Shown: piece by piece, positions 1-64,000 of the stretch
How positions within the stretch are numbered: the stretch's first letter is position 1
Layout: each line of letters starts with the position of its first letter
Source of the DNA: Promethearchaeota archaeon
Lineage (GTDB): Archaea > Asgardarchaeota > Lokiarchaeia > Sigyniarchaeales > SOKP01
Assembly (NCBI GenBank): GCA_030603385.1
Contig: JAUVXW010000017.1
Coordinates: forward strand, 8,448 to 72,447
Length of the DNA: 64,000 nucleotides
Reading direction: 5' to 3'
The notes under the pieces: model-generated
Told to the model about the DNA's origin: nothing
The model's input: only the letters and a program-made list of their open reading frames with translations
Databases searched by the model: none
Made by a program: the position numbers and the translations under genes

Positions 1-429
1 TATATATCTGAGATATATAATTTGAATATAATATATAGAGGTATTAAGATCAATATTGACAGGAATTTACTTTCACAGTTCCTTGTTAACAATTATATGT
101 TCTTGAATCAAGGATCTCTAAATGATCTATTAAATCTAACTAGTATTAATGATTTCATCACACTTTTATCTGAATTTTTAATTAGAAAAAAGGAAATAAG
201 ACCCAATTTACTACGTTCTCCTCTTAAAGGAGAACATTTGATTTGGGAAATTGAAAAGCTATATTTGGATTACTTTTTTAGAACATTTCAAATAAAAATA
301 GATGATATAGCATATCAATCAATTTTCAGGATTATGGAGTTGTTAATTAGAAAAGATAATGAAATTAAAATTCATGTATTACCTAGGGTTGTAGAGATTT
401 TACATGAAAAATATAAGGTGTTAAAATAA
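1..429 (+). CDS. Partial CDS (5' end outside the window), first gene of the A/V-type ATPase cluster; possibly the C-terminal part of subunit C
   Basis: The frame of ORF 22..429 stays open back to nt 1. Its stop overlaps the next start (TAATG, 427-431), so it is translationally coupled to the ATPase genes. The product call is positional only; no motif was recognised. Confidence 0.3.
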   Translation, partial: YISEIYNLNIIYRGIKINIDRNLLSQFLVNNYMFLNQGSLNDLLNLTSINDFITLLSEFLIRKKEIRPNLLRSPLKGEHLIWEIEKLYLDYFFRTFQIKIDDIAYQSIFRIMELLIRKDNEIKIHVLPRVVEILHEKYKVLK

Positions 430-740
430 TGGATCTTTTTGAAAATTTAAAAGACATTGAAAAGGTTTATGAAGATCTAGTAAATAATGCTAAGAATTTA
501 AACTTAAAAGAAATTGAGAAATATAGAGATAATGAACAAAGGACATTTGAGAGATTTATTATCGAGAAGAATGAGCTTGTAAATGAGGTATTGGGAACAC
601 TTGCTAAAGAAGTTAATACAAAAATTAATAATTTTGAAAATAAATTTGATGGAGCAATTAAAAAGATTGAGTTACATTTTCAAAAAAGTATTAGGAATCT
701 ACAGAAAATAATTATAGAAGAGGTAGGGCTAGATTTCTAA
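429..740 (+). CDS. Small coiled-coil protein in the ATPase operon; peripheral-stalk subunit H/G-like
   Basis: 103 aa, charged heptad-like sequence (KEIEKYRDNEQRTFERFIIEKNELVNEV...). Coupled to both neighbours by TAATG overlaps (427-431 and 738-742). Confidence 0.4.
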   Translation: MDLFENLKDIEKVYEDLVNNAKNLNLKEIEKYRDNEQRTFERFIIEKNELVNEVLGTLAKEVNTKINNFENKFDGAIKKIELHFQKSIRNLQKIIIEEVGLDF

Positions 741-1066
741 TGTTCGATAAAGAAGTTCATATTGTTGGGGATGAAGATATTGTTTTAATGTTAGGACTTC
801 TAGGAATAGAGGGTACAATAATTGAAAACCGAGAAGAATTCCTAAAAGTATTTAATAATTTGATAAATCTACCAAAAATAGGAATGATTCTTATAGCATT
901 AAGGTTATCTAATGATATAATTGATTTTCTGTTAGATTTTAAACTAAATAACAAAGAACCATTTATATTTATTCTTCCTGATGTTTTTCAGCCAAATGTA
1001 GAAAGGTTAGATGTCCTTTTAAATAAAATCTCCAATGCAATTAGCGATATAGAGTTGTTAAAATGA
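740..1066 (+). CDS. atpF: A/V-type ATP synthase subunit F
   Basis: 108 aa. N-terminus VHIVGDEDIVLMLGLLGIEG matches the ATP-synt_F signature (iaviGdedtvlgfrLaGi). Position immediately upstream of E/A/B. Confidence 0.7.
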   Translation: MFDKEVHIVGDEDIVLMLGLLGIEGTIIENREEFLKVFNNLINLPKIGMILIALRLSNDIIDFLLDFKLNNKEPFIFILPDVFQPNVERLDVLLNKISNAISDIELLK

Positions 1067-1239
1067 GTTGAGTAAAAATTTCTGAAGAAAAAGAGTTTAA
1101 AAAACAGCTAGGTAATTTAGGCCGTTATTTAATTGAGAAAGCCCAAAATGAAATAAAGGAATTAAATCAAAAAACCCTTTTTCAAAAAGCTGAAATAAAA
1201 AAAAGGTTTTTAGAAAGGAGTGATGATAGAGAGATCAAA

Positions 1240-1806
1240 TTGAAGCAACATTTTATAGATAGTTACTATCAATTTTTAAATCAGTCATTGTCTTTAACTC
1301 TACTGAATGGTAAAGAAAAATTTTTAAATATAAAAAATAATTTAATTAAAAAATTAAATGCATCGTTATTTAAGCTCATAAGAGAAAAAATGGATAATAA
1401 TTATGCTTCATATATAGACTATCTTTTAGATTCAATAAAAAATGTAAAGAAAACCATAGACAGGCCCCAGGAGATAGAATTAATTTTTAACCATAAAGAT
1501 TATAACTATTTTATTAAGAATTTTGATAAAATTGTAGATTTATTTAAGAATCCAATAGAAATTAATGAAGATAAAAGAGACTTCATAGGTGGATTTAAAG
1601 TTTCTCTAGTGGGGGGGGTAATATCTTACGATTATACAATTGACAATCTAATTAATAAAAATTCCTCCTTTATTCAGATGGAAATATCCAAAATCATAAA
1701 TGACTCTGAAATTAAGGAGATTGAAATAGAATTTGAAGAATTTATTAAAAATCATAAAAAATTAATTACAGAATACCTAACTCAGTATGATCAAATCCAA
1801 AACTAA
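1240..1806 (+). CDS. atpE: A/V-type ATP synthase subunit E; the true N-terminus is probably upstream (see finding)
   Basis: Size, operon position and a C-terminal globular part (FIGGFKVSLVGGVISYDYTIDNLI). The same frame is open from 1072 and encodes a typical E-type N-terminal coiled coil (EEKEFKKQLGNLGRYLIEKAQNEIKELNQK...). The 3' end overlaps the atpA start. Confidence 0.6.
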   Translation: MKQHFIDSYYQFLNQSLSLTLLNGKEKFLNIKNNLIKKLNASLFKLIREKMDNNYASYIDYLLDSIKNVKKTIDRPQEIELIFNHKDYNYFIKNFDKIVDLFKNPIEINEDKRDFIGGFKVSLVGGVISYDYTIDNLINKNSSFIQMEISKIINDSEIKEIEIEFEEFIKNHKKLITEYLTQYDQIQN

Positions 1807-3625
1807 CAACAATTCTCAGAAGGGGCATATTTCTGCAATAGTTGGTTCTTTAATTAGAGTAAAAGGATTAGAGAATCAAATACGATTGCATGATTTGATT
1901 AAAGTTAGAAATATGTTGGGAGAAGTTATACAAATTTATTCAGATTATATTGTGGTACAATGCTTTGAAAATACTACTAATTTACGAATTAATGAAAAAG
2001 TTATAAATTTAAATGAACCCTTATCAATGGAGTTAGCACCAGGATTATTAGGAACTATTTTTGATGGAATACAAAGACCGCTTCAAAAAGCTTTCGAAAA
2101 ACATAAAAGTGGGCAATTAACAAGAGGATTAGAAATACCATCGCTGTCAAGAACAAAAAAATGGCATTTTATTCCATTAGAAAGAACTAAAGGTAATGTA
2201 ACAGGAGGAGATGTAATTGGGACTGTCCAAGAAACACAGGCTATACAACATAAAATAATGATTCCACCAAATATTAGTGGTAGGTTAACCTATCTTGCAA
2301 ATGAAGGAGATTATACGATAGAACAAGAATTATACAGATTAGAGATAGGACAGGAAGTAAAATCTTTTTCAATGATGCAAAAATGGCCTATAACAACATC
2401 TAGACCATTTAAAGAAAGAATGCTACCTGGTGAACCGTTAATTACAGGGATACGCGTTATAGATTTATTGTTTCCAATCACTAAAGGGGGCACTATTGGT
2501 GTTCCAGGAGGATTTGGAACTGGTAAGACAGTTATTCAACAGTCATTAGCTAAATGGTGTGATGCAGATGTCTGCATTTTTGTGGCATGTGGTGAAAGAG
2601 GAAATGAGGTTGCTGATGTTTTAAAACAGTTTTCTGAAATTATTGATCCTAAAAGTGGTCAACCCTTATTAAATAGAATCGTTCTTATTGCTAATACTTC
2701 AAATATGCCCGTATCAGCACGAGAGGCAAGTATCTTTTCTGGAGTCACTATTGCTGAATATTATAGAGATATGGGGTATGATGTTGCTGTTCTCGCTGAT
2801 AGTACTTCAAGATGGGCGGAATCTTTAAGAGAAATATCCGGACTATTGGAGGAAATGCCTGCTGAAGAAGGATACCCTGCGTATTTGCCTTCAAAACTTT
2901 CTGGTTTTTATGAACGAGCTGGTATTGTTAAACTTCTTGGGAATGAAGAGATAGGAAAAGAAAGAGTAGGATCTATAGCTATTATTGGTTCAATTAGTCC
3001 ACCTGCTGGTGATTTTAGTGAACCTGTAACAGCAACCACCAAAAATTTTGTACAAGGGATATGGGCTTTGGATGCGGGATTAGCATATTCAAAACATTAT
3101 CCCGCTATAAACTGGTTAGATTCATATTCAAACTACCCTGATTATATCTCTGAATGGTGGTACGAGAGAGATATAAACTGGTCAGAAATTGATGTTGACT
3201 GGTTTGATTGTCGTAATCAAGTCAATGAAATTTTATCTCAAGACAATGAATTAAAATATATTACCCAACTAATTGGTGAAGAAAATTTACCAGATGACCA
3301 ACAATTAACTTTATTTATTGCCAAACTAATTAAAAATGGATTTTTAATTCAAAATGCCTATGATGATATTGATAATTTTACAGATGTCCGAAAACTCTTA
3401 GGTATGATTAAAGTTATTCTTTTATTGTTTAAAGAAAGTAAAGAATTATTAAAACAAGGATTTCTAATCGAAGATATAAAATCACTCTTAGTTATTAATG
3501 ATATTTTAAGAATAAATAGAACAATTTCTAATGATGATTTTGATAAAATTGAGGGTATTAAAAGAAAATTACTCAGTGATATAGAGTCTTTAAAACTAAC
3601 CCAAGGAGTATTAAAAAAAAGATGA
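1787..3625 (+). CDS. atpA: A/V-type ATP synthase catalytic subunit A (copy 1)
   Basis: [18 protein letters not shown]; Walker [10 protein letters not shown]; catalytic ACGERGNEV; Walker B region [17 protein letters not shown]. 612 aa. ATGA overlap with atpB at 3622-3625. Confidence 0.95.
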
Positions 3626-5013
3626 GCGTTATTTACAGAAAAATTCAACAAATAATTGGACCACTTATATTTCTTAAAAACGAGCATAATGCCCAATTTG
3701 GCGAGATAGTTATAATTAGAACAGATGATGAAAAAATTCGCATGGGGCAAATTATAAAAATGAGTGAAGAAATTATAGTGGTAGAAGTATTTGAAGATAC
3801 TGCTGGATTATCTACCGAGAATGCTGAAATTATTTTCACAGAAGATACATTCAAAGTAAAAATATCAAAAGATATGTTCGGTCAAACATTTAATTCTTTA
3901 GGAAAACCAATTGATATTAAAACAAAAGCAGTATTAGATTCAGATCTTTTATCAGATGTTCAAAGAGATATAAGTGGAGTTCCTATTAATCCATTTGCAA
4001 GAGAATATCCTGTAGACATAATTCAAACTGGAATATCAGTAATTGATGGATTATTTACATTAATTAGGGGTCAAAAACTCCCGATATTTAGTGGACAAGG
4101 ATTACCTCACAATAAATTAGCTGCCCAAATTGCTACACAAGCAAAAGTATTAGGAGAGGAACCATTCGTAATAATCTTTTGTGGTATAGGCATCATTCAT
4201 GACGAGGCAATTTATTTTTTAAATCGTTTTCAAGAAAGTGGATCTATTCAAAATATAATTTCTTTTATAAATTTTGCAGATGACCCGATAATCGAAAGGT
4301 TAATTATCCCAAGAGTTGCTTTAACAACAGCAGAATATTTTGCGTTTGAAAAAGATATGCACGTTCTTGTCATATTGATAGACATGACTAACTATGCTGA
4401 AGCTTTAAGAGAACTCAGTTCAGCAAAAGAAGAAATCCCTAGTAGAAAAGGATATCCGGGATATATTTATTCCGATTTTGCTTCAATTTATGAGAGGACA
4501 GGAAAAATTAAAGGAAAAAAGGGCACAATAACTCAAATCCCGATTCTTACTATGCCATCAGATGATATATCACACCCAATTAGCGACACTACCGGTTATA
4601 TAACTGAGGGGCAATTAGTACTTAGCCGTGGTCTACATAAAAAAGGCATTTATCCTCCATTTGAAGTATTAGCCTCCATTTCACGATTAATGAAAGATGC
4701 TATAGGTAAAGAAAAAACAAGAGAAGATCATGCTGATGTTAGCTCACAATTATTATCAGCATATTCAAATTATCTCGAAGTTAAAGATCTTATTTCAATC
4801 GTTGGAGAAGATGGCTTAAGTTATGAACAGAAGAATTTTTTAAAATTTGGAGTAGACTTTGAACAAAAATTTTTAAATCAAAAAGTAAATGAAAATCGTG
4901 ATTTTGAAACTACACTTAATTTAGCTTGGGAAGTGCTTTCAAATTTAAATACAGATCAATTATTTAGAATTCATCAAAGATTTTTAGATAAATATTATAA
5001 AACCAAGGTGTAA
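3622..5013 (+). CDS. atpB: A/V-type ATP synthase subunit B
   Basis: 463 aa. [56 protein letters not shown] and [25 protein letters not shown] are typical non-catalytic B-subunit blocks. Confidence 0.95.
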
Positions 5014-5052
5014 GTTATCAGTTTTCGTGCTATAAAACCCACAAAATCAAAT

Positions 5053-5664
5053 TTGATAGGATTACAAAAGAGATTAGTTTTTGCTGTTAGAGGAGAAACT
5101 TTTTTAGAATATAGACGAGAACAATTAGTCTTTCAAATTAAACGATTATGGAAAGAATATTTAGAAATAAGAAGCAATTTTATTGCTTTATTTAAACAAT
5201 CACTTATAAAATTAAATCAAACTTATGAAGAAATGGGTAAAAACGGGGTTATTTTAATTAGTAAATTAAGCAGAATTCAATATAGACCTATGGTAGACAT
5301 ACAATATCAAAAGAAAGCAGGAATTGTTGTTCCCCGCATTAATTTTGAATTATTTCAAGAGGAAAAACTGCCTGCTTATACATTTGAGGGTACAAGTCAT
5401 TTTCTTGATGATTTAATTATCTTATTGAAAGGATTTTTTAAAGCAACGATTGAATTTTCTGAAATTGAAGATTTAATATTGAAACATGCTATTAGCTTTA
5501 AAAAGGTAAATCGTAGGATAAATGGACTAAAAAATATGATTATTCCAAAATTAAGGATGAATATAAAACAAATTAGAGAAATTTTGGAAGAAATTGAGAG
5601 AGAAAACTATGTAAGACTGAAAAAAACTAAAGATTTAATTTTAAGTAAAGAAAAAACCATATGA
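5053..5664 (+). CDS. atpD: A/V-type ATP synthase subunit D (central stalk); the conserved N-terminus extends upstream of the listed TTG
   Basis: Coiled-coil N- and C-termini. The conserved D-subunit block (V/I)KPT(R/K)S.L..LKKRL is encoded as IKPTKSNLIGLQKRL, starting at 5032, upstream of the TTG at 5053. Confidence 0.85.
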   Translation: MIGLQKRLVFAVRGETFLEYRREQLVFQIKRLWKEYLEIRSNFIALFKQSLIKLNQTYEEMGKNGVILISKLSRIQYRPMVDIQYQKKAGIVVPRINFELFQEEKLPAYTFEGTSHFLDDLIILLKGFFKATIEFSEIEDLILKHAISFKKVNRRINGLKNMIIPKLRMNIKQIREILEEIERENYVRLKKTKDLILSKEKTI

Positions 5665-5676
5665 GCATGATAAAAA

Positions 5677-7971
5677 ATGGTCAAAAGAAATGAATTTAGT
5701 TTAATAAAAGCAGAAATAAACCACAATTATAAAGATCAATTCCTAATTGAACTCTCAAATCTAAATGTAGTCCATATAAAACCAAGAGAAGAAAGCAAAA
5801 TTAAGGAAGAATTAGAAGAGAAACATCCTCTAAAGGAAAAAATTAAAGATTTAAGGAAAAATTTAAACAATTTATATAGAAAGCTCGAAATAAGTGAGCT
5901 TGATGTTTTAGAGTTAAAAATTGCTAAGGATGATAGAATAGAGTTTACTGCTAGAGATTTACCAGAATTAATTACCCATATTGTAGAAGAAATCGATTTT
6001 TATACAAATCGAGTAGCTGAGTTAAATAGTTATATTGCTAAAGGTATAATAGAATTAGAAAATCTAAAGTTAATCAAAATTTGCTATAGGCGTATAGAAA
6101 AATTAAATCTGAATGCAGAAAAAATAGATAATTTGAAGCAATTTAAATTTCGAATCTTAACAACTTTTAGTAAAAACTTAACTAATTTAAAAAATCTATT
6201 TGAACCCTCAGAATTTCCTAGTTTTTATGAAACCTTTGAGATTTCTGATGATCGAATTGGCTTCTATATTATTTATCCAAAAGATAAGGAGAATGAGTTT
6301 AATGCGAGGATTCGATTAATACATTCTGAGGAAGTTCTAGTACTTAAAAGATATTTGACAAAAGAAGGAATAAATTTTCTAAGAATAATTAAAGAAATAA
6401 ATTTTATTGAAAATCTGGTTTCACGATATAAAAAAGAACAAACTCGAATAGCAAAAGATAATATGGGAAGGTTCGCAGGGATTAATGAGGTTGTGCAAAA
6501 TATTGAGGAATATAATTGGGCGGAGCATCAATTTGAAAGCACAGTATCTAATCGTTTAAGTTTTAAGTTCTTTCTTCCCTCACGGAAAAAAGAGGAGGTT
6601 GTTCAAAGTTTATTTACAATTTTTAAAGACAATATTACAATTCAATCAATCGATATCTCAAAAAAACACACCATTAAAGAGTCTTTTACCTCAAAAAAAG
6701 GAAAAATAAAAAAATACAAACAAGAACCAACACTAAAAGAAGATTATCTCAAACAAAATGAAACTAGTGAAATGCATAAAGAAGAAGATTTAAGAGAATC
6801 TTCTCCAACAATAATGAAAAACTTCTTTTTGATACGTCCATTCGAAGCAATCACCAGATTATATGGCACACCAACTTATTCTGAAATTGATCCTACTCCG
6901 GTTATTGCTTTTACTTTTCCAATATTATTTGGTTTAATGTTTGGTGATATAGGTCATGGGATAATTTTAATAATCGCGGGATTAATAGGAGGATTAGTGT
7001 TTAGGAAACGGGGAGGAGACACTGCCAATTTTTCATGGATTATCTTTTTCTGTGGATGGGCTGCATTTTTTACCGGATTTTTATACGGAGAATTTTTGGG
7101 ACATCATGAGATAGAAATATTTGGAAATGTATTATGGGATTTTGAAGAAAATCCAATCATAATTCCGATTATAGGATCTTTAAATAATCCATTGGAAAAT
7201 ATAATGAGTGTATTTACTTTTGCGATATATATTGGTGTGTTTCATATTAATTTGGGATGGTTTATTCAATTTCTGAATTATTGGAAACAAAAAAGAAAAT
7301 ATTTGGGATTTAGTGATTCTTTGATGAAAATTCTATTGTTGATTGGAGGAACTATTTTAATTTTTGGATTTGGATTCGATATTTATGGATGGTTATCCCC
7401 CCCTTATCCAATTTTGTTAACTTTAATTCCAGGTGTTTTATTATTACTACTTAAACCTCTCGGAAAAATCTTTAAAATTTCATATCTACAAGAAGAATCT
7501 TTTGGAGGTTTATTGGGTGAAGGTTCAATTGAAGCCTTTGATACTGTTTTATCAGTTGTGACTAATGTAGCCTCATATACTAGGTTATTAGCTTTAGCAC
7601 TCGCTCATATCGCACTTCTCACATCTATCAATGCAATGACAGGATTAATTGAAGGGGAAGGTATAGGAGTAGATATTATAAATTTAATTGGTGTGATTTT
7701 CGGTAATATGATTGTTATTTTACTCGAAGGCTTATTAGTGTTCATTAACACTATCAGATTACATTTTTATGAGTTTTTCTTTAAATTCTACCAGGGTTCA
7801 GGAATTGATTATTTTCCATTTTATTTAGACAATGATTACTCTATACTAAAATTTAGGGCTGAAGCTGAGAAAGACATCATTTCAGAGGAAATTGAGAAAG
7901 AGATTGATACACAATTAGTAAAAGAAGAAATAGATAAAGCTATAAGTTATATCTCAAAGAAATTTGCATAA
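5677..7971 (+). CDS. atpI: A/V-type ATP synthase subunit I (a-subunit, stator/proton channel)
   Basis: 764 aa. Long cytosolic coiled-coil N-half and a multi-TM C-half containing the essential-Arg motif SYTRLLALALAH (compare SYLRLWALSLAH in V-ATPase a subunits). Confidence 0.85.
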   Translation: MVKRNEFSLIKAEINHNYKDQFLIELSNLNVVHIKPREESKIKEELEEKHPLKEKIKDLRKNLNNLYRKLEISELDVLELKIAKDDRIEFTARDLPELITHIVEEIDFYTNRVAELNSYIAKGIIELENLKLIKICYRRIEKLNLNAEKIDNLKQFKFRILTTFSKNLTNLKNLFEPSEFPSFYETFEISDDRIGFYIIYPKDKENEFNARIRLIHSEEVLVLKRYLTKEGINFLRIIKEINFIENLVSRYKKEQTRIAKDNMGRFAGINEVVQNIEEYNWAEHQFESTVSNRLSFKFFLPSRKKEEVVQSLFTIFKDNITIQSIDISKKHTIKESFTSKKGKIKKYKQEPTLKEDYLKQNETSEMHKEEDLRESSPTIMKNFFLIRPFEAITRLYGTPTYSEIDPTPVIAFTFPILFGLMFGDIGHGIILIIAGLIGGLVFRKRGGDTANFSWIIFFCGWAAFFTGFLYGEFLGHHEIEIFGNVLWDFEENPIIIPIIGSLNNPLENIMSVFTFAIYIGVFHINLGWFIQFLNYWKQKRKYLGFSDSLMKILLLIGGTILIFGFGFDIYGWLSPPYPILLTLIPGVLLLLLKPLGKIFKISYLQEESFGGLLGEGSIEAFDTVLSVVTNVASYTRLLALALAHIALLTSINAMTGLIEGEGIGVDIINLIGVIFGNMIVILLEGLLVFINTIRLHFYEFFFKFYQGSGIDYFPFYLDNDYSILKFRAEAEKDIISEEIEKEIDTQLVKEEIDKAISYISKKFA

Positions 7972-8008
7972 ATTAATGATTAATTAATTAACCGAATTAT
8001 GATAAATT

Positions 8009-8446
8009 GTGCCGGAAACTAAAGAAAAAGTATTAAATCGCAAGGTAATTATTGTTCGGTTTCTATTATTAGTCGGTTATTTACTTATTTTACTATATTT
8101 TTTTTATCTTTTAACTAAATTTGGTGCTAATCCTTTTATAACTTTCATTTTACTTCTATTCACATTTTTAATAACTATAGGTCCATTTTTTAGTCGAAGT
8201 AAGAGATCTCTTTATTCTAGAATGTTTCCTGATAGAAAAAGAAGATCGTCGTTTGAAAATGAACAAAAAGAAAAGGTTTTTAAAAATAAGAGAAAATTTG
8301 AGCAAGCTGAACCAAAAATCTTTAAAAAAATTAATCTTGAATTTAATTATCGTAAGCCAATTATATTTAAATGTGAAAATTGTGGTAATACTATACCCAA
8401 TTTTGTGAAAAAATGTCCATTTTGTAATAAACATATAGCTTATTAA
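8009..8446 (+). CDS. Membrane protein (2 TM) with a basic linker and a C-terminal zinc ribbon
   Basis: GTG start. Two hydrophobic helices (VIIVRFLLLVGYLLILLYFFYLL; FITFILLLFTFLITIGPFF). C-terminal CENCGN...CPFCN (CxxC-x11-CxxC). Confidence 0.5.
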   Translation: MPETKEKVLNRKVIIVRFLLLVGYLLILLYFFYLLTKFGANPFITFILLLFTFLITIGPFFSRSKRSLYSRMFPDRKRRSSFENEQKEKVFKNKRKFEQAEPKIFKKINLEFNYRKPIIFKCENCGNTIPNFVKKCPFCNKHIAY

Positions 8447-8470
8447 TATCAATTGAGGATTTTATAAAAC

Positions 8471-10273
8471 ATGAAAGAATTGAGCCAAGGATATATTTCA
8501 GCCATTATAGGTTCTTTAATAAAAGTAAAGGGATTAGAAAATAATGTACGACTTAATGATATGATTAAAATCTCTAAATATAATATTCTAGCAGAAGTTA
8601 TTCAAATTTATGCAGATTACGTCGTCGCTCAGTGTTTCGAAAATACTATGAAGGTAAAATTATATGAAAAAGTTGAAAATCTAAATGAACCGCTTTCGAT
8701 GGAATTGGCCCCTGGTCTAATTGCTAGTGTTTTTGATGGAATTCAAAGGCCTCTGGAAAGAATTTTTGAAAATTTAGATTCCGGAGAATTAGAAAGAGGC
8801 ATAAAATATCCTGCTATATCAAGAAAAAAAAAATGGCATTTTATACCTTTGAGGAAATTAGGTGATGAAGTTAAAGGAGGAGATGTAATAGGATCGGTTA
8901 AAGAAACAGAATACATTGATCATAAAATAATGGTTCCTCCTAATTCTACTGGAATAATTTCGTTCATGGCTAATGAAGGCGATTATACCATAACAGAAGA
9001 AATTTATAAAATAAAAGATAATAATAATGAAATTTCTTTCCCAATGTTACAAAAATGGCCAATCACTAAAAATAGACCTTACACAAAGAAAGAAAATCCG
9101 AATGAACCGTTAATAACAGGAATACGTGTTATAGATTTATTATTTCCAATCGTGAAAGGTGGTACAACAGCTATTCCTGGAGGATTTGGAACTGGTAAGA
9201 CAGTTATTCAACAATCATTAGCTAAATGGTGTAATGCTGATGTGATAGTATTTATTGCATGCGGTGAACCCGGGAATGAGGTTGCAAATGTCTTAAAGCA
9301 ATTCTCAGAAATTAAAGACCCTGAAAGAGGTACTCCTTTATTAGATCATATAATAGTTATTGCTAATACCTCCAATATGCCTGTATCAGCACGAGAAGCC
9401 AGCTTATTTTCTGGAGTGACTATAGCTGAATATTATCGAGATATGGGATATGATGTTGTTGTGTTAGCAGATAGTATATCAAGATGGGCAGAGTCTCTGA
9501 GAGAAATCTCTGGATTATTGGAAGAAATGCCCGCTGAGGAAGGCTATCCGGCATATTTACCCTCTAAACTTTCGAGTTTTTATGAGAGAGCTGGATCGGT
9601 TAAAACATTAGGTGTGGATCATTTAGGTGCGGAGAATAAAGGTTCTTTAACTATTATTGGAACTGTTTCACCACCAGCAGGTGATTTCAGTGAACCAGTT
9701 ACCTCAACAACTAAAAGATTAGTACAAGTTTTTTGGGCTTTGGATCCAAAATTAGCTTATTTAAAACACTTTCCTGCTATAGATTGGCTTAATTCGTATT
9801 CAAACTATCCTGCATATATCGCTGATTGGTGGTACGAAAGAGACATTGATTGGCCTGAAATTAACATTGATTGGGTCCAATGTCGAAAACAAGTGAATGA
9901 TATCTTATCGAAAGAACGGGACTTGAAATATTTAATTCAATTAATAGGGGAAAAGAACTTACCAGAAGATCAACAGTTAATAATCTTTATTACAAAATTA
10001 ATTAAAAACGGGTTTTTAATCCAAAGTGCTTTTGATGAAATTGATAGTTTTACCGATGTTGAAAAACTATTAGGTTTAATTAAATTGATCTTATTAATCT
10101 ACAATAATGGGAAAGATCTTGTTAATCAAGGAATATTACTTGAAGATTTTTTAGATTCTGAGCTTATCAACAAAATCCTGCGAATTAGCCAAACAGTTCC
10201 TAATAATAAATTCAAACAAATTGAAAGAATAAAGAATGAATTGATAAAGAAATTTAGATTGTTGAGTGTGTAG
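8471..10273 (+). CDS. atpA: A/V-type ATPase subunit A paralog (copy 2, orphan) with an altered catalytic motif
   Basis: 600 aa, collinear with copy 1. Walker [10 protein letters not shown] is intact, but ACGEPGNEV replaces ACGERGNEV and LADSISRW replaces LADSTSRW. No cognate B subunit follows it. Confidence 0.9.
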
Positions 10274-10299
10274 AATACTTTATATATTTTTCAATAAAT

Positions 10300-10896
10300 T
10301 TATGGCTTAAACCACTCAAAGAAATAATATGATTTGGTTAATGGGTTTGCAATAACAAATTTTTTCCTTACAGATGTTGCCAATCTCCCGGCACGAACCA
10401 TATCTACTGCTGTAATCTCAGCATCATGAGGTAAAACATGCACCATGAAAAGTGAATGTTCCAGACCGGGTCCAAGGCGGTAAGTTACAAAGTCCGCCCC
10501 GAATTTTAATCCAGGTCTCGGAATGTATCCTTTTTCCCTTAAATCTTTATAAATTATGTACTTTTCCTCAAATTTATGATGTATATTCTTCGCTAGCTTA
10601 TAAAATTCCTTTGGGCTTAAATCTTTGTTCTCTTTTACATCAAAAATTATAATTTCATCTTTTTCTAAAAGGTAATATGCCTCTATTAACGATAATTCGC
10701 TTGGCTTAGAAAAATATTCTAATCGTGGTTTATTAATTCCAAGTGGGGAACCAAAAAAACCTTTCTTTACATATAAATAAGAAGCGTATAAAGGATTAAA
10801 TACAATAACTCTGTTATTAATGAACTTGGTTGGAATTCTTTCTGGTACTTCAATGTCATCAAGATTTATTTGATTATCCTTTGCTTGATTCATCAT
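10300..10896 (-). CDS. endA: tRNA-splicing endonuclease
   Basis: C-terminal catalytic domain GADFVTYRLGPGLEHSLFMVHV...AGRLATSVRKKFVIA, carrying the Y/H/K catalytic residues of archaeal EndA. 198 aa, the size of the homotetramer type. Confidence 0.85.
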   Translation of the reverse strand: MMNQAKDNQINLDDIEVPERIPTKFINNRVIVFNPLYASYLYVKKGFFGSPLGINKPRLEYFSKPSELSLIEAYYLLEKDEIIIFDVKENKDLSPKEFYKLAKNIHHKFEEKYIIYKDLREKGYIPRPGLKFGADFVTYRLGPGLEHSLFMVHVLPHDAEITAVDMVRAGRLATSVRKKFVIANPLTKSYYFFEWFKP

Positions 10897-11000
10897 AAAA
10901 GATTATTAAAGATAACTTAATAATTCTTACAATTTCTTATCGATTGGATTAAATTAATTAAGCTTTAAAAATAATAATTTTAATATTGAAACATTAATGA

Positions 11001-11900
11001 TTGGTGATTGGTAAAATGGTCCTTAGAAGAGCAACTCATGCCGGCAGTTGGTATCCTGGATCCAAGAAAGCCTTACAAGAAGCGATACGGGGGTATTTTA
11101 CAGATGAAAAATTTGGTCCCGGTGAAGAACCTTTAACATTGAACAAAGATGAGAGAACTATTATAGGGGGGGTTTCTCCACATGCAGGTATGACATATTC
11201 AGGGCCTTGTGCCGCTTTCACATACTTAAATTTATTTAAGGAGAGAATTCCTGATACCGTTGTAGTTTTAGGTACAGATCATATTGGGTATCATAAAATA
11301 GCATTAATGAGGGAAGGAGAATGGGAAACTCCATTAGGAAATTTGGAGATAGATGAAGAAGTATCGAAAAAGATATTAGATAATAGCAAAATAATTGAAG
11401 CAGATAATTCTCTTTTTACGGGTCGTGCTGAACAAGAACATAATATAGAAATTCAATTACCGTTTATAAAATATTGTTCTCATGATAAAGAAGTGAAAAT
11501 TGTACCAATTAAAATAGCTGGTACTAGAGAATTTAAAACTATGAATGTAATCGCCATTGATATAGCCAAAGCAATAAAGTCAATTAAGAAAGATATTGTT
11601 ATTGTAGCGTCTTCAGATATGTCCCATAAGCAAGTAATGGATTCAAACCAATTAAAAATATTTAAAGAGATTGATTTTGTTGCGATTGAAGAATTCAAAA
11701 AATTAAATCCTGAAAAAACTCTTGAAGCTGCTTTAAAAACCTCCATATGTGGTCCACAAACGATTACTACTATGATGTTAATTTGTCAAAATCTAAGTGC
11801 AACGAAAGGTGAAATGATGCAATATTATACAAGTTCTGAAAGAACTGGAAGCATTGGGGGCTATTGTGTAGGATATTTTTCGGGAATTATATTGAAATAG
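11001..11900 (+). CDS. MEMO1-family protein (AmmeMemoRadiSam system protein B-like)
   Basis: RRATHAGSWYPG, GGVSPHAGMTYSGP, GTDH and SSDMSH are hallmark Memo blocks. The real start is probably the ATG at 11016. Confidence 0.8.
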   Translation: MVIGKMVLRRATHAGSWYPGSKKALQEAIRGYFTDEKFGPGEEPLTLNKDERTIIGGVSPHAGMTYSGPCAAFTYLNLFKERIPDTVVVLGTDHIGYHKIALMREGEWETPLGNLEIDEEVSKKILDNSKIIEADNSLFTGRAEQEHNIEIQLPFIKYCSHDKEVKIVPIKIAGTREFKTMNVIAIDIAKAIKSIKKDIVIVASSDMSHKQVMDSNQLKIFKEIDFVAIEEFKKLNPEKTLEAALKTSICGPQTITTMMLICQNLSATKGEMMQYYTSSERTGSIGGYCVGYFSGIILK

Positions 11901-11948
11901 TAATAATTTGTAGATTAAAAATAAAAATGATAAAAAAACCAAAAAAAA

Positions 11949-13076
11949 ATGCCAGAAGATAAGGAAAAAGTTGAAGATTTTATTAGTTTATGGAAGAAGA
12001 AGATGATAAACGAACCTGACAACCCAAGTGCAATTGGGGAAACCTTAAAACGAATTCAAGAAGTTGAACAAGAAAATGAACAACTAAGAAACAAAATTCA
12101 GGCAAATATAGATTTAATTACTAGAACGGAAGAAGTTGTAAGTAATACCATTGCTGAAAATGAGAGATTAAAAGAAGAGGTAAGGAAATCAGGATCAATT
12201 GGGGGAAGAGATGTTAGTGTTATCCAGCAGGAAAATCTCGATCTGACTAATAAAGTTAAAAATTTAACCATGAGTTTAACAGAAAGAGATAATGTATTAA
12301 GTTTAAAAGACAATGAAATAGCTGAATTAAAAGTTGAATTAAATGAAGCAACAACAGCTGTACAATTTATGGCAGATACTGCTTCTGAAGACACTCCTGA
12401 AGTATCTAAAGCTTTAATTGAAGATTTACAATCAGAATTATCAAAGAAGAAAACTCAAGTTTCTGTATTGGAACAAAAGATTGCAGAACTAAATAAAGAA
12501 ATATTAACTCTAAATGAACAGTTAATTGAAAAGGAGAAAAAATCACCAGTTGATTACGTTATACCCGTTGATACATCCAAATCAACTATTATAAAGCCAC
12601 AACCCTCTCAAACTTCTTCAGCCACATTAGAAATTCTATGTCAAGACCTTCAAGCAGATTTAAATAAGTATAAAAAAATTGTTGAGAAATTAAATCAAGA
12701 TAAATCTGAACTCCAACAAAATATTGAAAAAGGAGGCTTCAAACTTGAACCGGGAGAGATAAAGGAGTTAAAAAAAGAAAATGAAGATTTAAAAACTGAG
12801 CTTTCTCAAGTACAAGAAATTCTTAAAGAGAAATCAAAAGCAACTGCTGAAACTCTATCTCTTGTAGAATCTAAGAGATTAATTGAAGATCTCCAAACAC
12901 AGTTAAAACTAAAAGATCAGACAATAACAGAATTAAAATCATCAAGCCAACCTCAAATTATTACACCACAAGGCCCAATGTCTAGTTTAGTAAAAGATTT
13001 GCAGAAAACAATAAATAAATTAAAAATAACGGTAGAAGAAAAGAATAAAATTATTGAAGAATTAAAATCATCATAG
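11949..13076 (+). CDS. Long coiled-coil protein, function unknown
   Basis: 375 aa, E/K/L/Q-rich heptad sequence throughout. Stop TAG is directly abutted by the next ATG (13074-13079). Confidence 0.6.
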   Translation: MPEDKEKVEDFISLWKKKMINEPDNPSAIGETLKRIQEVEQENEQLRNKIQANIDLITRTEEVVSNTIAENERLKEEVRKSGSIGGRDVSVIQQENLDLTNKVKNLTMSLTERDNVLSLKDNEIAELKVELNEATTAVQFMADTASEDTPEVSKALIEDLQSELSKKKTQVSVLEQKIAELNKEILTLNEQLIEKEKKSPVDYVIPVDTSKSTIIKPQPSQTSSATLEILCQDLQADLNKYKKIVEKLNQDKSELQQNIEKGGFKLEPGEIKELKKENEDLKTELSQVQEILKEKSKATAETLSLVESKRLIEDLQTQLKLKDQTITELKSSSQPQIITPQGPMSSLVKDLQKTINKLKITVEEKNKIIEELKSS

Positions 13077-14060
13077 ATGAGTAATCAAAATAAAAACAAC
13101 ACTTCTATTTTTTTTGCTGGACATTTTGCTGTAGATAATGTTATTAGATTTAAACGCTTAAGCAAGGCTACATTGGGAGGGGGTGTGTGCTACTGTTCTT
13201 TAGCCCTAAGAACCTATGTTCAAGATGTTAAAATAAGTATTATTTCTCATATAGGTAAAAAAAATTTTGATAACTCTTTGTTGGACGTTGTAAAGAATAA
13301 AAATATTGACTTAAGAGGGATAAAATATTCTAAGGTAGAAAATACTAATTTTGTTTTAGACTATTTCGATCATGCTAGAACCCTAACTCTCAAATCAAGA
13401 AGTCCAAATCTTGAATTTAAAGACATCCCACAAGAATATCTAACTAATCCACCTGACGTTATTGTTTTAGTTCCGTTATGCAATGAAATATCATTTGAAT
13501 ATGTTTCACAAATATCAAAGAAATTTCCAAATGTATATATGGGAATTGATTTGCAGGGATTTATCAGAAATGTTGATGAAAACGGAAAAGTTTCATATAT
13601 TTATAATAATCAAATTATTTCAAATCTTAATAAAATAATAGATTTGATTGGAGATAGATTGATTCTTAAAGGATCAGAAGAAGAAATGAAACTATTGGCA
13701 AATGAATATAATGATCTTCACAACGTAATGGATTACTTTGAGAATTATGATACAAATGGAATATTCATTATGACATTAGGAGAAAAAGGGTCAATGATTT
13801 ATAAGAAAGGAAATCCAATATTAAGAATCCCAGCTTTTAAACCGAAAAAAGTCAATGACGAAACTGGTGCAGGAGATGTCTATTTTTCAATATTTCTATA
13901 TGAAATTTCCCACTCTGATAAATCTTGGGATTTAATTAAAGAAGTAGCTTTTTTAGCATCTGCAGCTGCTTCGTTTCTAGTAGAAAAAAAGGGACCTTCA
14001 GGATTTGTAATAAAAAAGAAAGTATTAAAAAGAGTAAGAAGAAAAGATTATATCAAATAG
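13077..14060 (+). CDS. PfkB-family carbohydrate/nucleoside kinase
   Basis: Ribokinase-like organisation with the C-terminal anion-hole motif NDETGAGDVYFSIF (compare DTTGAGDAF). Confidence 0.75.
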   Translation: MSNQNKNNTSIFFAGHFAVDNVIRFKRLSKATLGGGVCYCSLALRTYVQDVKISIISHIGKKNFDNSLLDVVKNKNIDLRGIKYSKVENTNFVLDYFDHARTLTLKSRSPNLEFKDIPQEYLTNPPDVIVLVPLCNEISFEYVSQISKKFPNVYMGIDLQGFIRNVDENGKVSYIYNNQIISNLNKIIDLIGDRLILKGSEEEMKLLANEYNDLHNVMDYFENYDTNGIFIMTLGEKGSMIYKKGNPILRIPAFKPKKVNDETGAGDVYFSIFLYEISHSDKSWDLIKEVAFLASAAASFLVEKKGPSGFVIKKKVLKRVRRKDYIK

Positions 14061-14087
14061 AATAGGTGGATTTTCATACATATAAAC

Positions 14088-14666
14088 TTGCATTTTGGTA
14101 TTGGAATAATTATTGCTTCTATTTCTAAATACTTTTTGGATCTGAACTTTATGGAATTTTTCATAATAGTATTATTTGCATTTGTGTGTGATTTTGACAT
14201 ATTTTTATGTAAGTTCGCATTAGACAACAATCATAGAATGTTGATTACTCATTCAATTATCCCTGGAATAATTATCACAATTTTAGGATTAATCTTTAAT
14301 TGGACTGTTCTGATAATTAGTGGTCTTACTTACTCAATTCATATTATCATTGACACTTTTGACTGGGGTACCAACTTCTTTTATTTTCAAAAAAAACAAG
14401 TAGGTCTTAAATTATTAATTACAAAAGACGAGTTTAACAATATTTCTAAATATCTATCTCAATTTAAGAGACCAGAATCCTTTTTTGATAAAAAATATTA
14501 TGGTAATGTCACTTGTTTAATAACAGAAGTACTGATTTTCATTCTAATGATATTACTCATTACACTTTTTGCGTTAAAGTACTTCTTAATTATTACAATT
14601 TATTTCATCTTTCTTGTGTTCCATTTACAACGTCATTTCATTTTGAAAAAAATTGAATCAAACTAA
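14088..14666 (+). CDS. Membrane-bound metal-dependent hydrolase-like protein (DUF457/YdjM-like)
   Basis: Multi-TM protein with DFD and HR..THS motifs (CDFDIFL; NNHRMLITHSIIPG) typical of DUF457. Confidence 0.5.
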   Translation: MHFGIGIIIASISKYFLDLNFMEFFIIVLFAFVCDFDIFLCKFALDNNHRMLITHSIIPGIIITILGLIFNWTVLIISGLTYSIHIIIDTFDWGTNFFYFQKKQVGLKLLITKDEFNNISKYLSQFKRPESFFDKKYYGNVTCLITEVLIFILMILLITLFALKYFLIITIYFIFLVFHLQRHFILKKIESN

Positions 14667-14753
14667 TTGGAAATTTATTAAATTCTTATTATATAATAAA
14701 AAATAAACATTAATTTTTTCTATTGCAATTTATTCATTTCTAGCTAAATGTAG

Positions 14754-15230
14754 GTGATTATTATTTCAAATGATATTAAAACAAAAGTTGGGATTAAATT
14801 GGACGAATCCGAATCTCAGATGATATTTAAATGCGATTTAGGGAATTTGAAGGTTAAGGATTGTTATATTGATGAAGAACATCGTGAAGAAGTTGACATG
14901 CTTGGTCCTAATCCCTCACGATTATTAGCTTTAGGTGTTTTAGGATGCTTAAGTGCAAGCTTTATCTTTTGCATAAAAAAGAGGAATTTTAAAGTGGATG
15001 ATTTTACAGCTGAAGCGGAGGTTGTTATCACTCGAAATGAGAAAGGTTTTTGGAGAATTAAAAAGATTGATGTTAATATACTGCCAAAAATAACAGATCC
15101 TGACACTCTCAAAAGGGCAAAACAATGCTTAAAATCTGCAAAAGATGGTGTAAGTTTTTTCGAACAATATTGTATTGTTACACAATCAGTAAGATCTGGA
15201 ATTGAAGTAAATGTAAATCTTGATCTATAA
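14754..15230 (+). CDS. OsmC/Ohr-family peroxiredoxin-like protein (tandem copy 1)
   Basis: PSRLLALGVLGCLSASF and EQYCIVTQSV carry the two conserved Cys of OsmC. Paralog of the next gene. Confidence 0.7.
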   Translation: MIIISNDIKTKVGIKLDESESQMIFKCDLGNLKVKDCYIDEEHREEVDMLGPNPSRLLALGVLGCLSASFIFCIKKRNFKVDDFTAEAEVVITRNEKGFWRIKKIDVNILPKITDPDTLKRAKQCLKSAKDGVSFFEQYCIVTQSVRSGIEVNVNLDL

Positions 15231-15277
15231 TTATAATTTATTTTTAGAAAAAAAATCCATAGAAACGATGATTTTAT

Positions 15278-15715
15278 ATGTCAAACGTGTTAAAGACTAA
15301 AGTTGGTTTAAAACAAGAAGAAGAAATGATTTTTAGATGTGATCTTGGAAACCTTAAAATGGATAATCTATATATTGATGAAAAAAATATAAAAGAAAAT
15401 GAAAAAATAGGGACTTCCCCTACTAAATTATTAGCATTATCTGTTCTAGGTTGTTTAGCTGCAAGTTTTTCATTTTGTCTTCAAAAGAAAAATTTTTCAT
15501 TATCGGGATTAGAAGGAAAAGCTGAAGTTACAATCGCTAGAAATGACAAAGGATTCTGGAGAGTTAAGAAGATTGATGTAGAAATGAACCCTAAAATTGA
15601 TACTCCTGAAATGCGTAAAAGAGCAGATCAATGTAGAAAGTTTTTCGAGCAATATTGTATTATCTCAGAATCTTTAAGAACTGGATTCGAAGTGAGTGTC
15701 AATCTAAATTATTGA
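15278..15715 (+). CDS. OsmC/Ohr-family peroxiredoxin-like protein (tandem copy 2)
   Basis: PTKLLALSVLGCLAASF and EQYCIISESL. Collinear with copy 1. Confidence 0.75.
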   Translation: MSNVLKTKVGLKQEEEMIFRCDLGNLKMDNLYIDEKNIKENEKIGTSPTKLLALSVLGCLAASFSFCLQKKNFSLSGLEGKAEVTIARNDKGFWRVKKIDVEMNPKIDTPEMRKRADQCRKFFEQYCIISESLRTGFEVSVNLNY

Positions 15716-15738
15716 TTCTATTCTATAAGTGAAATCCC

Positions 15739-15765
15739 CGAGAAGTAGTAAAACTTCTCGTTTTT
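15739..15765. terminator. Hairpin plus T-run between convergent genes
   Basis: CGAGAAGT (15739-15746), a 6-nt loop, ACTTCTCG (15753-15760), then TTTTT (15761-15765). Lies between the OsmC-2 stop and the radA stop. Confidence 0.35.
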
Positions 15766-16801
15766 AATCTTTTATACCTTCTTCAGTAATAGTAAAAACG
15801 GTATCGCTCTCAGGTATATTTGGAGCATCAACAACCTTTGCAATTCGTTGTTCTCCTTTTCCTTTTCTTAGAAACACGCGAATTGTTGCCCCATGAGCTA
15901 CAATATGGCCGCCTGTATGTATTAAGGGATTTCCATAAAAAACATCTGGTCTAGCAGATACTTGATTAGTAAAAAGTACAGCTAACTCATCATATACCTC
16001 AGATAATCTTAAAAGATCATGTAGATGAGTATTTATAATCTGTTGACGTGATGCTAAAGTCCCTCTTCCTACATATTCACTTCGAAAGTGTCCTATCAAG
16101 GAATCTACAATGATTAATTTGATGTTTTTTTCTTCGATTATCCTAGAAGCTTCTTTAATCAATAAGATTTGATGATCACTATTATAGGCTCTTCCAATAG
16201 TGATGTTCTTTAAAATTTCATTATAGTCTAAATCTAAAGCAGCTGACATCTGTATTATTCTTTCGGGTCTGAAAGTGCCTTCAGTATCCACGTATAAGGG
16301 GTTTCCTTCAAGACCTCCTCTTTCATATTGTAGTTGTACATTTACACAAAGTTGATGAGCTAATTGAGTTTTTCCAGTGCGATATTCACCAAAAAGCTCA
16401 GTTAAAGCTCCTGGTTCAATACCCCCTCCTAATAGTTCATCAAAATTTTGACTTCCTGTGGTTAGTCTATTTAATAATTTACGTTTCTCCCAAATGAGAT
16501 CAGCTGATTTAAATCCCATTTTCTCTACATCTTGAGCTGTTTTAACTAATTTTTCAGCTGTTTTTATGCCTAAACCCACTTCATCAGTTAATTTATTTAA
16601 GGGATACATCGCAAGTGTTCTAACTGATAAGATCCCTGCATCTTTTAACTTTTTTAGAGTTGCATCTCCAACTCCAGGCAGATCATTTAAACTATAAGAA
16701 GATTTTGATAAAGATTCTTTATCCTGACTGTCCTTATCTATACTACCTTTTTTTTTTGCCATTATTGAATATAAAGAATTATTACTATTTGAATTCCTCA
16801 T
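15764..16801 (-). CDS. radA: DNA repair and recombination protein RadA
   Basis: N-terminal HhH domain (LPGVGDATLKKLKDAGILSVRTLA). Walker A GEYRTGKTQLAHQL, Walker B LIIVDSL, and the L2-loop region. The probable start is the internal MAKKKG. Confidence 0.95.
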   Translation of the reverse strand: MRNSNSNNSLYSIMAKKKGSIDKDSQDKESLSKSSYSLNDLPGVGDATLKKLKDAGILSVRTLAMYPLNKLTDEVGLGIKTAEKLVKTAQDVEKMGFKSADLIWEKRKLLNRLTTGSQNFDELLGGGIEPGALTELFGEYRTGKTQLAHQLCVNVQLQYERGGLEGNPLYVDTEGTFRPERIIQMSAALDLDYNEILKNITIGRAYNSDHQILLIKEASRIIEEKNIKLIIVDSLIGHFRSEYVGRGTLASRQQIINTHLHDLLRLSEVYDELAVLFTNQVSARPDVFYGNPLIHTGGHIVAHGATIRVFLRKGKGEQRIAKVVDAPNIPESDTVFTITEEGIKD

Positions 16802-16859
16802 AAAGTATTATTATATTATGAAATAAATATAAAAAATAATAATAAAAAGTATATAGAAA

Positions 16860-17528
16860 TTATTTTATTTCCTTACCTGACCTCGTAATAAGCAATAAAA
16901 CGATAAAAAGAATCACTGAAAATAGAAATGTCAATAAACCTACAGGGGTGTCAGTACCCCCAATCCATATAAAATCTAAATAGAGGAAAGGTAAGATAAA
17001 TACAGCAACAAGCACGAATAATATTGGTAGTGGTGCCTCCTCATCTTTAATATCAAGAATTAACGGTACAATAATAAGGATTATCATTAATGTAGCTACA
17101 ATTTGGAACCCTAATACAACACCCTCTCTAAAAATTGCTGAATGAACATTTGGTAACCAAAAATATCCAACCTTTTCAGTGAAATCTTTCAAATCAGAAT
17201 TGATGTCTGGTAAAATTGCACTGGCAATTAGTTGAATAAGGATCCCTAGAGTAAGATATAATAGAATCTCATTAATTTCTTTATCCTTTTTTAGATAAAC
17301 TGCAATAGTATCACGCAATAAAGTAACAATCCATAAAGCAAAAAGAATTATATATGCGAAGAGAACATCGTATCCTAACCCCCAATAGATATTTACAGGA
17401 ATGACCGCAACAATATAAGCTAAATAGGAAGCCTTCTCATTCCTACCGAATAAATCAAATAAAAGAAAAATTGCAAATATGATAAAAAAAGTTACCAAAA
17501 CTACATAAACACTAATATCAACTGCCAT
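16860..17528 (-). CDS. Polytopic membrane protein, function unknown
   Basis: 222 aa with about 6 hydrophobic helices. No recognised motif. Confidence 0.5.
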   Translation of the reverse strand: MAVDISVYVVLVTFFIIFAIFLLFDLFGRNEKASYLAYIVAVIPVNIYWGLGYDVLFAYIILFALWIVTLLRDTIAVYLKKDKEINEILLYLTLGILIQLIASAILPDINSDLKDFTEKVGYFWLPNVHSAIFREGVVLGFQIVATLMIILIIVPLILDIKDEEAPLPILFVLVAVFILPFLYLDFIWIGGTDTPVGLLTFLFSVILFIVLLLITRSGKEIK

Positions 17529-17682
17529 GATTTTATCATTTTTTTTTTGATCTTAAGTTATTATTATATTATTATATAATTAGTTCTATTTTTTTTAAAT
17601 TTTTAATTCTATTTGTAGAAAAATTATCAGAAAAATCAATGAATAAATTGAATTAGCTCCATATTATATTCTCAATTAAAAA

Positions 17683-19071
17683 TTAGAGTTTTGAAATTAT
17701 CTTTTCTAACTTGTTTATCATTTTCTGTGCTTCATTTTTATCTTCAGATTCAGCAGATAAAAGTATCGCGTCCCTATGTAATGCGACTTTAATCAAAGCA
17801 TAACCCTTATTATCAAAAATTTTTAATTCATTTATTATATCATGGTATCTATACCCTGTTTCCTCTGCTACTTCCCTTAATCGATTATGTATGTTTTCAA
17901 TAACATCTTGCGAGACTGCAATTGTTTTATTTATCTTAGTACCCTTTGGAAATCCTCTTGTTAGTGAGCTTAGAAGGTCATCTTGAGCAGTCATTATCTC
18001 AAGAATTTTCAATAAGATAAAATTACCATCACTGAAAGGAGCAAATTCTGTGAAATAGAATTTTAATGTATCAGCAGCGGCAAAACAAGCCCTTTCTTCT
18101 CTAATTTGTCTAGAAATTTCTCCCGGATAATTCTCAACTTGCTTAATTGGAAATCCGCTATCTTCAATAAATTTTTTCACCACAAGTGGGATTGAGGGGG
18201 TTGTTATAATTGTATTTGCTTTAGAATTCTGTATTCGTTTATCAAATGTCACAAATAACATTAGTAAATCTTCATAACTAATTTCCAAACCATTCTCATC
18301 AACAACTAATATTCTTGAGCCATCAACATCAAAACATACACCAAGATGACTATTGGAAGCTTTGACAATATCCGCAGTGTTCCTAATGGTATTGATACTT
18401 GGTACTGGACTTGAAGATCTTTCACGATAATGGGTATTCAGTGCAATCACTTCAACACCAATATCATTTATTAAAAGAGGTGTAATCTTACCTGTAGGAC
18501 CATATGAACAGTCTACAACAATTTTTAAATTTGCTTTCTTTATTTTCTTTTTATCTACAAATTGCTGTAAAGATTTAATATATATGTCACTTGTTTGAGG
18601 AATTGCAGTTATTTGCCCTATTTCGTTCGGATTAACCCTTCTTACGTCTTTCGGATAGGTATTATAAGAATCAATTATCCGTTGGATTTCATTTTGCGAA
18701 AGCTCAATTCCTCCAGCATCTAAAAACCTAATACCAACATCTTCGCTATATAAATGGCCTCCTGAAACATATACTCCTCCGCTTGCTCCAAATCGTCTAA
18801 TTGTAAATTGTAGTAGAGGAAAAGTACAATCTGATAAGTTTAGAAGATTTATTCCAGTAGACATCAAACCCGATGTATATGCTCTTTTCAACATTATACT
18901 ATCATTATGATAATCTCTTCCCATAACAATTGATTCATTTTGATTATTTATGCTACCATGAATAGACCCTATTGAACTTGATATTTCTGGTGTAAAAATA
19001 TAATTTGCTCTACCTATAATTCTCCCGTTCTTATTTAATTCGTTGAGATTCTTTACTGGAATATTAGACAT
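17683..19071 (-). CDS. Phosphoglucomutase/phosphomannomutase-family protein with degenerate active-site motifs
   Basis: Four-domain PGM/PMM layout. [22 protein letters not shown] aligns to [37 protein letters not shown] aligns to the DGDADR metal loop. Confidence 0.75.
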   Translation of the reverse strand: [462 protein letters not shown]

Positions 19072-19263
19072 TTAAAATTACTTCTTTGAATTTACGATTA
19101 ACTTTCAATTGGAAATTGTATATTATACCTTACTTGACAAGAATATATAACTTTACCGATTTTTAAAAATTATCGTTTTCTTTTTAGTATATAAGATATG
19201 AAAAATTATAGACAAACAACAAATTCTCGGTAATTAAATTAAAACTAGGAAAAATAAGGAATT

Positions 19264-20982
19264 ATGACTGAAATTTTGGGATCTTTCTGTTTTGTTTTGC
19301 ACTCACATCTCCCGTGGGTTATAGGACATGGTGTATGGCCTCATGGAATGGATTGGGTGAATGAAGCGGCTGCAGAAACATATATTCCACTTTTAATAGA
19401 ATTATATAAACTTATAGATGATGGATATCATCCAAAACTTACTATTGGTATCACACCAGTATTATGTGAAATGCTTCGTAATCCTAGATTTATAGATGGA
19501 TTTCAAGGTTATCTAGAGGAAAAATATAATGCAGCCTTAAATGATTATGACTATTTTACAGAAAATAAATATATTGATGGAAGAATCAAATTAACAAAGT
19601 GGTGGCAGGAGTTCTATGACCGAGTCAGAGACAATTTCTTAAATAGATTCAATAAAGATATTTTGGGAGCATATAAAAAGCTGCAAGATATGGGACTTGT
19701 TGATATCATCACTTGTGGGGCAACTCATGGATACGCTCCATTACTTTCTAAAGATTCATCAATTGATGCACAATATAAAACAGCAGTCGATAATTACAAA
19801 CGTCATTTTGGGAGAGCTCCTACGGGTGCATGGTTACCTGAATGTGCCTATCGTCCAGGTTACCGATGGAAAAACCCTATAACAGGTGAAGAATATGATC
19901 GTCCTGGTGTGGAATATTTTCTTGCTAAAAATGGCTTGAAATACTTCTTTATAGATACTGCTTTACTGCTAGGTGGTAAATCACAGGGAGTTTATGCTGC
20001 TCGATTTCCTTTACTTGCTGAACTTTGGAAGCAATTTGAATCCCAATATGAAGAAATTCCAACTTCTTTTGAAAAATCTCAATATGAGCCATATTTAGTG
20101 TCTACTGATCCCAGCACTCCTGGTCCTGTTGGGTTTTTTACAAGAGATGAAAAAACAGGAATTGTGGTATGGAGTGGAGAACACGGATATCCTGGTTGCG
20201 CAGAGTACTTGGACTTCCATAAGAAGCATTTTCCTGGAGGGATGAAATACTGGAAAGTTACCAGCCCAAAGCTCGATCTGGGCAAGAAGATGCTATATTG
20301 GCCTGATGATGTTCCAGCTAAACTAGATGAGAATGCTAGCCATTATGTTAATTTAACTAAGGATATATTACGCGATTTTAAAGGTAAATCTGGGAGACCT
20401 GGTATCGTTGTTGCTCCCTATGACGCTGAACTCTTCGGACACTGGTGGTTTGAGGGAAATTGGTGGATTGCTCGCGTTCTTCGATGGATGGAAGATGACC
20501 CAGAAATTGACTTGACAAATACAAGAATTTATTTAGAAAATAATCCCCCAAATAAGGTAGTGAGTTTGATTGAAGGGTCATGGGGTCAAGCCTCTTCTCA
20601 CTGGGTCTGGCTTAACGAATGGTGTGAATGGTGTTGGAAACTCATCTATGAATGTGAAGCCAAGAGCGAAGATATTATAGCAAAATACAAAGACTCGCAC
20701 GATCCGAACCTCATAAAGATTTTAAAACAAATGGCAAGAGAACTCCTACTTTTACAAAGCTCCGATTGGGAATTCCTAATTACAACTTGGTCAGCTAGAG
20801 ATTATGCAGAAAACCGAGTTTCATTACATTACGAAAATTTTAGTCGACTATACGACATGGCCTCAAGGTATGGCGCGGGACAAAATATAGATGAAGGGGA
20901 GTGGCACTTTCTTGGTTCTATAGAAGCTAATGACGACTTATTTGAAGCGTTAGACCTCGAACCTTTTGCAAAAAAATCCTAA
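19264..20982 (+). CDS. GH57-family 1,4-alpha-glucan branching enzyme-like protein
   Basis: FVLHSHLPWV N-terminus, nucleophile block GAWLPECAYRPG, acid/base block YDAELFGHWWFEG, and a helical C-terminal domain, as in GH57 branching enzymes. Confidence 0.8.
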   Translation: MTEILGSFCFVLHSHLPWVIGHGVWPHGMDWVNEAAAETYIPLLIELYKLIDDGYHPKLTIGITPVLCEMLRNPRFIDGFQGYLEEKYNAALNDYDYFTENKYIDGRIKLTKWWQEFYDRVRDNFLNRFNKDILGAYKKLQDMGLVDIITCGATHGYAPLLSKDSSIDAQYKTAVDNYKRHFGRAPTGAWLPECAYRPGYRWKNPITGEEYDRPGVEYFLAKNGLKYFFIDTALLLGGKSQGVYAARFPLLAELWKQFESQYEEIPTSFEKSQYEPYLVSTDPSTPGPVGFFTRDEKTGIVVWSGEHGYPGCAEYLDFHKKHFPGGMKYWKVTSPKLDLGKKMLYWPDDVPAKLDENASHYVNLTKDILRDFKGKSGRPGIVVAPYDAELFGHWWFEGNWWIARVLRWMEDDPEIDLTNTRIYLENNPPNKVVSLIEGSWGQASSHWVWLNEWCEWCWKLIYECEAKSEDIIAKYKDSHDPNLIKILKQMARELLLLQSSDWEFLITTWSARDYAENRVSLHYENFSRLYDMASRYGAGQNIDEGEWHFLGSIEANDDLFEALDLEPFAKKS

Positions 20983-21003
20983 GAATTCTCATATTTTAAG
21001 ATA

Positions 21004-22599
21004 TCAGGGTTCCTTTTTTCTGAAATAATCTATGTTGATCTCTTGAAAACATGAGTCAATTGATTCAATTTCTTCTAACTCTCTCAATGCGATTCTATTT
21101 TTATCATCAAAGTCTTTTGCAGCCCATATCAACTTAAGAAATCTTTGGTGATGATGATGAAATCTCTGATTGGCATACTCTTTTGCTTGTTCAGTATAAA
21201 GAAGGAATGGCCAATCGCTACCTTCCATTAATAGTAATTCTCTAGCAATCTGGTTTAATATTCTTTTTTCCCAATTATTTGGATTCGGAATAATGTCCAA
21301 AACATCTTCAAATTCTTTAATTGAGCCACTTATATATGGCCATATCCAGCCATGTTCTGGATTTTTCCACACTTCGAAGTGCCCTCCCATTCCCCAACTA
21401 CTTTCCTTCAATTTAATTATCGAAAATTTGTCTTTATATCGAGATACGTAATCTGAAATAGAAGTCAATTCCACTTCTTCATTAATATTAATCAACTCAA
21501 TAACTCTATTCAACCAATCAATACCCTCCGCGAACCAATGACCGAACAATTCAAAATCAAATGGGGAAATTACTATTCCTTTTTCATGATACTTCTCTGA
21601 AAAAGCTTGAACCTCAGTTTCTAAAATATTCACAAAATTGTTTACTTGAGATTCAACTACTTCTTTTGCCTTAACAATATTATAGAGTTGCTTATTATTT
21701 CCTTCAATGTTTTTACCAGTAATCCTCCAATAATGCAAACCAGATTCAAAATCTTTTATATGAAATTCTCTATAATATTCATTACCAGGATATCCAATTT
21801 TAGCATCCCAAATTTGTCTACTTGTGTTTTTGTTTCGTCCGAAAACTGAAACACCAGTTTCTAAATTATAACCAAATTTTGTAGTTAAGCCTAAATCATT
21901 TTTTTGCCCAATAATTTCTGCATCAAGGATTCCATGGGAATCCACAAAAAAATATTCTATACCAGAATTATTTAACCAGTAATCAATACTCTCTCTAAAT
22001 TTACCTTTCTTGTATTCTTTGGGCCGGTAAGCGCATTCGGGAAGCCAAATACCTTTAGGTTCACTACTAAAATGTTTTTTATGAGTATCTACAGCTAATT
22101 GAATTTGAGAAAATATTCCGGAATCACTTTCAAAAAGTGGTAAAAAACCGTGTGTTGCTCCGCATGTTATTAATTCAATCATTCCTTCATCTTGGAGCCA
22201 TTTGAAGCTTCCTAAAATATCTGAATAGAAATTGTGATAAAAGGTATCTAATACGTATTCAAAATTTTTTAAGTGAAAGGCAGCTATTGCTCTTCTTTGG
22301 GGGTGGTTTTCAAACCGTTTAATATCTTTTTGTGCTCGTGAAATTAGATTTTCCATATATTCTGAAAATTGTTGTTTCATATACTCATCTGCTAATTGTT
22401 CAGCCAATATTGGAGTCATATCTATAGTTATAGCTGTTTTTATTCCTTTTTCTTTAAGATCTCTCAAAACATTCAATAAAGGGATATAAGTCTCATTCAT
22501 AGCTTCAAATAGCCATTCTTCTCCTGCAGGCCATCTTCCCGATCTTTTACACCATGGAATATGCCCATGTAGAATTAAACCAAAATATCCAAGAGTCAT
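21004..22599 (-). CDS. GH57-family 1,4-alpha-glucan branching enzyme-like protein (paralog)
   Basis: LILHGHIPWC, GIWLPECAYRP and FDFELFGHWFAEG. Collinear with the convergent neighbour. Confidence 0.8.
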   Translation of the reverse strand: MTLGYFGLILHGHIPWCKRSGRWPAGEEWLFEAMNETYIPLLNVLRDLKEKGIKTAITIDMTPILAEQLADEYMKQQFSEYMENLISRAQKDIKRFENHPQRRAIAAFHLKNFEYVLDTFYHNFYSDILGSFKWLQDEGMIELITCGATHGFLPLFESDSGIFSQIQLAVDTHKKHFSSEPKGIWLPECAYRPKEYKKGKFRESIDYWLNNSGIEYFFVDSHGILDAEIIGQKNDLGLTTKFGYNLETGVSVFGRNKNTSRQIWDAKIGYPGNEYYREFHIKDFESGLHYWRITGKNIEGNNKQLYNIVKAKEVVESQVNNFVNILETEVQAFSEKYHEKGIVISPFDFELFGHWFAEGIDWLNRVIELININEEVELTSISDYVSRYKDKFSIIKLKESSWGMGGHFEVWKNPEHGWIWPYISGSIKEFEDVLDIIPNPNNWEKRILNQIARELLLMEGSDWPFLLYTEQAKEYANQRFHHHHQRFLKLIWAAKDFDDKNRIALRELEEIESIDSCFQEINIDYFRKKEP

Positions 22600-22682
22600 G
22601 GTTAAGAAATAATTATTATTAGAACTTTTTTATTATATTTGTAGTGTATTATTTTCGAGTTTTTAAAATTAATAGTTTATAT

Positions 22683-23285
22683 CTACTTTTTCTTCTTATT
22701 AGTCCTTCTTTCTAATATTCTATGTGAAAAATTCTCGAATTTTAAAAGAAAGTTATCTAAATCATTTTTTTTCATTCGTTCTCTTATAGTACAAAAACCA
22801 GAGCACAACCCCCAGTTGAACGGAGTTTCACATTTATAGCAAGAGCCTAGAATACCATAGGCATGATATATATTTAATACTATTATTATAACATAAAAAG
22901 TAATAAATGCTGTTCCTATATTTACACTTTTAGAGTAAGAGCGTCCCATTATCCAATTAAATAATAAGGCTGCTCCTAAACCTATAAGAAATTTTTGAAT
23001 AATTTTCACTGCTTTATTTTTAGTAAGATTTAATGGGCTAAAGAAAAAAGTCCCTAAAAAGATCATGCTTAAAACAAAAAAAAAATCAGAATTGAAGAGT
23101 TCATTTTTATTAAAAATTCTAAGAAGGAGAAGTGTAATAATAGCTGTCGGATAACCAATGAAACATCCTATACATAACTTTATTTTCCCACATTTTAGTG
23201 TATGCCCTTTGAAATTTTCACATTCTGGATGATGACTTAGAAAAAAAGGGATGAAACTTTTTCCATATAGTAAAGATTTTCTCAA
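22683..23285 (-). CDS. DUF2085-like Cys-rich membrane protein
   Basis: FLSHHPECENF...LCIGCFIGYP resembles the DUF2085 core (HQ.PeRSF...CaRCtGiY). Several TM helices and C-terminal CYKC...C..FC. Confidence 0.45.
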   Translation of the reverse strand: MRKSLLYGKSFIPFFLSHHPECENFKGHTLKCGKIKLCIGCFIGYPTAIITLLLLRIFNKNELFNSDFFFVLSMIFLGTFFFSPLNLTKNKAVKIIQKFLIGLGAALLFNWIMGRSYSKSVNIGTAFITFYVIIIVLNIYHAYGILGSCYKCETPFNWGLCSGFCTIRERMKKNDLDNFLLKFENFSHRILERRTNKKKK

Positions 23286-23471
23286 TCTGCTCTGCTTTTT
23301 CTTAGTACTACTAATTGAACTTATATTCTCTATTGGTTTATCATTATGGTTATGGCTTATTTATTTCACCCTCAATTCTACACTTTTTAAAAAGAAATAA
23401 TGTATTTCATAAACCTTAGAAAAAATATTTCATTGTCTTTGAGTATCTAATAATTCTTGAAATTAAATATC

Positions 23472-23900
23472 CTACCAATAAGGGGTCCACGCAAACCATG
23501 ATACAACCCAGAACATCATCATGAAGAAGCAAACAAAGTCTATAACACCTAAAACTAACCCTAACACTGCCATTCCAGTATTTTCGTCTTTACTTAATCC
23601 AAGCGCTCCCAATATTATTGCTACTATTCCAAAAATAATTCCACCACAAAATAAACCAAGAATTCCACATACCAAAGCTGCTGTACCATAATTTTTTTCT
23701 CCCCCCCTAGAGTACGACCTTTGATAAAGACGTGTTTGATATTGTGGTGGTGGTGGTTGCGGTTGTGCCACCGGTCGAGGCTGAGGCACATTTACTTCTT
23801 TACGAACTTTGCCACATTTAGGACATGCATTCCAAGATTCTTCAATTTCCCCTCCGCATTCCATACAGTATGGTGACATGATATTATTTAATAATCTCAA
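23472..23900 (-). CDS. Zinc-ribbon protein with a Pro/Gln-rich linker and C-terminal TM helices (DUF4190-like)
   Basis: CMECGG...CPKCG, then PQPRPVAQPQPPPPQYQ, then Gly-rich TM helices GILGLFCGGIIFGIVAIILG. Confidence 0.5.
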   Translation of the reverse strand: MRLLNNIMSPYCMECGGEIEESWNACPKCGKVRKEVNVPQPRPVAQPQPPPPQYQTRLYQRSYSRGGEKNYGTAALVCGILGLFCGGIIFGIVAIILGALGLSKDENTGMAVLGLVLGVIDFVCFFMMMFWVVSWFAWTPYW

Positions 23901-24016
23901 TAATATAAGTATTTCATTTTTCTATAATTTAAAGAGAAATATTTGTACGCAATCTTTTAATGCTCTTGTAATAGATTAATAGTATTTAAACTCGCTTTGA
24001 AACAAAACAAGGAATA

Positions 24017-25168
24017 TTATATATTTGTACCCAGCTCTAAAGTTTGGTCTCTAATTTGGGAGTTATTGCTAATTTTACAATTTGGAGCAACTATAGCCCT
24101 TTCTAAAACGACATTGTCACCAATTTCACAATCATTACAGATTATACTTTCTGTAATAATACAACCTGCTCCAATCTTTATATTATCCCATATGACGCTT
24201 TTTTCAATCATAGTATCTTCCCCAATAATGACATTTTGTCCTATAGAGGAGAGTTCCTTTATTTTCACCCGATTTTCTAATTGAACAAATTCTCCAAAAC
24301 AAGCTGGTTTATCGATTATTATATTTTGTCCAGCATTAATAACACCCATTACATAAACTCCGTCATATTCTACACCATTAGGCAAAATCGGCCATGCATG
24401 TTTTCGAAGCAAGTCCCAATTTAACCATAGATATGTAGTAGAATTTCCAGCGTCCATCCAGTAATAATTTCTGACAAATCCATATAAATCATACTGGTTT
24501 TCAAGGAGATAAGGAAAAACTTCACTCCCAAAATCCATTAACTCTGTTTCCTGAAGAATATTACCTATATCCTTATTAAAACAATAAATTCCTGTATTTA
24601 TTATATTAGTGTGAAGAAAGAGATCAGCCCTTTGGGCCATACTTGACACATATAATTCCATAGGTGCGGGTTTTTCTAAAAAGAGATAAATTTTACGATT
24701 CTTATCTAAGAGTACTACTCCATATTGAGAAGTGTGACTTTCAACTGTTTTCATTGAAATTGTGGCTAATCCTTTTTTTTCTGAGTGAAAAGTCATAAAA
24801 TCTTTCATTGGAAGGTTTGTGACAATATCTGCCATACTGACAACAACTTTTTCAGAATCAATACGATCTGTTAATAATCGATACGCCTCAGCTGTACCTT
24901 TGCTATCTTGTATTTCACATTCTAATTCGACATCTCCTAATTTATCAGGAGTCCAGGTTTTTTCTATATACTTCTTTAGAGTTTCTCCTTGATATGCTAA
25001 AGCAAGTACGATATGCTTTATATCTGCATATACTAAATGTGCAATAGCATAATCAACCATAGGAACATTAGTAACTTTTACCAAAGGTTTTGGAATTAGA
25101 GAGGTCAAAGGCATTAATCTTTTACCCTTACCGCCAGCCAGGATTATTGCAGACCATTCACGTGTCAT
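24017..25168 (-). CDS. Sugar-1-phosphate nucleotidyltransferase with a C-terminal left-handed beta-helix
   Basis: N-terminal ILAGGKGKRLMPLTSLIPKPLV pyrophosphorylase signature. C-terminal hexapeptide-like repeats (IGEDTMIEKSVIWDNIKIGAGCIITESII...). Confidence 0.85.
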   Translation of the reverse strand: MTREWSAIILAGGKGKRLMPLTSLIPKPLVKVTNVPMVDYAIAHLVYADIKHIVLALAYQGETLKKYIEKTWTPDKLGDVELECEIQDSKGTAEAYRLLTDRIDSEKVVVSMADIVTNLPMKDFMTFHSEKKGLATISMKTVESHTSQYGVVLLDKNRKIYLFLEKPAPMELYVSSMAQRADLFLHTNIINTGIYCFNKDIGNILQETELMDFGSEVFPYLLENQYDLYGFVRNYYWMDAGNSTTYLWLNWDLLRKHAWPILPNGVEYDGVYVMGVINAGQNIIIDKPACFGEFVQLENRVKIKELSSIGQNVIIGEDTMIEKSVIWDNIKIGAGCIITESIICNDCEIGDNVVLERAIVAPNCKISNNSQIRDQTLELGTNI

Positions 25169-25459
25169 TTTAAGCTAATTTTTAACTTGAGAAAGAAAAA
25201 ACATGAATTCATCAAGAAAACACATTATATATAACATATTCAATAGATATAAATCTAATTTTATTTGATATAAAAAAGTTATTAATTCGTCAATTTATAT
25301 TGAATTACTACTATAATATATGAAAGATTTCAGGTTTAAATCTGTGATAATTTCTTTATTAATATAAAGACTAATATTAAGACTTTGTTATTCGACACCT
25401 TTTAAACTTAAAATTAGGTAAAATTAAAATAAATTTTAGAAATAATTTTCTATAAAATT

Positions 25460-26638
25460 TCAAGAAATATTCTCATCTGGAAGTCTTGCACCAAATCTGC
25501 GTTTTAGCAAAAAAATCGTGATCCCTATGGCAACAACAGAAATTATGATAACACTTGATATAATGAGAATAAAATTGTCTTGACGATCTTTTACTATGGT
25601 AACGGTTATTCCATCTGATCCTCCAATTAAATCAGTATAAGAATATCCTGGGGATGCATGAGGAAAGGTAGACCCTGAAACAAATCCCCTAGCATTAATC
25701 GATATGAAACCTTGGGTATCTAGCGTTTTAGCAACTATTCGCCATTGAACTGTTTCAGTATCTCCACTTTGTAATTCTCCAATAGGTAGACTTTTTGAAG
25801 GGTTTTCTTCCGGGGAAAGTGAAAACCCCGGGGGTAATTGTATGGTTGCATTACATGTTGAAGCGGTGTAATAATTATAATCGAAATAAGTTGGACACAC
25901 ATATTCAACGTTAGCGGATAGTGTGAATGTTGAGTTAACCACAACAGAGGAAGGAGAAGTGATTGAGATATCCCATGGGTGGATAAACAATCCCCAATTT
26001 CCAGAATATGCCCATAAATCCATAAAAGTAGCATAATTTATTCTATTATATCCTTGAATCAGAGGATCGCGTGTAATTAAATTATTAATAATACTACCAT
26101 CCCTGTTATATCCTATAACAACTCTAAAGTGCCCACCTGAATGACTTTCATCATACCATTGTAAAACAATAATTGGATAACCAGCATCTATTAAATTTAT
26201 TAAGCCTGTAGCTGATGTGAAGTAATTCTCGAATGTACCATATCCAATTTTTCTATTAATATAACCTGTTATATTGCTAACCATTTCATCGCCTACAGAT
26301 GTACTTAAATTGCTGAAATGAGTTGCACGCCGCATATCATCAGTAAAAGTCGATTTACTTATAAAATCAGTTCTAGCAGCATCTGCAATCTCATATTGCG
26401 AAATATCAGGTCCGAAATAATCGAAAACCATCTCTAAACAAGCTGGACCGCAATAATAGTTTTTAATTTGAGAATAGTAGGGAACCGATGGGATTATTAC
26501 ATCATTTGCTGCTAACCTTAAATCTGAGTTAATATCATCAAATACACAAGATCCAGTTTCTGTTCGACTTTTGTTATGAATAAAAGGTCCTATTATTATT
26601 ATTACTATGAAGACACTAATTTTTAATCTCTTTTTCAT
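25460..26638 (-). CDS. Membrane-anchored extracellular papain-like (peptidase C39-like) protein
   Basis: N-terminal signal/TM. YYSQIKNYYCGPACLEMVFDYFG (Cys nucleophile block) and GGHFRVVIGY (His block). A beta-rich domain, then a C-terminal TM (ILIISSVIIISVVAIGITIFLL). Confidence 0.55.
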   Translation of the reverse strand: MKKRLKISVFIVIIIIGPFIHNKSRTETGSCVFDDINSDLRLAANDVIIPSVPYYSQIKNYYCGPACLEMVFDYFGPDISQYEIADAARTDFISKSTFTDDMRRATHFSNLSTSVGDEMVSNITGYINRKIGYGTFENYFTSATGLINLIDAGYPIIVLQWYDESHSGGHFRVVIGYNRDGSIINNLITRDPLIQGYNRINYATFMDLWAYSGNWGLFIHPWDISITSPSSVVVNSTFTLSANVEYVCPTYFDYNYYTASTCNATIQLPPGFSLSPEENPSKSLPIGELQSGDTETVQWRIVAKTLDTQGFISINARGFVSGSTFPHASPGYSYTDLIGGSDGITVTIVKDRQDNFILIISSVIIISVVAIGITIFLLKRRFGARLPDENIS

Positions 26639-26806
26639 TTGGATTTACTTCTCTCTAATTAATAACTTTCAATCATTAAAACTCCAACTTTAACATTGAG
26701 GTAGAGATAAATAAGAAATTTCATTATTTAATAATTTATTTTTTATGAATAATTTTTACAGCAATAATCACAAAATTCAATCAATGAAGGTATTGTATAA
26801 TTATTT

Positions 26807-28033
26807 TTATTGAAGATACTTTTTTAATGTTTCTCTTATTTCTTTTGCTGCGATATGAGGTAATTTTCTTGCTACACGCATATCATCTGCCATTTCAGCA
26901 CCACCAATTGTCTCATGGGGAATAATATCCGCAAACAAATGAAAATTAGCATCATAACCATATGGACAACAATTAAATAAGATATTTCGGTTTTTATCAA
27001 TTTCTATATCATCTAATGCTTGAAAAATTACTTTCAAAGAATATGCTAATTCTTCAATTTGATTAATCTTCAACTGGGAAAATCGTCTTAGGTGCTCATT
27101 TGGATGGAATCTAATATGGTAATTCCTTACTGGACTACCAGTGTTATAAAAGGTCCAGAATTCAGATTTCAGAATTATTCTATCTGTATCTCCGTGTGTT
27201 GTTTGGCAAAGATGGCAATTATCCCCCATTTCCTTGAATGCTTCAAGATATCCTTCTAATCGACTACCATGACCGTCCATATTTAAATCTATATAAGTCT
27301 GACTATGAATACGAGGTTGAGAACCACCGGCCTTCCTTCCTATGTTAAAAAATGGCATTACTGGGATATCATAATAGTCCTTATCAATAGCTTCTTCAAT
27401 ACAATAAAGGATAGCAGCTTTCATAGAAAGGAAAATTCCGGATAAAGCCTCCTCAGGGATTAAATTAAAACATAAAGAAGGGTAAAAATGTCTTGAGATT
27501 GTTACTAAATTGATTCCTCTGGAAAGCTTCAAATGAGAAGGTAAATTATCTTTTACATACTTTTCGATATCGGGATCTACTATTCGTGCCATTGAAGGAT
27601 ACCTGTTAATTAAAGTGAGCGCTTTATTAGCCTCTGGTATCCTTTCAATCCGATGTGGTTTCTCTGAAAAAGGCTTGTCTCTCCTAATTTCATCCTGAGT
27701 AATTATCATCGTATATACATCACCAATTGGTATTCCCCCATCGTCATATACTTGTTTTCCTTCTATAACAGAAGAAAATACGTCCTTATGTTTTTTTAAA
27801 ATTTCCTTTGAACAATCAAAGAATTCTTTTTCTTCTTCTATTGTCTTGAAACCTTTAGGTCTTTCACCCCGAATTGGAGATATATAAGAATAATGACCAT
27901 AATATCTTGTTCGCCCACTTCGAACACCAAAATCCTCTGAAGTAATCTTTACTGTAGAAAGTGGATCCCATCGTTTAATTGGAACTTCATAAATATCCTT
28001 AAAATTCTCTGTGTTGATTATACCCCACTCCAT
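26807..28033 (-). CDS. GalT-like (HIT-superfamily) hexose-1-phosphate nucleotidyltransferase or NDP-sugar phosphorylase
   Basis: LINRYPSMA (compare feNkyPal), GGSQPRIHSQTYI (compare gaSqpHpHgQ) and a second half-domain FHLFADIIPH. Confidence 0.55.
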   Translation of the reverse strand: MEWGIINTENFKDIYEVPIKRWDPLSTVKITSEDFGVRSGRTRYYGHYSYISPIRGERPKGFKTIEEEKEFFDCSKEILKKHKDVFSSVIEGKQVYDDGGIPIGDVYTMIITQDEIRRDKPFSEKPHRIERIPEANKALTLINRYPSMARIVDPDIEKYVKDNLPSHLKLSRGINLVTISRHFYPSLCFNLIPEEALSGIFLSMKAAILYCIEEAIDKDYYDIPVMPFFNIGRKAGGSQPRIHSQTYIDLNMDGHGSRLEGYLEAFKEMGDNCHLCQTTHGDTDRIILKSEFWTFYNTGSPVRNYHIRFHPNEHLRRFSQLKINQIEELAYSLKVIFQALDDIEIDKNRNILFNCCPYGYDANFHLFADIIPHETIGGAEMADDMRVARKLPHIAAKEIRETLKKYLQ

Positions 28034-28342
28034 GAATTTTGGTTTGTATTCTTCACTATCAGAGCCTTCTTTTTTATCAGAAATGAAAATTACCTCCTTT
28101 TTTGATTCAAATTGAATTTTTTCTTAGAGATCAATAATATTATGTAATTTATTTCATACTTAAATAACTAATTACTCATGGTAACAATTATTTTCTCATA
28201 ACTATATCTTGCTTTCGCAATATTAAAAAGCTAGGCAGAGAAGTTTCAAACTTAAACTGAACTGTTATATTAATGAAGTAAAACTAAAAAAAAGAAAATG
28301 AGGAAAGGTTGGTTCCTTCTAACCTAAAAATCCATTTAAATA

Positions 28343-28648
28343 TTAGTACTCGAGCCTCTTAACTATCTTGTAAGTTTTAAATTCTCGAACAGGTTCATTA
28401 TTTTCATCCATTTTTTCAAAAGGTACACGTACATAGTTCTTATCGTCGATTTTCTCAACCTCGACTTCTTTATATTTTATTATTTCATTCGCTCTTTTTA
28501 ATTCTTTTATTAGGAAATCCCTAACGGCACAACGGATTAATTCAGAGCGCGACGGATATAAACCATCCTCTCCTATCAACCTCTTAATACTCTCTAGATA
28601 AGTTTCAGGTATATTAACAGTAACAATTTTCATACAATTTCTCCTCAT
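28343..28648 (-). CDS. Ribbon-helix-helix (CopG-family) DNA-binding protein
   Basis: MKIVTVNIPETYLESIKRLIGEDGLYPSRSELIRCAVRDFL is a canonical beta-alpha-alpha RHH. Likely start at the internal ATG (28633). Flanked by about 310-bp and 415-bp AT-rich spacers. Confidence 0.7.
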   Translation of the reverse strand: MRRNCMKIVTVNIPETYLESIKRLIGEDGLYPSRSELIRCAVRDFLIKELKRANEIIKYKEVEVEKIDDKNYVRVPFEKMDENNEPVREFKTYKIVKRLEY

Positions 28649-29063
28649 TCAAAATCGAAATTCGGCATACTGACTAAAGCCTTTTTTAAATCAATCGCCT
28701 TAAACCACAATTTTTTTTATAATATCAAAGATGATAAGATAATATATAAACATTTTTTTTTACCGCATTAATATATTTAAAGCAATACTATTTTGTCATG
28801 TTTTTACTATTCCAAAATGTTTATTAACACATTAATTTTTAAAACATTGCTGTACTCCTCAAATTTAAGGATGTTTTTGGGGTTTATATTCTAGATAAAA
28901 AATGTTTAATTTCCTTTATTGTTTTTTTGAAAAATTTTAATTAAGATTTGAACTTAAATTAAAATCTTTAATTTATTTAAATAATCCTAAACAAAATCTC
29001 AATTAAAATAGCCATTTATTTAAGTAAAAAATATTAAATAAGACTCTACCCTTTCAAATAATT

Positions 29064-30263
29064 ATGAAGAAGAAAGGTATAGTAATTCTTATAATATCTG
29101 TTATAGTTATCGGTATATCGGGATATTTCATCATCCCCAAACTTTTAGAAGAAGACTTATTTGGTGATGAATTCTTTGATCCAGGTATTAGATATGATTG
29201 GGATCGTTTAGATTATATGGACGTGATTTTTGAGAATGAATCAGATATATATACTGTGAATGGTGCATGGTCTACTACAAATAGTTGCCCTTGGGTAATG
29301 GCTCATCTTGGATTTGATTTTGCTTTAGTTAACAACTCAAAAGTTCTTGCTGCTGCTCTAGGGCAAGTTAGCCACATTCGACTAATGGATTGGGGCAATG
29401 AAACAGAAAATAGGTATATGATAGGAGTGAATATTAGATTTAATGACAGCGTTTATGTAAACTATGGATTCGAACCTTGGACTATTGATATCAATGATCA
29501 CGAACATCAACAAAGATTAATTAATGTAAGCATAGGAGATTGGGTTGAGATTGGTCAAGAAATAGGTAGGTTCTTACAGATTGGTCATGGTGCACACATT
29601 CACTTTGATGTTATAGAAGATGATGTAAGAACTCGACTTGATAGATATTATTCTTCAGAGGGTTATAATCGAATGATGGATTTAGTGCATATTTGGCATC
29701 CTGAATGGCCATACCTGTGCTATGATGAAAATACACCATTAGATTATGTGAATACAACTTTTAGTTCAATATTAAATATAAACGATGTTCAAAAAGGTTA
29801 TTCAAATACAACTGAGTGTCCATGGGGTTCTATACACTTAGGATTTGATTTTTATTTTAAGAACAACAGTAGGATATACTCAGCAGCGCCTGGACTCGTA
29901 AAATCAATCAACCTAATAGATCGTGGATCTGGTAGTAATCAATATGCGATTAATATAACAATACAATTTAACGATGAAATTCAATGTGAATATATATTTG
30001 AGCTATGGACAAGTAATATTAATCATGTAAATACTCAAATGTTAAAATTATTTATTACTGAAGGGGAATGGATAATGTTAGGATGGGGTATAGGTGATTT
30101 TCATCAAGTTAACATAACCTACTCTCATGTCCATTTTGCTATACGGGAAAACGGTGAATACTTTCCCCTCACCAATTATTTCTCTACAACAGCGTCTAAT
30201 ATTATGTTAAATTTAGTAAAAACACATAATTCTTCCTGGAATTATTGGTGTTATACTGGTTAA
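29064..30263 (+). CDS. Membrane-anchored protein with two tandem M23 (LytM)-like metallopeptidase domains
   Basis: N-terminal TM. Domain 1 has AHLGFDFAL (HxGxD) and GAHIHFDV (HxH). Domain 2 has IHLGFDFYF and YSHVHFAI. Many N-x-S/T sequons. Confidence 0.55.
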   Translation: MKKKGIVILIISVIVIGISGYFIIPKLLEEDLFGDEFFDPGIRYDWDRLDYMDVIFENESDIYTVNGAWSTTNSCPWVMAHLGFDFALVNNSKVLAAALGQVSHIRLMDWGNETENRYMIGVNIRFNDSVYVNYGFEPWTIDINDHEHQQRLINVSIGDWVEIGQEIGRFLQIGHGAHIHFDVIEDDVRTRLDRYYSSEGYNRMMDLVHIWHPEWPYLCYDENTPLDYVNTTFSSILNINDVQKGYSNTTECPWGSIHLGFDFYFKNNSRIYSAAPGLVKSINLIDRGSGSNQYAINITIQFNDEIQCEYIFELWTSNINHVNTQMLKLFITEGEWIMLGWGIGDFHQVNITYSHVHFAIRENGEYFPLTNYFSTTASNIMLNLVKTHNSSWNYWCYTG

Positions 30264-30301
30264 CCATGGCCCTAAATAATTAAAAATTATTTTTGGTGTT
30301 T

Positions 30302-31354
30302 TTAATATTCTTCATCTAGATTTACAACATTAAGAAAATCATTTCGTCCTTGAGCCATCCGCTTTATATTTTCGATTACCTCATCCCATCTTAATAAATC
30401 ATTGAAAGGAGAATATCCCCTATGAGGGGAGAGTACTATGTTATCAAGAGAATGAAAGGGAAAGTGAAAGGGAAATTTTTTACCTTTTTCATCACTCTTA
30501 GGTGTATAATCATACCATACGTCAATGGCAGCGCCAGTTATAATTTTATCCTTTAAGGAAATGTAGAGGCTTTCCTCATCTATAATGTCTCCACGAGCAA
30601 TATTTATTACTAATCCTTCCTTTCCTAGAAGCTCCAATTCTTTTTTCTTAATTAATTTCCTCGTCACTGACGTCAATGGAACCCCAATAATTAAAATTTC
30701 AATATCCTTTAGAAATTCATGAAGTTGAGAAAACTCATATTTATTTGCTTTTGTTGGTAAAGGGGATGTTTGCTTCTTCCAGTGTTTTCTTAATATTGAA
30801 AATTCAATGTCAAATCCACTTAAAAATCGATGAATTTTCTGATTAATTGCTCCATATCCAAGAAATCCTACTCTTTTGAATCGCATTGGAATAGATCTTG
30901 TATCACTATCTCCAGTTCTCCATTTTCCCTCACACATCCATTCATGGTGGGGGATAGTTTTATTCATTAGAGTTAATAAAAGAGCCACAGCATGTTGAGC
31001 AACAAAATAGGAATTTCCATGTCCATTGATAAGCAAAATTTCTCTTTCTTCATTTACTTCTCTAAACAAGTCTAATAAATGTTGAACTCCTGCTCCTGGG
31101 TTTATAAATAATTTCGTTTTAACAGCATTAGACAATATTTCTTTTGATGGGCGCCACCCTATTAAGATATCAGCATTTGAGATTAGATCTGATAGATTTT
31201 TATCTGAGGTTTTAGTTCGAAACATAAGATTTACATTCTTAAAATCTTGTAATTTTTCTGAGATGTATATTCTTGCTGGATCTGGTATGGATGATATAAA
31301 GCAAACAGAAACATTCTTTACTTGCTGATTTAAAAGATTATTTGATTTCTTCAT
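30302..31354 (-). CDS. D-isomer-specific 2-hydroxyacid dehydrogenase family protein
   Basis: NAD-binding VGFLGYGAINQKI; catalytic-region blocks NIARGDIIDEESL and LSPHRG. Confidence 0.85.
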   Translation of the reverse strand: MKKSNNLLNQQVKNVSVCFISSIPDPARIYISEKLQDFKNVNLMFRTKTSDKNLSDLISNADILIGWRPSKEILSNAVKTKLFINPGAGVQHLLDLFREVNEEREILLINGHGNSYFVAQHAVALLLTLMNKTIPHHEWMCEGKWRTGDSDTRSIPMRFKRVGFLGYGAINQKIHRFLSGFDIEFSILRKHWKKQTSPLPTKANKYEFSQLHEFLKDIEILIIGVPLTSVTRKLIKKKELELLGKEGLVINIARGDIIDEESLYISLKDKIITGAAIDVWYDYTPKSDEKGKKFPFHFPFHSLDNIVLSPHRGYSPFNDLLRWDEVIENIKRMAQGRNDFLNVVNLDEEY

Positions 31355-31507
31355 AATTTTATGCCTAATTAATTAAGTTTTTAGGAGAGAAAAATAATTT
31401 TTTCTTAATTTTCGATAAATAAGGGATTCAAATAAATTTTTATATGCATTCCGTTGCTATATTTATAAATACCTATTATACAAAATTAGATAATAAAGGT
31501 AAAAGAA

Positions 31508-32944
31508 GTGTCAGAACAGAAACTTTTTCAAGTGTTCCAAAATATGCTGGAATTTGATCCCGCGGATTACTTAGTATCTAGTGAAGAACATGAACTTACA
31601 GATTTTCAGAAAAAAGTTATTGAAAATGCAACTGCGATAATGAAAGACAATATTATTGGCGAAGTTAAATCATTCGGGGGTAACTTAAAGGTCAATGAGG
31701 AAAAATTTAAAGAACTTGAAAATAGAGCAAATGAAGAATTAGAGAACGAGCAATACGACGATTTAAAGAAGGAATTGAAGAGTTACGTTAAAAAGTTACG
31801 AGAACTAATTGAAAAGACATGTGTCGCGATAATACCTGTAAAAGAAATGCCTTGGGTAGATGTTTTATTTCGAACAGTCCCTCGTATAGTTTTTGATAAG
31901 AAAGTAGAGTTTTTAGATAATACTATTGCATATTACGGGGAAATTAAGTGTGTTATCTCACGTTCCACTATCTTTGGTAAAATGAAGGATGAAAAACCCT
32001 TATTTGCTCCAATAATGGGGACTATTGATTTAGGAGGTTATAAACTCGATGAGGCTCAAAAAGGTTCTAAGTCTAAAGTTTATTCTTATGTAAGTGCCAT
32101 AATTGATTCCTTTGATTCCACATTAACAAGAAATCATCTTGCGAAATATCATGAAGCTTATCAAAGACATGGGGATCCTATTTGTGATTTTTTAATGAAG
32201 GATAATGAACTAATGAATTCAATGGAAAGAATCACTTCCGGTATTGAGTCAAATCGACTTTCTTCGGATATTGCAGTCTTTAGTATAGCAATACCTCAAA
32301 ATGCTGATAAAACTACTTTATTAGTAGTTGTTGACGAAGGGAAAGATTCAAACCAATTTTCAAGATGTTTTGAAGCTTTATTAAGATTTTCTGCTGAAGG
32401 TTGTAATGTCCCTTCTACTGGCACACCTACTCAACAACCACAAGCACCAGGACAACCTCAACCCCAACAACCTGGCACCGTGAGAACTCCCGGAGGTCAG
32501 GAACTTAAAGTGTGGTCTGCTGAAGAACTTGCATCAGAGGCTCAAAAGAGAATGCAATCTCAACCAGATGTACCTGTATGGACAGAAGAGGAATTAAATA
32601 AATTTTCTAGCGAACGTGGAACTGGTTTACCTGAAGGTATGGAAGTTTGGACTGAGGAAGATTTACAAGAATTAGCTCAAAAACGGCAGGGAGGTTTAGA
32701 TATTCCTGAATGGAAACCTGATAAAAATATGAAAGAATGTGTAAAATGCGGATATGCATTAAGACCTGGATGGAGTAAATGTCCTCATTGTGAAACACCT
32801 GTGGGTACTAAAATTGAATCTGAATCAAGTGAGACGCCGAGTTCAGACCAAAGTGAAGAATCAGAGGATGAATCTGACGAGATCAAAGAAGAAATACCTG
32901 AAGAAATATCTGAAGAAGAACCTGAAGAAAAAAAGGAAGAGTAA
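31508..32944 (+). CDS. Uncharacterised protein: globular N-domain, P/Q linker, triple W-x-EE-L repeat, zinc ribbon, acidic tail
   Basis: GTG start. PTQQPQAPGQPQPQQPG. Three copies of VW[ST][AE]E[ED]L. CVKCG...CPHCE. C-terminal E/S/D-rich tail. Confidence 0.6.
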   Translation: MSEQKLFQVFQNMLEFDPADYLVSSEEHELTDFQKKVIENATAIMKDNIIGEVKSFGGNLKVNEEKFKELENRANEELENEQYDDLKKELKSYVKKLRELIEKTCVAIIPVKEMPWVDVLFRTVPRIVFDKKVEFLDNTIAYYGEIKCVISRSTIFGKMKDEKPLFAPIMGTIDLGGYKLDEAQKGSKSKVYSYVSAIIDSFDSTLTRNHLAKYHEAYQRHGDPICDFLMKDNELMNSMERITSGIESNRLSSDIAVFSIAIPQNADKTTLLVVVDEGKDSNQFSRCFEALLRFSAEGCNVPSTGTPTQQPQAPGQPQPQQPGTVRTPGGQELKVWSAEELASEAQKRMQSQPDVPVWTEEELNKFSSERGTGLPEGMEVWTEEDLQELAQKRQGGLDIPEWKPDKNMKECVKCGYALRPGWSKCPHCETPVGTKIESESSETPSSDQSEESEDESDEIKEEIPEEISEEEPEEKKEE

Positions 32945-33125
32945 TCACTATTATTTTTTTCTCGAATTTTTATAATTTTGTTCATTTATAAATAACAAAA
33001 GAGTTATTATCTTTTATAAGTTAAACCGAAAACTTTAAAAGTGTACAAAGTCTGCAAGATTCCAAACTTTTTTTAAATAGCCTTTATTTTCAACCTTATA
33101 GGAATTAAGAATTTCGGAAATTTAA

Positions 33126-34157
33126 TTGCTACATAATATCTTTTTATTTAAGGGAAAGAAAGATCTGGAGGATCTTAATATTTATTGTTACCCTAAAGAA
33201 ATTATTAATGTAAACAATAAACTACTTGTTAATAATATCATAAAAGGGCATGATCAAGGAAAAATAAATGATAGAAAAGAATTACTTTCAAGCTGTAATA
33301 ATTTAAATCATTATAAAATTGATAAACCAGTTGCCCTATATATTAATGATTACAATATCTACACTTCTTGTATTGATGAGGATATTATCATAGGTTTAAT
33401 CTTTGAAGATGATGATAACCCTTACGATTATAAAGATATTTTTGAAGAATTATTGTGTGAATTGCTGAACAACGGCAATGGATATTCGTTCGAGGAAGAG
33501 ATGGAAATAGATAATTTATTAATCTCAATGTTCATTGATCTTCGAAGATATGGAGATGAAGTTGTAGAAAAAACTCCAGAAATAGAATTTTATTACCAGA
33601 GAGAGGCATTTTTTAAGGTATTCCTATTTGGAATTGATGAAGTTGGAAAAACAAGTTTTGTACGAAGGTTAAAAACTGGAGAATTCAATGAAAATTATTT
33701 CACTCCAACAAGAAAGTTTAATATAGAATACATTCAAGAAGAAGAACGAGGATTACTGGCTGTATGGGACATGCCAGGGCAAGAACTTTTCAGATCAAAA
33801 TGGCTTAAAGGGTTACAAGATTCTAATATTATTGTATATATGATAGATATCGCAAATCAGAGAAGATTTAAAGAATCAAAGAAAGAATTATGGAAAATCT
33901 TGAATAATAATGAATTGAATGGCATTCCATTATTGATCTTGGGAAATAAAAGTGATATAATCAAATATTCAGATGAAAATTATGAGACCCAACTTCAGAA
34001 TTTAAAGGAAGAAGTTATTGATTATTTTGACTTTGAAAAAGTGGAGAATAGGAATTGGAAATTCATTTTTACCTCAGTAAAAACCAATCACAACATTGAG
34101 AAAACAGTTCAAACGATCTTCGATTTGATATCAAATTATGAGCATATCCAAAAATAA
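33126..34157 (+). CDS. Arf-family-like small GTPase with a longin-like N-terminal domain
   Basis: C-terminal G domain: G1 LFGIDEVGKTSF, G3 WDMPGQELFRSKW (Arf-type W..GQ...R..W), G4 LGNKSD, G5 TSVKT. The first ~165 aa alternate short beta and helix segments (NIFLFKG / NIYCYP / ... / IIIGLIFED / YKDIFEELLCELL). TTG start directly follows an in-frame stop. Confidence 0.8.
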   Translation: MLHNIFLFKGKKDLEDLNIYCYPKEIINVNNKLLVNNIIKGHDQGKINDRKELLSSCNNLNHYKIDKPVALYINDYNIYTSCIDEDIIIGLIFEDDDNPYDYKDIFEELLCELLNNGNGYSFEEEMEIDNLLISMFIDLRRYGDEVVEKTPEIEFYYQREAFFKVFLFGIDEVGKTSFVRRLKTGEFNENYFTPTRKFNIEYIQEEERGLLAVWDMPGQELFRSKWLKGLQDSNIIVYMIDIANQRRFKESKKELWKILNNNELNGIPLLILGNKSDIIKYSDENYETQLQNLKEEVIDYFDFEKVENRNWKFIFTSVKTNHNIEKTVQTIFDLISNYEHIQK

Positions 34158-34299
34158 AGCGCTCTATTCTGGTAAATTTTGAAAAAAATTGATTTAATCA
34201 TTAAATTTAAATATCTAGGCATTTAAATTTCTATTATACGAAATAACAACTTTAGAAAGAATTATTAAACCTCCGTGAATATTGAAATAGGGGAAATGT

Positions 34300-34893
34300 A
34301 TGTCGAAAAGACTGAAAAAAGCGCTCCAAATAATGATAGATGAAAAAGAGGGGCACTTGTTTTTTGGAGATAAAAAGAAGGATTTAAAATTATTAATGCT
34401 ACGACCTATTGATTTAATTGAATTCTCTGAATTTGCTGGCACAAATGCTGATGATATACTTATCTGGGTTGGTAAGTCATTAGGAAGAACTTTTATGGAA
34501 AAGTTTTTCTACAGTAAAGACTGGGGGAGTGAGACTATGCCAACTAGAAAAGGTGTATTTCTAGGATCACTTGAAGCCTTAGAACTTATGGGATATGGAC
34601 AAATAATAGGCAAATTTAGAAAAGATCATATCTTAATCGAAGTGGAAGATTCGATTGCATGTGAGGAAACTGACAACATTATGGCCAAAAATCTGTGCCT
34701 ATTATACCTAGGAATCTTCAGTGGATTATTTGATATCTTACAAATGGATGTAGATGGAGAAGAAATCGGATGCGCCTTATTAGAAGAAGAAAAATGTACA
34801 TTTAAATTTGATTTTATTGGTGGAGAACTGGAAACTGGTTTAATTGATGAAGAATCTGAAGAAAATGTTTCTGAGTTTTTATCTACTCTTTAA
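34300..34893 (+). CDS. V4R-domain protein (4-vinyl reductase / TRAPP Bet3-related fold)
   Basis: Collinear with remembered V4R proteins: LKLLMLRPIDLIEF, ILIWVGKSLGRTFMEKF, LELMGYGQIIGKF..ILIEVEDSIACE, NLCLLYLGIFSGLFDIL, and GCALLEEEKCTFKFDF (the conserved Cys pair). Confidence 0.6.
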   Translation: MSKRLKKALQIMIDEKEGHLFFGDKKKDLKLLMLRPIDLIEFSEFAGTNADDILIWVGKSLGRTFMEKFFYSKDWGSETMPTRKGVFLGSLEALELMGYGQIIGKFRKDHILIEVEDSIACEETDNIMAKNLCLLYLGIFSGLFDILQMDVDGEEIGCALLEEEKCTFKFDFIGGELETGLIDEESEENVSEFLSTL

Positions 34894-35169
34894 GCATATA
34901 TAGTGTTTCTAAATTTATTTCTCTTGAAACCCATTCTATTATTTTAACTAATGATTTATAGGCATCTAATTTAGTTAAAGTTATTTGTTGAAAGGTTTGG
35001 AAAAGAACCAGGATGTTCTATTGAAATATCGTTATTATAAGATTGAGTAAAATATGTGAGAACCAAAAGATTCATAACTAGCCCTGTAATCCACAAGAAT
35101 TTAAATCATAATACATAAAATAACCTATTAATATAGAATAAAAAAATAACAATTCGGAGAAAATAGAAA

Positions 35170-35460
35170 ATGGGAAAAAAAGAAGACGGTCAAGAGAACT
35201 CAGTCTTCGTAGGCCGTCGTCCTACGATGAATTATGTAATGGCAGTGATGATGATCTTGAATAAAGAAGAAGATTGTACTGTAAAGGCTCGCGGCAGAGC
35301 GATTTCTCACGCCGTCGATATTTGTGAGATTTTAAAAAATCGCTTTTTGAAAGGAACGGAATATAAAGAGATTCGCATTTCTACGGAGCAACTTAAGAGC
35401 GAGGATGGTCGTGAAAATAATGTAAGCTCAATAGAGATCGTTCTCTCACCTCCGGGATAA
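35170..35460 (+). CDS. albA: Alba DNA/RNA-binding chromatin protein
   Basis: 96 aa. NSVFVGRRPTMNYVMAVMMIL...VKARGRAISHAVDICEILKNRF...SSIEIVLS matches the Alba fold signature. Confidence 0.9.
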   Translation: MGKKEDGQENSVFVGRRPTMNYVMAVMMILNKEEDCTVKARGRAISHAVDICEILKNRFLKGTEYKEIRISTEQLKSEDGRENNVSSIEIVLSPPG

Positions 35461-35464
35461 AAAG

Positions 35465-35480
35465 AATTCGAATTTTTTTT
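35465..35480 (+). terminator. Short palindrome plus T8 tract after alba
   Basis: AATTCGAATT (35465-35474) runs into TTTTTTTT (35473-35480), 5 nt after the alba stop. Oligo-T is the archaeal termination signal. Confidence 0.4.
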
Positions 35481-35849
35481 AGGATTAAATGATTCAATTA
35501 AGTTGACATTCACTTTCAACCTTTTTTTTTGTACTAATCTTTTACCTCGTCAAGTTCTAGGGTTATAGGAGTGTGTCTTTTATGATTTACTTTAAAAAGT
35601 TTTATAAGATTTTGATTCGAGAGTATTAATTTTTGTCGGAAGAGGTTGAATAAACTAAATTTTCTAAACTAAGTTTTTATTTCTTATTTAATTGTTACAT
35701 TATTGAGGACATTTCTGAAAAGTAGCCTTACATCACACTAGTAAACTTTCCGATGTTCTTGAATTGCTATATTTATCGAGGATAGTAGTTCTTAAAGCAA
35801 ATTACAGTGTGTAAAAGTTTTATGATACCCTATTGTTTATAGAAATGAA

Positions 35850-35867
35850 AGTGTGAAGTTTCACACT
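35850..35867. promoter_or_regulatory. 18-bp inverted repeat AGTGTGAA-GT-TTCACACT upstream of cdhA (candidate operator)
   Basis: Perfect 8-bp arms with a 2-nt spacer, about 140 nt upstream of the cdhA ATG. Related half-sites lie at 35733-35739 (TCACACT) and 35806-35813 (AGTGTGTA). Confidence 0.4.
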
Positions 35868-36007
35868 AAATCTAAATAACTTGATTGCTGATAATCTTTT
35901 TAAAAGTTAATCAATAGCTTTTATTTTCATGGATTAATTATTACAAATATACTATAAATTATGATTAAAAAAATCAGATTAAAAAAATTAGAAAAAATGA
36001 TGCAAAA

Positions 36008-38356
36008 ATGAGTAGAAAAGCTGCAAAAATTAAAATTGATGAATATAAAGGGCCACTCGGAACTATAAAAGGATTTGAACTAACAACCGGTAAAATATCA
36101 TATGGTGATGAAACTGAATGGGAACCACTTGGACCGACAGCCTCACCTCATATACCTACACTGCGATCATGGTTTTTTAAGATGATGGAAAGGTACAAAC
36201 CGTTTTATATGCCAATCTGTGATATGTGCTGTTTATGCACTTACGGTAAATGTAACCTTTCTAAAGGCCGAACAGGTGCGTGTGGTATTAATATAGAAGG
36301 TGCATGCGCAAAAATAGTGGAGATTGCCTGTTGTATAGGTGCAGCGTGCCACTCGGCTCATGGTGATCATCTACTACATTGGCTAAAACAGAAATATGGA
36401 AATGTGCCAATTAATTTTGGAAACAATATCGCTGTAGAGATGCCACATACTCGATTAGTAGTTGGGATGAAACCTGAGACGCTTGAGGATTTAGAGACTG
36501 CGATGGAGTGGGTACAAAGCACTATCACGCATCTCTTAGCCGCGGGTCACACGGGTCAAGAGTCAAATTATTTAGATTATGAGGCTAAAAGCTTTTTAGC
36601 AGGACTAGCAGATTCTGTAGGCATGGAAATTTCCGACGCAGTGCAGATTGCGGCGTATGGGTTTCCACTGGGTGATCCAGATGTCCCAATCGTAGAATTA
36701 GGAATGGGCACTATGGATAGTGAAAATAAAGCGACAATTTTAATGATAGGTCATAATGTTGCCCCTGGTGTAGAACTTGTTGATTACATGAGAGAAAATA
36801 ACTTGGATAGTAAAGTAGATGTAGGTGCAATTTGTTGTACTGCATTAGATTTAACTAGATACTATTCTGGTGCTAAAATCGTTGGTTCTCTCTCCCGTCA
36901 GATGTTTTACATTCGCTCTGGTCTAGCCGATGTCGTAATGGTTGATGAACAATGCGTTAATCTTCGCAGTCACGAGCAAGCAGCATTAGTAAATGCTCCG
37001 TTTATTGCGACAAATGAAAAAAATATGGGCGGATTACCTGATCGAACTAATGATCCTGCTGAAGAAATAATAGATGATTTAGTTAGTGGCAAAATGGATG
37101 GAGTATTAATCCTAGATCCAGTAAAGGCAGGAAAAGTTGCTGTTGAAACGGCTATTAAAGTAAGACCTATAAGAAAGTCTAAAAGTGCCATCCCTGATGA
37201 GCAAGGCTGTATTGATATGGCAATGAATTGTAATGGTTGTGGCAATTGTCAGAGAAATTGTCCAAACGATTTACCTATTGTTGAAGGTGTTGTAATGGTA
37301 AAAGATGGTGATTTCTCATTATTAGAAGAAGTATATGATTCTTGTCTGGATTGTGGTAGGTGTGAAGCCGAATGTATGAAAGAAGTATCTCCTTTAACTT
37401 TAATCATGTATGCGGGAAGGGAAAAAATTCGAAATGAAAAATATAATTGTAGATCTGGTCGCGGACCAATTATGGACACAGAAATCCGTAATGTCGGTGC
37501 TCCTATTGTGTTAGGAGAAATACCCGGTATTATCGCAATTATAGGATGTGCTAATTATGCTAAAGATATCCAAGAATTATACTTGTTGGCAGAAGAATTC
37601 TTAATTAGAAATTATATAGTCTGTGTTAGTGGGTGTGCTGCTATGGATATTGGATTAGTCAAGGATGAAGAGGGTAAAACACTTTACGATCGATTCCCTG
37701 GAGATTTTGACCGTGGAGGCTTAGTAAACGTTGGCTCATGTGTTTCGAATCCACACATAACTGGAGCAGCACTAAAAGTCGCTAATATCTTCGCGAGACG
37801 CCCTCTAAGGGGTAATTTTGAAGAGATTGCCGATTATGTTCTTAATCGTGTAGGTGCAGTCGGTGTTGCGTGGGGTGCGATGTCCCAGAAAGCCGCGAGT
37901 ATCGCGAGTATGGCTAATGGAGTAGGAGTTCCTGCAGTATGCGGGCCACATTCAGCAGAATATCGACGTATGTATATTGGGCGTTCTGATGATGAAGACA
38001 CTTGGAAGGTTTTTAATGCAAGAGATGGAACAGAAGGTCATCTAGTAGGACCCGGACCAGAACACTTATTAACAACTGCAGAAAGTATTGAACAAGCGAT
38101 CTGCCTTGTTGCTAAATTATGCCTGAGGCCAGCAGATAACTCTAAAGGGAGAATGATTAAACTTTCTCACTGGATTGATTTAGAGAGAAAATACAAAGGA
38201 GTTCAATTTCCTAATGACTTAGAGAGATTTATACGTGTTGAAGCAGATATACCAATTGCTATAAAAGATGAAGTAAAGGCATTTCTCGAAGAGAGAGGTT
38301 GGGAACCAAAAGAAATCATCGATCCAACCTTATTAAAAAGGCTCTGCCGAACATAA
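36008..38356 (+). CDS. cdhA: Acetyl-CoA decarbonylase/synthase complex subunit alpha (CODH catalytic subunit)
   Basis: 782 aa. N-terminal Cys cluster CDMCCLCTYGKC, an inserted 2x[4Fe-4S] ferredoxin module (CNGCGNCQRNCP; CLDCGRCEAEC), and C-cluster-region blocks (GCANYA, SGCAAMD, VGSCVSNPH). Confidence 0.9.
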   Translation: MSRKAAKIKIDEYKGPLGTIKGFELTTGKISYGDETEWEPLGPTASPHIPTLRSWFFKMMERYKPFYMPICDMCCLCTYGKCNLSKGRTGACGINIEGACAKIVEIACCIGAACHSAHGDHLLHWLKQKYGNVPINFGNNIAVEMPHTRLVVGMKPETLEDLETAMEWVQSTITHLLAAGHTGQESNYLDYEAKSFLAGLADSVGMEISDAVQIAAYGFPLGDPDVPIVELGMGTMDSENKATILMIGHNVAPGVELVDYMRENNLDSKVDVGAICCTALDLTRYYSGAKIVGSLSRQMFYIRSGLADVVMVDEQCVNLRSHEQAALVNAPFIATNEKNMGGLPDRTNDPAEEIIDDLVSGKMDGVLILDPVKAGKVAVETAIKVRPIRKSKSAIPDEQGCIDMAMNCNGCGNCQRNCPNDLPIVEGVVMVKDGDFSLLEEVYDSCLDCGRCEAECMKEVSPLTLIMYAGREKIRNEKYNCRSGRGPIMDTEIRNVGAPIVLGEIPGIIAIIGCANYAKDIQELYLLAEEFLIRNYIVCVSGCAAMDIGLVKDEEGKTLYDRFPGDFDRGGLVNVGSCVSNPHITGAALKVANIFARRPLRGNFEEIADYVLNRVGAVGVAWGAMSQKAASIASMANGVGVPAVCGPHSAEYRRMYIGRSDDEDTWKVFNARDGTEGHLVGPGPEHLLTTAESIEQAICLVAKLCLRPADNSKGRMIKLSHWIDLERKYKGVQFPNDLERFIRVEADIPIAIKDEVKAFLEERGWEPKEIIDPTLLKRLCRT

Positions 38357-38360
38357 TTTA

Positions 38361-38407
38361 ATTTTCTTTATTATTTTTCTTTTTTATTTTTTAGATTTTA
38401 TTTTTTA
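38361..38407 (+). terminator. Extended oligo-T region after cdhA
   Basis: attttctttattatttttcttttttattttttagattttatttttt contains several T5-T6 runs, beginning 5 nt after the TAA stop. Confidence 0.35.
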
Positions 38408-38541
38408 TGAATTAGATTATTCTATCAAATATTCTTATGCTTCTTCCATTTAGGAATCTATTCATAAGGAAAAAGTAAAATTAAAGGATAATACAAAATT
38501 ATTCTATTTAATGTTCCTTAAACTTTAATGAGTGAGAAATA

Positions 38542-38760
38542 TTGGATAAAAATGATAAGGATTTATTAAAATTGTCGAAATATTGTAAACACTGGGCAGA
38601 TCACAACAACTCCCATAAAGAGAGTTACTTAAAATGGCTAAATATTGCCAAGGAAAAAGGATTAGCTTCTATTGTTGAAAACTTAAATAAAGCAATTGAA
38701 ATGTTAGATAAATGTAATGAGTATTTACTTTCTGCTTATCAAGAGTTAGAAAGAGACTAG
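38542..38760 (+). CDS. Small helical protein with a Cys/His-rich N-terminal helix, function unknown
   Basis: 72 aa, TTG start, CKHWADHNNSHKE motif. Located downstream of cdhA. Coding status is unproven. Confidence 0.35.
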   Translation: MDKNDKDLLKLSKYCKHWADHNNSHKESYLKWLNIAKEKGLASIVENLNKAIEMLDKCNEYLLSAYQELERD

Positions 38761-38792
38761 TAGAGTTAATTTCTTACAGTAAAAAAAGGGAA

Positions 38793-40001
38793 TTATAGGA
38801 ATAGATTAATTAATGGTAATAATTGTTCTTTAAAATACCCTATTTTACCTTCCAATTTTTCAGGTTCTTCAGAAAGAGCCCAAAGATATACAGGAATTTG
38901 TAGATCTGAGTATTCAAATAGTTTTTCTCCTCGGATTGTAAACCCATTAAGAGGCAAATCAAGTCTTATTGATTTCTCACGAATCAAACCAATAGAGTTA
39001 TAGAAGTTGGAAAGGGTCTGTAGAAGTAGCGCGGTATTATTTATTAACATCTCATCTGTATCTGTACTGGTATAACTACCAAAAATTAACCCATCCATAG
39101 ATACTAAACTTGAGGCTTTTGCTTCTACTTGAGAGCAGAAATCTTCAAGGATATTTTCGATTATTTCAGAAGTATCAGAGACTTTCTTCAACGCAATACT
39201 AAACATTTGCATTATGGTTTCTCTTTGAAATACAGTTGTATCACAGAAATCAACTGAAAACTGCTCAAACTCATCTGAGACTTTAATAAATTTATTTTTT
39301 ATTGTAGTTACATTTTGTTGCCATTGAAGTGTTTTTCGAATATCCTGATCACTTTTGCTTATAACAATGAGAAGAGCAGGTTTTTCTTCTAAATCTACTA
39401 AAACCTTCAGAACCTCTCTGAAATAGTTTGCAGATTCCGGAAATCTATCAGGATCCTGACTGTCAATAACATAAAGTATGATGTCTGCTTCTGTGAAAAA
39501 TAATTCTGGTCTATTAAAGTAAAGCTTCTCTCTGTATTGGACTTGCCCGCCAAGGTCCCATGAAACTATCGGGTAACCGAAAAAGTCTAGCTTTTCTCTT
39601 TTTACACCCCTTGTTGGAAGTAGAGATTTAATTATTGAAAATTTATCTTGAACTACTGCTAAAATAGAAGTTTTACCGCCGTTGTCGAGTCCGATCATAA
39701 GTAATTTCTTATGTCTCCTTAATTGTTCTTGAACATTTTTCTTGATAACTTGAGTTATTTTAACCCATTTTTGTAACATCGATGGTAATACATCTTTTAT
39801 TTCAGGAAGATTAGCAACAGATATGTTTGCTAAATCTCCAATAGATTTTATACCATTTGCAAGTAATTGATCAGAGCTAACTTTATCGACACCTATTAAT
39901 GTTTCTGGTTTAAATCTCAAAATTTCTTCAAGTTCACTGATCAAAACATTACGTTTAAAGAAATCCTTTAATACAACTTTTTTACTGGTTTGATCTGACA
40001 T
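38793..40001 (-). CDS. Multidomain Arf-like small GTPase: HhH-like N-domain, G domain, roadblock/LC7-like C-domain
   Basis: G1 LMIGLDNGGKTSIL (Arf GLDxAGKT), G3 WDLGGQVQYREKLY, G4 VISKSDQ. The N-terminus LIGVDKVSSDQLLANGIKSIGDLANISVANL resembles the RadA HhH domain. The C-terminal ~140 aa (ILEDFCSQVEAKASSLVSMDGLIFGSY...) has a roadblock-like alpha/beta pattern. Confidence 0.8.
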   Translation of the reverse strand: MSDQTSKKVVLKDFFKRNVLISELEEILRFKPETLIGVDKVSSDQLLANGIKSIGDLANISVANLPEIKDVLPSMLQKWVKITQVIKKNVQEQLRRHKKLLMIGLDNGGKTSILAVVQDKFSIIKSLLPTRGVKREKLDFFGYPIVSWDLGGQVQYREKLYFNRPELFFTEADIILYVIDSQDPDRFPESANYFREVLKVLVDLEEKPALLIVISKSDQDIRKTLQWQQNVTTIKNKFIKVSDEFEQFSVDFCDTTVFQRETIMQMFSIALKKVSDTSEIIENILEDFCSQVEAKASSLVSMDGLIFGSYTSTDTDEMLINNTALLLQTLSNFYNSIGLIREKSIRLDLPLNGFTIRGEKLFEYSDLQIPVYLWALSEEPEKLEGKIGYFKEQLLPLINLFL

Positions 40002-40175
40002 TCTACATCAGAATATTTTACATTTTTCTTTATACTTTATACTTAATAAGATATTATTAAATTTTAGTAATTTTACTAATTATTTAATAATTAATTACTA
40101 TTTAAAAAATAGATTAATTGGAAAAGCACTGTAGTTGAATTCTTATAAATATGTCCTAAAGATAGTAATAATAAA

Positions 40176-41381
40176 ATGACTGAGCAAAGAATACCTGAAA
40201 ATATTGTAGTGTGCTTGGATACTTCAAGATCGATGTATAAGAAGGATTTTCCTCCTAATCGATTAACTTGTTGCACCAATGCCATTAAAATACTCATAAG
40301 TAAAAGGTTTGATTTAGATAGTTTAAGTACCTTTGCTATAATCAAATTTTCTGACAAAGCAGAAAAAATAATTGATTTTACCACCTCAACATATATCAAT
40401 AACCTTAATAAGGCGTTAGATTCTCTTAAATGTGGAGGATATTCTGCATTAGGTGATGGATTAGCTTTAGGAATCAAAACTGTTATTGCAGAATTGCGGA
40501 AAATTGGTGCTAAACCTCCAAGAATCCTCTTAATCTCTGACGGAAAAATTATGAATACTGCTGTTGATCCTTTAAAAATGGCACGATTGGCACAAGGATT
40601 AAATATTAAAATTGATACATTTTTAGTAGGAGAGATTGGCCAAGTAAATATGTTAAAAAGATTAAGTGATATTACAAAAGGCAGGTATTTTTATAATAGT
40701 GATTCTGAGAGTTTAATAAGATCGGCTCAAGAAATTGCTGATGATAATTATAAAAGGTATGGATCTAACAAGGAGGTAATAAGTGAAAATCCTGCTTTTC
40801 TGAGAAAAATTGCGGCAGATTTATTGAGAGTTCAAGATTTAACTAAAGATCAAAAACAACGGGCAAAACAAATAAGAGGAGAGGTTGATTTTAAGAAATG
40901 TTCAATCTGCTTTTCTGATAAAAATCCTTATACTAAGGGATCCTTTTATATTACAGGTCGTTATTGTCCTAATTGTACTACTCCATTCCATATACATTGT
41001 TTAGCGGGTTGGGCAGATTCTCAAAAAGATCATATAGTGAAAAGATCAGGAACAGCACGATGCCCACATTGTTTTTATTTATTAAGAATTCCAACTGAGG
41101 TTACTCAAATACAAAAATTACGCATTCTTTCTCGTGGCAATAAGGAAGAACCCGCAAAAAGACCTGAAATCCTCCCAGCAAAATATATCGAAGATGTTGC
41201 CTTACTTGGAGAGGATGCTCTGTTTAGTGCATGTCCCGTATGTCATTTAATATTTGAGAAAGGACAGCGGGCAGTTCAATGTGGTAATCTTGAATGTAAT
41301 GCACTTTATCATGAGGATTGCTTTAAAAAACTAAAAGATGGTCATTGTAGAAATTGTGATGTTAAACTCCATCTATATTAA
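40176..41381 (+). CDS. vWA-domain protein with two C-terminal C4HC3 (RING-variant/PHD-like) zinc fingers
   Basis: MIDAS motif VVCLDTSRSMY (DxSxS). Finger 1: CSIC-x18-CPNC-x4-H-x2-C-x20-CPHC, with an FHxxCLxxW RING-H2-like core. Finger 2: CPVC-x12-C-x4-C-x4-H-x2-C-x8-CRNC. Confidence 0.75.
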   Translation: MTEQRIPENIVVCLDTSRSMYKKDFPPNRLTCCTNAIKILISKRFDLDSLSTFAIIKFSDKAEKIIDFTTSTYINNLNKALDSLKCGGYSALGDGLALGIKTVIAELRKIGAKPPRILLISDGKIMNTAVDPLKMARLAQGLNIKIDTFLVGEIGQVNMLKRLSDITKGRYFYNSDSESLIRSAQEIADDNYKRYGSNKEVISENPAFLRKIAADLLRVQDLTKDQKQRAKQIRGEVDFKKCSICFSDKNPYTKGSFYITGRYCPNCTTPFHIHCLAGWADSQKDHIVKRSGTARCPHCFYLLRIPTEVTQIQKLRILSRGNKEEPAKRPEILPAKYIEDVALLGEDALFSACPVCHLIFEKGQRAVQCGNLECNALYHEDCFKKLKDGHCRNCDVKLHLY

Positions 41382-41388
41382 TTAAAAT

Positions 41389-41682
41389 TTGTATTCGATC
41401 AATATGAATGATATGAATAATAATGTACGGAATCAGATAGGTGTTGCTGCCTATTATCTTGCTCAAAGGAATTATTCTTATGATGTAGTCTGTTGGATGC
41501 TTGCCGAGAGACAATTGTTTGCTCAGAAAGATCCGAGATATGCAGAAAAGCAAAGAATTAGAGAAAAAGCGGCAGAAATCTTTTTTTCAAAACAACCCTA
41601 TGATATTATCTGTTGGTATATCGCGGAACTTGATATTTTATTAAAGATTAAAAAATCGAGAAAACCTAAAGTTTCCTTTTAG
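41389..41682 (+). CDS. Small protein with an internal duplication, function unknown
   Basis: Two related segments: IGVAAYYLAQRNYSYDVVCWMLAERQLF and IREKAAEIFFSKQPYDIICWYIAELDIL. TTG start; an ATG lies a few codons in. Confidence 0.4.
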   Translation: MYSINMNDMNNNVRNQIGVAAYYLAQRNYSYDVVCWMLAERQLFAQKDPRYAEKQRIREKAAEIFFSKQPYDIICWYIAELDILLKIKKSRKPKVSF

Positions 41683-41735
41683 CTGTTAAGTCTTATTTTA
41701 AAATAATTTGGACAAAAGATTTATACGAAAGAACT

Positions 41736-42614
41736 ATGAGCGAACTTAAATTTTATAATTATGGAGATATTAAAGTAGGAAGAGGAGATTTTGAACTACC
41801 TCCCCTATTAATAGGAACTCTTTTTTATCAAGGTCAGTCTTTTGTTAATAGAAAAAATAGTGAAATATTCGATGAGAGGAAGGCACTTAAGCGAATAAAC
41901 ACACAAGTAGCCTTATCAAAACAATATAAAATTCCTAATCTAATTGAAATTTCAGCAACTACACCCAAAGCTATGGTCAAATATTTAGAATTTTATTTAG
42001 GTAATTTTGATCCTCCTTTTGTTTTAGGAGGGAATTTTGAATCTAGAGTTGCTGGGATCGAATACTTATCAGAACATGGGATTAAACCTGATCAATACAT
42101 ATATAATACTATTTCAAATCTCAAAAATAAACAAGAATTAGAGATTCTGCAAAAATATAAAATTCAATCTACTGTTGTTTTGATACTTGGCTCAGAAAAT
42201 ATGACATCTACTCAGAGATATGAATACATAACTGGAAAAAACCAACCTAATAATGTAAGCATATTAGAGGGATTAAAACGTTTAGGAATTGAAAAAGTTT
42301 GGATTGATGGCGGTGTAATTAATTTAGAAAGCTTAACTCATGTATTAGAAACGCAGCAATTAGTTAGTACAGCATTACAGCTTCCGGTAGGCACAGCTCC
42401 GAATCTTTTTCTTTTTCAGTATTCCTCACCACGTTTGAATATTAAATTCCATACACGTTATAGACGGGCTAGTATTATGTTTATTGCCACATGGTACTCT
42501 AATTTTATTTTTTATGGGGCAATTGAAGATGCAGAAGAATCATTCTCTTCAGCATATCAATCACTAGAATTTAAAAAAATTGTTAGATGTCGAAATATGA
42601 AATTTTTTACTTAA
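41736..42614 (+). CDS. MtrH-like (tetrahydromethanopterin S-methyltransferase subunit H family) methyltransferase
   Basis: The N-terminus F..YGDIKVGRGDFELPPLLIGTLFYQG...FDERKA parallels the MtrH pattern F..e.qv.eigGvkiGGqpGe.ptvLigsiFy.g...FDk..A. The size (292 aa) fits. Confidence 0.65.
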   Translation: MSELKFYNYGDIKVGRGDFELPPLLIGTLFYQGQSFVNRKNSEIFDERKALKRINTQVALSKQYKIPNLIEISATTPKAMVKYLEFYLGNFDPPFVLGGNFESRVAGIEYLSEHGIKPDQYIYNTISNLKNKQELEILQKYKIQSTVVLILGSENMTSTQRYEYITGKNQPNNVSILEGLKRLGIEKVWIDGGVINLESLTHVLETQQLVSTALQLPVGTAPNLFLFQYSSPRLNIKFHTRYRRASIMFIATWYSNFIFYGAIEDAEESFSSAYQSLEFKKIVRCRNMKFFT

Positions 42615-42725
42615 TATATTACTCTTTTCTTGCCGGATTTATCAGTAATGAAGGAAAAAATGTAAAAAATATAATAAAAAGCTATTAATACTAAGGTTTT
42701 AATATTTTAATTAAGTCTATACAAT

Positions 42726-43904
42726 TTGGATATTAAAATTCTTTTATACTTTATTTGGAGAGAAATTATGATCGGAGAAGATAGAGAAGGTAAAGAAATT
42801 GAAGCGATACAATTAATAGATATGGCTGAAAACTTAGTTGATAAAAATGAAGGAGAAGAAGCTATTAATTTTTATGAAAAAGCGGCTCAAATTTATATAG
42901 ATCTCGGGAGTTACATAAAAATAGATGAACTATATGTAAGAATTACCCAAATAATCGCACAATTTAAAAGTAATATTCAAGCTACCTATAGATTGAAATC
43001 TATTATTAGAAAGACTGAAGAATTAAAACTATATGAAGTTTCAGCAAAACTATTAATCCAATTGGGAAATATATCCTATAAAATGCGAGATTGGGAGACT
43101 GCTGGAGAATGTTGGAGGAAAACCTCAGAATATTTATATGAGGATGATCCTGAAGAATTCAACAGTTTAAGCTCAATCTTCTTATTAAAAGCTGGTCAAG
43201 CTTTTGAACGTTCAAGGATAAAAAAGAACGTGGGTAAAAATTTAATCTTAAAAGCAGTAATGAAAATAAATAAATTTGATGAACTATACGAACAGGAGGA
43301 AAAAGAAGCATTAAATCTCTTATCAAGAAAAGATTTTGAATCTTCTGCCACAAAATTCAACGACATAGCTAATTATTTTAAAAAAGCATTGGAAAATTTA
43401 GGAGATTTTATAGATGAGGAAAAATCGAAGGATACAATGCTTAACGCAAAAGCTCGAGTTATCCATTTTATTGCTGAATATCAAACTATTGCTGCATTAT
43501 GTTTAAGGGCATCTGAAAACCGTGATTATAATGAAAAAATTAAAGAACTTGGAACGGATTCTCTTCAACGGTTCAAAGAATCTATTTCTCTTCTTAAATC
43601 TTATCTACATCCTCAAGTTTCGGATTTTGATCATGAAATAATATTAAGAATAACATTTGATACAATGTTTATAGCAATTATCCAAGGAATGTTAGGAGCT
43701 TATCAACTAAATCCAACTGAATTTTTATTGGAAAACATTGAAGAGAACAAAAAATTAGCTAAAGAACTAAAGAATTCCCCTTATTTTAAAATTACGAAAC
43801 GAATTGAAAAAGTGGGTATTATAGAAGTTTTTGATGACCTCTTAAAGCTCAATTTAGGGCATTTTGAAAATATAAAAAACACATTAATTACGTATTTTAA
43901 ATAA
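42726..43904 (+). CDS. All-helical TPR-like repeat protein, function unknown
   Basis: Repeated helix-hairpin segments of the A..Y.KAA..Y type (EEAINFYEKAAQIYIDLGSY; WETAGECWRKTSEYLYE; FLLKAGQAFERS). The likely start is the ATG at 42768. Confidence 0.45.
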   Translation: MDIKILLYFIWREIMIGEDREGKEIEAIQLIDMAENLVDKNEGEEAINFYEKAAQIYIDLGSYIKIDELYVRITQIIAQFKSNIQATYRLKSIIRKTEELKLYEVSAKLLIQLGNISYKMRDWETAGECWRKTSEYLYEDDPEEFNSLSSIFLLKAGQAFERSRIKKNVGKNLILKAVMKINKFDELYEQEEKEALNLLSRKDFESSATKFNDIANYFKKALENLGDFIDEEKSKDTMLNAKARVIHFIAEYQTIAALCLRASENRDYNEKIKELGTDSLQRFKESISLLKSYLHPQVSDFDHEIILRITFDTMFIAIIQGMLGAYQLNPTEFLLENIEENKKLAKELKNSPYFKITKRIEKVGIIEVFDDLLKLNLGHFENIKNTLITYFK

Positions 43905-43930
43905 CATGATATTTTTCTAAATTATCATGT
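43904..43930 (+). terminator. Hairpin immediately after the stop codon
   Basis: ACATGATA (43904-43911), an 11-nt T-rich loop, TATCATGT (43923-43930). Confidence 0.3.
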
Positions 43931-44156
43931 AATTACTCAGACTCTCATCCTCTAAAGAAGTTTTTTTGAGCTATGTAGAAACAACAAAGTTTAAAAATCC
44001 TCATCTATATAATTTATTTAATTAAATAGAAAGAGAATTTAAAAAAAAATTTCTCAAAGCTTTTTCTGTTCTATTAGTTGTATTTGGTTCAAATATCAGA
44101 TAGAGGGGATTAGGCTAACTATAATAAAATACAACTATGTTTAGGGGATATAAACT

Positions 44157-45740
44157 TTGAAAATTCTATATGTAAATCCTGCAAGGCTTACTTCTGGACT
44201 TGATGCAATAATTAAAGGGCCTCCTATGAATCTTATATCGATTGCAGCAATGGTTCCAGAGCATGATGCAAAATTATTTGATTTTAAGGTTCAAAAATAT
44301 AAAGAAAACAGATTTCGTTCATTATTGAATAAATCAGATATTGTTGCTATTACTTCCATGACGCCACAAATCTCTCACGCTTTTGAAGTAGCTGAGATGG
44401 CTAAAAAGCAAGGGTGTACCACAATTGTGGGGGGATACCATCCAACCTTAGCACCTGATTATGTAGCAAAGCATCCTGCAGTTGATTATATAATACGAGG
44501 CGAAGGGGAATATTCATTTCAAGAGTTAGTACAATATCTTGAAAGTAATGAAAATCGAAATCTACTAAAAAATATCGATGGAGTTTCATACAAAAATAAG
44601 GAAGGAAAAGTAATACATAATAAAGATCGAAGGCTAGAACTCAATTTAGATAACTTTCCTATGCCTCGTAGAGATCTTTTAGATGATAAAAAATATGTTT
44701 ATTTAGGAGCGCAAGTTGCCCAACTGGAAACTTCACGCGGGTGTCCTCATAATTGTAAGTTCTGTTGTATCATAAAAATGTGGAGGAATTCAGATGGTCG
44801 TGTTACTTATCGAACAAAATCAACAAAAAGAATTCTGAGGGAAATCTATGATATCGATTGGAAAAACGATTTCATCTTTTTCTGTGAAGATAATTTTACA
44901 ATTAAGATAAAACGTACAAAAGAAATTCTTGAAACGATAATTCGCTCGGGAGTTCCAAACAAGATTCATTTTACTTGCCAATCTCGAGTTGATTCGTTAT
45001 ACCGAAACCCATGGTTAATTGATTTAATGCATAAAGCAGGTATGAGACAAGTTTTCCTTGGTATTGAATCAGTTCATCAACAAAGTCTGGATGCGATGAA
45101 CAAACAAAATACCACACCAGAAATGGCACGAAAAGTGGTATCTATGCTACAAGATCGTGGAATCTCGATTTTTGGGGGGGTAATCATTGGTTTTCCTGGA
45201 GAAACTAAAACGATGGTAAGACAAACCATTCAATTTGCACGATCGCTTAATATGACATTTGTGCAATTCACCCCTATAACAGCATTTCCCGGAACCGATT
45301 TTTATAATGAAATGAAAGAAAAAAATATGATTACCAGTAATAATTATAAACATTATGATTTATTTCATCCAATGATGAGGACTGAGCAACTATCTAGTAG
45401 AGACATGTATCGATTAGTCGCAGAAGCATATTCTGCTTATTACCTTAGTAAAGGTTGGTTTCAAACACTTATAAAAAGATATACTAATCCTTTTGGAGAA
45501 TTCAATTGGATGATAGGAAATATACCTCGATTCGCTAAAACCGTGATTGTAAGCGGATTAGATATGCTTCATTCAATGGGAATGACGAAATCAATAATTT
45601 CTGATGAAATGAGAGAATTCATGGCACAAGGAGAGGCAATCAAACCTTTGACTATAAATAAGCCTGAAAAAATTGGAGAGGAAAAAGAGACTACTATAAT
45701 AGTTAAAAAGTCAATAAAATCAGTAAAAATTTCCAATTAA
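44157..45740 (+). CDS. B12-binding-domain (class B) radical SAM enzyme
   Basis: N-terminal cobalamin-binding-like domain (KILYVNPA...VAITSMTPQ...GGYHPT). Radical SAM core ETSRGCPHNCKFCC (Cx3Cx2C). Confidence 0.85.
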   Translation: MKILYVNPARLTSGLDAIIKGPPMNLISIAAMVPEHDAKLFDFKVQKYKENRFRSLLNKSDIVAITSMTPQISHAFEVAEMAKKQGCTTIVGGYHPTLAPDYVAKHPAVDYIIRGEGEYSFQELVQYLESNENRNLLKNIDGVSYKNKEGKVIHNKDRRLELNLDNFPMPRRDLLDDKKYVYLGAQVAQLETSRGCPHNCKFCCIIKMWRNSDGRVTYRTKSTKRILREIYDIDWKNDFIFFCEDNFTIKIKRTKEILETIIRSGVPNKIHFTCQSRVDSLYRNPWLIDLMHKAGMRQVFLGIESVHQQSLDAMNKQNTTPEMARKVVSMLQDRGISIFGGVIIGFPGETKTMVRQTIQFARSLNMTFVQFTPITAFPGTDFYNEMKEKNMITSNNYKHYDLFHPMMRTEQLSSRDMYRLVAEAYSAYYLSKGWFQTLIKRYTNPFGEFNWMIGNIPRFAKTVIVSGLDMLHSMGMTKSIISDEMREFMAQGEAIKPLTINKPEKIGEEKETTIIVKKSIKSVKISN

Positions 45741-45927
45741 TTTCTATAGTTTTTCTTGAATAAGGTTTATTTTGTTTGAATGCCTCATCCTGAATGGCTT
45801 CAAATACAATATCACCAGCACTATGATATTTACGTTTTTGTCTTTATAATTGATAATTTATTATCTATTATTTTAAATTTAAGAATTTCTAATTAAAACT
45901 AAATTAAATAATGGAAAAAAATAGAAC

Positions 45928-47148
45928 ATGAATATAAAACTGACTAAGAAATCTAAACCTCTAATACTAACCGTTGTTTCAATTTCACTTTTATTTTCAC
46001 TAACAGTATGGTTTTCTCCTAATGCTATCACACCTCAATTAATTAATCTTTGGAATCTTAACAATTTAGATCTTGCGATTTTAAGCATGATTTTAATAAT
46101 CGGTTTTGTATTGGGAGGAATTGTTTATTCTGTATTCAATTTACCTGATTTAATAAAGACACCCACTTTTTTTAGTTTAAATGCATTCTTGGCAGCATTA
46201 GGGAACTTTTTTGCAGCTCTCTCTCCAAATTTCCTCACTTTTATCGTTTTTCGATTTTTAACAGGCTTCTTTTTGGCAGGAGTATATCCAACCTCAATGA
46301 AATTAATTTCTTCATGGTATAAAAGGAATCGAGGTTTAGCGATCGGAATATTATTAGGAGCTTTAACTGCGGGTTCGGGATTACCTTATTTATTTAATTT
46401 AACTGGACTTCCAAATTGGCGCATGGTATTAAGCTTATCATCTCTTTTAGCATTAATTGGTTCTGTTTCAATATATCTTTTTATTCAAGAAGGACCTCAT
46501 ATATCACGTGGAGCTAAATTTCAATTTTCAAACTTAAAAGAGATTTTAGGGAAAAAATCAACGCGGCTAGCCAACTTTTCATATTTTGGACATATGTGGG
46601 AACTTTATGCTTTTTGGGTCTGGATACCTAAATTTTTGCAAGAAGTACATTCTCACACCAGTCCTGGTATAGATGTGAACTTATATTTTTCTCTTGGAAC
46701 TTTCTTAATATTTTTTAGTGGAGCTCTAGGGAACGTGATTGGAGGTAAAATTGCTGACCTTATTGGAAGGACTAAATTTAATATTATTATGCTTATCATT
46801 AGTGGTTCAAGCTCGTTAATAATTGGTTTTTTCTTAAATAATGCAATTTTAGCATTAGTTATAGCGATCATTTGGGGGCTTACTATAGTTCCAGATTCAC
46901 CTCAATATTCTGCTATGATATCGGAATTATCAGACCCCGCATATATAGGAACTGCTTTAACAATTCAAACAACATTTGGTTTTGCCATAACAAATATAAC
47001 AATTTGGTTGTTACCCGTAATAGTTGATTCAACCAGCTGGATCTTTGGATTTGGATTTCTAGTTTTAGGCCCACTAATTGGAATTCTTTCACTAATTAAA
47101 TTGAGAAAAGAACCTGATTCTGTACAAATTGCTCAAGGAAAAAAATGA
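45928..47148 (+). CDS. MFS transporter
   Basis: 406 aa with about 12 TM helices. The loop 2-3 motif is like FRFLTGFFLAGVYP (MFS signature region). Confidence 0.8.
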   Translation: MNIKLTKKSKPLILTVVSISLLFSLTVWFSPNAITPQLINLWNLNNLDLAILSMILIIGFVLGGIVYSVFNLPDLIKTPTFFSLNAFLAALGNFFAALSPNFLTFIVFRFLTGFFLAGVYPTSMKLISSWYKRNRGLAIGILLGALTAGSGLPYLFNLTGLPNWRMVLSLSSLLALIGSVSIYLFIQEGPHISRGAKFQFSNLKEILGKKSTRLANFSYFGHMWELYAFWVWIPKFLQEVHSHTSPGIDVNLYFSLGTFLIFFSGALGNVIGGKIADLIGRTKFNIIMLIISGSSSLIIGFFLNNAILALVIAIIWGLTIVPDSPQYSAMISELSDPAYIGTALTIQTTFGFAITNITIWLLPVIVDSTSWIFGFGFLVLGPLIGILSLIKLRKEPDSVQIAQGKK

Positions 47149-47166
47149 AATATGACAAATACCTTT

Positions 47167-47685
47167 TTATAAATCATTTAAAATTTTATCTATAATTTTT
47201 TTTAGCTTATTTGCTAACCTTGGATTTGTCCTTCCACAAGTTTCTAAAATAATTAAGCCTTGTTTAGCATAGTTCCTTTGTTTTTCAACATTCCACTCAG
47301 GTAATTTCATATCCATAAGATTATCTATCCGATCAGCCATTTTTATCAATTTAGCTTCTTTTGAAGAAGTGTCAAATGCTCTCAACCATTCTTCTTTACT
47401 AATATTTTCTGGTTTTGATAATTCCTTCACAATTGAAGCTACATCAGTTCCAAATTCTGTTTTTAATTCTTCAAATGTTAAATCAGTATCTTCTAAGAGA
47501 TCGTGAAACAATGCTGCTATTATCAAACCTTTATCCTTGGATTCAGAAAAACCAGCAGCTCGTAAAATCATAGCAACTCGAATTGGATGAACTACAAAAG
47601 GTACATCTGCGGATTTCCGTTTTAAACTACCATATTTTAGAAAAGCAAAATTTATTGCTTCCCACAATTTTTCAAATTCTCTCAT
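47167..47685 (-). CDS. HD-domain (RelA/SpoT-type, Mesh1-like) phosphohydrolase
   Basis: VPFVVHPIRVAMIL, AALFHDLLEDT, FGTDVASIVKELSK and IKMADRIDNL correspond to the HD_4 (p)ppGpp-hydrolase blocks. Confidence 0.7.
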   Translation of the reverse strand: MREFEKLWEAINFAFLKYGSLKRKSADVPFVVHPIRVAMILRAAGFSESKDKGLIIAALFHDLLEDTDLTFEELKTEFGTDVASIVKELSKPENISKEEWLRAFDTSSKEAKLIKMADRIDNLMDMKLPEWNVEKQRNYAKQGLIILETCGRTNPRLANKLKKIIDKILNDL

Positions 47686-47801
47686 TTCTTATCAATACAG
47701 TGAATATATGGAATAATATCACTAAGATTGCTTAAAAACATTAAATTTAAAAAATGTTACCTAATTAACGCTCCAAAAAAAGAGTAATACAAAATAAATT
47801 T

Positions 47802-48125
47802 TTAGAACTTAATCGTTAACTTATGAAACTTTAACTTACTCAATTTGCGAACTCCATGAGCTCCAGATGTGTAATCACATGTAATTAAGTCAGCTTCTTC
47901 AAGTTTCTTAATTTGAGCTGATATGTTTGCCTCGGTCATATTTAAATTAGAAGCGATACTTGATACATCCATTGGTTCTTCTTGAATATAATGGAGTATC
48001 TTTCTCCTTGTTCGTGAGGACAAGGCTTTAACAATCTTTTCAATCTGATCATCTGATTCTATAAAGACAGATTCTGACTTATTTTGTAAATTTACTTGTA
48101 AAAAACCCGATTGCGAAATCTCCAT
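47802..48125 (-). CDS. ArsR-family winged-helix transcriptional regulator
   Basis: ALSSRTRRKILHYIQEEPMDVSSIASNLNMTEANISAQIKKLEEADLI is a canonical ArsR HTH. Confidence 0.75.
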   Translation of the reverse strand: MEISQSGFLQVNLQNKSESVFIESDDQIEKIVKALSSRTRRKILHYIQEEPMDVSSIASNLNMTEANISAQIKKLEEADLITCDYTSGAHGVRKLSKLKFHKLTIKF

Positions 48126-48946
48126 AACTTTTTATTCAACCCTTAATAAATTTTTTGCTTTCGATTACAAGAACATTATGTTTTTTTTAACTTTTAAGCA
48201 TTTCTGAGTTAGGTTTCAAAAATTTTGTTATTTTGTAAGAATTCATTTGTAATAGTTTGAATTAAATGATTATATAAGTTACATTTGATATAAGAAAAAG
48301 TTGAAAATTTAATTTTCATTAAATAAATGATATTTTTAATAGATCTTCATTTAATATAACTGAGGCTCTGAAAAAGATTAAATCTGAATTGATATTGCTC
48401 AAAATGACAAAAATCTAACTTTTAAGTTAAGTTTAATATTGATTGGTTCTAAAATTTGAACAAAAATGATTAAAATTAAATTATATTAAATATGACGAAA
48501 TACGACAAAAATTTTATGAAAATTTAACTATTTATTTAATAAAACGCAGGTTTTACCTTTAACATATGTATTTGGTTGTTTTTGTGAATTTTTGATTGTA
48601 ATGTAAAACTTCTACGGAAATCTGAGATAGTAAGTTGGTTTATCTAATAATTCACATCTCATTTGAGAATTTCTCTATTTAGATCAAATTTCTTAATAAA
48701 TTTTAAGAGAATAAGAAATGTGTTATATATTTAAATGAATCAAATTCCTGTTATCATAATTTTAATTATTATTCTTATAGTTTCTTTCGTATAAGTCTAA
48801 ATTATTATTCTAATTCTACATACTGTAAATAAAAGATTTCATAAAAAGGTAAAATCACAATCATTAAAATACTAAAGTTACTTAATATACATTAGATATC
48901 AATTAATTACAAATATTACAAACAAAAATCTATGAGATTGTTATAA

Positions 48947-49606
48947 ATGAGCCCGAATCCAACACAGAAATCCGCAATTTCTGCAAAATTGCGTTCAGAT
49001 GATCGAAGAAAATCAAAAGATTCAACAGTAGTTATAACTGTTAGAATTGATGAAGATTTGAATGACAATATCGAGGAAATTCGGCAGGAATTGGGCATTT
49101 CCAAAGCTGATTTCATACGAAATTACTTGGAAATGTCTAAATCTATTATTAAGCAAAAGGGTTCAATAAAATCATTAAATAAAAGAGATCTATTGATTGT
49201 TAAAAGAAGTTATTTAAGAAAACTAATAGAAAGTTCAGTCGAAGGTGAACAAATAAAATTAGGAGACAAATTGGGACGATTTATAAACGACACTGCAAGA
49301 ACTAATGGGAAAGTAGATGATATTGAGTATAAATTAGATTTATGCGATAGTTTAGGTTTTTTCCTTCGGGATGTTGATAAGGAAGGATATGTAAACATTT
49401 TAAAAAAATTTGGTCCAAAGAAATTTGTAGAGGCATTTATATGGCGGTTGTTTAAGCAAGATGAATTTAATTCGAAATATACTGAAGAAGAATTAAAGGG
49501 TAGTAAAAGTTTAACCCAACAATATGAAAAAGAGATTCAGTCTGTTAATAGATCCTCATCTCATTACTCGTTTGAATTTGCAAAAATACCTGAAAAAGAG
49601 AAATAG
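48947..49606 (+). CDS. Ribbon-helix-helix domain protein with an uncharacterised C-terminal domain
   Basis: VVITVRIDEDLNDNIEEIRQELGISKADFIRNYLEMS fits an RHH. It is preceded by a basic tail. Confidence 0.5.
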   Translation: MSPNPTQKSAISAKLRSDDRRKSKDSTVVITVRIDEDLNDNIEEIRQELGISKADFIRNYLEMSKSIIKQKGSIKSLNKRDLLIVKRSYLRKLIESSVEGEQIKLGDKLGRFINDTARTNGKVDDIEYKLDLCDSLGFFLRDVDKEGYVNILKKFGPKKFVEAFIWRLFKQDEFNSKYTEEELKGSKSLTQQYEKEIQSVNRSSSHYSFEFAKIPEKEK

Positions 49607-49615
49607 GATAAAAAT

Positions 49616-51337
49616 TTAACTTTTATCTATAATTTCTTTTAATCCTAAAACGGGAACAATTATTTTATTAGGACGAAAAAGGATTTCATAGCTTAATTCG
49701 TAGAGAGCCCTCTCAATATAAAAATATGTAATTAGTATGTAACTTAGGTTTAGGTTCTTTAAAATCTTGCTCATTAGCTTAGATTCCCATATATTTAGTA
49801 CATTTAAAACTATATCTAGGATTTTGTTTAAAGGTCTAGCTGCTCTTCTAAAGTAAAGATTGTAAAGTATTTCTTCAGGTACTTCATACTTATCTCTTCG
49901 TACAATCTTATTCTCGATAAACCTCAGTAAAGTGTTAAATTTTATATAACTTAAAGCTCTAAGGAATGATGCTAAATCTTTTTCGACAGGAAATTTACCT
50001 TTTTTTTCTTCTAAAAGAAGTTGTGGGTCACCTTCAAAATCAATAAAATAGAATATATACTTGTCATTGACTTTATTATATAATATTTGGTCCATATGCA
50101 AATCTTGATGTACATGTTGAATATCGATTTTTGGTGCTTCAAATTCAGCACGAAATCTTTCGATAATGTCTTTGATATCTATTAAAATTGAACTAATTTT
50201 AGGTAAATTGAAAAAAGCGCTTTCAGGTTGTTGAGTCATATGGGTAAGCAATTCGGAGATCATTGAATTCAATCTTTCGGTATACTTTTTAAGATAAGTA
50301 GTGCTCTCTACTGACTCTAAACTATAGTCTTCTTGGCTTGGTAAAATTAATGACTGATGTAAATTGGTAATATAATGCCCAATATCAGAAGATACTTTTA
50401 TGGTTTCCATACAGTGTTCTTTAATTAGAATTGAAGCATTTGATTTTTCAGTATATTTAGAATAATCGTTATTTACTTTTTTAAACACATTATTGATCAT
50501 ATTATTGAGTTCATTCCAATAGATATCACCTAAATTTCCTAAATTCGGAACGCTTTCAATTATTCCAATAATTTCTTTATTCTGTATTTTAATTGTTCCG
50601 TATATTTTTGGAGAGTTTGGAAATTTATTTTTAACCAAAACAAATAAAGTAAAAGGTTCTAAACTCACTGAATAATCTTTATATGACTTTAAAACATAAG
50701 AAACAGAAGGTTGGTCAGGATTCCTTTTATTAGAAATATTTAGCAAAAATAGAATGTTAGTTGTATTTCCCCCCCCCAGTTGATCTAAAGAAAGTTCATA
50801 TCTATCAGGATACAAACCAGCTTCTATTAGATTTTGTACTTTTTTCATATTTATGTCATCCTCAAACTGTTTAGTATAAAGAGTTAATTCCATGGTCATT
50901 GATGGAAAATTTTCAGAAATAGTTGTATCAAATAACATCTTCCTCCAAAAAAATAAGCAGAATTCTGCTTCCATTAAATTCAGAGTAATAATTTTTTGTT
51001 CATTTTCGATTGTTATCGCTAATTTCTTGCTAAAGGTATTTTCAGTAAGATTGACAATAATCTCTCTAGTTTTTTCTATAGGTTCTAAAATATCTTCTAT
51101 TTTCTCATAATAGATTAAAGGAAGAAAGTATGTTTTGGAATAATCAGAAGTTTTAACTTCGAGTATGGTTAATAGAATTCTCTCAGCAATTATTTCAAAA
51201 TAATTGATCCCGATACTGAACTCTAAATTTGAGAGTGTTGATTTGTCTCCAAACCACCTTTTTGAAAGGAGCCATCCTTTAAATTCATTTGAATTACAGA
51301 CATCTTGAATTAAATTTTTATCAAGGTACTTAATCAT
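49616..51337 (-). CDS. Maltokinase (Mak/Pep2)-like kinase of the aminoglycoside-phosphotransferase fold
   Basis: Catalytic loop HVHQDLHMDQILY (compare HGDLHLGQVL in maltokinases) and metal-binding FIDFEGDP (compare iDFEGEP), followed by DLASFLRALSY (compare DVAGMLRSF.Y). Confidence 0.55.
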   Translation of the reverse strand: MIKYLDKNLIQDVCNSNEFKGWLLSKRWFGDKSTLSNLEFSIGINYFEIIAERILLTILEVKTSDYSKTYFLPLIYYEKIEDILEPIEKTREIIVNLTENTFSKKLAITIENEQKIITLNLMEAEFCLFFWRKMLFDTTISENFPSMTMELTLYTKQFEDDINMKKVQNLIEAGLYPDRYELSLDQLGGGNTTNILFLLNISNKRNPDQPSVSYVLKSYKDYSVSLEPFTLFVLVKNKFPNSPKIYGTIKIQNKEIIGIIESVPNLGNLGDIYWNELNNMINNVFKKVNNDYSKYTEKSNASILIKEHCMETIKVSSDIGHYITNLHQSLILPSQEDYSLESVESTTYLKKYTERLNSMISELLTHMTQQPESAFFNLPKISSILIDIKDIIERFRAEFEAPKIDIQHVHQDLHMDQILYNKVNDKYIFYFIDFEGDPQLLLEEKKGKFPVEKDLASFLRALSYIKFNTLLRFIENKIVRRDKYEVPEEILYNLYFRRAARPLNKILDIVLNVLNIWESKLMSKILKNLNLSYILITYFYIERALYELSYEILFRPNKIIVPVLGLKEIIDKS

Positions 51338-51410
51338 AAGATTAGTTATCTTTTATAAGTAAAAATCTTTTACTTATATTTAACTACTATAAAAATGTGA
51401 GTTCATAAAT

Positions 51411-53594
51411 ATGAGTGAAAAAAGTATTCATTTACCCATTATCTTTCACTTTCACCAACCTGTTGACAATTCCCCTTGGGTTTTAGAGAATGCCTATAAA
51501 AAATCATATGACCCCCTAATTGATAATATTTTCAAATTCCCAGACGTTAAAATAACATTACATTTTTCAGGTTATTTGTTAGAATGGCTTTTAGATAATA
51601 AGCATGAATTCATAGAAAAATTAAAAACCATGATAAAAAGGGGACAAATCGAGATAATAGGTGGGGGGTATTATGAACCAATTTTTGCTATGATACCTTA
51701 TAGAGACAGAATTGCTCAGATTAAAAAATTATCTGATTTAATTAAAAGCGAGTTCGATCTAGATGTTAAAGCTGCCTGGTTACCGGAAAGAGTTTGGGAA
51801 CCCAATTATCCATCCTTTTTATATGATGCTGGATTAAAATATGTGATTGTTGATGATAATCATTTTAGATCGGCAGGAATAACAGAAGAAGAGACTCTAT
51901 ACTCGTATGTAACGGAAGATGAAGGGAAGACATTACGTGTCTTTGCAATTAATGAGGAGCTAAGATATTTAACACCTTGGAAACCAACCTATTACTCTAT
52001 TGATTATTTAAAAAAATTGGCTGATGAAAATGTTGATAGAATTGTTCTGTTAATGTCGGATGCTGAAAAGGTTGGCGTGTGGGGAACTACTCACCAAATA
52101 TGCTATGTAGAGGGACAGGGTCATGATGAGGGGGATAATGGAAAACCGTTTATTCCCGCGTTTTTAGAACAAATTAGAAGTAATTCTTGGATAAAATCCA
52201 TAACACTAACGGAATATATGGAAAAGTTCCCAGCAAGAGGTTTGATGTATCTTCCGACCGCAAGTTATGACCGTATGGAGGTGTGGAGCTTACAAACACA
52301 AATTCGCAAGAATTTCAAAAAGATTAAAAAAACTATGAAGGCCGATGAGACCAAAAAGGAGACATATCAATTTTTAAAGGGAGGATTTTGGAGATATTTC
52401 TTTGTGAAGTATCCTGAATCAAATAATATGCATAAAAAAATGCTTTATGTTAGAAATAAACTCATTTACACTGAAGAAAACTTACTAAAAATTCAAGATG
52501 ATAATATCATTTCCATCATTTTAAATAAAATAAATAACGCATGGGATGAAATCTATAAAGCCCAGAGTAATGACAGCTATTGGCATGGTCTATTTGGGGG
52601 TGTTTATTTACAATTCTTAAGGTTTTCTGTTTACACGCATTTAATAAACGCTGAAAAGTTAATTGATACAATAAATGCCCTTATTAATCCAAATTTAACA
52701 TCATATATTTACATAACACCCATTGATTTCAATAAAAACAGTAAAACTGAATATATTATTGAATCAGATATTTATAATCTATATATTGATCCTAATGATG
52801 GTGGCACTCTTTTTGAACTAGATTATAAGCCAAAATCATATAATTTATTGAATACTATGACAAGATGGCCTGAGGCTTATCATGAAAGTAAAAAATTAGA
52901 AATTTACGAAGTATTAGTTGATAGATTTAGAAGAAGTATGTTCCGTCTGAGATTTTTACAAGACGATGTGACAATCGAACAGTTTCAATCGGATAAATAC
53001 TATGAATTCGGAAATTTTGTAAATGGAGATTTTAAAGTCACTAGTAGCGAAAAAGAAGGAAAAATAGCAATATTAGAGATGGAAAAGGTTGGGAGTGTAA
53101 AAGACACCGATACTGATAACAGAATTCCAGTCAGAATTACAAAAGATATCTATGTAGAAGATAATGAAATTGAGATTATTGTGAGAATTAATTTCGAAGA
53201 AATTTCTGGTCAAGAAGAAATTCTTAAACGGATTATCAAATATTTAAACATTGCGATAGATATTCCCTTTTTCTTCAATGGAGACACAATAAATTACAAT
53301 AAATTCCAATGGGAAAGCAACCAATTAGAATTGAATGGTGATGAAGGGAGGGATCTTTTAGAGCCTTTTCAATATGAAGGAACACATTTTAAAGCGTATG
53401 ATGAATCTTACGATATAAGTGTAGAATTTGATATTTCTAGCGACTTAGATTCAGTTAAAATTTATAAATTCCCAATTATCGCCTATGTATATACAGATGA
53501 GGGTTATAGAAAGATATATCAAGGAATAAATGTAAGTCCTCTTTTTAAATTTGAAAAGAGTTTTGAATTTCACCTCAAACTAAAGACTTTTTAG
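51411..53594 (+). CDS. GH57-family alpha-glucan hydrolase/transferase (alpha-amylase / 4-alpha-glucanotransferase-like)
   Basis: IIFHFHQPVDN, HFSGYLLEWL, nucleophile block AAWLPERVWEP, and acid/base region LLMSDAEKVGVWG. Long beta-rich C-terminal region. Confidence 0.8.
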   Translation: MSEKSIHLPIIFHFHQPVDNSPWVLENAYKKSYDPLIDNIFKFPDVKITLHFSGYLLEWLLDNKHEFIEKLKTMIKRGQIEIIGGGYYEPIFAMIPYRDRIAQIKKLSDLIKSEFDLDVKAAWLPERVWEPNYPSFLYDAGLKYVIVDDNHFRSAGITEEETLYSYVTEDEGKTLRVFAINEELRYLTPWKPTYYSIDYLKKLADENVDRIVLLMSDAEKVGVWGTTHQICYVEGQGHDEGDNGKPFIPAFLEQIRSNSWIKSITLTEYMEKFPARGLMYLPTASYDRMEVWSLQTQIRKNFKKIKKTMKADETKKETYQFLKGGFWRYFFVKYPESNNMHKKMLYVRNKLIYTEENLLKIQDDNIISIILNKINNAWDEIYKAQSNDSYWHGLFGGVYLQFLRFSVYTHLINAEKLIDTINALINPNLTSYIYITPIDFNKNSKTEYIIESDIYNLYIDPNDGGTLFELDYKPKSYNLLNTMTRWPEAYHESKKLEIYEVLVDRFRRSMFRLRFLQDDVTIEQFQSDKYYEFGNFVNGDFKVTSSEKEGKIAILEMEKVGSVKDTDTDNRIPVRITKDIYVEDNEIEIIVRINFEEISGQEEILKRIIKYLNIAIDIPFFFNGDTINYNKFQWESNQLELNGDEGRDLLEPFQYEGTHFKAYDESYDISVEFDISSDLDSVKIYKFPIIAYVYTDEGYRKIYQGINVSPLFKFEKSFEFHLKLKTF

Positions 53595-54214
53595 TATTTA
53601 TACTTTCCTAAAAATTACAAATTTATTGATATTAGGAAGAATTTCGTCGGTTTAGCTATATTTTAAATGTATTAAGGTACTAATAACAAATAGGAGTATA
53701 TAAAAATTAGAGGTTTCATGGACTATGGGAACTAATCATGATGGAAAACGCAATGGCTGGAGATATAAAAGCAATTCTGTAAAAAATAATATTGAAAATA
53801 ATGAATATATCAAAAATGTCCGAAAGAAACTGATTGAAGAAAAACTTAAAAAAAAATTTGAGAAATAGCCTATTTCTTATATTTATTTCTGATAGTTTAG
53901 TAAATATAACTCTAAAATATTAGGAGATTATAAATAGTAATTAATTTCTTCCTAATTTCTGTTATTTAATAAATCGAACATTCTTATAGCTTAATTTTTT
54001 AGATCTTATTGAATGTAGCACAAACCTTTCCTAAATCAGGTTTATAAATTATGATAAAAGATGATAGGTCTGCATATGACTGCTTGAGCTGGAATTGCTG
54101 TGATGATCATTTAAAATCTTGTATTGAAAGATCAAAGTATGTAAGCCAAATTCGAACTTGTTTAAAGAAAAGAAAGTTAACTAACAAGCAAAAAAGATGT
54201 TTAAACAAGAAGTA

Positions 54215-54898
54215 TTAAGATTCAAATCCATATTTTCCTATTAATGGCACAAATCGAACCCCAGTAATCCTTTTTGTATTATAATCTTCCCCATGCTTTT
54301 TAATGATATACAAATCTTGACCAAAACCCTTAGATCCTGCAGGAATACAAAGAATGCCTCCGTCTTTTAGTTGTTTTCGTAACGGTGGTGGTATTTTTTT
54401 AGGTGAAGCTGCAGTTACTAAAATTTTATCATAAGGAGCTTCTTCGGGATATCCTAAGGAACCATCACCAAGTATTACTGTAACTCTGTTATCGTAACCT
54501 GTTTCTTTAAGATTAACCTTTGCTTTTTTAACTAAATCTTCATGGCGCTCAATTGTATACACATGACCAGGATTAGTTGAGTTTTTTGGAGCAACCAGCT
54601 CAGCACATAGTGCAGCATGATATCCTGAACCAGTTCCGACCTCTAAAACTTTATCTCCAACCTCCAATTTAAGATATTCACACATCATAGCATTCATGTG
54701 AGGGGCACTAATCGTCTGACCTGATCCAATCGATAAAGGTGAATCTATGTAAGCAGAAGATTCAGCATCTTTGGGAACAAAAACGTGTCTGGGGACTTTC
54801 AGCATTGCTCTAATTACTTCTGGTTTAGTCAATACAGGATAATCGCGATTTTTTAAGTTATTGACTAACTTCTTCCTTTTTTCTTCGAAATTCATCAA
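54215..54898 (-). CDS. pcm: Protein-L-isoaspartate O-methyltransferase
   Basis: [21 protein letters not shown], and SAM motif [14 protein letters not shown]. Confidence 0.9.
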
Positions 54899-54901
54899 AG
54901 A

Positions 54902-56149
54902 TCACACTTTAGAATTCTTAGATAAAATATAAATTTTATCGTTTATTTTTACTTCATTATTCAAGCGTAAATTAATCCTAACTGGAGTACCATACCTTTT
55001 TCTTGTTATACTTTTAACTTTTTCACCTTTATAGATCATCTTCTTTATTGTCTCAATCATATATGTAGTGGGACCTATAATAATAATTTCATTCCCTAAC
55101 ATTAAAGGATCATCTAAGCTTTCTAGTAAAACATTAGCAGATTTACTGTTTTCATCGTAAGAAAGAATTTTTCCTAGATATGATTTCTTATAGGCAGAAA
55201 TGTTACCTCTCTTTTCTAATTCAATTTCTTTTACAGTTGGTCTATGAAAATAAAATCCCGTATGAAAACCACGATTAAATACCTTTGAAAGTCTTTCGAG
55301 CCAACTTCTTACTTTTTCCTCAGAATAGGTATTCTCATAAAAACAATCTAAGGCTTCTTTATAGCACTGAGCTACAGTCTTTATATAGACGGGATCCTTC
55401 ATTCTCCCCTCTATCTTGAAGGCATCAATATTCGCATCAATTAATTCAGGAATGTATTCTATCATACACAAATCTTTCGCATTTAAGAACAATTGACCGT
55501 CATAAATAAATTCATTACTCTCATCATCGAATACTCTCCATGCTCTTCTACAAGGTTGAACACAATTTCCACGATTTGCAGAGAATTCTTCTGAATCACA
55601 GATTGTAGCAGAAAAATAGCATCTTCCTGATATTGAAGTACACATTGAACCATGAATAAAACACTCAATTTTAGTTGTTTTTAGCAAATGTTTAATAAGC
55701 TTTATTTGCTGTAATGATAATTCTCTTGCCAAAATGATCCTTTCTGCGCCTAATTCTTCGTAAAATTTCGCAGCTTCGATATTAGAGACATTAGCTTGTG
55801 TTGATATATGAAATTTAACATTATTTCGTTTTGCTACTTTAATTGCTGCTAGATCATGAGCAATTATCGCATCAATTTTAGAATCTCTTGCTTCTAAAAT
55901 TAGTCTTTCCAAATCTCGTAATTCTGCATCATATATTAGAATATTTGTGGTTAAATATGCTTGTATTGGTGGATTTTGGCTATGACAAAACTCAGTAATT
56001 TTATTCATATCTTCTCTTTCAAAATTTTTAGCTTTTTGTCTCATATTATATTGCTTTACACCAAAATATATTGCATCTGCTAAACCTGTTACTACTTTCA
56101 GGGAATTCCAATCTTGAACGGGTACAAGTAATTCTGGTCGATTCTCCAT
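54902..56149 (-). CDS. Peptidase U32-family protein
   Basis: ELLVPVQDWNSLKVVTGLADAIYFG, the E..GA..iilaRELSL block, and the Cys-rich segment CFIHGSMCTSISGRCYFS typical of U32. Forms an operon with pcm (3-nt gap). Confidence 0.85.
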   Translation of the reverse strand: MENRPELLVPVQDWNSLKVVTGLADAIYFGVKQYNMRQKAKNFEREDMNKITEFCHSQNPPIQAYLTTNILIYDAELRDLERLILEARDSKIDAIIAHDLAAIKVAKRNNVKFHISTQANVSNIEAAKFYEELGAERIILARELSLQQIKLIKHLLKTTKIECFIHGSMCTSISGRCYFSATICDSEEFSANRGNCVQPCRRAWRVFDDESNEFIYDGQLFLNAKDLCMIEYIPELIDANIDAFKIEGRMKDPVYIKTVAQCYKEALDCFYENTYSEEKVRSWLERLSKVFNRGFHTGFYFHRPTVKEIELEKRGNISAYKKSYLGKILSYDENSKSANVLLESLDDPLMLGNEIIIIGPTTYMIETIKKMIYKGEKVKSITRKRYGTPVRINLRLNNEVKINDKIYILSKNSKV

Positions 56150-56338
56150 ATTAAAATTTAAAGTTATTCTAATTTATTTTATAATATACCTATAGAAAAA
56201 ATAGAATTTTAAAATTGTTAAAGTAAAAGGTAATTTAGTTTTTTCCAGTAATTTATAAAATAACATTTTTTAATTGAACAAATAATACATTAAATAATTG
56301 GGTAATTTTAAAAGAATAAATTAAGATTTTCAGGGTAA

Positions 56339-57247
56339 ATGATTAGATCAAAGGTCTCACCAAAGGAAATACTATTCAGACCACCTGTAGAAGCATACAG
56401 TTTACTAATAGCAGTAACTAGTGGGTGTTCTTGGAACAAATGTAAATTCTGTGGAATGTATAAGGGAAGAGACTTTGAAGTCTATCAAGAATATCAGATC
56501 CTTCCATTGGATTATGTTTTTGAACAAATAGACAGAGCTGCTGAATATGGTTATCATGGTTACCCTGTATATTTAGCTGGTGGAAATCCAACCTCTGCTT
56601 CTACGGACTACCTCGTTAAAATTATTAATTATGTAAGAAAAAAGCTACAAAATGTTAAGAGAGTAAGTTGCTATTCAAAAGCCCTGGACATATTAAGGAA
56701 ATCAGATGAAGAATTGAGAAAACTAAAAGATGCGGGTTTGGATATCGTTTACATGGGTTTAGAGAGTGGTAGTAATACTGTGCTACGACTCATGCATAAA
56801 GGAACTAATGCGAATTCATTCATAAAAGCTGGTAAAAAGCTCATGGAAGCGGAAATAAAACTTAGTTTGTATGTTTTATTAGGTTTAGGGGGGAAAAAAT
56901 ATTCAAAAGACCATGTACTAGAAACCGCAAGAGTTCTTACTGAGATCAATCCAACCATATTTCGATTCAGATCTTTGGGGGTTGGACCTAATATACCTTT
57001 ATGGTATGATTTAGAGAAGGGAGAATTTGAACTTATTGATCCTGTAGAATACCTTATAGAAGAAAGAGACATCATCGCAAATTTGGGAGAGAATGTAACC
57101 TCACAAGTCTTTAATGATCATGCTGCTAATTACTGCTACATTGAATCGAAAAACATCCAAAAAGATAGGGATTATTTTATAAAAACATTAAATTCTTATA
57201 TTGAAGATCCAAGATTTTTAACAATGAAGCGGAAAAAACCAAGATAA
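56339..57247 (+). CDS. Radical SAM-domain protein (unusual Cys spacing)
   Basis: VTSGCSWNKCKFCGMY (Cx4Cx2C as read) followed by a GGNP / YMGLESGS TIM-barrel pattern. Confidence 0.7.
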   Translation: MIRSKVSPKEILFRPPVEAYSLLIAVTSGCSWNKCKFCGMYKGRDFEVYQEYQILPLDYVFEQIDRAAEYGYHGYPVYLAGGNPTSASTDYLVKIINYVRKKLQNVKRVSCYSKALDILRKSDEELRKLKDAGLDIVYMGLESGSNTVLRLMHKGTNANSFIKAGKKLMEAEIKLSLYVLLGLGGKKYSKDHVLETARVLTEINPTIFRFRSLGVGPNIPLWYDLEKGEFELIDPVEYLIEERDIIANLGENVTSQVFNDHAANYCYIESKNIQKDRDYFIKTLNSYIEDPRFLTMKRKKPR

Positions 57248-57330
57248 ATATCACTTGAGGCATATTTCTTCGCTAATATAATCAATCCAATAGCTATTTT
57301 TCTTAAAAATTGAAGATTATACACCATTTA

Positions 57331-57879
57331 TCAATCTTTAATTTTAATGGCAAGAAAATAAAAGATAATTGGAGCTACAAGCCATATCAGTTGAGGTAGG
57401 AGAGTAATATTATGACGATTGAAGATAAACAGTCGAGGATTCCACCAATATAAATTGTATTCCCAAGCATTGCTAAATATACTGGATAATTCGACAATTA
57501 ATTCTGAAACCTGTCCATAGATAACCAAAATAATTAATTCACTAATCTTGAATTTTTCGAAATACGGGTTCTTGCATAATAAAAATACAAATCCAACCCC
57601 AAGTAAAAATAAACCTCCATCCCATAAACTATGAGTAATTACAATAATGATCGTAGAAAAAGGAGTAGGTAATGGTACTGGTGTAATAAATCTAGCAGGA
57701 GGAAAAGGACTAATTTCATTTGCTATTGATAAAGGAAGTTCCCAACATAGTCCTAGTAAGAAGCCAACCCAAAAGAGAAACCAGATGAATTGATTGATTT
57801 TCTTGATTTTATATAAGATAATCACAATTAGGCAAATCAGTATCCCAACAACCCAAACCAACCAATAGAAAAATACCAA
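57331..57879 (-). CDS. Polytopic membrane protein, function unknown
   Basis: 182 aa with 5-6 hydrophobic helices. No motif recognised. Confidence 0.45.
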   Translation of the reverse strand: MVFFYWLVWVVGILICLIVIILYKIKKINQFIWFLFWVGFLLGLCWELPLSIANEISPFPPARFITPVPLPTPFSTIIIVITHSLWDGGLFLLGVGFVFLLCKNPYFEKFKISELIILVIYGQVSELIVELSSIFSNAWEYNLYWWNPRLFIFNRHNITLLPQLIWLVAPIIFYFLAIKIKD

Positions 57880-57981
57880 GTTAGTTATCCTCTTATAGAT
57901 TATTTATTAACATAAAAAATAAAAGCGATATAATAATTATTGAAGAATAATTTGCATATTAAATTCTTTTAGGTTAAAATT

Positions 57982-58566
57982 ATGAAAGTTGTTGTATTTA
58001 ATGGAAGTCCTAGGAACGAGGGTAATACACGTTTTTGTTTAAATATTGTAATGGATGAATTAAAAGCTGCTGGAATTGAAGTGGAATATGTTTGGATGGG
58101 TATGGATAAAATACAAGGATGTGTTTCTTGCTATCGTTGTGCACAAAATAGAGATAAGGAATGTTCAGTCAAAACAGATAAATTAAATGAATATCTAGCA
58201 AAAATGATTGAATCTGATGGGATCATATTAGGGTCACCAACTTATTTCGCGGATACAACCGCCAGAATGAAAGCATTGATAGAAAGAGCAGGTCTTGTAA
58301 GTAAGGTTAATGGTGATCTTCTAAAACATAAAGTTGGTGCCGCAGTAGTTTCTGTAAGACGAGCAGGAGCAACCCATGTTTATTCTAGTATCAATTATTT
58401 CTTCGGAATTAATAATATGTTTATAGTAGGATCAAGCTATTGGAACCTTGGCGTAAACCCGAACGTCATGAACCCTGAAGATATGGATAAAGATGGGGAA
58501 GGAAAGGTTACTTTTCAGAATTTAGGGAAAAATTTTGCTTATTTACTTCAAAAACTAGCCTCTTAA
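57982..58566 (+). CDS. Iron-sulfur flavoprotein (Isf)-like NADPH-dependent FMN reductase family protein
   Basis: MKVVVFNGSPRNEGNT flavodoxin-like start. Compact cluster motif GCVSCYRCAQNRDKEC (Cx2Cx2Cx7C), as in Isf. Confidence 0.7.
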   Translation: MKVVVFNGSPRNEGNTRFCLNIVMDELKAAGIEVEYVWMGMDKIQGCVSCYRCAQNRDKECSVKTDKLNEYLAKMIESDGIILGSPTYFADTTARMKALIERAGLVSKVNGDLLKHKVGAAVVSVRRAGATHVYSSINYFFGINNMFIVGSSYWNLGVNPNVMNPEDMDKDGEGKVTFQNLGKNFAYLLQKLAS

Positions 58567-58732
58567 TTTTAAAAATGCTAATTTTATTTTTAATAACTTT
58601 TTTTTTGTATTAACCTTTCATAACCAAAAGAATATGAGTACTTTTAAGTCGAAAAAAATCCAACCATTAACAGAAAGAACGGCTGGAGGGTTTATGACTC
58701 CTCTAAAGAACTGCTAACAATAAAAAATAGAT

Positions 58733-60268
58733 GTGGTTAAAATGAGTGAAAAAATGAATGTTTTGTTTATTATTACAGATGCTCAAAGAGTAGACCACCT
58801 AAGTTGTTATGGAAATAAAACATTAAAAACACCAAATATAGATAGGCTTGCGAGTGAGAGTGTAAGGTTCACAAACTATTTTTGTACCAATCCAATTTGT
58901 ATGCCTAACCGTGCAACTATGATTACTGGCCTTTATCCAAATGTTCATGGAGTTAGGAGTAATGGAATTAATTTAAAGGAAGATGTCCCAACTATTACAA
59001 AAACTCTTCGAAATAGAGGATGGCATACTGCAGCAATCGGAAAAATCCACCATCAGTTTTGGATGGCTCCGTTTAAACGCAAGTCATTATCAGCAGAAAA
59101 CCTAGCAAGTTGGGCACATCCGAAAGGTAGAAAAGATCCAGTAAGAGACAAATTTCCAAATCCTTATTATGGGTATGATGAAGTAGAAGTGGTCGTTGGA
59201 AATGGTAGCATATGCTCAGGACATTATATTGAATGGTTAGAAGAGAAATCTCCCAGTGTAGCAAAAGAAGTTAAAAAAAGATGCTTGAATTATGATTATT
59301 TGTTTAGTCTTTATTGTGATGACATACCAGAAGAGTATTATAACACAACCTATGTTAAAGAACGTACCCTCGCATTTTTAGAACGGTTTACAAAAGGTGA
59401 TTATGGAAACAAACCATTCTATCTACATTGTTCATTTCCAGATCCTCATTATCCAATAATTCCTCCCAAGAGTTTCCGAGAGATGTATAAACCTGAAGAT
59501 ATCGAGCTTCCGGTTAGTTTTAATGATATAGAGAAGTTATATAATCATAAATTTTTAGGGAAACATTTGAAAAACCCACCATTTAAGAAAGCGTTTTTGA
59601 GAGAATCAACGGAAGAAGAAGTGAGAAAGATTATTGCGTTAACATACGCTTCAGTTGCTTACGTTGATTATAATATTGGTCAAATTTTAGCATCTTTAGA
59701 AAAATTTGGTATTTCCGATAATACCATCGTAATTTATACTAGTGATCGCGGTGATTTAATGGGTGACCATGGGCTTTTATTTAAAGGTCCTTGCCCTTAT
59801 AATGGTGTATTACAATTACCTTTAATATGGAAGGTTCCTGGACTAACAAGACGGGGCGTTGCTTCAGATTCCTTGGTTAGTACGATTGATTATCCTAAAA
59901 CTATCTTACATCTATTAGGGATAAAAGAAAAGCACCATCCACCAGACATGCAAGGTTATGATATAACACCTATTTTAAAGAACCCCGAAACAAAAATACG
60001 CGATTGTTGCTTTATTGAGAATGATGAGGAAATAGGACCACTTAAGTCCCGATTACGTCATTTAATTACTGAGGATTATAAATTAACTATATATGAAGAT
60101 ATGCCCGGTTTCGGAGATATATATGATAGAAAAAATGACCCTGACGAATTAGAAAACCTTTGGTACAATAAGGAATTTAACGAAAAGAGATTTGAACTTG
60201 TTGATAAATTATTACATGAAAATCTCAAAGCTCAAACCCATTATCCAAAAAGAATTGCTGGAACTTAA
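58733..60268 (+). CDS. Cys-type sulfatase (arylsulfatase family)
   Basis: NVLFIITDAQRVDHL and the formylglycine target CMPNRATMITG (C-x-P-x-R). Downstream block YTSDRGDLMGDHG. Confidence 0.85.
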   Translation: MVKMSEKMNVLFIITDAQRVDHLSCYGNKTLKTPNIDRLASESVRFTNYFCTNPICMPNRATMITGLYPNVHGVRSNGINLKEDVPTITKTLRNRGWHTAAIGKIHHQFWMAPFKRKSLSAENLASWAHPKGRKDPVRDKFPNPYYGYDEVEVVVGNGSICSGHYIEWLEEKSPSVAKEVKKRCLNYDYLFSLYCDDIPEEYYNTTYVKERTLAFLERFTKGDYGNKPFYLHCSFPDPHYPIIPPKSFREMYKPEDIELPVSFNDIEKLYNHKFLGKHLKNPPFKKAFLRESTEEEVRKIIALTYASVAYVDYNIGQILASLEKFGISDNTIVIYTSDRGDLMGDHGLLFKGPCPYNGVLQLPLIWKVPGLTRRGVASDSLVSTIDYPKTILHLLGIKEKHHPPDMQGYDITPILKNPETKIRDCCFIENDEEIGPLKSRLRHLITEDYKLTIYEDMPGFGDIYDRKNDPDELENLWYNKEFNEKRFELVDKLLHENLKAQTHYPKRIAGT

Positions 60269-60280
60269 AAAAAATAGATT

Positions 60281-61564
60281 TTAGATTTTTTTTAATTCTC
60301 TTAATTTTTCCTTAATTTGCGTTGCAGCATTGTCAATAATATTTGCGGCTATGAATGAGGTTTCTTCTTTTGTTTTTTCTTTTAATATTCTAATTTTCAA
60401 ATTCAATGCTTCTAAGGTAGCTGCGCTCCGCTCATTTTCACTCCCTTTTATTATAACATCAAGCATATGTAAAGCCAATTGTAATTTTCCTTCATTGTAA
60501 AGACTCGTCGCGTGTTCTAGATATTTTTCTTCTGGGACGATTCTTATAAATTCTCTCGCAATGTCGTTTGATTTTGCGGGGAATAGATCAGTTGGATTTC
60601 CGCTATCATACCATCCATGATATAGTCTATAAGTTGCATGTATTGCAAAGCGATAACATCCATAGATCTCTCTTAAATGGTGGTGATTCTTAAATTTATC
60701 TGGGTAAATTTCGAGCATCTCATGATAAATTTGTTCAAACCACTTACCTTGATTCATTCTCTTAACCACTTCATCATGTACAAAATGCATGGCTTCTGCA
60801 GTACTCAAGAGCACATCTTTTACCTTTTCTTTACCCTCGATTAGTTGTCCATGACCGGGAACTAGATATTCCGCTTCTTTTTTCATCATTCTTTCCATAG
60901 CAATAGCCCAATCTTTTGGATAACGCTGTACTTTATATGGATTGCCAACATTAGGATATGAAGACACCATTAAATCTCCTGCACATATTAATTTCTTTTC
61001 AGGTGCCCACAACCAAATAGAATCATCAGTTTCTCCTTTATCATGATAAAGTTCAAAAGTACAATTACTTAATGTAAATGAATATGGTTCAGATCCTTTC
61101 ATTATAATTGTAGGATCAAGGGTTTCATGAGCAGAAACAACCATTTCTTGACGTTTTACACCTACTGACGCGAATTGTTGTTTGTTAAGCCAATCATGAT
61201 ATTTATCTAACATTCTGTATTTTTCAAATCTCTTTAATAAATTTTCATGGGCAATTATCTGGGGCATTTCCCAGCCTTTTTCTTTAATTTCAGTTATAAA
61301 AGGTTCATAAGCAAAGCAGTGATCAAAATGACCATGTGAATAGATAATGTATTTAACTTGTTTATTTGTAATTCCTCGAATTTCTCTAAATAGTCTGGGA
61401 CCAAACTGTTTTATTGGGAGATCAAATAATACTAGTCCACCTTCAGTTTCGATTACACCCGTGTTTCCCATTCCAGCAATTAAATGACATGTGTCATTCT
61501 CAAATGTAGCAGATTGGAACAAGCCAAACCAATCTCTCATACCACCAGACGTTTTTCTTACCAA
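60281..61564 (-). CDS. MBL-fold alkyl/aryl-sulfatase (SdsA1/BDS1-like)
   Basis: HxHxDH motif YSHGHFDHCF. Dimerisation-domain signature YRLYHGWYDSGNPTDL (compare GWYDGNPANL). TTG start; an ATG lies 8 codons in. Confidence 0.75.
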   Translation of the reverse strand: MVRKTSGGMRDWFGLFQSATFENDTCHLIAGMGNTGVIETEGGLVLFDLPIKQFGPRLFREIRGITNKQVKYIIYSHGHFDHCFAYEPFITEIKEKGWEMPQIIAHENLLKRFEKYRMLDKYHDWLNKQQFASVGVKRQEMVVSAHETLDPTIIMKGSEPYSFTLSNCTFELYHDKGETDDSIWLWAPEKKLICAGDLMVSSYPNVGNPYKVQRYPKDWAIAMERMMKKEAEYLVPGHGQLIEGKEKVKDVLLSTAEAMHFVHDEVVKRMNQGKWFEQIYHEMLEIYPDKFKNHHHLREIYGCYRFAIHATYRLYHGWYDSGNPTDLFPAKSNDIAREFIRIVPEEKYLEHATSLYNEGKLQLALHMLDVIIKGSENERSAATLEALNLKIRILKEKTKEETSFIAANIIDNAATQIKEKLRELKKI

Positions 61565-61797
61565 TTTAAATCAACTTCTTTTTCTGTATATCAAAAAATA
61601 GTTAAACTTTTTACATTATATTATAGAACATTTAATTTCAACATTTCGTTTCAAATTATTTTAAAAGTTCCTAAGAATAGAATCCATAAAGGAGCTATAA
61701 ATTTTTAAAACCAAAGTGTTATATATAATATTAGAATAAATTAATTAAAGACAGAATCGATTGCAATTATTAATTTTAAGTTATTTAAGAGAATAAA

Positions 61798-64000
61798 TTG
61801 GTTAATTATATTAAATTTAAACGAGAATTAGTTGCTTCATTCATTTTCATATTTCTTGCCATTGGTTTAATTCAATTCATACCATTCTCATATGCTCAAG
61901 ATAATGGTTTCTCTAATTATTCTAATTTTGAATTACACGAATATTCAGAAATTACTGAAGCAAAAGAAAATGTAACTTCTCTAAATATAGAATTCCCTGA
62001 GGTGAATTGGTCTATGACCGATATAGAAATAAATTTTACAGATATAGAATTAGAACGCGAAATAAAAACTATAGAGGACACAAAATTTGGCGATAATTAT
62101 ATATATAGGCAAAATAATGCTAAAAAAAGACTCGGTCTTGGATTACAACTTGAAATTACAGATCCCTCTATTCTATTTGGGGTATATATTAAGGGGGAAA
62201 GAAGCGACACAAATGAAACAATCCAATTTCAATTAAGAGGATATGATGAAGAGAATAATAAACCGAACAACACTATCTATAGAACAATGGAATTAAATAT
62301 ATCTGTCGACGATGGTTGGTATTATCAGAATTTCTCAGCGGACCCATATGAACTTCAAATAGGAAATTATTCATTAGTAATGCTTGGAGATGACTCTTTG
62401 AGTATCGCTTCAACATTTAGCTGGTTTTTAAATGAAATAAATCCTTCTATTCCAAATTTGCATACTTCTGAATATGTAAATTCGTGGAGTGATGGACTTG
62501 TAAACACCACTTTCCTATGTAAATTAAATCATAAAACTGAAAAAGTCTATTATCCCCAAGACATAAATATGAAAGTTGCTATAAATGGAGAAGAATATGA
62601 AATTATCAATGGACCTATTGTTGGATCGGGATTTATAGAAATACATAATGTATCTTATTTTCAGGACGATTACGTGTTAACTATACCAATTAAAAATAAT
62701 ATATCTGTAAGTTTGATTTTCAATTGCAATTATTCTGTTAATATAACAAATTCATTTTCATCTACAGGTTCTATTAAGATTGAAGAAAATTTGGATAATG
62801 TGTGGACAATGCTACCTGTATTTTCCAGAATCTCAAACAATTATTATGTTAAATTCGAATATCCAAAAAGCTGGTTCTATTTAACTGTTTATAGAAAATT
62901 AGGCGTAGGCTGGGAAAATATAACTTCACTCTTAGAAATTGATAAAGATAAAAACACCATTATTATTCCTAATAACACAATTCTGGATGGAGCTGAATGG
63001 AAAATTGAAGCAAATTCACCAAATATCAATTTTAATATAGAAATGACAAATACGGAATGGAAACGTGGAGATGAATTAGAATTTTCTGTTAACGCTCCGA
63101 TCACTCAAGGTAATCTTACTTTTATTATAATAAAACCAAGCGGTAAAGCAGAACTAATAGAAATAAAAGAAGCAGTTTCAGGACTAAACTTTTTTTCATT
63201 TGAAATCCCATCAAATTGGACCAAAGGAACTTATATTGGAGAAATATATTGGAATAATGAGACTGATGCTGGTATTCAAAGTGAACAATTCGAAATAAGT
63301 ATACCTCCTGTTCCATTTACAATGGACCCATGGATGATCTTTGCGATAATACTTATTACAGCAGGGATTTCAGTAGCGGGTATTATGTCTTACCGAACAA
63401 TTAAAACAATGAGAAACAAACAAGCAGAAAGAAAACAAAAACTCTATGATTCATGTATAGATATCTTAAATTTAGATTATATAATGGTAACGGACAAAAA
63501 ATCTGGTTTAAATGTTTATACACAAAGTTTCGTAGAGAAAGCAATCGATGCGTCATTAATATCTGGATTTTTACAAGCAATCCATTCGTTTGGAATTGAA
63601 TTAATCAAGGTTGAAGATCAATCTCAAACAATAAAATTAGAATATAAAGATTCAATTATCTTAATGAGCGAGTTCGTTAATATTAGAATAATATTAATAA
63701 TGAAAGAAAGGCCATCAAGATTCTTCTTATATTCAATTGAAGAATTAGCTTATGATATCTATAAAAATTACGGAAATTTGATCGATACCTTTAACGGAGA
63801 TGTAAAGCCTTTTCATTCAATTGAGGCTTTACTTAAACAGCATTTAAATGTATCTTTTGTATATCCTTTAAGAATTGCTCAAATTGAAAAGCTTGAGAAA
63901 ATTAGAATTACCCAAAGTGAAAGATTGTATATCAATAAAGTAGTATCATTAATGAAAACTAAAAATATGAATCATTTTTACATAAAATCATTATTACCTG
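61798..64000 (+). CDS. Partial CDS (3' end outside the window), absent from the ORF track: type-I-like membrane protein with a large sequon-rich ectodomain, one TM and a cytoplasmic longin/roadblock-like domain
   Basis: I translated every line from 61801 to 64000 in this frame and found no stop. TTG start at 61798 follows an in-frame TAA (61786-61788). N-terminal hydrophobic segment LVASFIFIFLAIGLIQFIPFSYA. About 20 N-x-S/T sequons. TM WMIFAIILITAGISVAGIMSY (about 63331-63393). The cytoplasmic part is YIMVTDKKSGLNVYTQSF...LISGFLQAIHSFGIELI...IKLEYKDSIILMSEFVNIRIILIMKE.... Confidence 0.75.
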   Translation, partial: MVNYIKFKRELVASFIFIFLAIGLIQFIPFSYAQDNGFSNYSNFELHEYSEITEAKENVTSLNIEFPEVNWSMTDIEINFTDIELEREIKTIEDTKFGDNYIYRQNNAKKRLGLGLQLEITDPSILFGVYIKGERSDTNETIQFQLRGYDEENNKPNNTIYRTMELNISVDDGWYYQNFSADPYELQIGNYSLVMLGDDSLSIASTFSWFLNEINPSIPNLHTSEYVNSWSDGLVNTTFLCKLNHKTEKVYYPQDINMKVAINGEEYEIINGPIVGSGFIEIHNVSYFQDDYVLTIPIKNNISVSLIFNCNYSVNITNSFSSTGSIKIEENLDNVWTMLPVFSRISNNYYVKFEYPKSWFYLTVYRKLGVGWENITSLLEIDKDKNTIIIPNNTILDGAEWKIEANSPNINFNIEMTNTEWKRGDELEFSVNAPITQGNLTFIIIKPSGKAELIEIKEAVSGLNFFSFEIPSNWTKGTYIGEIYWNNETDAGIQSEQFEISIPPVPFTMDPWMIFAIILITAGISVAGIMSYRTIKTMRNKQAERKQKLYDSCIDILNLDYIMVTDKKSGLNVYTQSFVEKAIDASLISGFLQAIHSFGIELIKVEDQSQTIKLEYKDSIILMSEFVNIRIILIMKERPSRFFLYSIEELAYDIYKNYGNLIDTFNGDVKPFHSIEALLKQHLNVSFVYPLRIAQIEKLEKIRITQSERLYINKVVSLMKTKNMNHFYIKSLLP

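Follow-up and report, generated by a model that had tools for sequence, protein, structure and literature searches.

An Arf-related GTPase with a longin-like domain and its two conserved gene neighbours in Lokiarchaeia: a plausible three-gene module

In nearly every related Lokiarchaeia genome, the gene of an Arf-related (ArfR) GTPase lies between the same two genes, of which the upstream one encodes an uncharacterised 478-aa protein with a zinc ribbon (here up478) and the downstream one a stand-alone protein of V4R fold. It is because of this adjacency that the V4R protein and up478 are put forward here as candidate native partners of the Asgard Arf-type switch. It is plausible that the three genes form a conserved module, and its reading as a TRAPP-like GEF is hypothetical; that the trio constitutes a conserved signalling module built around the ArfR GTPase is, in our judgement, a real possibility that falls a little short of an even chance.

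The interest of such an arrangement lies in the standing of the ArfR proteins, the proposed archaeal source of the eukaryotic Arf family, whose native GEFs, GAPs and effectors were stated to be unknown (PMC11914678). The survey that defined ArfR orthologues describes neither partners nor gene neighbourhood (Vargova et al., bioRxiv 10.1101/2024.02.28.582541), and the regulators of Asgard GTPases can seldom be told from the layout of the genome; in MK-D1, operons that join a GTPase gene to one for a roadblock, longin or TRAPPC3 protein are generally not seen (Tran et al. 2024, PMC10933270). One ArfR lineage with two fixed neighbours across dozens of species thus supplies two concrete candidate partner proteins. 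The GTPase itself is already catalogued (its ortholog class is ArfR, and an MK-D1 paralogue has been published as a longin-GTPase); the trio neighbourhood appears to be undescribed in the literature searched.

The genes and elements of the locus

The window, i.e. the whole stretch of 64,000 nucleotides that was analysed, carries the following features.

31427..31471, + strand: promoter-like (BRE/TATA-like) element of up478, unique in the window and conserved in related loci
31508..32944, + strand: up478, uncharacterised 478-aa protein, the conserved neighbour upstream of the GTPase; Pfam and PDB searches recognise its zinc ribbon
33055..33121, + strand: upstream element of the GTPase gene, TATA-like AAACTTTTTTTAA with a conserved leader, unique in the window and conserved
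33126..33605, + strand: predicted longin-like N-terminal domain of the GTPase, aa 1-160 (AlphaFold2 topology; homology to MK-D1 WP_147662730.1)
33606..34157, + strand: Arf-related (ArfR) G domain, aa 161-343 (Pfam Arf, PDB and Foldseek relatives, identity to KKK44255.1)
34199..34238, + strand: promoter-like element CATTAAATTTAAATATCTAGGCATTTAAATTTCTATTATA 5' of V4R; it occurs once in the window, where 0 chance matches are expected
34300..34893, + strand: stand-alone V4R-fold protein, 197 aa, ATG start (Pfam V4R below cut-off, AlphaFold2, Foldseek)

The original prediction singled out the last two genes as a co-oriented pair 142 nt apart, and both ORFs do lie on the + strand as it described. 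The GTPase ORF (33126..34157, +) encodes 343 aa and opens with TTG. Its homologues, like those of the V4R protein, number hundreds at 65-100% identity, from which it follows that both genes are real. The non-ATG start is itself conserved (TTG at 66 loci, GTG at eight and ATG at none).

An Arf-type switch behind a longin-like domain

Residues 159-332 of the GTPase match Pfam Arf (PF00025) with 105 bits (E=4e-30; cut-off 22.3), SRPRB and Gtr1_RagA being secondary matches. The translation holds GIDEVGKT, WDMPGQELFRSKW and NKSD, and the full motif series reads G1 GIDEVGKT, switch I PT195, switch II WDMPGQ219ELFRSKW, G4 NKSD and G5 TSVK; the G1-G5 motif residues are invariant across 96 homologues. 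The Arf signature WDxxGQxxxRxxW is present together with the catalytic Gln of switch II. As far as sequence can tell, the nucleotide-binding and catalytic motifs expected of an Arf-type switch are all in place, and the complete Arf-type G domain originally predicted is borne out. Arl8A/B, Arl3 and Arf1 are the best PDB sequence relatives of the G domain, and Foldseek with the GTPase model returned Arl8b (TM 0.91) and HodArfR1 (TM 0.86), GerdArfR1 being structurally close as well.

Assignment to the ArfR clade is made by proxy, via orthologues labelled in a published tree. Over its full length, the GTPase is 68% identical to KKK44255.1 (Lokiarch_19980) of Lokiarchaeum GC14_75, which is the sole ArfR of that genome and, like TKJ24248.1, is labelled ArfR from the tree (Vargova et al., bioRxiv 10.1101/2024.02.28.582541, Table S3). 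TKJ24248.1 shares one MAG (Loki_b32) with a locus of our set, L012.

What precedes the G domain? In the AlphaFold2 model of the GTPase (pLDDT 79; N-domain mean about 80 outside loops), residues 1-160 form a folded domain rather than the canonical N-terminal amphipathic helix of Arf proteins. DSSP places strands at 2-9, 18-22, 69-73, 76-83 and 87-93 and helices at 32-46, 102-116 and 125-147; the resulting order, bb-a-bbb-a-a with no helix at the N-terminus, distinguishes the modelled domain from roadblock. A further short helix (151-158) leads into strand 1 of the G domain. Two motifs of the N-domain, DNPYDY (97-102) and FIDxRR (136-141), are invariant. An alignment that starts at the third longin strand and includes the G domain gives 38% identity with MK-D1 WP_147662730.1, which has been labelled a longin-GTPase, ‘LG’ (Tran et al. 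2024, PMC10933270, Supplementary Fig. 6b). The longin pattern expected in the N-terminal region (beta-beta-alpha-beta-beta-beta-alpha) thus recurs in the model of residues 1-160 and has a counterpart in a homologue published as a longin-GTPase.

The longin assignment nevertheless rests on predicted topology. No family was matched in the Pfam search with residues 1-158, and a 32-sequence profile of the N-domain found no PDB match at E<=10; the top 50 Foldseek matches were GTPase structures only, the query having been the full-length model and not the N-domain alone. Among 1.84 billion representatives scanned, the N-domain occurs in only 21 clusters, the full-length matches (>300 aa) all being of GTPase-fusion size. 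It appears from the model that a 160-residue domain of predicted longin topology takes the place of the canonical Arf amphipathic helix.

The V4R protein and the question of a TRAPP-like GEF

The downstream protein had been predicted to match the V4R domain, including its terminal Cys pair, and to have a Bet3-like fold. The V4R fold match is clear and the Cys pair (C158/C166) is invariant, but the sequence match is weak: Pfam V4R (PF02830) scores 25.3 bits (E=1.6e-5) against a curated cut-off of 31 bits. Precomputed PF02830 matches exist for many close homologues and for the distant orthologues at loci L084 and L088, and the C-terminal region of MsvR also matches the 197-aa protein (E=2e-6). 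The AlphaFold2 model (pTM 0.73) recovered three groups of structures with Foldseek, namely H-NOX (best E-values), Bet3/TRAPPC3 (1wc8, TM 0.56/0.65; 7b6d_A, 0.52/0.61; 1sz7, 0.46/0.54) and the sensor domains of PoxR/DmpR/MopR (probability 1.00, TM 0.51-0.55, 183-218 columns). The predicted likeness to Bet3 would thus be one of fold, common to V4R and H-NOX. At the level of sequence the Bet3 signal is absent, no TRAPP_Bet3 (PF04051) match having been obtained at E<=1 in Pfam and no Bet3, TRAPPC3 or V4R chain having been matched in the PDB sequences by a 108-sequence profile.

In DmpR, zinc is held by C151, E172, C177 and C185 (PMC7264223). In mouse TRAPPC3 the zinc site is replaced by a hydrogen bond. 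The V4R protein has the pattern Cys-x21/22-Glu-x3/5-Cys-x7-Cys, which corresponds to the DmpR ligand spacing and whose residues (C133, E155, C158, C166) are invariant in 108 homologues; judging by this pattern, Cys-Glu-Cys-Cys is a putative DmpR-like zinc site. Since no Bet3 sequence match was found, we take the 197-aa protein for a sensor-type V4R and not a Bet3 orthologue. Its ends are also conserved, a basic N-terminus and an acidic C-terminal tail (183-197) that is nearly invariant and modelled with low confidence. A heme-binding, H-NOX reading of the protein was set aside: Y-x-S-x-R, the heme-contact motif of H-NOX, was not noticed on reading the sequence, and the zinc-type pattern is conserved.

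Could the V4R protein and the longin domain act together as the TRAPP core does? In that case the longin domain would join with the V4R dimer, of Bet3 fold, in a surface that catalyses exchange on the attached GTPase, and the acidic tail of the V4R protein might act as the Bet3 C-terminus. The Bet3/TRAPPC3 fold scores, the modelled longin topology, the near invariance of the tail and the conserved GTPase-V4R adjacency described below all agree with such an arrangement, as does a longin-TRAPPC3 fusion reported from Heimdall (Tran et al. 2024, PMC10933270). However, the fold scores of PoxR/DmpR/MopR (TM 0.53-0.55) and H-NOX are no worse than those of Bet3, sequence searches of Pfam and the PDB returned no Bet3 or TRAPPC3, and the Cys-Glu-Cys-Cys pattern fits the site at which bacterial V4R sensors hold zinc, the very site that mouse TRAPPC3 has replaced. 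Moreover, the GTPase is Arf-type and not Rab, and its longin domain is fused in cis instead of being supplied by separate subunits. On balance, we consider a TRAPP-like GEF distinctly improbable.

up478, the upstream neighbour

The original prediction dealt with a pair of genes. The pair is indeed conserved, but the conserved unit proves to be a trio that includes up478. This protein has a helical N-terminus followed by a conserved core (about residues 100-300) and a P/Q-rich linker; residues 330-405 hold three to four W-x-x-E-E-L...K-R repeats, beyond which come a zinc ribbon of C4 type (C411-C428) and a tail that is acidic. Pfam, NCBIfam and PDB profile searches recognised the zinc ribbon only. 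When up478 was compared by hhalign with the longin and V4R alignments, the matches were insignificant (probabilities 1.2% and 0.2%, respectively).

Conservation of the neighbourhood

Among 76 informative species-level loci, the V4R gene directly follows the GTPase gene in 73 and up478 directly precedes it on the same strand in 74; the three remaining loci lack V4R and have an intact GTPase. Reverse look-ups from two V4R homologues returned the same gene arrangement. The adjacency that the original prediction needed is therefore well established, the more so as GTPase and V4R also adjoin in two more distant orthologue lineages (42-47% GTPase identity), one of which (L088) has a response-regulator gene in place of the upstream zinc-ribbon gene and the other (L084) an extra opposite-strand gene after V4R. 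In this analysis the three-gene arrangement was found only in Lokiarchaeia (NCBI class Promethearchaeia). The sampled longin-ArfR paralogues (32-38% identity), metagenomic relatives of the MK-D1 type included, adjoin neither V4R nor up478; the downstream gene of one distant paralogue (L083) was considered as a V4R candidate and rejected, as it is not a V4R.

As a separate observation, each of the five MK-D1-like contigs long enough to show it has a V4R paralogue two genes away from an MglA-like GTPase; the corresponding MK-D1 proteins are WP_147661794.1 (V4R) and WP_147661793.1 (MglA-like).

Other genes recur around the trio, namely those of a divergent 2-hydroxyacid dehydrogenase and of carbon-monoxide dehydrogenase (CdhA), a DUF8180-like ORF and the gene of a second (Rag-like) GTPase. 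Because the whole region is fairly syntenic in the clade, the adjacency may in part reflect gene order that was inherited. How much of it, then, calls for a functional explanation? At its simplest, the arrangement would be inherited synteny with no direct functional link, an independent ligand- or redox-binding V4R protein and an unrelated up478 having stayed beside the GTPase through slow decay of gene order. Unrelated neighbours are conserved too (the dehydrogenase in 42/74 loci, CdhA in 46/52, and a block of CdhA, DUF8180-like and Rag-like GTPase genes), three loci lost V4R and kept the GTPase, and paralogous ArfR genes do without these neighbours. Against this stand the 96-97% stability of the trio compared with 57% for the dehydrogenase, the survival of the V4R pairing in L084 and L088 despite changed flanks, and the MK-D1-like contigs, where other paralogues of V4R and small GTPase again lie near each other. 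Sequence distances point the same way. The distance-matrix correlations are 0.89 for GTPase-V4R and 0.92 for GTPase-up478, those of the trio with the dehydrogenase are 0.70-0.81 and with CdhA 0.43-0.53, and partial correlations that control for both neighbours still amount to 0.78 (GTPase-V4R) and 0.79 (GTPase-up478). The trio genes thus stay together, and the agreement among their distances is closer than their agreement with those of the neighbouring genes. Inherited synteny without a functional link accordingly seems to us somewhat unlikely, though a serious contender.

A functional reading was also considered for CdhA, which is located on the same strand at most 6 kb downstream in those 46 of 52 loci and directly after V4R in 21. 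The trio could serve this enzyme, with V4R as a gas, redox or metal sensor and the GTPase as a factor for its maturation or regulation; the H-NOX sensor domains that gave the V4R model its best Foldseek E-values and the small His-rich DUF8180-like ORF after CdhA would suit such a role. Yet the distance to CdhA varies and unrelated genes are inserted (e.g. Alba in the window), CdhA distances correlate poorly with those of the trio, and the heme-contact motif went unnoticed in the V4R sequence. To our knowledge, moreover, longin-bearing Arf-type GTPases have no precedent as metallocentre chaperones. We regard service to CdhA as very improbable indeed.

Three genes, three promoter-like elements

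The intergenic gaps at related loci measure 90-250 nt (median 176 nt 5' and 145 nt 3' of the GTPase gene), unlike those of an operon, and each gene has a promoter-like element of its own. The core of the up478 element, AAATAAATTTTTATAT, stands a median 80 nt 5' of the start in 54/60 related loci. In 69/74 loci the GTPase gene is preceded by the core of its own element at a median distance of 64 nt (range 61-76), and this core does not occur 5' of the V4R gene. The two halves of the V4R element precede the V4R gene in 58/75 and 64/75 loci, respectively, and the GTPase gene almost never (2/74); its first half is also present 5' of up478 in 19/60. Because each gene has its own conserved element, the trio is not a classical operon, and co-transcription is not implied by TATA-like, gene-specific elements at fixed distance and by gaps of this size. 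A shared operator 5' of all three genes was considered and rejected, the motifs being largely gene-specific and the V4R motif unique in the window. An Rfam search of 30-41 kb found no families. Both the separate promoter-like elements and the wide gaps are what inherited synteny without a functional link would lead one to expect.

How the trio might work

If the conserved trio is a signalling module, how might its parts cooperate? The longin domain could provide a platform for dimerisation and docking, and linker helix 151-158 may tie its position to the interswitch toggle of the Arf domain. The V4R protein would be a zinc-stabilised homodimer with a ligand pocket that docks on this platform and either sets or reads the nucleotide state, whereby the switch would be coupled to a redox cue or to some small hydrophobic ligand. 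The repeats and zinc ribbon of up478 may let it serve as scaffold or adaptor. Transcription would be separate for the three genes, and translation of the GTPase may be held low by its conserved TTG/GTG start codon. In its strongest form this scheme makes the trio the native ArfR regulatory complex, in which the V4R dimer and up478 on the longin platform control exchange or hydrolysis; so specific a proposal we consider unlikely. The Heimdall longin-TRAPPC3 fusion and the V4R/MglA-like neighbourhood of MK-D1-like contigs are independent hints of an association among V4R, longin and GTPase.

Should the complex exist, an Asgard Arf-family switch would for the first time have an identified regulator, one that a small ligand in the pocket of the V4R protein might gate, and there would be a prokaryotic precedent for the association of Bet3 fold, longin fold and GTPase known from TRAPP; an interaction among these proteins would mean that an Arf-type switch had been linked to the V4R/Bet3 and longin folds before eukaryogenesis. 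Should they not interact, the locus would warn that conserved synteny in Asgard genomes need not mean interaction.

Comparison with known systems

The G domain described here belongs to the ArfR group of Asgard archaea (Vargova et al.; ‘AArf’ in PMC11914678). HodArfR1 and GerdArfR1 of this group have about 180 aa and an N-terminal amphipathic helix, in place of which the present protein has its 160-aa longin-like domain; proteins with large flanking domains were excluded from the published amphipathic-helix analysis (Vargova et al., bioRxiv 10.1101/2024.02.28.582541). The longin-GTPase ‘LG’ fusions of MK-D1 (PMC10933270) have the same architecture as the window GTPase, but WP_147662730.1 belongs to another orthologous group, whose metagenomic relatives have no V4R or up478 neighbour.

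For the V4R protein, the nearest comparison is with the V4R sensor domains of DmpR, PoxR and MopR (e.g. PDB 6iy8, 5fru and 5kbe), with which the predicted fold match runs over 183-207 columns and spans the whole 197 aa. The PDB chains of these regulators have no sequence similarity to it detectable by profile search and, unlike them, it stands alone, with neither an AAA+ nor a DNA-binding output.

G domains of the Arf family, or similar to it, are known to work with longin or roadblock platforms in SR-alpha SRX (longin-like) with SR-beta and in Rag with the Ragulator roadblocks. Here, by contrast, the platform is N-terminal and in cis, and nothing points to a membrane anchor, an SRP link or partners like those of Ragulator. 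The TRAPP core (Bet3/TRAPPC3 with Bet5/Trs23; a GEF for Rab1/Ypt1) brings together with a small GTPase the two fold classes that are predicted for the trio. It differs in having separate longin subunits and a Rab GTPase where the trio has its longin domain in cis and an Arf-type GTPase, and because the GTPase here is Arf-type (ArfR) and not Rab, TRAPP is best regarded as an analogy of folds, not as a homologous system.

A conserved three-gene cluster

The GTPase and V4R genes lie on the same strand with 142 nt between them, exactly as originally predicted, and since each protein has hundreds of homologues (65-100% identity) in Asgard metagenome-assembled genomes, both ORFs are real genes. Together with up478, which encodes a zinc-ribbon protein, they form a trio that was followed through 80 loci, one genome per GTDB species, with GTPase identities of 50-93%.

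Genes of the trio and their conserved neighbours (counts use only loci with enough flanking DNA)
31508..32944, +, up478 gene, 478 aa; directly 5' of the GTPase gene, same strand, in 74/76 loci
33126..34157, +, GTPase gene, 343 aa, TTG start
34300..34893, +, V4R gene, 197 aa, ATG start; directly 3' of the GTPase gene, same strand, in 73/76 loci
2-hydroxyacid dehydrogenase gene; upstream, divergent, in 42/74 loci
CdhA gene; <=6 kb downstream, same strand, in 46/52 loci

The adjacency of GTPase and V4R, which the original prediction had proposed to follow across Asgard genomes, is thus conserved (73/76), and the intergenic gaps are narrowly spread, with medians of 176 nt (up478-GTPase) and 145 nt (GTPase-V4R). 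In the two loci where up478 is not directly adjacent it is still there, behind an insertion, and look-ups begun from two V4R homologues led to the same arrangement. V4R is also kept downstream of more distant GTPase orthologues of 42% and 47% identity; among these, L088 has a response regulator gene upstream of the GTPase, and L084 an additional opposite-strand gene after V4R. The GTPase paralogues sampled at 32-38% identity, the MK-D1 type included, have neither V4R nor up478 adjacent, and the downstream genes checked were not V4R. The pairing of GTPase and V4R originated within a single ArfR lineage in Lokiarchaeia, where it has persisted.

Promethearchaeota or Promethearchaeia is the label of most of the 80 loci; roughly one in five has a different Asgard label, and a single one is labelled bacterial. 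The last, L067 (DATKTW010000126.1, 'Candidatus Nanopelagicaceae bacterium', Actinobacteria), contains all three genes of the Asgard trio at 53-61% identity; mis-binning of this contig in the public MAG is the most probable explanation. The phylum labels of the JBHL* submission series look unreliable: L002, L021, L023, L025, L031, L062 and other records were deposited as Hodarchaeota, Thorarchaeota, Hermodarchaeota or Odinarchaeota, and their loci are 54-83% identical to, and fully syntenic with, Promethearchaeota-labelled ones.

Further genes around the trio in the window
29064..30263, +, protein of 399 aa, N-terminal membrane anchor, two peptidase M23-like halves in tandem; in some loci such a gene replaces the dehydrogenase gene upstream of the trio
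35170..35460, +, Alba chromatin protein (NCBIfam AlbA, 116 bits), inserted in the V4R-CdhA interval; found in just two of the 80 loci, L001 and L006, so this interval is variable
36008..38356, +, stand-alone CdhA-type CO dehydrogenase alpha subunit, no adjacent cdhB-E genes
38542..38760, +, 72-aa His-rich ORF (KHWADHNNSH) after CdhA; related contigs have a DUF8180 gene there
38793..40001, -, second small GTPase, 402 aa (Pfam Gtr1_RagA E=2e-21, Arf E=2e-20), N-terminal extension of ~90 aa, C-terminal region of ~130 aa; its position beyond CdhA on the opposite strand recurs in related contigs L091-L093
40176..41381, +, VWA domain and RING-like zinc fingers (Pfam VWA, Ssl1-like, Prok-RING_1), divergent from the Rag-like GTPase gene

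The GTPase and its N-terminal domain

Residues 159-332 match Pfam Arf at 105 bits (cut-off 22.3); the translation carries the G motifs GIDEVGKT, WDMPGQELFRSKW and NKSD, and all G-motif residues, including K175, T195, Q219, N274, K275 and D277, are invariant in the family. Among solved structures, Arl8A/B, Arl3 and Arf1 are closest in sequence, with the Asgard ArfR entries 8ouk to 8oun next, and the G domain of an AlphaFold2 model (96-sequence alignment, pLDDT 79) superposes on Arl8b (TM 0.91 on target) and HodArfR1 (TM 0.86). Table S3 of Vargova et al. (bioRxiv 10.1101/2024.02.28.582541) lists as ArfR both Loki_b32 TKJ24248.1 and KKK44255.1 (Lokiarch_19980), the sole ArfR of Lokiarchaeum GC14_75. 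The window GTPase shares 68% identity with KKK44255.1 along its entire length; the earlier label 'Arf-like' was therefore correct, and ArfR is, judged by sequence, its exact class in the literature.

The start codon is TTG in 66 of 74 loci, GTG in 8 and ATG in none; that of V4R is ATG in 71/75. An in-frame stop lies directly 5' of the GTPase start in 37 loci, so the non-ATG start is genuine; its conservation hints that GTPase translation is kept low on purpose, but is no proof of it.

Residues 1-158 matched no Pfam family, and the N-domain (residues 1-160) matched no PDB chain or Pfam family even with a 32-sequence profile; the Foldseek list for the full-length model was dominated by G-domain structures. 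DSSP on the model gives strands 2-9 and 18-22, helix 32-46, a variable loop, strands 69-73, 76-83 and 87-93, and helices 102-116, 125-147 and 151-158, which is, as modelled, the longin order. Roadblock domains begin with a helix, whereas the N-domain has no such starting helix. The motifs DNPYDY (97-102) and FIDxRR (136-141) are invariant. The distribution is very narrow: just 21 matching clusters turned up in 1.84 billion representative proteins, and every full-length match is GTPase-fusion-sized. MK-D1 WP_147662730.1, which Tran et al. (PMC10933270), using AlphaFold models, depict as 'LG' (longin-GTPase), supports a longin reading indirectly: it aligns with the window GTPase at 38% identity over a stretch that runs from the third N-domain strand through the G domain. 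Zhu et al. (PMC11914678) noted longin N-termini among Asgard Arfs. A longin domain, as originally predicted, is supported by the modelled order of strands and helices, though not by any Pfam or PDB sequence match.

Linked function or inherited synteny?

A conserved A+T-rich element, a separate one for each trio gene, precedes the gene at a fixed distance.

Upstream elements
31427-31471, up478 gene; core motif in 54/60 loci
33055-33121, GTPase gene; core motif in 69/74 loci
34199-34238, V4R gene; two halves, in 58/75 and 64/75 loci

The motifs are largely gene-specific, although matches to one of the V4R half-motifs also occur upstream of up478 in 19/60 loci, and are read from sequence as probable separate archaeal promoters with short leaders. 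The trio is therefore a conserved gene cluster, not a demonstrable operon.

Does the clustering reflect shared function? Plain inherited synteny, which we consider unlikely but far from negligible, would accommodate the separate promoter-like elements, the broad synteny of the region, which includes the second, Rag/Gtr1-like GTPase beyond CdhA, and the loss of V4R in three loci. Against it, the trio is much stabler than the flanking genes, and its linkage persists where the flanks change. Distance-matrix correlations, a weak statistic here used without a significance test, point the same way: 0.89 for GTPase-V4R and 0.92 for GTPase-up478, as against 0.70-0.81 for the trio with the dehydrogenase and 0.43-0.53 with CdhA. 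With these two genes controlled, the GTPase-V4R and GTPase-up478 pairs keep partial correlations of 0.78-0.79. A CdhA-related role of the trio, despite the frequent proximity of that gene, is accordingly very improbable.

Two further findings speak for functional linkage: the Heimdall longin-TRAPPC3 fusion of Tran et al., and a second, independent V4R + GTPase neighbourhood in MK-D1-like metagenomic contigs (L094-L098, L110), found with the MK-D1 MglA-like sequence WP_147661793.1 from their supplement, whose accession is consecutive with WP_147661794.1, their 'MKD1 PoxR' V4R. There, a 148-aa ORF, the gene of the MglA-like GTPase (198 aa) and that of a membrane protein of 124 aa share a strand and the V4R gene (155-160 aa) is convergent, an arrangement found in 5/5 contigs with room; this V4R is 30% identical to the window family (hhalign E=1e-4).

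Our best reading, held tentatively, is a three-protein signalling module around an Arf-type switch. The longin domain would be the docking and dimerisation platform of the switch, a zinc-site V4R dimer would be its partner, responding to a ligand or to redox state and setting or reading the nucleotide state of the switch, and up478 may be the scaffold. The N-terminus of up478 is helical, and its core of ~200 residues is conserved (motifs including IPVKEMPW, PLFAP, YHEGYQRHGDPICDF and CFEALLRFSA). The protein also has a P/Q-rich linker that is variable, W-x-x-E-E-L...K-R units in three to four tandem copies, an acidic tail and a C4 zinc ribbon, the only part recognised in the libraries searched.

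The V4R protein and known systems

Earlier publications cover the ArfR class, fusions of longin and GTPase domains, and V4R/TRAPPC3-like proteins of Asgard archaea; the conserved trio of ArfR, V4R and zinc-ribbon protein was not found in the searchable literature. Regulators of Asgard Arfs have been described as unknown (PMC11914678), and genome layout seldom pairs GTPases with regulators (Tran et al.). The trio is of moderate interest because it brings the search for such regulators within reach of simple binding and exchange assays.

What kind of V4R protein is it? Its match to Pfam V4R (E=1.6e-5, 25.3 bits) falls under the 31-bit cut-off, the V4R-containing C-terminus of MsvR is matched at E=2e-6, no TRAPP_Bet3 match appeared in Pfam at E<=1, and the family profile found neither a V4R nor a Bet3 chain in the PDB. 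Its model (108 sequences, pTM 0.73) gives its best E-values with H-NOX domains (TM 0.40-0.49), and resembles Bet3/TRAPPC3 (1wc8, TM 0.56/0.65; 7b6d_A, 0.52/0.61) and the complete phenol-sensor domains of PoxR, DmpR and MopR (TM 0.51-0.55 over 183-218 columns); Thor-TRAPPC3 has the identical set of structural neighbours in Tran et al. The original V4R match thus stood at the level of fold, where Bet3 is matched as well, but a Bet3 sequence signal is absent. The TRAPP-like GEF mechanism proposed with it, for which the argument is analogy of fold, is possible but improbable.

The N-terminal strands and the acidic, nearly invariant C-terminal tail (residues 183-197) are modelled with low confidence in the monomer; we infer that they fit segments ordered only in a dimer or complex, and in the DmpR homodimer the N-terminal arms are intertwined (PMC7264223). 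C133, E155, C158 and C166, invariant in the V4R family, reproduce the spacing of the DmpR zinc ligands C151, E172, C177 and C185 (PMC7264223), whereas in mouse TRAPPC3 a hydrogen bond takes the place of the zinc site. Because its Cys/Glu pattern is that of DmpR, replaced in mouse TRAPPC3, the V4R protein is best described as a stand-alone sensor-type V4R and not as a Bet3 orthologue.

Follow-up and report, generated by a model that had tools for sequence, protein, structure and literature searches.

The window, as we call the whole 64,000-nt stretch of Lokiarchaeia (Asgard archaeon) DNA analysed, contains a gene for a Rag/Arf-like small GTPase and, divergently transcribed from it, a gene for a protein carrying a vWA domain and two zinc fingers. 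The coordinates and orientation of this pair and its spacing of 174 nt, as given in an earlier note on the same DNA, were confirmed by ORF reading. The features discussed below are as follows.

38793..40001, minus strand: Rag/Arf-like small GTPase gene, 402 aa ORF, 'XGR' class
38796..39176, minus strand: GTPase C-terminal domain, residues ~276–402, presumed roadblock-type dimerisation domain
39186..39713, minus strand: GTPase G domain, residues ~97–272, with motifs read from the translation; structures of Arf, Arl, Sar1 and Gtr1 matched by profile
39717..39944, minus strand: GTPase N-terminal helical domain, residues ~20–95, a possible degenerate (HhH)2/SAM-like fold with subthreshold matches
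40002..40175, no strand: divergent intergenic region, AT-rich, 174 nt, with both presumed promoters inside
40176..41381, plus strand: vWA-RING-PHD/C1-like zinc-finger protein gene, 401 aa ORF
40197..40745, plus strand: vWA domain, residues 8–190, MIDAS D15-x-S17-x-S19, S90 and D122, of the p44/Ssl1-Rpn10-BatA clade
40893..41081, plus strand: zinc finger 1, residues 240–302, C4HC3, RING-H2-like, C-x2-C-x18-C-x2-C-x4-H-x2-C-x20-C-x2-C
41226..41363, plus strand: zinc finger 2, residues 351–396, C4HC3, PHD/C1/Prok-RING_1-like binuclear finger
42726..43904, plus strand: TPR/alpha-SNAP-like gene, 392 aa, tentative third component (Pfam TPR_2 3.7e-5, SNAP 0.0027)

The spacer between the divergent genes is 149–228 nt long in 68 of 71 orthologous pairs. 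An alignment of 41 spacers contains the conserved A/T blocks TTATTAAAT and AT.TAAAAAAT, which could be TATA boxes, one per gene.

The GTPase

The G domain is canonical and apparently competent for hydrolysis. Its translation reads GLDNGGKT at G1 (residues 104–111), WDLGGQ at G3 (148–153, including the catalytic Gln153) and SKSD at G4 (215–218), with T130 in switch I; all of these are invariant among the 120 homologs listed, which are 82–100% identical and mostly bear Promethearchaeota or Lokiarchaeota MAG source names (more than 550 homologs were found in all). The protein scores above the curated cut-offs of two Pfam models, Gtr1_RagA (1.9e-21, 77 bits, residues 99–316) and Arf (2.1e-20, 73 bits), and these matches, with the G1 and G3 motifs, uphold the view in the earlier note that it is Arf-like in motifs and Rag-like in architecture. 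Of solved structures LokiRagO is the closest to it (8yl2, PDB profile search 5e-40, query residues 96–327); Gtr1 structures match the G domain only (residues 96–218). Judged by its sequence, the GTPase is a member of the Asgard 'RagA-like' class.

The C-terminal domain is presumed to be of the roadblock type, as the earlier note had proposed. Indirectly in favour are the Gtr1_RagA profile and the LokiRagO alignment, which run into this domain as far as residues 316 and 327, and the 'XGR' code given to an ortholog in MK-D1 (see below). Sequence methods did not confirm the assignment, since the isolated domain gave no significant Pfam, PDB or hhalign match, and the AF2 model of the whole GTPase was poor (mean pLDDT 49.9) and unusable for checking the roadblock fold.

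The N-terminal domain, which the earlier note had likened to the HhH domain of RadA/Rad51, is modelled by AF2 as four helices (pLDDT 53–78) and may be a protein-interaction fold of a degenerate (HhH)2 type. BLASTP found no match between it and the RadA encoded in the window. By hhalign, residues 35–88 align with the HhH domain of that RadA in the very register noted earlier (P = 0.0013, probability 19%). The Pfam model HHH_5 reaches 17.9 bits, where the cut-off is 27, and also matches 17 of 30 GTPase orthologs below threshold (best E 3e-4), RNAP alpha-CTD appearing as well; a PDB profile search brought up NusA AR domains, BLM HRDC and RadA (2bke), again below threshold. Profile support for the HhH likeness is weak but consistent. 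The domain is retained, in altered form, in the distant GTPase orthologs of loci L084–L086; its G-hydrophobic-G hairpins are degenerate, and neither ortholog group keeps both.

The three-domain architecture, thought undescribed in the earlier note, is already on record. Tran et al. 2024 assigned the code 'XGR' (unknown domain, GTPase, roadblock) to GTPases of MK-D1, including WP_147662031.1, for which the roadblock letter rests on AF2, and the structure of the paralog LokiRagO has been solved (8yl2). WP_147662031.1, from Ca. Prometheoarchaeum syntrophicum MK-D1, is an apparent ortholog of the window GTPase: the distant ortholog in L084 closely matches both of its printed blocks, allowing for OCR noise. 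Tran et al. 2024 say nothing of a vWA-RING gene paired with an XGR GTPase.

LokiRagO (PDB 8yl2 = WP_147663357.1) has the same Arf-like G1 and G3, a G domain scoring with Gtr1_RagA, a roadblock-type C-terminus and an extra N-terminal domain. It differs in that this X domain has ~40 aa, against ~95 aa in the window GTPase, and the two proteins are only ~26% identical. Eukaryotic Rag/Gtr proteins (RagA-D, Gtr1/2) likewise have a G domain followed by a roadblock, and positions 1–218 of the 232 in the Gtr1_RagA profile are covered by the window GTPase; unlike them, the latter is encoded by one gene, not by a pair of the RagA/RagC type, has an additional N-terminal domain, Arf-like G1 and G3 motifs and SKSD instead of HKxD at G4, and lies in a locus without Ragulator or TORC1 context.

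The vWA zinc-finger protein

The search for homologs of the vWA protein returned 361, with 46 representative clusters below 1e-30. Its vWA domain is recognised by Pfam VWA (1.4e-13, 52 bits) and Ssl1 (1.4e-11, 45 bits), both above their curated cut-offs, and is modelled by AF2 at a pLDDT of ~90. The MIDAS motif DTSRS occupies residues 15–19 of the translation; across the Lokiarchaeia orthologs D15, S17, S19 and D122 never vary and at least 90% have S90, and in the most distant family members the motif is degenerate. Foldseek matched the domain to p44 (TM 0.84–0.87, rmsd 2.1–2.3 Å), Rpn10 (0.73–0.80) and BatB (0.72), and the PDB profile search to 4rck (1.7e-11), p44 (3.4e-10) and Rpn10 (9e-10). 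Over the whole chain the best Foldseek match was TFIIH p44/Ssl1, with ~400 aligned columns.

Both fingers are conserved among 29 representatives of 23–68% identity. In finger 1 the eight ligands (C242, C245, C264, C267, H272, C275, C296, C299) and W279, the last residue of the segment FHIHCLAGW (271–279), are invariant, and at least 90% of the representatives keep I244 and P297. The zf-RING_2 model matches 22 of the 29 family members (best E 6e-8), some of which also match the RING-H2 of ANAPC11 and Rbx1; the window protein itself reaches 22.5 bits, below the cut-off of 27.3, and AF2 models its finger 1 with low confidence (mostly pLDDT <50, 30–63 per 10-residue block). In finger 2 (C353, C356, C369, C374, H379, C382, C391, C394) seven of the ligands never change, and the eighth, C382, is kept in at least 90%. 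Here the window protein matches Pfam Prok-RING_1 (7.7e-5) and zf-RING-like (5.5e-4), the family matches C1_1 (17/29), PHD (12/29) and Prok-RING_1 (11/29), and the AF2 pLDDT is 77–88. The Pfam vWA and Ssl1 matches, the zf-RING_2 matches and the invariance of 15 of the 16 ligands agree with the earlier reading as a MIDAS-bearing vWA protein with two C4HC3 fingers, the first RING-H2-like.

The vWA domains of TFIIH p44/Ssl1 and of the window protein are of one clade (motif DxSRxM...D..PNRL), and in both proteins two zinc-binding modules come after this domain. These modules are a C4 finger and a C4C4 TFIIH C1-like domain in p44/Ssl1, as against RING-H2-like and PHD/C1-like C4HC3 fingers here, and the window protein has a GTPase as its presumed partner, with no p34, XPD or p62 context. 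E3 activity has been reported for the Ssl1 RING (PMC3023161). The archaeal small RING finger E3 (srfp), from the ubiquitin operons of Caldiarchaeum and Asgard archaea, likewise represents prokaryotic fingers of the RING type in lineages with E1, E2 and Ub (PMC5654768); the window protein differs in lying outside a ubiquitin operon and in carrying a vWA domain and a second finger on the same chain.

Pairing of the two genes across relatives

The divergent GTPase/vWA pair is present in all 74 syntenic Lokiarchaeia loci that extend upstream. These loci alone could reflect inherited synteny because the whole 10-kb block, CdhA-orf72-GTPase<->vWA-orf97-MtrH-TPR, is collinear throughout (L001–L080). 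In L084–L086, however, the pair is retained at identities of ~34% (GTPase) and 37–41% (vWA protein) with different flanks (proteasome alpha, 2-hydroxyacid dehydrogenase), and an independent instance, beside MetRS in a lineage of 57% GC, is L093, where a G-roadblock-type GTPase gene and a vWA-RING gene diverge. In L087 and L090 other subfamilies of the vWA protein adjoin other small GTPases. Since the pairing recurs in distant relatives, we infer that the GTPase and the vWA-RING protein probably work together; these comparative data back the functional link suggested in the earlier note. Homologs of the gene for the TPR protein, whose residues 22–158 match alpha-SNAP in the PDB profile search (0.005), lie downstream of the vWA gene at ~0.1–2.6 kb, separated from it by at most three genes, in the Lokiarchaeia block and in L083, L084 and L086.

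It is possible, if rather unlikely, that the two genes are functionally unrelated and owe their adjacency to synteny inherited within Lokiarchaeia and to chance, small GTPase genes being unusually abundant in Asgard genomes. The collinear block accords with this, as do the vWA-RING genes without an adjacent GTPase: there is none upstream in L083, a close vWA relative, and none near the paralogous subfamilies of L081/L088/L092 and L082. Moreover, the GTPases adjoining vWA-RING genes, including those beside other vWA subfamilies, differ in architecture (XGR, GR, LG, Rab-like), which is also compatible with such regions simply being rich in GTPase genes. Against it, the pair survives changed flanks at ~30–40% identity (L084–L086, L093), and a small GTPase is immediately adjacent in four of seven independent context classes, where ~8% would be expected (binomial P ~1e-3; the base rate derives from two GTPases among ~46 window ORFs of at least 120 aa, or ~4% of ORFs).

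Possible roles of the gene pair

We tentatively read the pair as a two-gene module, conserved in Lokiarchaeia (Promethearchaeia), that would act as a GTPase-gated E3-type adaptor. The roadblock-type domain would serve dimerisation or oligomerisation of the GTPase, the vWA protein would be cytosolic and bind a ligand or substrate through its MIDAS vWA domain, and the vWA-RING protein, which would be an E3-type adaptor for the Asgard ubiquitin-like conjugation system, would be recruited, or have its activity switched, according to the nucleotide bound by the GTPase. RNF152 modifies Rag GTPases, and loosely like it the vWA-RING protein might instead modify the GTPase itself. A third partner may be the TPR/alpha-SNAP-like protein encoded nearby. 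In eukaryotic RING E3s the I, W and P positions of finger 1 contact E2 enzymes. The E3-like option of the earlier note fits the conservation of I244, W279 and P297 and the encoding by Asgard archaea of E1, E2 and RING-E3 ubiquitylation components (PMC5654768). Points against it are that the RING of the window protein scores below Pfam cut-offs, that finger 1 has low AF2 confidence, and that no ubiquitin, E1 or E2 gene lies among the neighbours scanned (about 29–54 kb of the window).

A further reading, with a minor though real chance of being right, makes the vWA zinc-finger protein a non-catalytic p44-like scaffold that would bring the dimeric roadblock-GTPase and the TPR protein together in a platform, without ubiquitin transfer. 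Its fingers would then serve to bind other proteins, as the p44 RING binds the vWA domain of p34 and the RING-H2 of Ste5 binds G-beta. Scaffolding would suit the whole-chain match to p44/Ssl1 and the Ssl1 score above cut-off, the PHD/C1-like rather than RING character of finger 2, the lack of nearby E1, E2 and Ub genes in the scanned region and the conserved TPR/alpha-SNAP-like neighbour, and eukaryotic RING+vWA scaffolds are known (PMC3023161); the typical E2-contact residues conserved in at least 90% of the family, and the matches of family members to RING-H2 E3 models (ANAPC11, Rbx1), speak instead for catalysis. We consider it improbable that the pair serves DNA repair or transcription, the HhH-like domain binding DNA and its partner playing the part of p44 in TFIIH. 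The partner is indeed p44-like, the (HhH)2-type matches exist, if weak, and the poor GTPase model drew RadA and RAD51 in Foldseek at ranks 33 and 39, but the hairpins are degenerate, the related folds NusA AR and alpha-CTD also bind proteins, XPD, XPB and p34-like neighbours are absent from the genes scanned (about 29–54 kb of the window), and the TFIIH C1-like finger went unmatched in the Pfam search. Least credible is a proto-COPII-like module, in which a Sar1/Arf-like GTPase would recruit the vWA zinc-finger protein as a coat or GAP subunit of the Sec23/24 type. The Arf/Sar-type G1 and G3 recall it, and COPII too combines a vWA-like trunk and zinc finger (Sec23/24) with an Arf-family GTPase that it binds, Sar1 (PMC3023161); yet Sec23/24 is absent from Pfam matches at E<=1 and from the top 50 Foldseek matches (p44/Ssl1, BatB, Rpn10), the domain order is reversed, the 401-aa protein has no beta-barrel, helical or gelsolin domains, and the GTPase carries at its N-terminus not an amphipathic helix but a helical domain of 95 aa, and its tail is of the roadblock type. 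We therefore rejected the coat-like identity, an option of the earlier note, on Pfam, Foldseek, domain order and composition.

Rpn10, the proteasome ubiquitin receptor, belongs to the same vWA clade as the window protein, which has two zinc fingers in place of its UIM motifs. There are no proteasome genes in the 64,000-nt window; among the divergent loci, L083, L084 and L086 have a proteasome alpha-subunit gene next to the vWA gene or close by.

Gene pair and neighbourhood

The divergent reading frames proposed in the earlier note are real: a Rag/Arf-like GTPase gene occupies 38793..40001 on the minus strand (402 aa) and a gene for a vWA protein with two zinc fingers, here vWA-RING, occupies 40176..41381 on the plus strand (401 aa), with 174 nt between them. 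The spacer is about 90% A+T, in a window of about 30% GC. An opposite-strand ORF of 128 aa (40091..40477), overlapping the start of the vWA gene, is spurious. For both proteins the closest homologs belong to Promethearchaeota/Lokiarchaeia MAGs. The surrounding genes are listed below; those for CdhA and the MtrH-like protein would be Wood-Ljungdahl-type genes.

Features around the gene pair (window positions, strand)
33126-34157, +, second small GTPase (Pfam Arf 4e-30), located about 5 kb upstream of the pair and extended at its N-terminus by about 155 aa
34300-34893, +, V4R-domain protein (E 1.6e-5, under the Pfam cut-off), directly after the second small GTPase
36008-38356, +, CODH/ACS alpha (CdhA), 782 aa, product recognised by eye
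38542-38760, +, 72-aa ORF between CdhA and the GTPase 3′ end; two Pfam matches only, E 0.011 and 0.088
41389-41682, +, 97-aa ORF containing an internal two-fold repeat; the vWA gene lies on one side, the MtrH-like gene on the other
41736-42614, +, MtrH-like methyltransferase (Pfam 1e-33)
42726-43904, +, TPR protein of about 385 aa with weak alpha-SNAP similarity (Pfam SNAP 0.0027, PDB alpha-SNAP 0.005)

Domains of the two proteins

The GTPase adds a member to a class already known. It matches Pfam Gtr1_RagA (PF04670) at 1.9e-21 (77 bits, cut-off 22; residues 99-316 cover positions 1-218 of the 232 in the profile) and scores almost equally with Pfam Arf (2.1e-20, 73.4 bits). The Arf/Sar-type motifs seen earlier were confirmed as GLDNGGKT at 104-111 (G1) and WDLGGQ at 148-153 (G3). 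Among the 120 GTPase homologs listed, G104, L105, D106, G109, K110 and all of WDLGGQ are invariant and T111 is conserved in at least 90%; within G1 only N107 and G108 vary. Because G1, switch-I T130, G3 including Gln153, and G4 (SKSD) are all conserved, the protein looks, from its sequence, like a working switch. The short membrane-binding N-terminal helix of Arf and Sar proteins, amphipathic and often myristoylated, is absent before the G domain; a conserved helical domain, about 95 aa long, takes its place, and the N-terminus reads MSDQTSKK, with no Gly2.

Searched against PDB, the family profile matched 8yl2 at 5e-40 (query residues 96-327) and 8zla/9m28 at 2e-29, far above the Arf, Arl, Sar and Gtr1 entries. 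Foldseek metadata describe 8yl2 as a ‘homo-tetrameric RagA-like small GTPase from Asgard Lokiarchaeota (LokiRagO)’; a literature search for PDB 8YL2, 8ZLA, 9M28 and LokiRagO found no paper. The AF2 model of the GTPase, built from the 120 homologs listed, none of them less than 82% identical, has a mean pLDDT of 49.9, and Foldseek on this poor model is informative for the identity of the top match alone, which is again LokiRagO. An hhalign comparison with human RagA (approximate query sequence) is reliable over the G domain only. Rag-type CRD heterodimers are formed by two paralogs, and there is just one such GTPase gene at this locus.

The three-domain architecture had been thought undescribed, which proved wrong. 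The small GTPases of MK-D1 (Ca. Prometheoarchaeum syntrophicum) are coded by AF2 architecture in the supplement of Tran et al. 2024 (PMC10933270), where the order unknown domain, GTPase, roadblock is already catalogued as ‘XGR’. The sequence blocks printed there identify 8yl2 with WP_147663357.1 (‘XGR’) and 8zla with WP_147662243.1 (‘GRX’), and a further ‘XGR’ entry, WP_147662031.1, closely matches the distant ortholog of the window GTPase at the divergent locus L084, OCR noise allowed for.

For the N-terminal domain, coded X, the earlier note had suggested a RadA-like HhH fold. Its alignment register was recovered by hhalign, which matched residues 35-88 to the HhH domain of RadA (P 0.0013, probability 19%). 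The isolated domain scored 17.9 bits against Pfam HHH_5, under the cut-off of 27, and BLASTP against the RadA of the window (15764..16801) gave no match. HHH_5 is found below threshold in 17 of 30 GTPase orthologs (best E 3e-4), alongside the RNAP alpha-CTD, HHH_2, IMS_HHH and SAM models; the N-terminal profile hits BLM HRDC, NusA acidic-repeat domains and RadA in PDB, all at E>0.01 (RadA 2bke, E 2.8). The putative Gly hairpins are degenerate; the first reads LIGVD, with one Gly, and the second has none, a pattern reversed in the divergent loci L084-L086. AF2 places helices at 21-29, 40-48, 54-58 and 73-96, with pLDDT 53-78. These signals are weak but consistent, and X may be an (HhH)2/SAM-like helical module, more likely one that binds protein than DNA.

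The C-terminus is presumed to be a roadblock domain, from the Rag profile and the LokiRagO alignment, both of which enter it, and from the ‘R’ code of the MK-D1 ortholog. Taken alone, its 133 aa gave no PDB match by profile search; Robl_LC7 matched just one of the 26 members (E 0.05). Comparisons by hhalign with the RagA CRD (approximate query sequence) and with the C-terminus of the GTPase at locus L093 were not significant. AF2 pLDDT is below 50 in this domain.

The vWA domain of the partner (residues 8-190, AF2 pLDDT about 90) belongs to the intracellular p44/Rpn10/BatA clade, as Pfam, PDB profile and Foldseek searches indicate. It scores 45 bits with Pfam Ssl1 (cut-off 27), and its profile matches 4rck (1.7e-11), TFIIH p44 (3.4e-10) and Rpn10 (9e-10), all sharing the motif DxSRxM...D..PNRL. 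With the whole chain Foldseek ranks p44/Ssl1 best (E 3e-16, about 400 aligned columns); for the vWA domain alone TM scores are 0.84-0.87 for p44 (rmsd 2.1-2.3 Å), 0.73-0.80 for Rpn10 and 0.72 for BatB. The MIDAS motif noticed earlier holds up, with D15, S17, S19 and D122 invariant and S90 at least 90% conserved in the Lokiarchaeia orthologs; it decays in the most distant relatives of the family.

A search of 1.84 billion representatives for this family gave 46 clusters below 1e-30, and finger conservation was read from 29 full-length representatives at 23-68% identity. Both C4HC3 fingers of the earlier note stand: 15 of the 16 ligands are invariant in this set and the other, C382, is at least 90% conserved. 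Finger 1 (residues 240-302), whose eight ligands are all invariant, has the RING cross-brace spacing C-x2-C-x18-C-x2-C-x4-H-x2-C-x20-C-x2-C. In classical RING E3s the positions that contact E2 are an Ile after Cys1, a Trp in the helix and a Pro after Cys7 (c-Cbl-type interfaces). By analogy we infer that I244, W279 and P297 of finger 1 are E2-contact residues; W279 is invariant, and I244 and P297 are at least 90% conserved, among the 29 representatives. The finger of the window protein is itself subthreshold with zf-RING_2 (22.5 bits, cut-off 27.3), a model that matches 22 of the 29 family members (best E 6.3e-8); zf-ANAPC11 (1.8e-7) and zf-rbx1 match as well. Finger 1 is apparently an E2-competent RING. 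Finger 2 (residues 351-396) matches C1, PHD and Prok-RING_1 models at the family level; in the window protein its scores, too, lie under the cut-offs. AF2 pLDDT is mostly below 50 in finger 1 and 77-88 in finger 2.

Recurrence of the pairing

Scanning GTDB species representatives gave 80 loci with a GTPase 64-91% identical to that of the window. Their titles are nearly all Promethearchaeota/Promethearchaeia or uncultured archaeon, with about 16 naming other Asgard phyla and one a bacterium. The earlier note had asked whether the divergent pairing is kept in relatives, and it is: the vWA gene lies divergently beside the GTPase in all 74 loci that reach upstream, with a spacer of 149-228 nt in 68 of 71 orthologous pairs. 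The entire block CdhA-orf72-GTPase<->vWA-(orf97)-MtrH-TPR-radical SAM is collinear across these Lokiarchaeia loci, so that their pairing alone could be inherited synteny.

The 72-aa ORF (38542-38760) is kept in 77 of the 80 loci at 48-86% identity and is therefore likely a real small protein, without a significant Pfam family. The 97-aa ORF varies in orientation among otherwise collinear loci, lying on the vWA strand in L001 and on the opposite strand in L010, L011, L013, L016 and others; more distant loci lack it, and the only inverted repeat flanking it is weak (19 nt, 79% complementary). The locus labelled ‘Candidatus Nanopelagicaceae bacterium’ (L061, DATKTW010000126.1) has orf72, GTPase, vWA, MtrH and TPR at 58-68% identity and no CdhA match, and is, almost certainly, an archaeal contig that was binned wrongly. 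Thor-, Odin-, Hod- or Hermod-archaeota labels stand on several other loci, though their proteins are 79-90% identical to those of Lokiarchaeia.

Four more divergent loci (L083-L086) came from a metagenome scan seeded with a two-sequence alignment of P0241 and P0243, the closest non-orthologous representatives. In three of them (L084-L086) the vWA protein, 37-41% identical to that of the window, is again divergent from a GTPase with an N-terminal extension of the same kind; the GTPase is 34% identical in L084, and the L085 and L086 contigs hold its N-terminus only. The genes downstream of vWA in these loci are not those of the window; proteasome alpha, 2-hydroxyacid dehydrogenase and TPR genes are found there. 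In L083 the GTPase is missing beside the vWA gene. The CdhA/MtrH neighbourhood is absent from the divergent loci.

Features of divergent and paralogous loci (positions within each locus)
L083, 3304-4458, TPR protein
L083, 4468-5193, −, proteasome alpha subunit
L084, 2252-2971, −, proteasome alpha subunit
L084, 3165-4307, TPR protein
L086, 3425-4147, −, proteasome alpha subunit
L086, 4282-5436, TPR protein
L090 (also L091), 1295-9076, GTPase-rich neighbourhood: 179-aa Arf/Rab-like GTPase, 208-aa Rab-like GTPase, 608-aa Gtr1_RagA protein with a long C-terminal extension

Apart from these, the same genomes carry a paralogous vWA-RING subfamily (about 393 aa); P0413 shares a 3.34-Mb contig with the orthologs P0113 and P0211. 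In Lokiarchaeia it is found between M20 peptidase and MetRS genes, with no GTPase; in a lineage of 57% GC (L093) a member beside MetRS is divergent from, and 223 nt away from, a 308-aa Gtr1_RagA/Arf GTPase. Another subfamily sits among ABC transporter genes. In a further one (L087) the gene 70 nt downstream encodes a longin-GTPase, and in L090/L091 yet another adjoins a Rab-like GTPase, with genes for the 608-aa Gtr1_RagA protein and for another Arf-like protein close by.

Taking the window and L084-L086 as one lineage leaves seven independent contexts, in four of which a small GTPase is immediately adjacent. Of the window's roughly 46 ORFs with at least 120 aa, two encode small GTPases, so chance adjacency is about 8%, and the binomial P for four of seven is about 1e-3 (our own calculation). 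This favours a real functional association, even if the partner GTPases differ in architecture.

The L090/L091 neighbourhood also encodes a 272-aa Pro/Ala-rich low-complexity protein. The proteasome alpha gene adjoins the vWA-RING gene or lies within about 1.7 kb of it, beside TPR, in all three divergent loci with enough sequence, a linkage that is suggestive given the Rpn10/p44-like vWA domain; neither proteasome alpha nor the radical-SAM gene of the L084 type was found in the window. By locus tags (DRO88_11680, DRO88_12850; Promethearchaeia) L084 and L086 belong to one MAG, each with its own GTPase, vWA-RING, proteasome-alpha and TPR set; either one genome carries the whole module twice, or two related organisms were binned together.

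Readings of the pair

The domains of the pair are all familiar, and roles for them are proposed here from sequence. The best-supported reading is a GTPase-coupled adaptor, in which the vWA/MIDAS face would bind a ligand, finger 1 would recruit an E2, and this activity would either be gated by the Rag-like GTPase or be directed at it. The GTPase probably forms oligomers by way of its presumed roadblock-type domain. Ubiquitylation systems with E1, E2 and RING components exist in Asgard archaea (PMC5654768). A serious rival is that vWA-RING is a non-catalytic p44-like scaffold. The p44/Ssl1-type vWA domain is indeed present; the TFIIH C1-like domain (C1_4) has no match among Pfam families at E<=1, the p44/Ssl1 fingers are a C4 finger and a C4C4 C1-like RING whereas those of vWA-RING are C4HC3 twice, and none of the TFIIH core partners p34/Tfb4, XPD and p62 is among the neighbouring genes. 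Rpn10 has a similar vWA domain but follows it with UIMs, for which vWA-RING gave no match, its C-terminal half being the two zinc fingers. Pure synteny with no functional link is possible, and the collinear Lokiarchaeia block agrees with it; the GTPase adjacency across independent contexts points the other way.

The coat-like option of the earlier note was dropped: no Sec23/24 family appeared in Pfam at E<=1 or in the best 50 Foldseek matches, and Sec23/24 proteins run zinc finger, trunk, beta-barrel, helical, gelsolin, whereas vWA-RING has 401 aa with the vWA domain first. A defence system of the vWA-MoxR ternary kind was also rejected, PADLOC giving nothing for the vWA protein and noise for the GTPase (E about 0.006-0.01), with no MoxR AAA+ or effector genes among the neighbouring genes. 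A DNA-repair role, for which the weak HhH signal was the sole support, was set aside.

A fuller form of the adaptor reading, which we consider improbable as a whole, would make vWA-RING-PHD an Asgard relative of the intracellular vWA clade from which TFIIH p44/Ssl1 and Rpn10 arose, and one that forms, with its Rag-like roadblock GTPase, a GTP-gated ubiquitin-like ligase module, a prokaryotic antecedent of Rag-RING coupling; the module might also pass substrates to the proteasome, the alpha-subunit gene of which is linked at the divergent loci. In eukaryotes Rag-type GTPases are coupled to RING proteins, namely RNF152 and the GATOR2 RINGs.

Asgard archaea encode dozens of Rag-, Arf- and Rab-like GTPases, for which the literature searched names no effectors; a recurrent, deeply conserved pairing offers a candidate effector or regulator for one class. 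Should the link between the two proteins hold, two eukaryote-like systems, switching by small GTPases and conjugation of the ubiquitin type, would meet in the archaea most closely related to eukaryotes. The same literature (Burroughs et al. 2011 lies outside it) holds no description of a vWA-RING-PHD family or of its recurrent pairing with a Rag-like GTPase, and its Asgard papers do not mention a vWA+RING family. The vWA-RING protein, with a domain plan like that of TFIIH p44/Ssl1, takes the repertoire of archaeal RINGs beyond srfp, which is small and operon-encoded. The two proteins of the pair are of modest size and look soluble, and orthologs exist in lineages related to cultured MK-D1, which makes biochemistry feasible.

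Two neighbours may extend the picture. Both across the Lokiarchaeia block and at the divergent loci, the TPR gene stays close to vWA-RING; in L083, where the GTPase is absent, it lies only 60 nt downstream. Its product may belong to the module. The V4R superfamily includes TRAPPC3/Bet3, and the second small GTPase of the window with the V4R protein after it is possibly another GTPase/trafficking-like pair.

Follow-up and report, generated by a model that had tools for sequence, protein, structure and literature searches.

Longin-domain proteins of Asgard archaea were reportedly described by Klinger et al. in 2016. Those treated by Tran et al. 2024 (PMC10933270) include longin-GTPase fusions, and the same paper gives the longin order of elements as β-β-α-β-β-β-α-α, with a minimal domain that has no N-terminal helix, and presents longin and roadblock dimers as platforms for small GTPases, a role that it attributes to Levine 2013. 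The longin fold is one that eukaryotes use for docking small GTPase switches. Some longin domains, such as those of SNAREs and of adaptor sigma subunits, are not known to act on GTPases. Asgard genomes encode small GTPases by the dozen, along with numerous longin and roadblock proteins, and gene order gives few clues to what these switches sense or how they reach the membrane (PMC10933270). The cells are wall-less and crawl over surfaces by means of actin, and their membrane is studded with unidentified proteins (bioRxiv 10.1101/2025.11.30.690169). A transmembrane form of the Asgard longin is mentioned neither in PMC10933270 nor in the other literature searched, the coverage of which is incomplete, and a search of full-text literature, likewise incomplete in coverage, found no description of a transmembrane longin family.

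The window analysed here is a stretch of 64,000 nucleotides from a Lokiarchaeia-type Asgard archaeon. At its 3' end lies a gene for a protein of 758 amino acids, which is predicted to be a surface glycoprotein with a longin-type cytoplasmic tail. The features of the locus are as follows.

61720..61729, + strand: TATA-like string TATATATAAT, seen in the sequence; candidate promoter only
61798..64000, + strand: coding sequence of the 758-aa protein, with a TTG start and its 3' end beyond the window
61897..63327, + strand: all-β ectodomain of several β-sandwich domains, residues 34-510 (AF2, sequon scan)
61798..61896, + strand: signal peptide or signal anchor, residues 1-33 (hydropathy, family consensus, AF2)
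63328..63396, + strand: single transmembrane helix, residues 511-533 (hydropathy scan; within AF2 helix 511-557)
63397..63468, + strand: basic juxtamembrane stalk helix, residues 534-557 (family consensus, AF2, conservation)
63469..63855, + strand: longin-type α/β domain, residues 558-686 (AF2, Foldseek, hhalign, conservation)
63856..64000, + strand: helical, tentatively winged-helix-like C-terminal unit, residues 687-734 of 687-758, cut by the window end (AF2)

The + strand frame is open from 61789, directly after a TAA stop at 61786-88, and its first start codon is the TTG at 61798, from which 734 codons run open to base 64000. On the genome contig the frame continues for another 24 codons and closes at a normal stop, giving 758 aa and an overhang of 74 nt past the window (stop end at window-equivalent position 64074; G000:C44:70245-72521). 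The initial annotation had read a long stop-free coding sequence from this strand and had proposed extending the contig to obtain its 3' end, and both proved sound. It was also right that the only other ORFs listed across the region are two short antisense ones (62889-63104 and 63125-63316); the coding sequence is absent from the ORF track because the track omits ORFs running off the window end, which is not biology. TATATATAAT lies about 70 nt upstream of the TTG, inside a divergent intergenic region of 233 nt. Strings of this TATA-like kind are commonplace at the 30% G+C of the genome.

One search recovered 311 homologues of matching length at E<=1e-3, Asgard genomes hold 152 confirmed homologous stretches, and every named family member seen comes from an Asgard metagenome-assembled genome (MAG). 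The TTG start, the absence of a Pfam match and a frame still open at the window end might suggest a pseudogene or a frame left open by chance in AT-rich DNA, but this reading is refuted by these homologues and Asgard stretches, by the normal closure of the frame 24 codons on and by confident AF2 models. Conservation that differs by region also speaks against it, and it retains next to no credibility. The gene is a real, conserved gene of Asgard archaea, and it is clearly under selection, given the 311 homologues and the occurrence of its tail module in 1297 cluster representatives.

The protein has the layout of a type I single-pass surface glycoprotein, with a predicted signal peptide, an all-β ectodomain of about 480 aa, one transmembrane helix, a helical stalk and a cytoplasmic cassette of about 225 aa. 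An order of signal or anchor, sequon-rich ectodomain, single transmembrane helix and cytoplasmic domain had been read from the letters beforehand, and the hydropathy scan and sequon counts agree with it. The N-terminus has a basic n-region (KFKR) and, in the hydropathy scan, is hydrophobic within residues 10-33, with its core at 10-30; cleavage is predicted between A and Q of S-Y-A-Q, where the family consensus keeps FSxAQ, and the AF2 model has a helix at 2-27 and then low confidence over residues 28-35. The hydropathy scan finds the transmembrane segment 511-533 to be followed by a basic stretch. The stalk helix ends in an invariant C553-x-D555 motif and leads straight into strand 1 of the tail.

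The ectodomain is modelled with an AF2 pLDDT of mostly 85-93. It contains 19 N-x-S/T sequons, compared with 7.4±2.4 expected (0 of 2000 shuffles reached 19), while the cytoplasmic part has 1 against 1.2 expected; the densities are 3.8 per 100 aa outside and 0.7 inside. Eight of the 19 ectodomain sequons are kept in at least 30 of 42 relatives, N79 in 40, N167 in 41 and N487 in 39. N-glycosylation of the ectodomain is plausible, since the sequons are enriched and positionally conserved and an STT3/AglB gene is present. A Pfam search found no match for the ectodomain, and Foldseek with the whole model returned no specific ectodomain family, just generic Ig, FN3, macroglobulin and phage-baseplate β-sandwich arrays at TM<=0.2. 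The role of sensor given to the protein in the initial annotation is so far not supported, as the ectodomain resembles such generic arrays only. Searched against Pfam at full length and as separate ectodomain and tail, the protein yielded chance-level matches only, to ComA (0.028) and DUF6152 (0.085).

The tail is modelled by AF2 with a pLDDT of 83.9 and a pTM of 0.75. Its elements are strands at 559-566 and 572-577, a helix at 585-599, strands at 610-616, 619-626 and 629-635, and helices at 641-663 and 674-683, so that the domain runs β-β-α-β-β-β-α, followed by an F-x-G motif and a short helix. All of the segments from which a longin-type fold had originally been proposed coincide with modelled elements, namely the strands YIMVTD (559-566), LNVYTQSF (572-577), IKLEY (610-616), IILMSEF (619-626) and IRIILIMKE (629-635) and the helices LISGFLQAIHSFGIELI (585-599) and FFLYSIEELAYDIYKNYG (641-663). 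Foldseek against the PDB gives 28 matches to the tail at E<=1e-3, and every identifiable one is a longin or roadblock protein: SEDL (1.3e-4), AP sigma, zeta-COP, LAMTOR/MP1-p14, VAMP7, Mon1 and MglB, the roadblock proteins being interleaved with the longin proteins. Sec22b falls just short of the threshold (E 2e-3). Target-normalised TM-scores of the matches reach 0.65 (Sec22b, TMt 0.65).

Direct profile searches are silent on the tail. Of the longin class in Pfam, which includes PF13774, PF19036, PF19031, PF01217 and PF04628, no family matches it at E<=10, nor does a roadblock family, so that the profile check which had been suggested for it yields nothing above cut-off with Longin, Fuz_longin_1 or Robl_LC7 (PF03259). 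Genome scans with PF13774 and PF19036 do not match the module loci, and Intu_longin_1 weakly matches one of 61 family members (E 0.07). Profile-profile comparison by hhalign aligns the tail with the soluble longin-like proteins of the same genome at a probability of 97.4% (E 1.5e-11, score 68.6), the highest score among 30 column-shuffled controls being 20.6. One of these soluble proteins, C53, passes the Pfam cut-off for PF19036 Fuz_longin_1 (28.7 bits against 26.1), C24 scores 25.3 bits, and a further one forms the N-domain of a fusion with an Arf-like GTPase. The tail shows the longin order of elements, has its closest solved structures among longin proteins, with roadblock proteins interleaved, and is homologous at profile level to a protein that passes PF19036. 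By sequence comparison the tail and the genome's soluble longin-like proteins form one family, and AF2, Foldseek and hhalign together support a longin-type fold, as first suggested. Sequence searches of the PDB matched bS6m (0.058, single sequence) and Ssr1698 (0.017, profile, 54 residues), and both are treated as chance because they are at odds with the fold result.

The interleaved Foldseek matches, with LAMTOR/MP1-p14 and MglB among them, bear on a second reading, in which the tail is a roadblock/LC7 domain of the MglB/LAMTOR type that takes the juxtamembrane helix as its helix 1 and acts like a membrane-bound MglB or Ragulator. With the stalk included, the order becomes α-β-β-α-β-β-β-α, which is the roadblock order given in PMC10933270, and hhalign aligns the tail in register with the genome's canonical roadblock proteins (34-43%, E 2.5e-4 to 4e-4, score 27-28, shuffle maximum 14.6). 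However, the longin-like match is far stronger (97%, E 1.5e-11), and Robl_LC7, which exceeds its cut-off in 14 genes of the genome, does so at none of the module loci and does not match the tail. The minimal soluble relatives (133-135 aa) begin at strand 1 and, in keeping with the longin order, finish once a second C-terminal helix has been passed. The modelled stalk is continuous with the transmembrane helix (511-557) and separated from strand 1 by one residue, which gives it little space for bending back onto the sheet. On element order, hit lists and hhalign we prefer the longin assignment, and consider a roadblock domain quite unlikely.

Among longins, a GAP type would also be conceivable. 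The GAP longins comprise FLCN, SMCR8, C9orf72 and NPRL2 and an Asgard longin class for which a GAP-type GP motif and an arginine finger are reported (PMC12290439), and a tail of the folliculin/SMCR8/NPRL2 class might, at the membrane, inactivate a GTPase of the Arf or Rag type. R630 is invariant in the family, but the GP motif before strand 2 is missing: S569 (42/42), G570 (41/42) and L/I571 (42/42) stand there without a proline, and folliculin, SMCR8 and NPRL2 are absent from the best 50 Foldseek matches. The GAP reading is rejected because of the missing motif and keeps only a very small probability.

Behind the longin-type domain, AF2 models helices at 706-721 and 740-751 and a strand at 755-757. 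APAF-1-like_WHD matches weakly in six of 61 family members (best E 5.7e-4), and the soluble relative C39 has weak HTH_47/TrmB matches at the corresponding place. We tentatively regard this C-terminal unit as winged-helix-like.

Conservation within the protein is highest in the longin domain, where mean pairwise identity is 68%, as compared with 42% in the ectodomain. Of 201 genomes sampled from the phylum, 185 carry the tail module, as do 84 of the 85 high-quality ones, in frames 250-2257 aa long; the 1297 cluster representatives hold it C-terminally in every case, and the window's own genome has 25 ORFs with the module or its longin half. The cassette is accordingly a phylum-wide module joined to many unrelated ectodomains. 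The adjacent downstream gene (G000:C44:72696-74900) encodes a partner that is 54% identical to the target in the longin domain and 36% in the ectodomain. The tandem copies fall into two clades, clade A holding the upstream tandem copies in 17 of 21 cases and clade B the downstream copies in 19 of 21, which marks the target (clade A) and its neighbour (clade B) as an old duplicate pair retained in tandem. Across 75 related loci the recurrent neighbours are a sulfatase, an alkylsulfatase, an FMN reductase, TauE and an unannotated 4-TM protein, and 24 of them have a gene with a gelsolin domain at a distance of a few genes downstream. Neither a GTPase nor a roadblock gene is among the conserved neighbours of these loci.

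The initial annotation had also suggested that the protein could be coupled to the products of small-GTPase, longin and roadblock genes elsewhere in the window. Gene linkage does not support this. About 85 genes of the window's genome encode small Arf/Rab/Rag-like GTPases and at least 14 encode canonical roadblock proteins, and the GTPase gene closest to the target is about 22 kb away. No small-GTPase gene is found within 5 kb of any full-module gene of this genome; the nearest ones are 7.8-25 kb from module genes, and the chance of one at 5 kb or less is about 20%. In a distant family of the phylum a GTPase gene lies within about 4 kb of three of 12 module genes, in an inconsistent arrangement, which is at chance level. 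We infer a possible GTPase link on other grounds, since longin and roadblock platforms elsewhere have one and since the soluble relatives in the genome include one longin-Arf fusion and one operon-like pair, in which a longin gene is immediately followed by a GTPase gene.

By analogy with these platforms, and with the pairing of longin and roadblock domains already known, two tails would join by their longin domains into a dimer, either homotypic or of A with B. Fixed to the membrane, this dimer would be a platform for recruiting or regulating a partner in the cytoplasm, most probably a member of the genome's set of roughly 85 small GTPases, and whatever the ectodomain binds outside, be it a surface, a partner cell or a polymer, would thereby be tied to a switch inside. 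That dimerised, membrane-fixed longin tails link ectodomain binding to an internal switch is in our judgement an evenly balanced proposition. A more specific version appears rather unlikely. It has clade A and clade B forming a heterodimeric transmembrane receptor, the paired longins of which would offer an Asgard Arf/Rab-like GTPase a platform resembling an exchange factor, much as Mon1-Ccz1 or Fuzzy-Inturned do, and would couple surface contact to Lokiactin-driven protrusion and crawling. If true, a prokaryote would have a pathway from receptor to small GTPase, in which the eukaryotic longin-based GEF complexes might have their forerunner.

The missing linkage to GTPase genes, in the window's genome and at the 12 loci of the distant family, would suit an adhesin or surface-coat glycoprotein, the longin and winged-helix-like tail of which just anchors, sorts or clusters it without control of a GTPase. 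Through such a tail the protein might be attached to the Lokiactin cytoskeleton, to cell protrusions or to further longin or roadblock proteins, and the gelsolin-domain gene downstream in 24 of the 75 related loci is in keeping with this. The ectodomain resembles the β-sandwich arrays of adhesins, receptors and phage fibres, giant repeat proteins of 1389 and 2247 aa bear the same tail in this genome, and membrane proteins of the wall-less, surface-crawling Asgard cells may serve contacts or adhesion (bioRxiv 10.1101/2025.11.30.690169). However, the conservation of the tail exceeds what a simple anchor would require, its closest sequence relatives include the longin-GTPase fusion and the longin gene that immediately precedes a GTPase gene, and profilin, an actin-binding relative of the fold, is absent from the best 50 Foldseek matches. 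An adhesin without GTPase control is possible, though we doubt it; it overlaps with the preferred reading of a platform for an internal switch, because an adhesion receptor could recruit a GTPase too.

With diverse ectodomains on one conserved longin cassette, this phylum-wide family provides named candidates for a link between surface and switch, and may show how Asgard archaea connect the cell surface to their internal switches. Small and predicted with confidence to fold, the tail could be tried in recombinant expression and used as bait for the organism's GTPases. If the link is true, receptor-coupled small-GTPase signalling at the membrane would be older than eukaryotes; if it is false, the family remains a strong candidate for the surface proteins of Asgard cryo-tomograms.

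Compared with the Asgard longin proteins already described, the tail is of the same sequence family (hhalign 97%, E 1.5e-11) and fold. Those proteins are soluble or fused to a GTPase, whereas the longin here is predicted to be the cytoplasmic tail of a single-pass surface glycoprotein and, unlike them, is followed by a winged-helix-like unit. The tri-longin RabGEFs Mon1-Ccz1, Fuzzy-Inturned and HPS1-HPS4, the first longin domains of which are Pfam PF19036 and PF19031, are related through the soluble member of the tail's family that passes PF19036, although the tail itself is not matched, and through Mon1 (7qla_A) and a CPLANE subunit (7q3d_C) among the Foldseek matches. They are heterodimers of paralogous longin proteins working at membranes, and here two old paralogues are kept in tandem (17/21, 19/21). 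Their subunits have three longin domains each, whereas the tail has one and a winged-helix-like unit, in what is predicted to be an integral membrane protein with a large ectodomain.

In Ragulator (LAMTOR1-5) with the Rags, and in bacterial MglB with MglA, dimers of roadblock fold keep a small GTPase at a membrane or control it there. Foldseek matches the tail to chains of LAMTOR and of MglB, and profile similarity to roadblock proteins is weak and in register, but Robl_LC7 does not match and the longin topology fits the tail better. Ragulator is held at its membrane by lipidated LAMTOR1 and MglB by a basic patch, whereas a transmembrane helix with an ectodomain would do so here. The longin SNAREs Sec22b, VAMP7 and Ykt6 are also membrane proteins with a cytosolic longin and give the best target-normalised TM-scores (0.64-0.65). 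They are tail-anchored, running from longin through SNARE helix to C-terminal transmembrane segment without an ectodomain, whereas the order here is ectodomain, transmembrane helix and longin, and neither AF2 nor hydropathy places a SNARE-like long helix or a second transmembrane segment after the longin of the 758-aa protein. A prokaryotic precedent for a membrane sensor that works with a roadblock-fold protein and a small GTPase is the conservon of Streptomyces, which consists of the membrane sensor CvnA, the roadblock protein CvnB, CvnC and the small GTPase CvnD. The parts of the conservon are separate proteins of one operon and its sensor resembles a histidine kinase, whereas the protein described here, which has no GTPase operon, carries its longin domain fused to the membrane protein itself.

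The initial annotation had proposed a long + strand coding sequence at the end of the window, in a region where the ORF track listed only short antisense frames. An ORF listing with open ends recovered this frame from TTG 61798 to the last window base (734 codons); two short antisense ORFs, and no others, lie over the region. A TAA stop is located at 61786-88, and TTG 61798 is the sole start codon before the hydrophobic core. In the contig (JAUVXW010000017.1, here C44 of the window's own genome, G000, with the window at G000:C44:8448-72447) the frame ends normally 24 codons beyond the window, giving a 758-aa protein. The gene was absent from the track because its frame runs off the window end, which is no biological oddity. 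The gene is genuine and well conserved. One search returned 311 homologues, nearly all of 740-780 aa and all unnamed or labelled hypothetical, with every named one coming from an Asgard MAG.

The topology suggested earlier, a signal or anchor followed by a sequon-rich ectodomain, a single transmembrane segment and a cytoplasmic domain, was borne out by hydropathy, sequon shuffling and AlphaFold2. The hydropathy scan marked residues 10-33 and residues 511-533 as hydrophobic. The N-terminal segment ends in S-Y-A↓Q, where the family consensus is FSxAQ, and this fits a cleaved signal peptide. Between the two segments are 19 N-x-S/T sequons, compared with 7.4±2.4 in 2000 shuffles, while a single sequon lies in the cytoplasmic part (1.2 expected). 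When 42 relatives were compared, 8 of the sequons were conserved in position in at least 30 sequences (among them N79 in 40/42, N167 in 41/42 and N487 in 39/42), and sequon density per 100 aa was 3.8 outside the membrane versus 0.7 inside. Glycosylation of the ectodomain is plausible because the sequons are enriched and position-conserved and the genome has an STT3/AglB gene. This sole STT3/AglB match (G000:C4:247610-248809, +) lies inside an unusually long 1309-aa open frame.

The full-length AlphaFold2 model (pLDDT 81) has an all-beta ectodomain at residues 38-501 (pLDDT mostly 85-93), followed by one helix (511-557) that crosses the membrane, continues as a stalk and leads into the cytoplasmic cassette. 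A Pfam search of the protein gave no match. Whole-model Foldseek matches were confined to generic beta-sandwich arrays, none above TM 0.2, from phage baseplate proteins, complement macroglobulin domains, FN3, adhesin repeats and Ig receptors; the modelled ectodomain therefore looks like that of an adhesin or receptor, of no nameable family.

The cytoplasmic cassette comprises a longin-type domain and a small C-terminal unit. It was modelled from an alignment of 61 tails drawn from the window's own genome and 75 related loci (pLDDT 83.9, pTM 0.75). The order of elements is stalk helix, two strands, helix, three main strands, long helix and a smaller helical unit, with a strand of three residues (69-71 of the tail) preceding the first of the three main strands. 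Every secondary structure segment read from the sequence in the initial annotation coincides with an element of the model. Foldseek against the PDB gave 28 matches at E<=1e-3, and all identifiable ones had a longin or roadblock fold (SEDL, AP sigma subunits, zeta-COP, LAMTOR/MP1-p14, VAMP7, Mon1 and MglB); Sec22b fell just beyond the threshold at E 2e-3. The highest target-normalised TM-scores in this search were 0.65. The earlier structural reading was accurate. The last ~70 residues are tentatively a winged helix, with weak APAF-1-like_WHD matches in 6/61 family members and weak HTH_47/TrmB matches at the same position in a soluble relative. Two cytoplasmic cysteines are conserved: C553 (window 63454-63456), at the junction of stalk and strand 1, in 42/42 sequences, and C738 of the C-terminal unit, 11 nt past the window end, in 41/42. 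A metal site, a redox role and lipidation are possibilities for these residues.

The tail had been described as longin- or roadblock-like. No curated longin or roadblock profile matched the loci encoding the module: the genome scan with Robl_LC7 found 14 genes over the cut-off, none of them at a module locus, and scans with Longin and Fuz_longin_1 did not match these loci; the longin-type module of this protein is unannotated by Pfam. The link came from profile-profile comparison with soluble longin-like proteins. A broader module profile found, in the window's genome, small soluble proteins of 133-280 aa, multi-pass membrane proteins with a C-terminal longin-like domain, and a fusion of a longin-like domain to an Arf-like GTPase (C40:2790-3689, -, 300 aa). 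Two of the small soluble proteins match Pfam Fuz_longin_1, the first longin domain of FUZ/MON1/HPS1, one at 28.7 bits, exceeding the cut-off of 26.1, and the other at 25.3 bits. By hhalign, the membrane-family tail alone matched nine soluble domains with a probability of 97.4% and E 1.5e-11 (score 68.6; the highest shuffle score was 20.6). Alignment of the tail to the genome's canonical roadblock proteins was in register but weak (probability 34-43%, E 2.5e-4 to 4e-4; score 27-28, with 30 column shuffles reaching at most 14.6), and the soluble set reached only 81% and E 1.3e-5 against them. The minimal soluble members start at strand 1 and end in two helices, matching the longin order as defined in PMC10933270. 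In the AlphaFold2 model of the membrane protein the stalk helix is continuous with the transmembrane helix, and strand 1 follows after a single residue. On the hhalign result, the element order and this continuity, the tail domain is predicted to be longin-type, with a distant relationship to roadblock.

When 1.84 billion cluster representatives were searched exhaustively with the profile, 1297 proteins proved to carry the module at E<=1e-3; in all listed matches it is C-terminal, on host proteins of 112-1468 aa. The module occurs in 185 of 201 sampled genomes of the phylum, including 84/85 high-quality ones, at 1-13 matches per genome. The ~760-aa form is limited, among these 201, to the window's own family and one genome of its order. 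The named distant members looked up belong to Promethearchaeota, Helarchaeota or Hodarchaeota and are annotated as hypothetical or "Ig-like domain-containing". In the window's genome four proteins have the 760-aa form with the full module, which is also found on three single-pass proteins with unrelated ectodomains (729, 1389 and 2247 aa) and on soluble proteins. Mean pairwise identity is 68% in the longin domain, 51% in the C-terminal unit and 42% in the ectodomain; by this measure, family conservation is highest inside the cell.

Several relatives differ in architecture. Two ~460-aa proteins (G000:C7:2684-4081, +; G000:C12:30336-31715, +) carry the full cassette without an obvious transmembrane segment, set between a Cys-rich N-terminus (C-x-n-C pairs) and a C-terminal region of helical repeats with a weak MIT-domain match. 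Two multi-pass proteins (G000:C42:17046-19286, +, 747 aa; G000:C8:15821-17443, -, 541 aa) end in a longin-like domain without the winged-helix unit, so the longin tail is not limited to single-pass proteins. The 2247-aa protein (G000:C50:23539-30279, +), sequon-rich and repetitive, has a transmembrane segment, the cassette and, after it, ~200 further helical, coiled-coil-like residues; it is a candidate giant adhesin.

A second family gene lies just outside the window:

G000:C44:72696-74900 (equivalent to L001 3898-5202 and L004 2-2134), + strand, tandem paralogue of ~747 aa

It starts ~120 nt after the stop of the first gene and has the same architecture; the end of the contig follows directly. 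Identity between the two proteins is 54% for the longin domain but 36% for the ectodomain, and most related loci have the tandem arrangement. A maximum-likelihood tree built from 112 proteins placed 17/21 upstream copies in one clade with the window's gene (clade A, SH-aLRT 100) and 19/21 downstream copies in a separate clade with its neighbour (clade B), the exceptions being recent local duplications. The tree indicates an old pair kept together, and the A/B pairing would be compatible with a heterodimer.

The surroundings are partly conserved. Window 57982-61564 and related loci L007-L081 share an island that mixes family genes with a cytoplasmic Cys-type sulfatase, an MBL-fold alkylsulfatase and an FMN reductase, joined in some genomes by a TauE sulfite-exporter-like protein. 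A sulfatase or alkylsulfatase is the immediate neighbour in 31/75 loci and within two genes in 38/75; this may be inherited synteny, or the ectodomains may deal with sulfated polymers. In 35/75 loci the next gene downstream of the family gene(s), convergent with them, encodes a ~195-aa unannotated membrane protein with apparently four hydrophobic segments and no Pfam match (for example L031 6266-6853, -); in the window's genome the contig ends before the place where it would lie. A gelsolin-repeat gene (for example L066 4715-5560, -; Pfam Gelsolin, E 1.2e-6) lies 2-5 genes downstream of family genes in 24/75 loci. Gelsolins regulate Lokiactin, and the proximity is probably synteny.

The initial annotation had also envisaged coupling to GTPase, longin and roadblock genes elsewhere in the window, and here the locus gave no support. 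The genome has ~85 small-GTPase genes. Every full-module gene in this genome is more than 5 kb from the nearest of them, at distances of 7.8-25 kb (~22 kb for the gene described here); of random 2.3-kb intervals, 20% had a GTPase gene within 5 kb. The conserved neighbours of this gene are metabolic or unknown. In a distant family of the phylum (12 loci) a GTPase gene occurred within ~4 kb in 3/12, in an inconsistent arrangement and no better than chance. The only physical longin-GTPase links found for the tail's subfamily in the window's genome are the C40 fusion and a pair at a contig end (G000:C57:45082-46496, -), where the gene for a 257-aa longin-like protein lies, in the same orientation, 92 nt upstream of that for a 184-aa small GTPase. 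The negative synteny only weakens the coupling idea, because in Asgard archaea GTPase genes are generally not found in one operon with roadblock or longin genes (PMC10933270). We infer any GTPase coupling of this protein from family behaviour and analogy, not from the locus, and put the chance that the longin tail serves as a GTPase platform at about even. A pure adhesin or anchor role appears less likely.

No published account of a membrane-anchored longin family turned up in a literature search of incomplete coverage. What this analysis contributes on the tail family is the bridge of Fuz/Mon1 type, the division into clades A and B, the count across the phylum and two synteny tests with a negative outcome. 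GAP longins require a GP motif before strand 2 (PMC12290439); the family has S-G-L/I there, and this assignment was rejected. Against the three longin domains of tri-longin GEFs, this protein has a single one. Longin SNAREs are tail-anchored and carry a SNARE helix, whereas here the order is reversed and the SNARE helix is lacking. Ragulator and MglB are functional analogies only to the tail.
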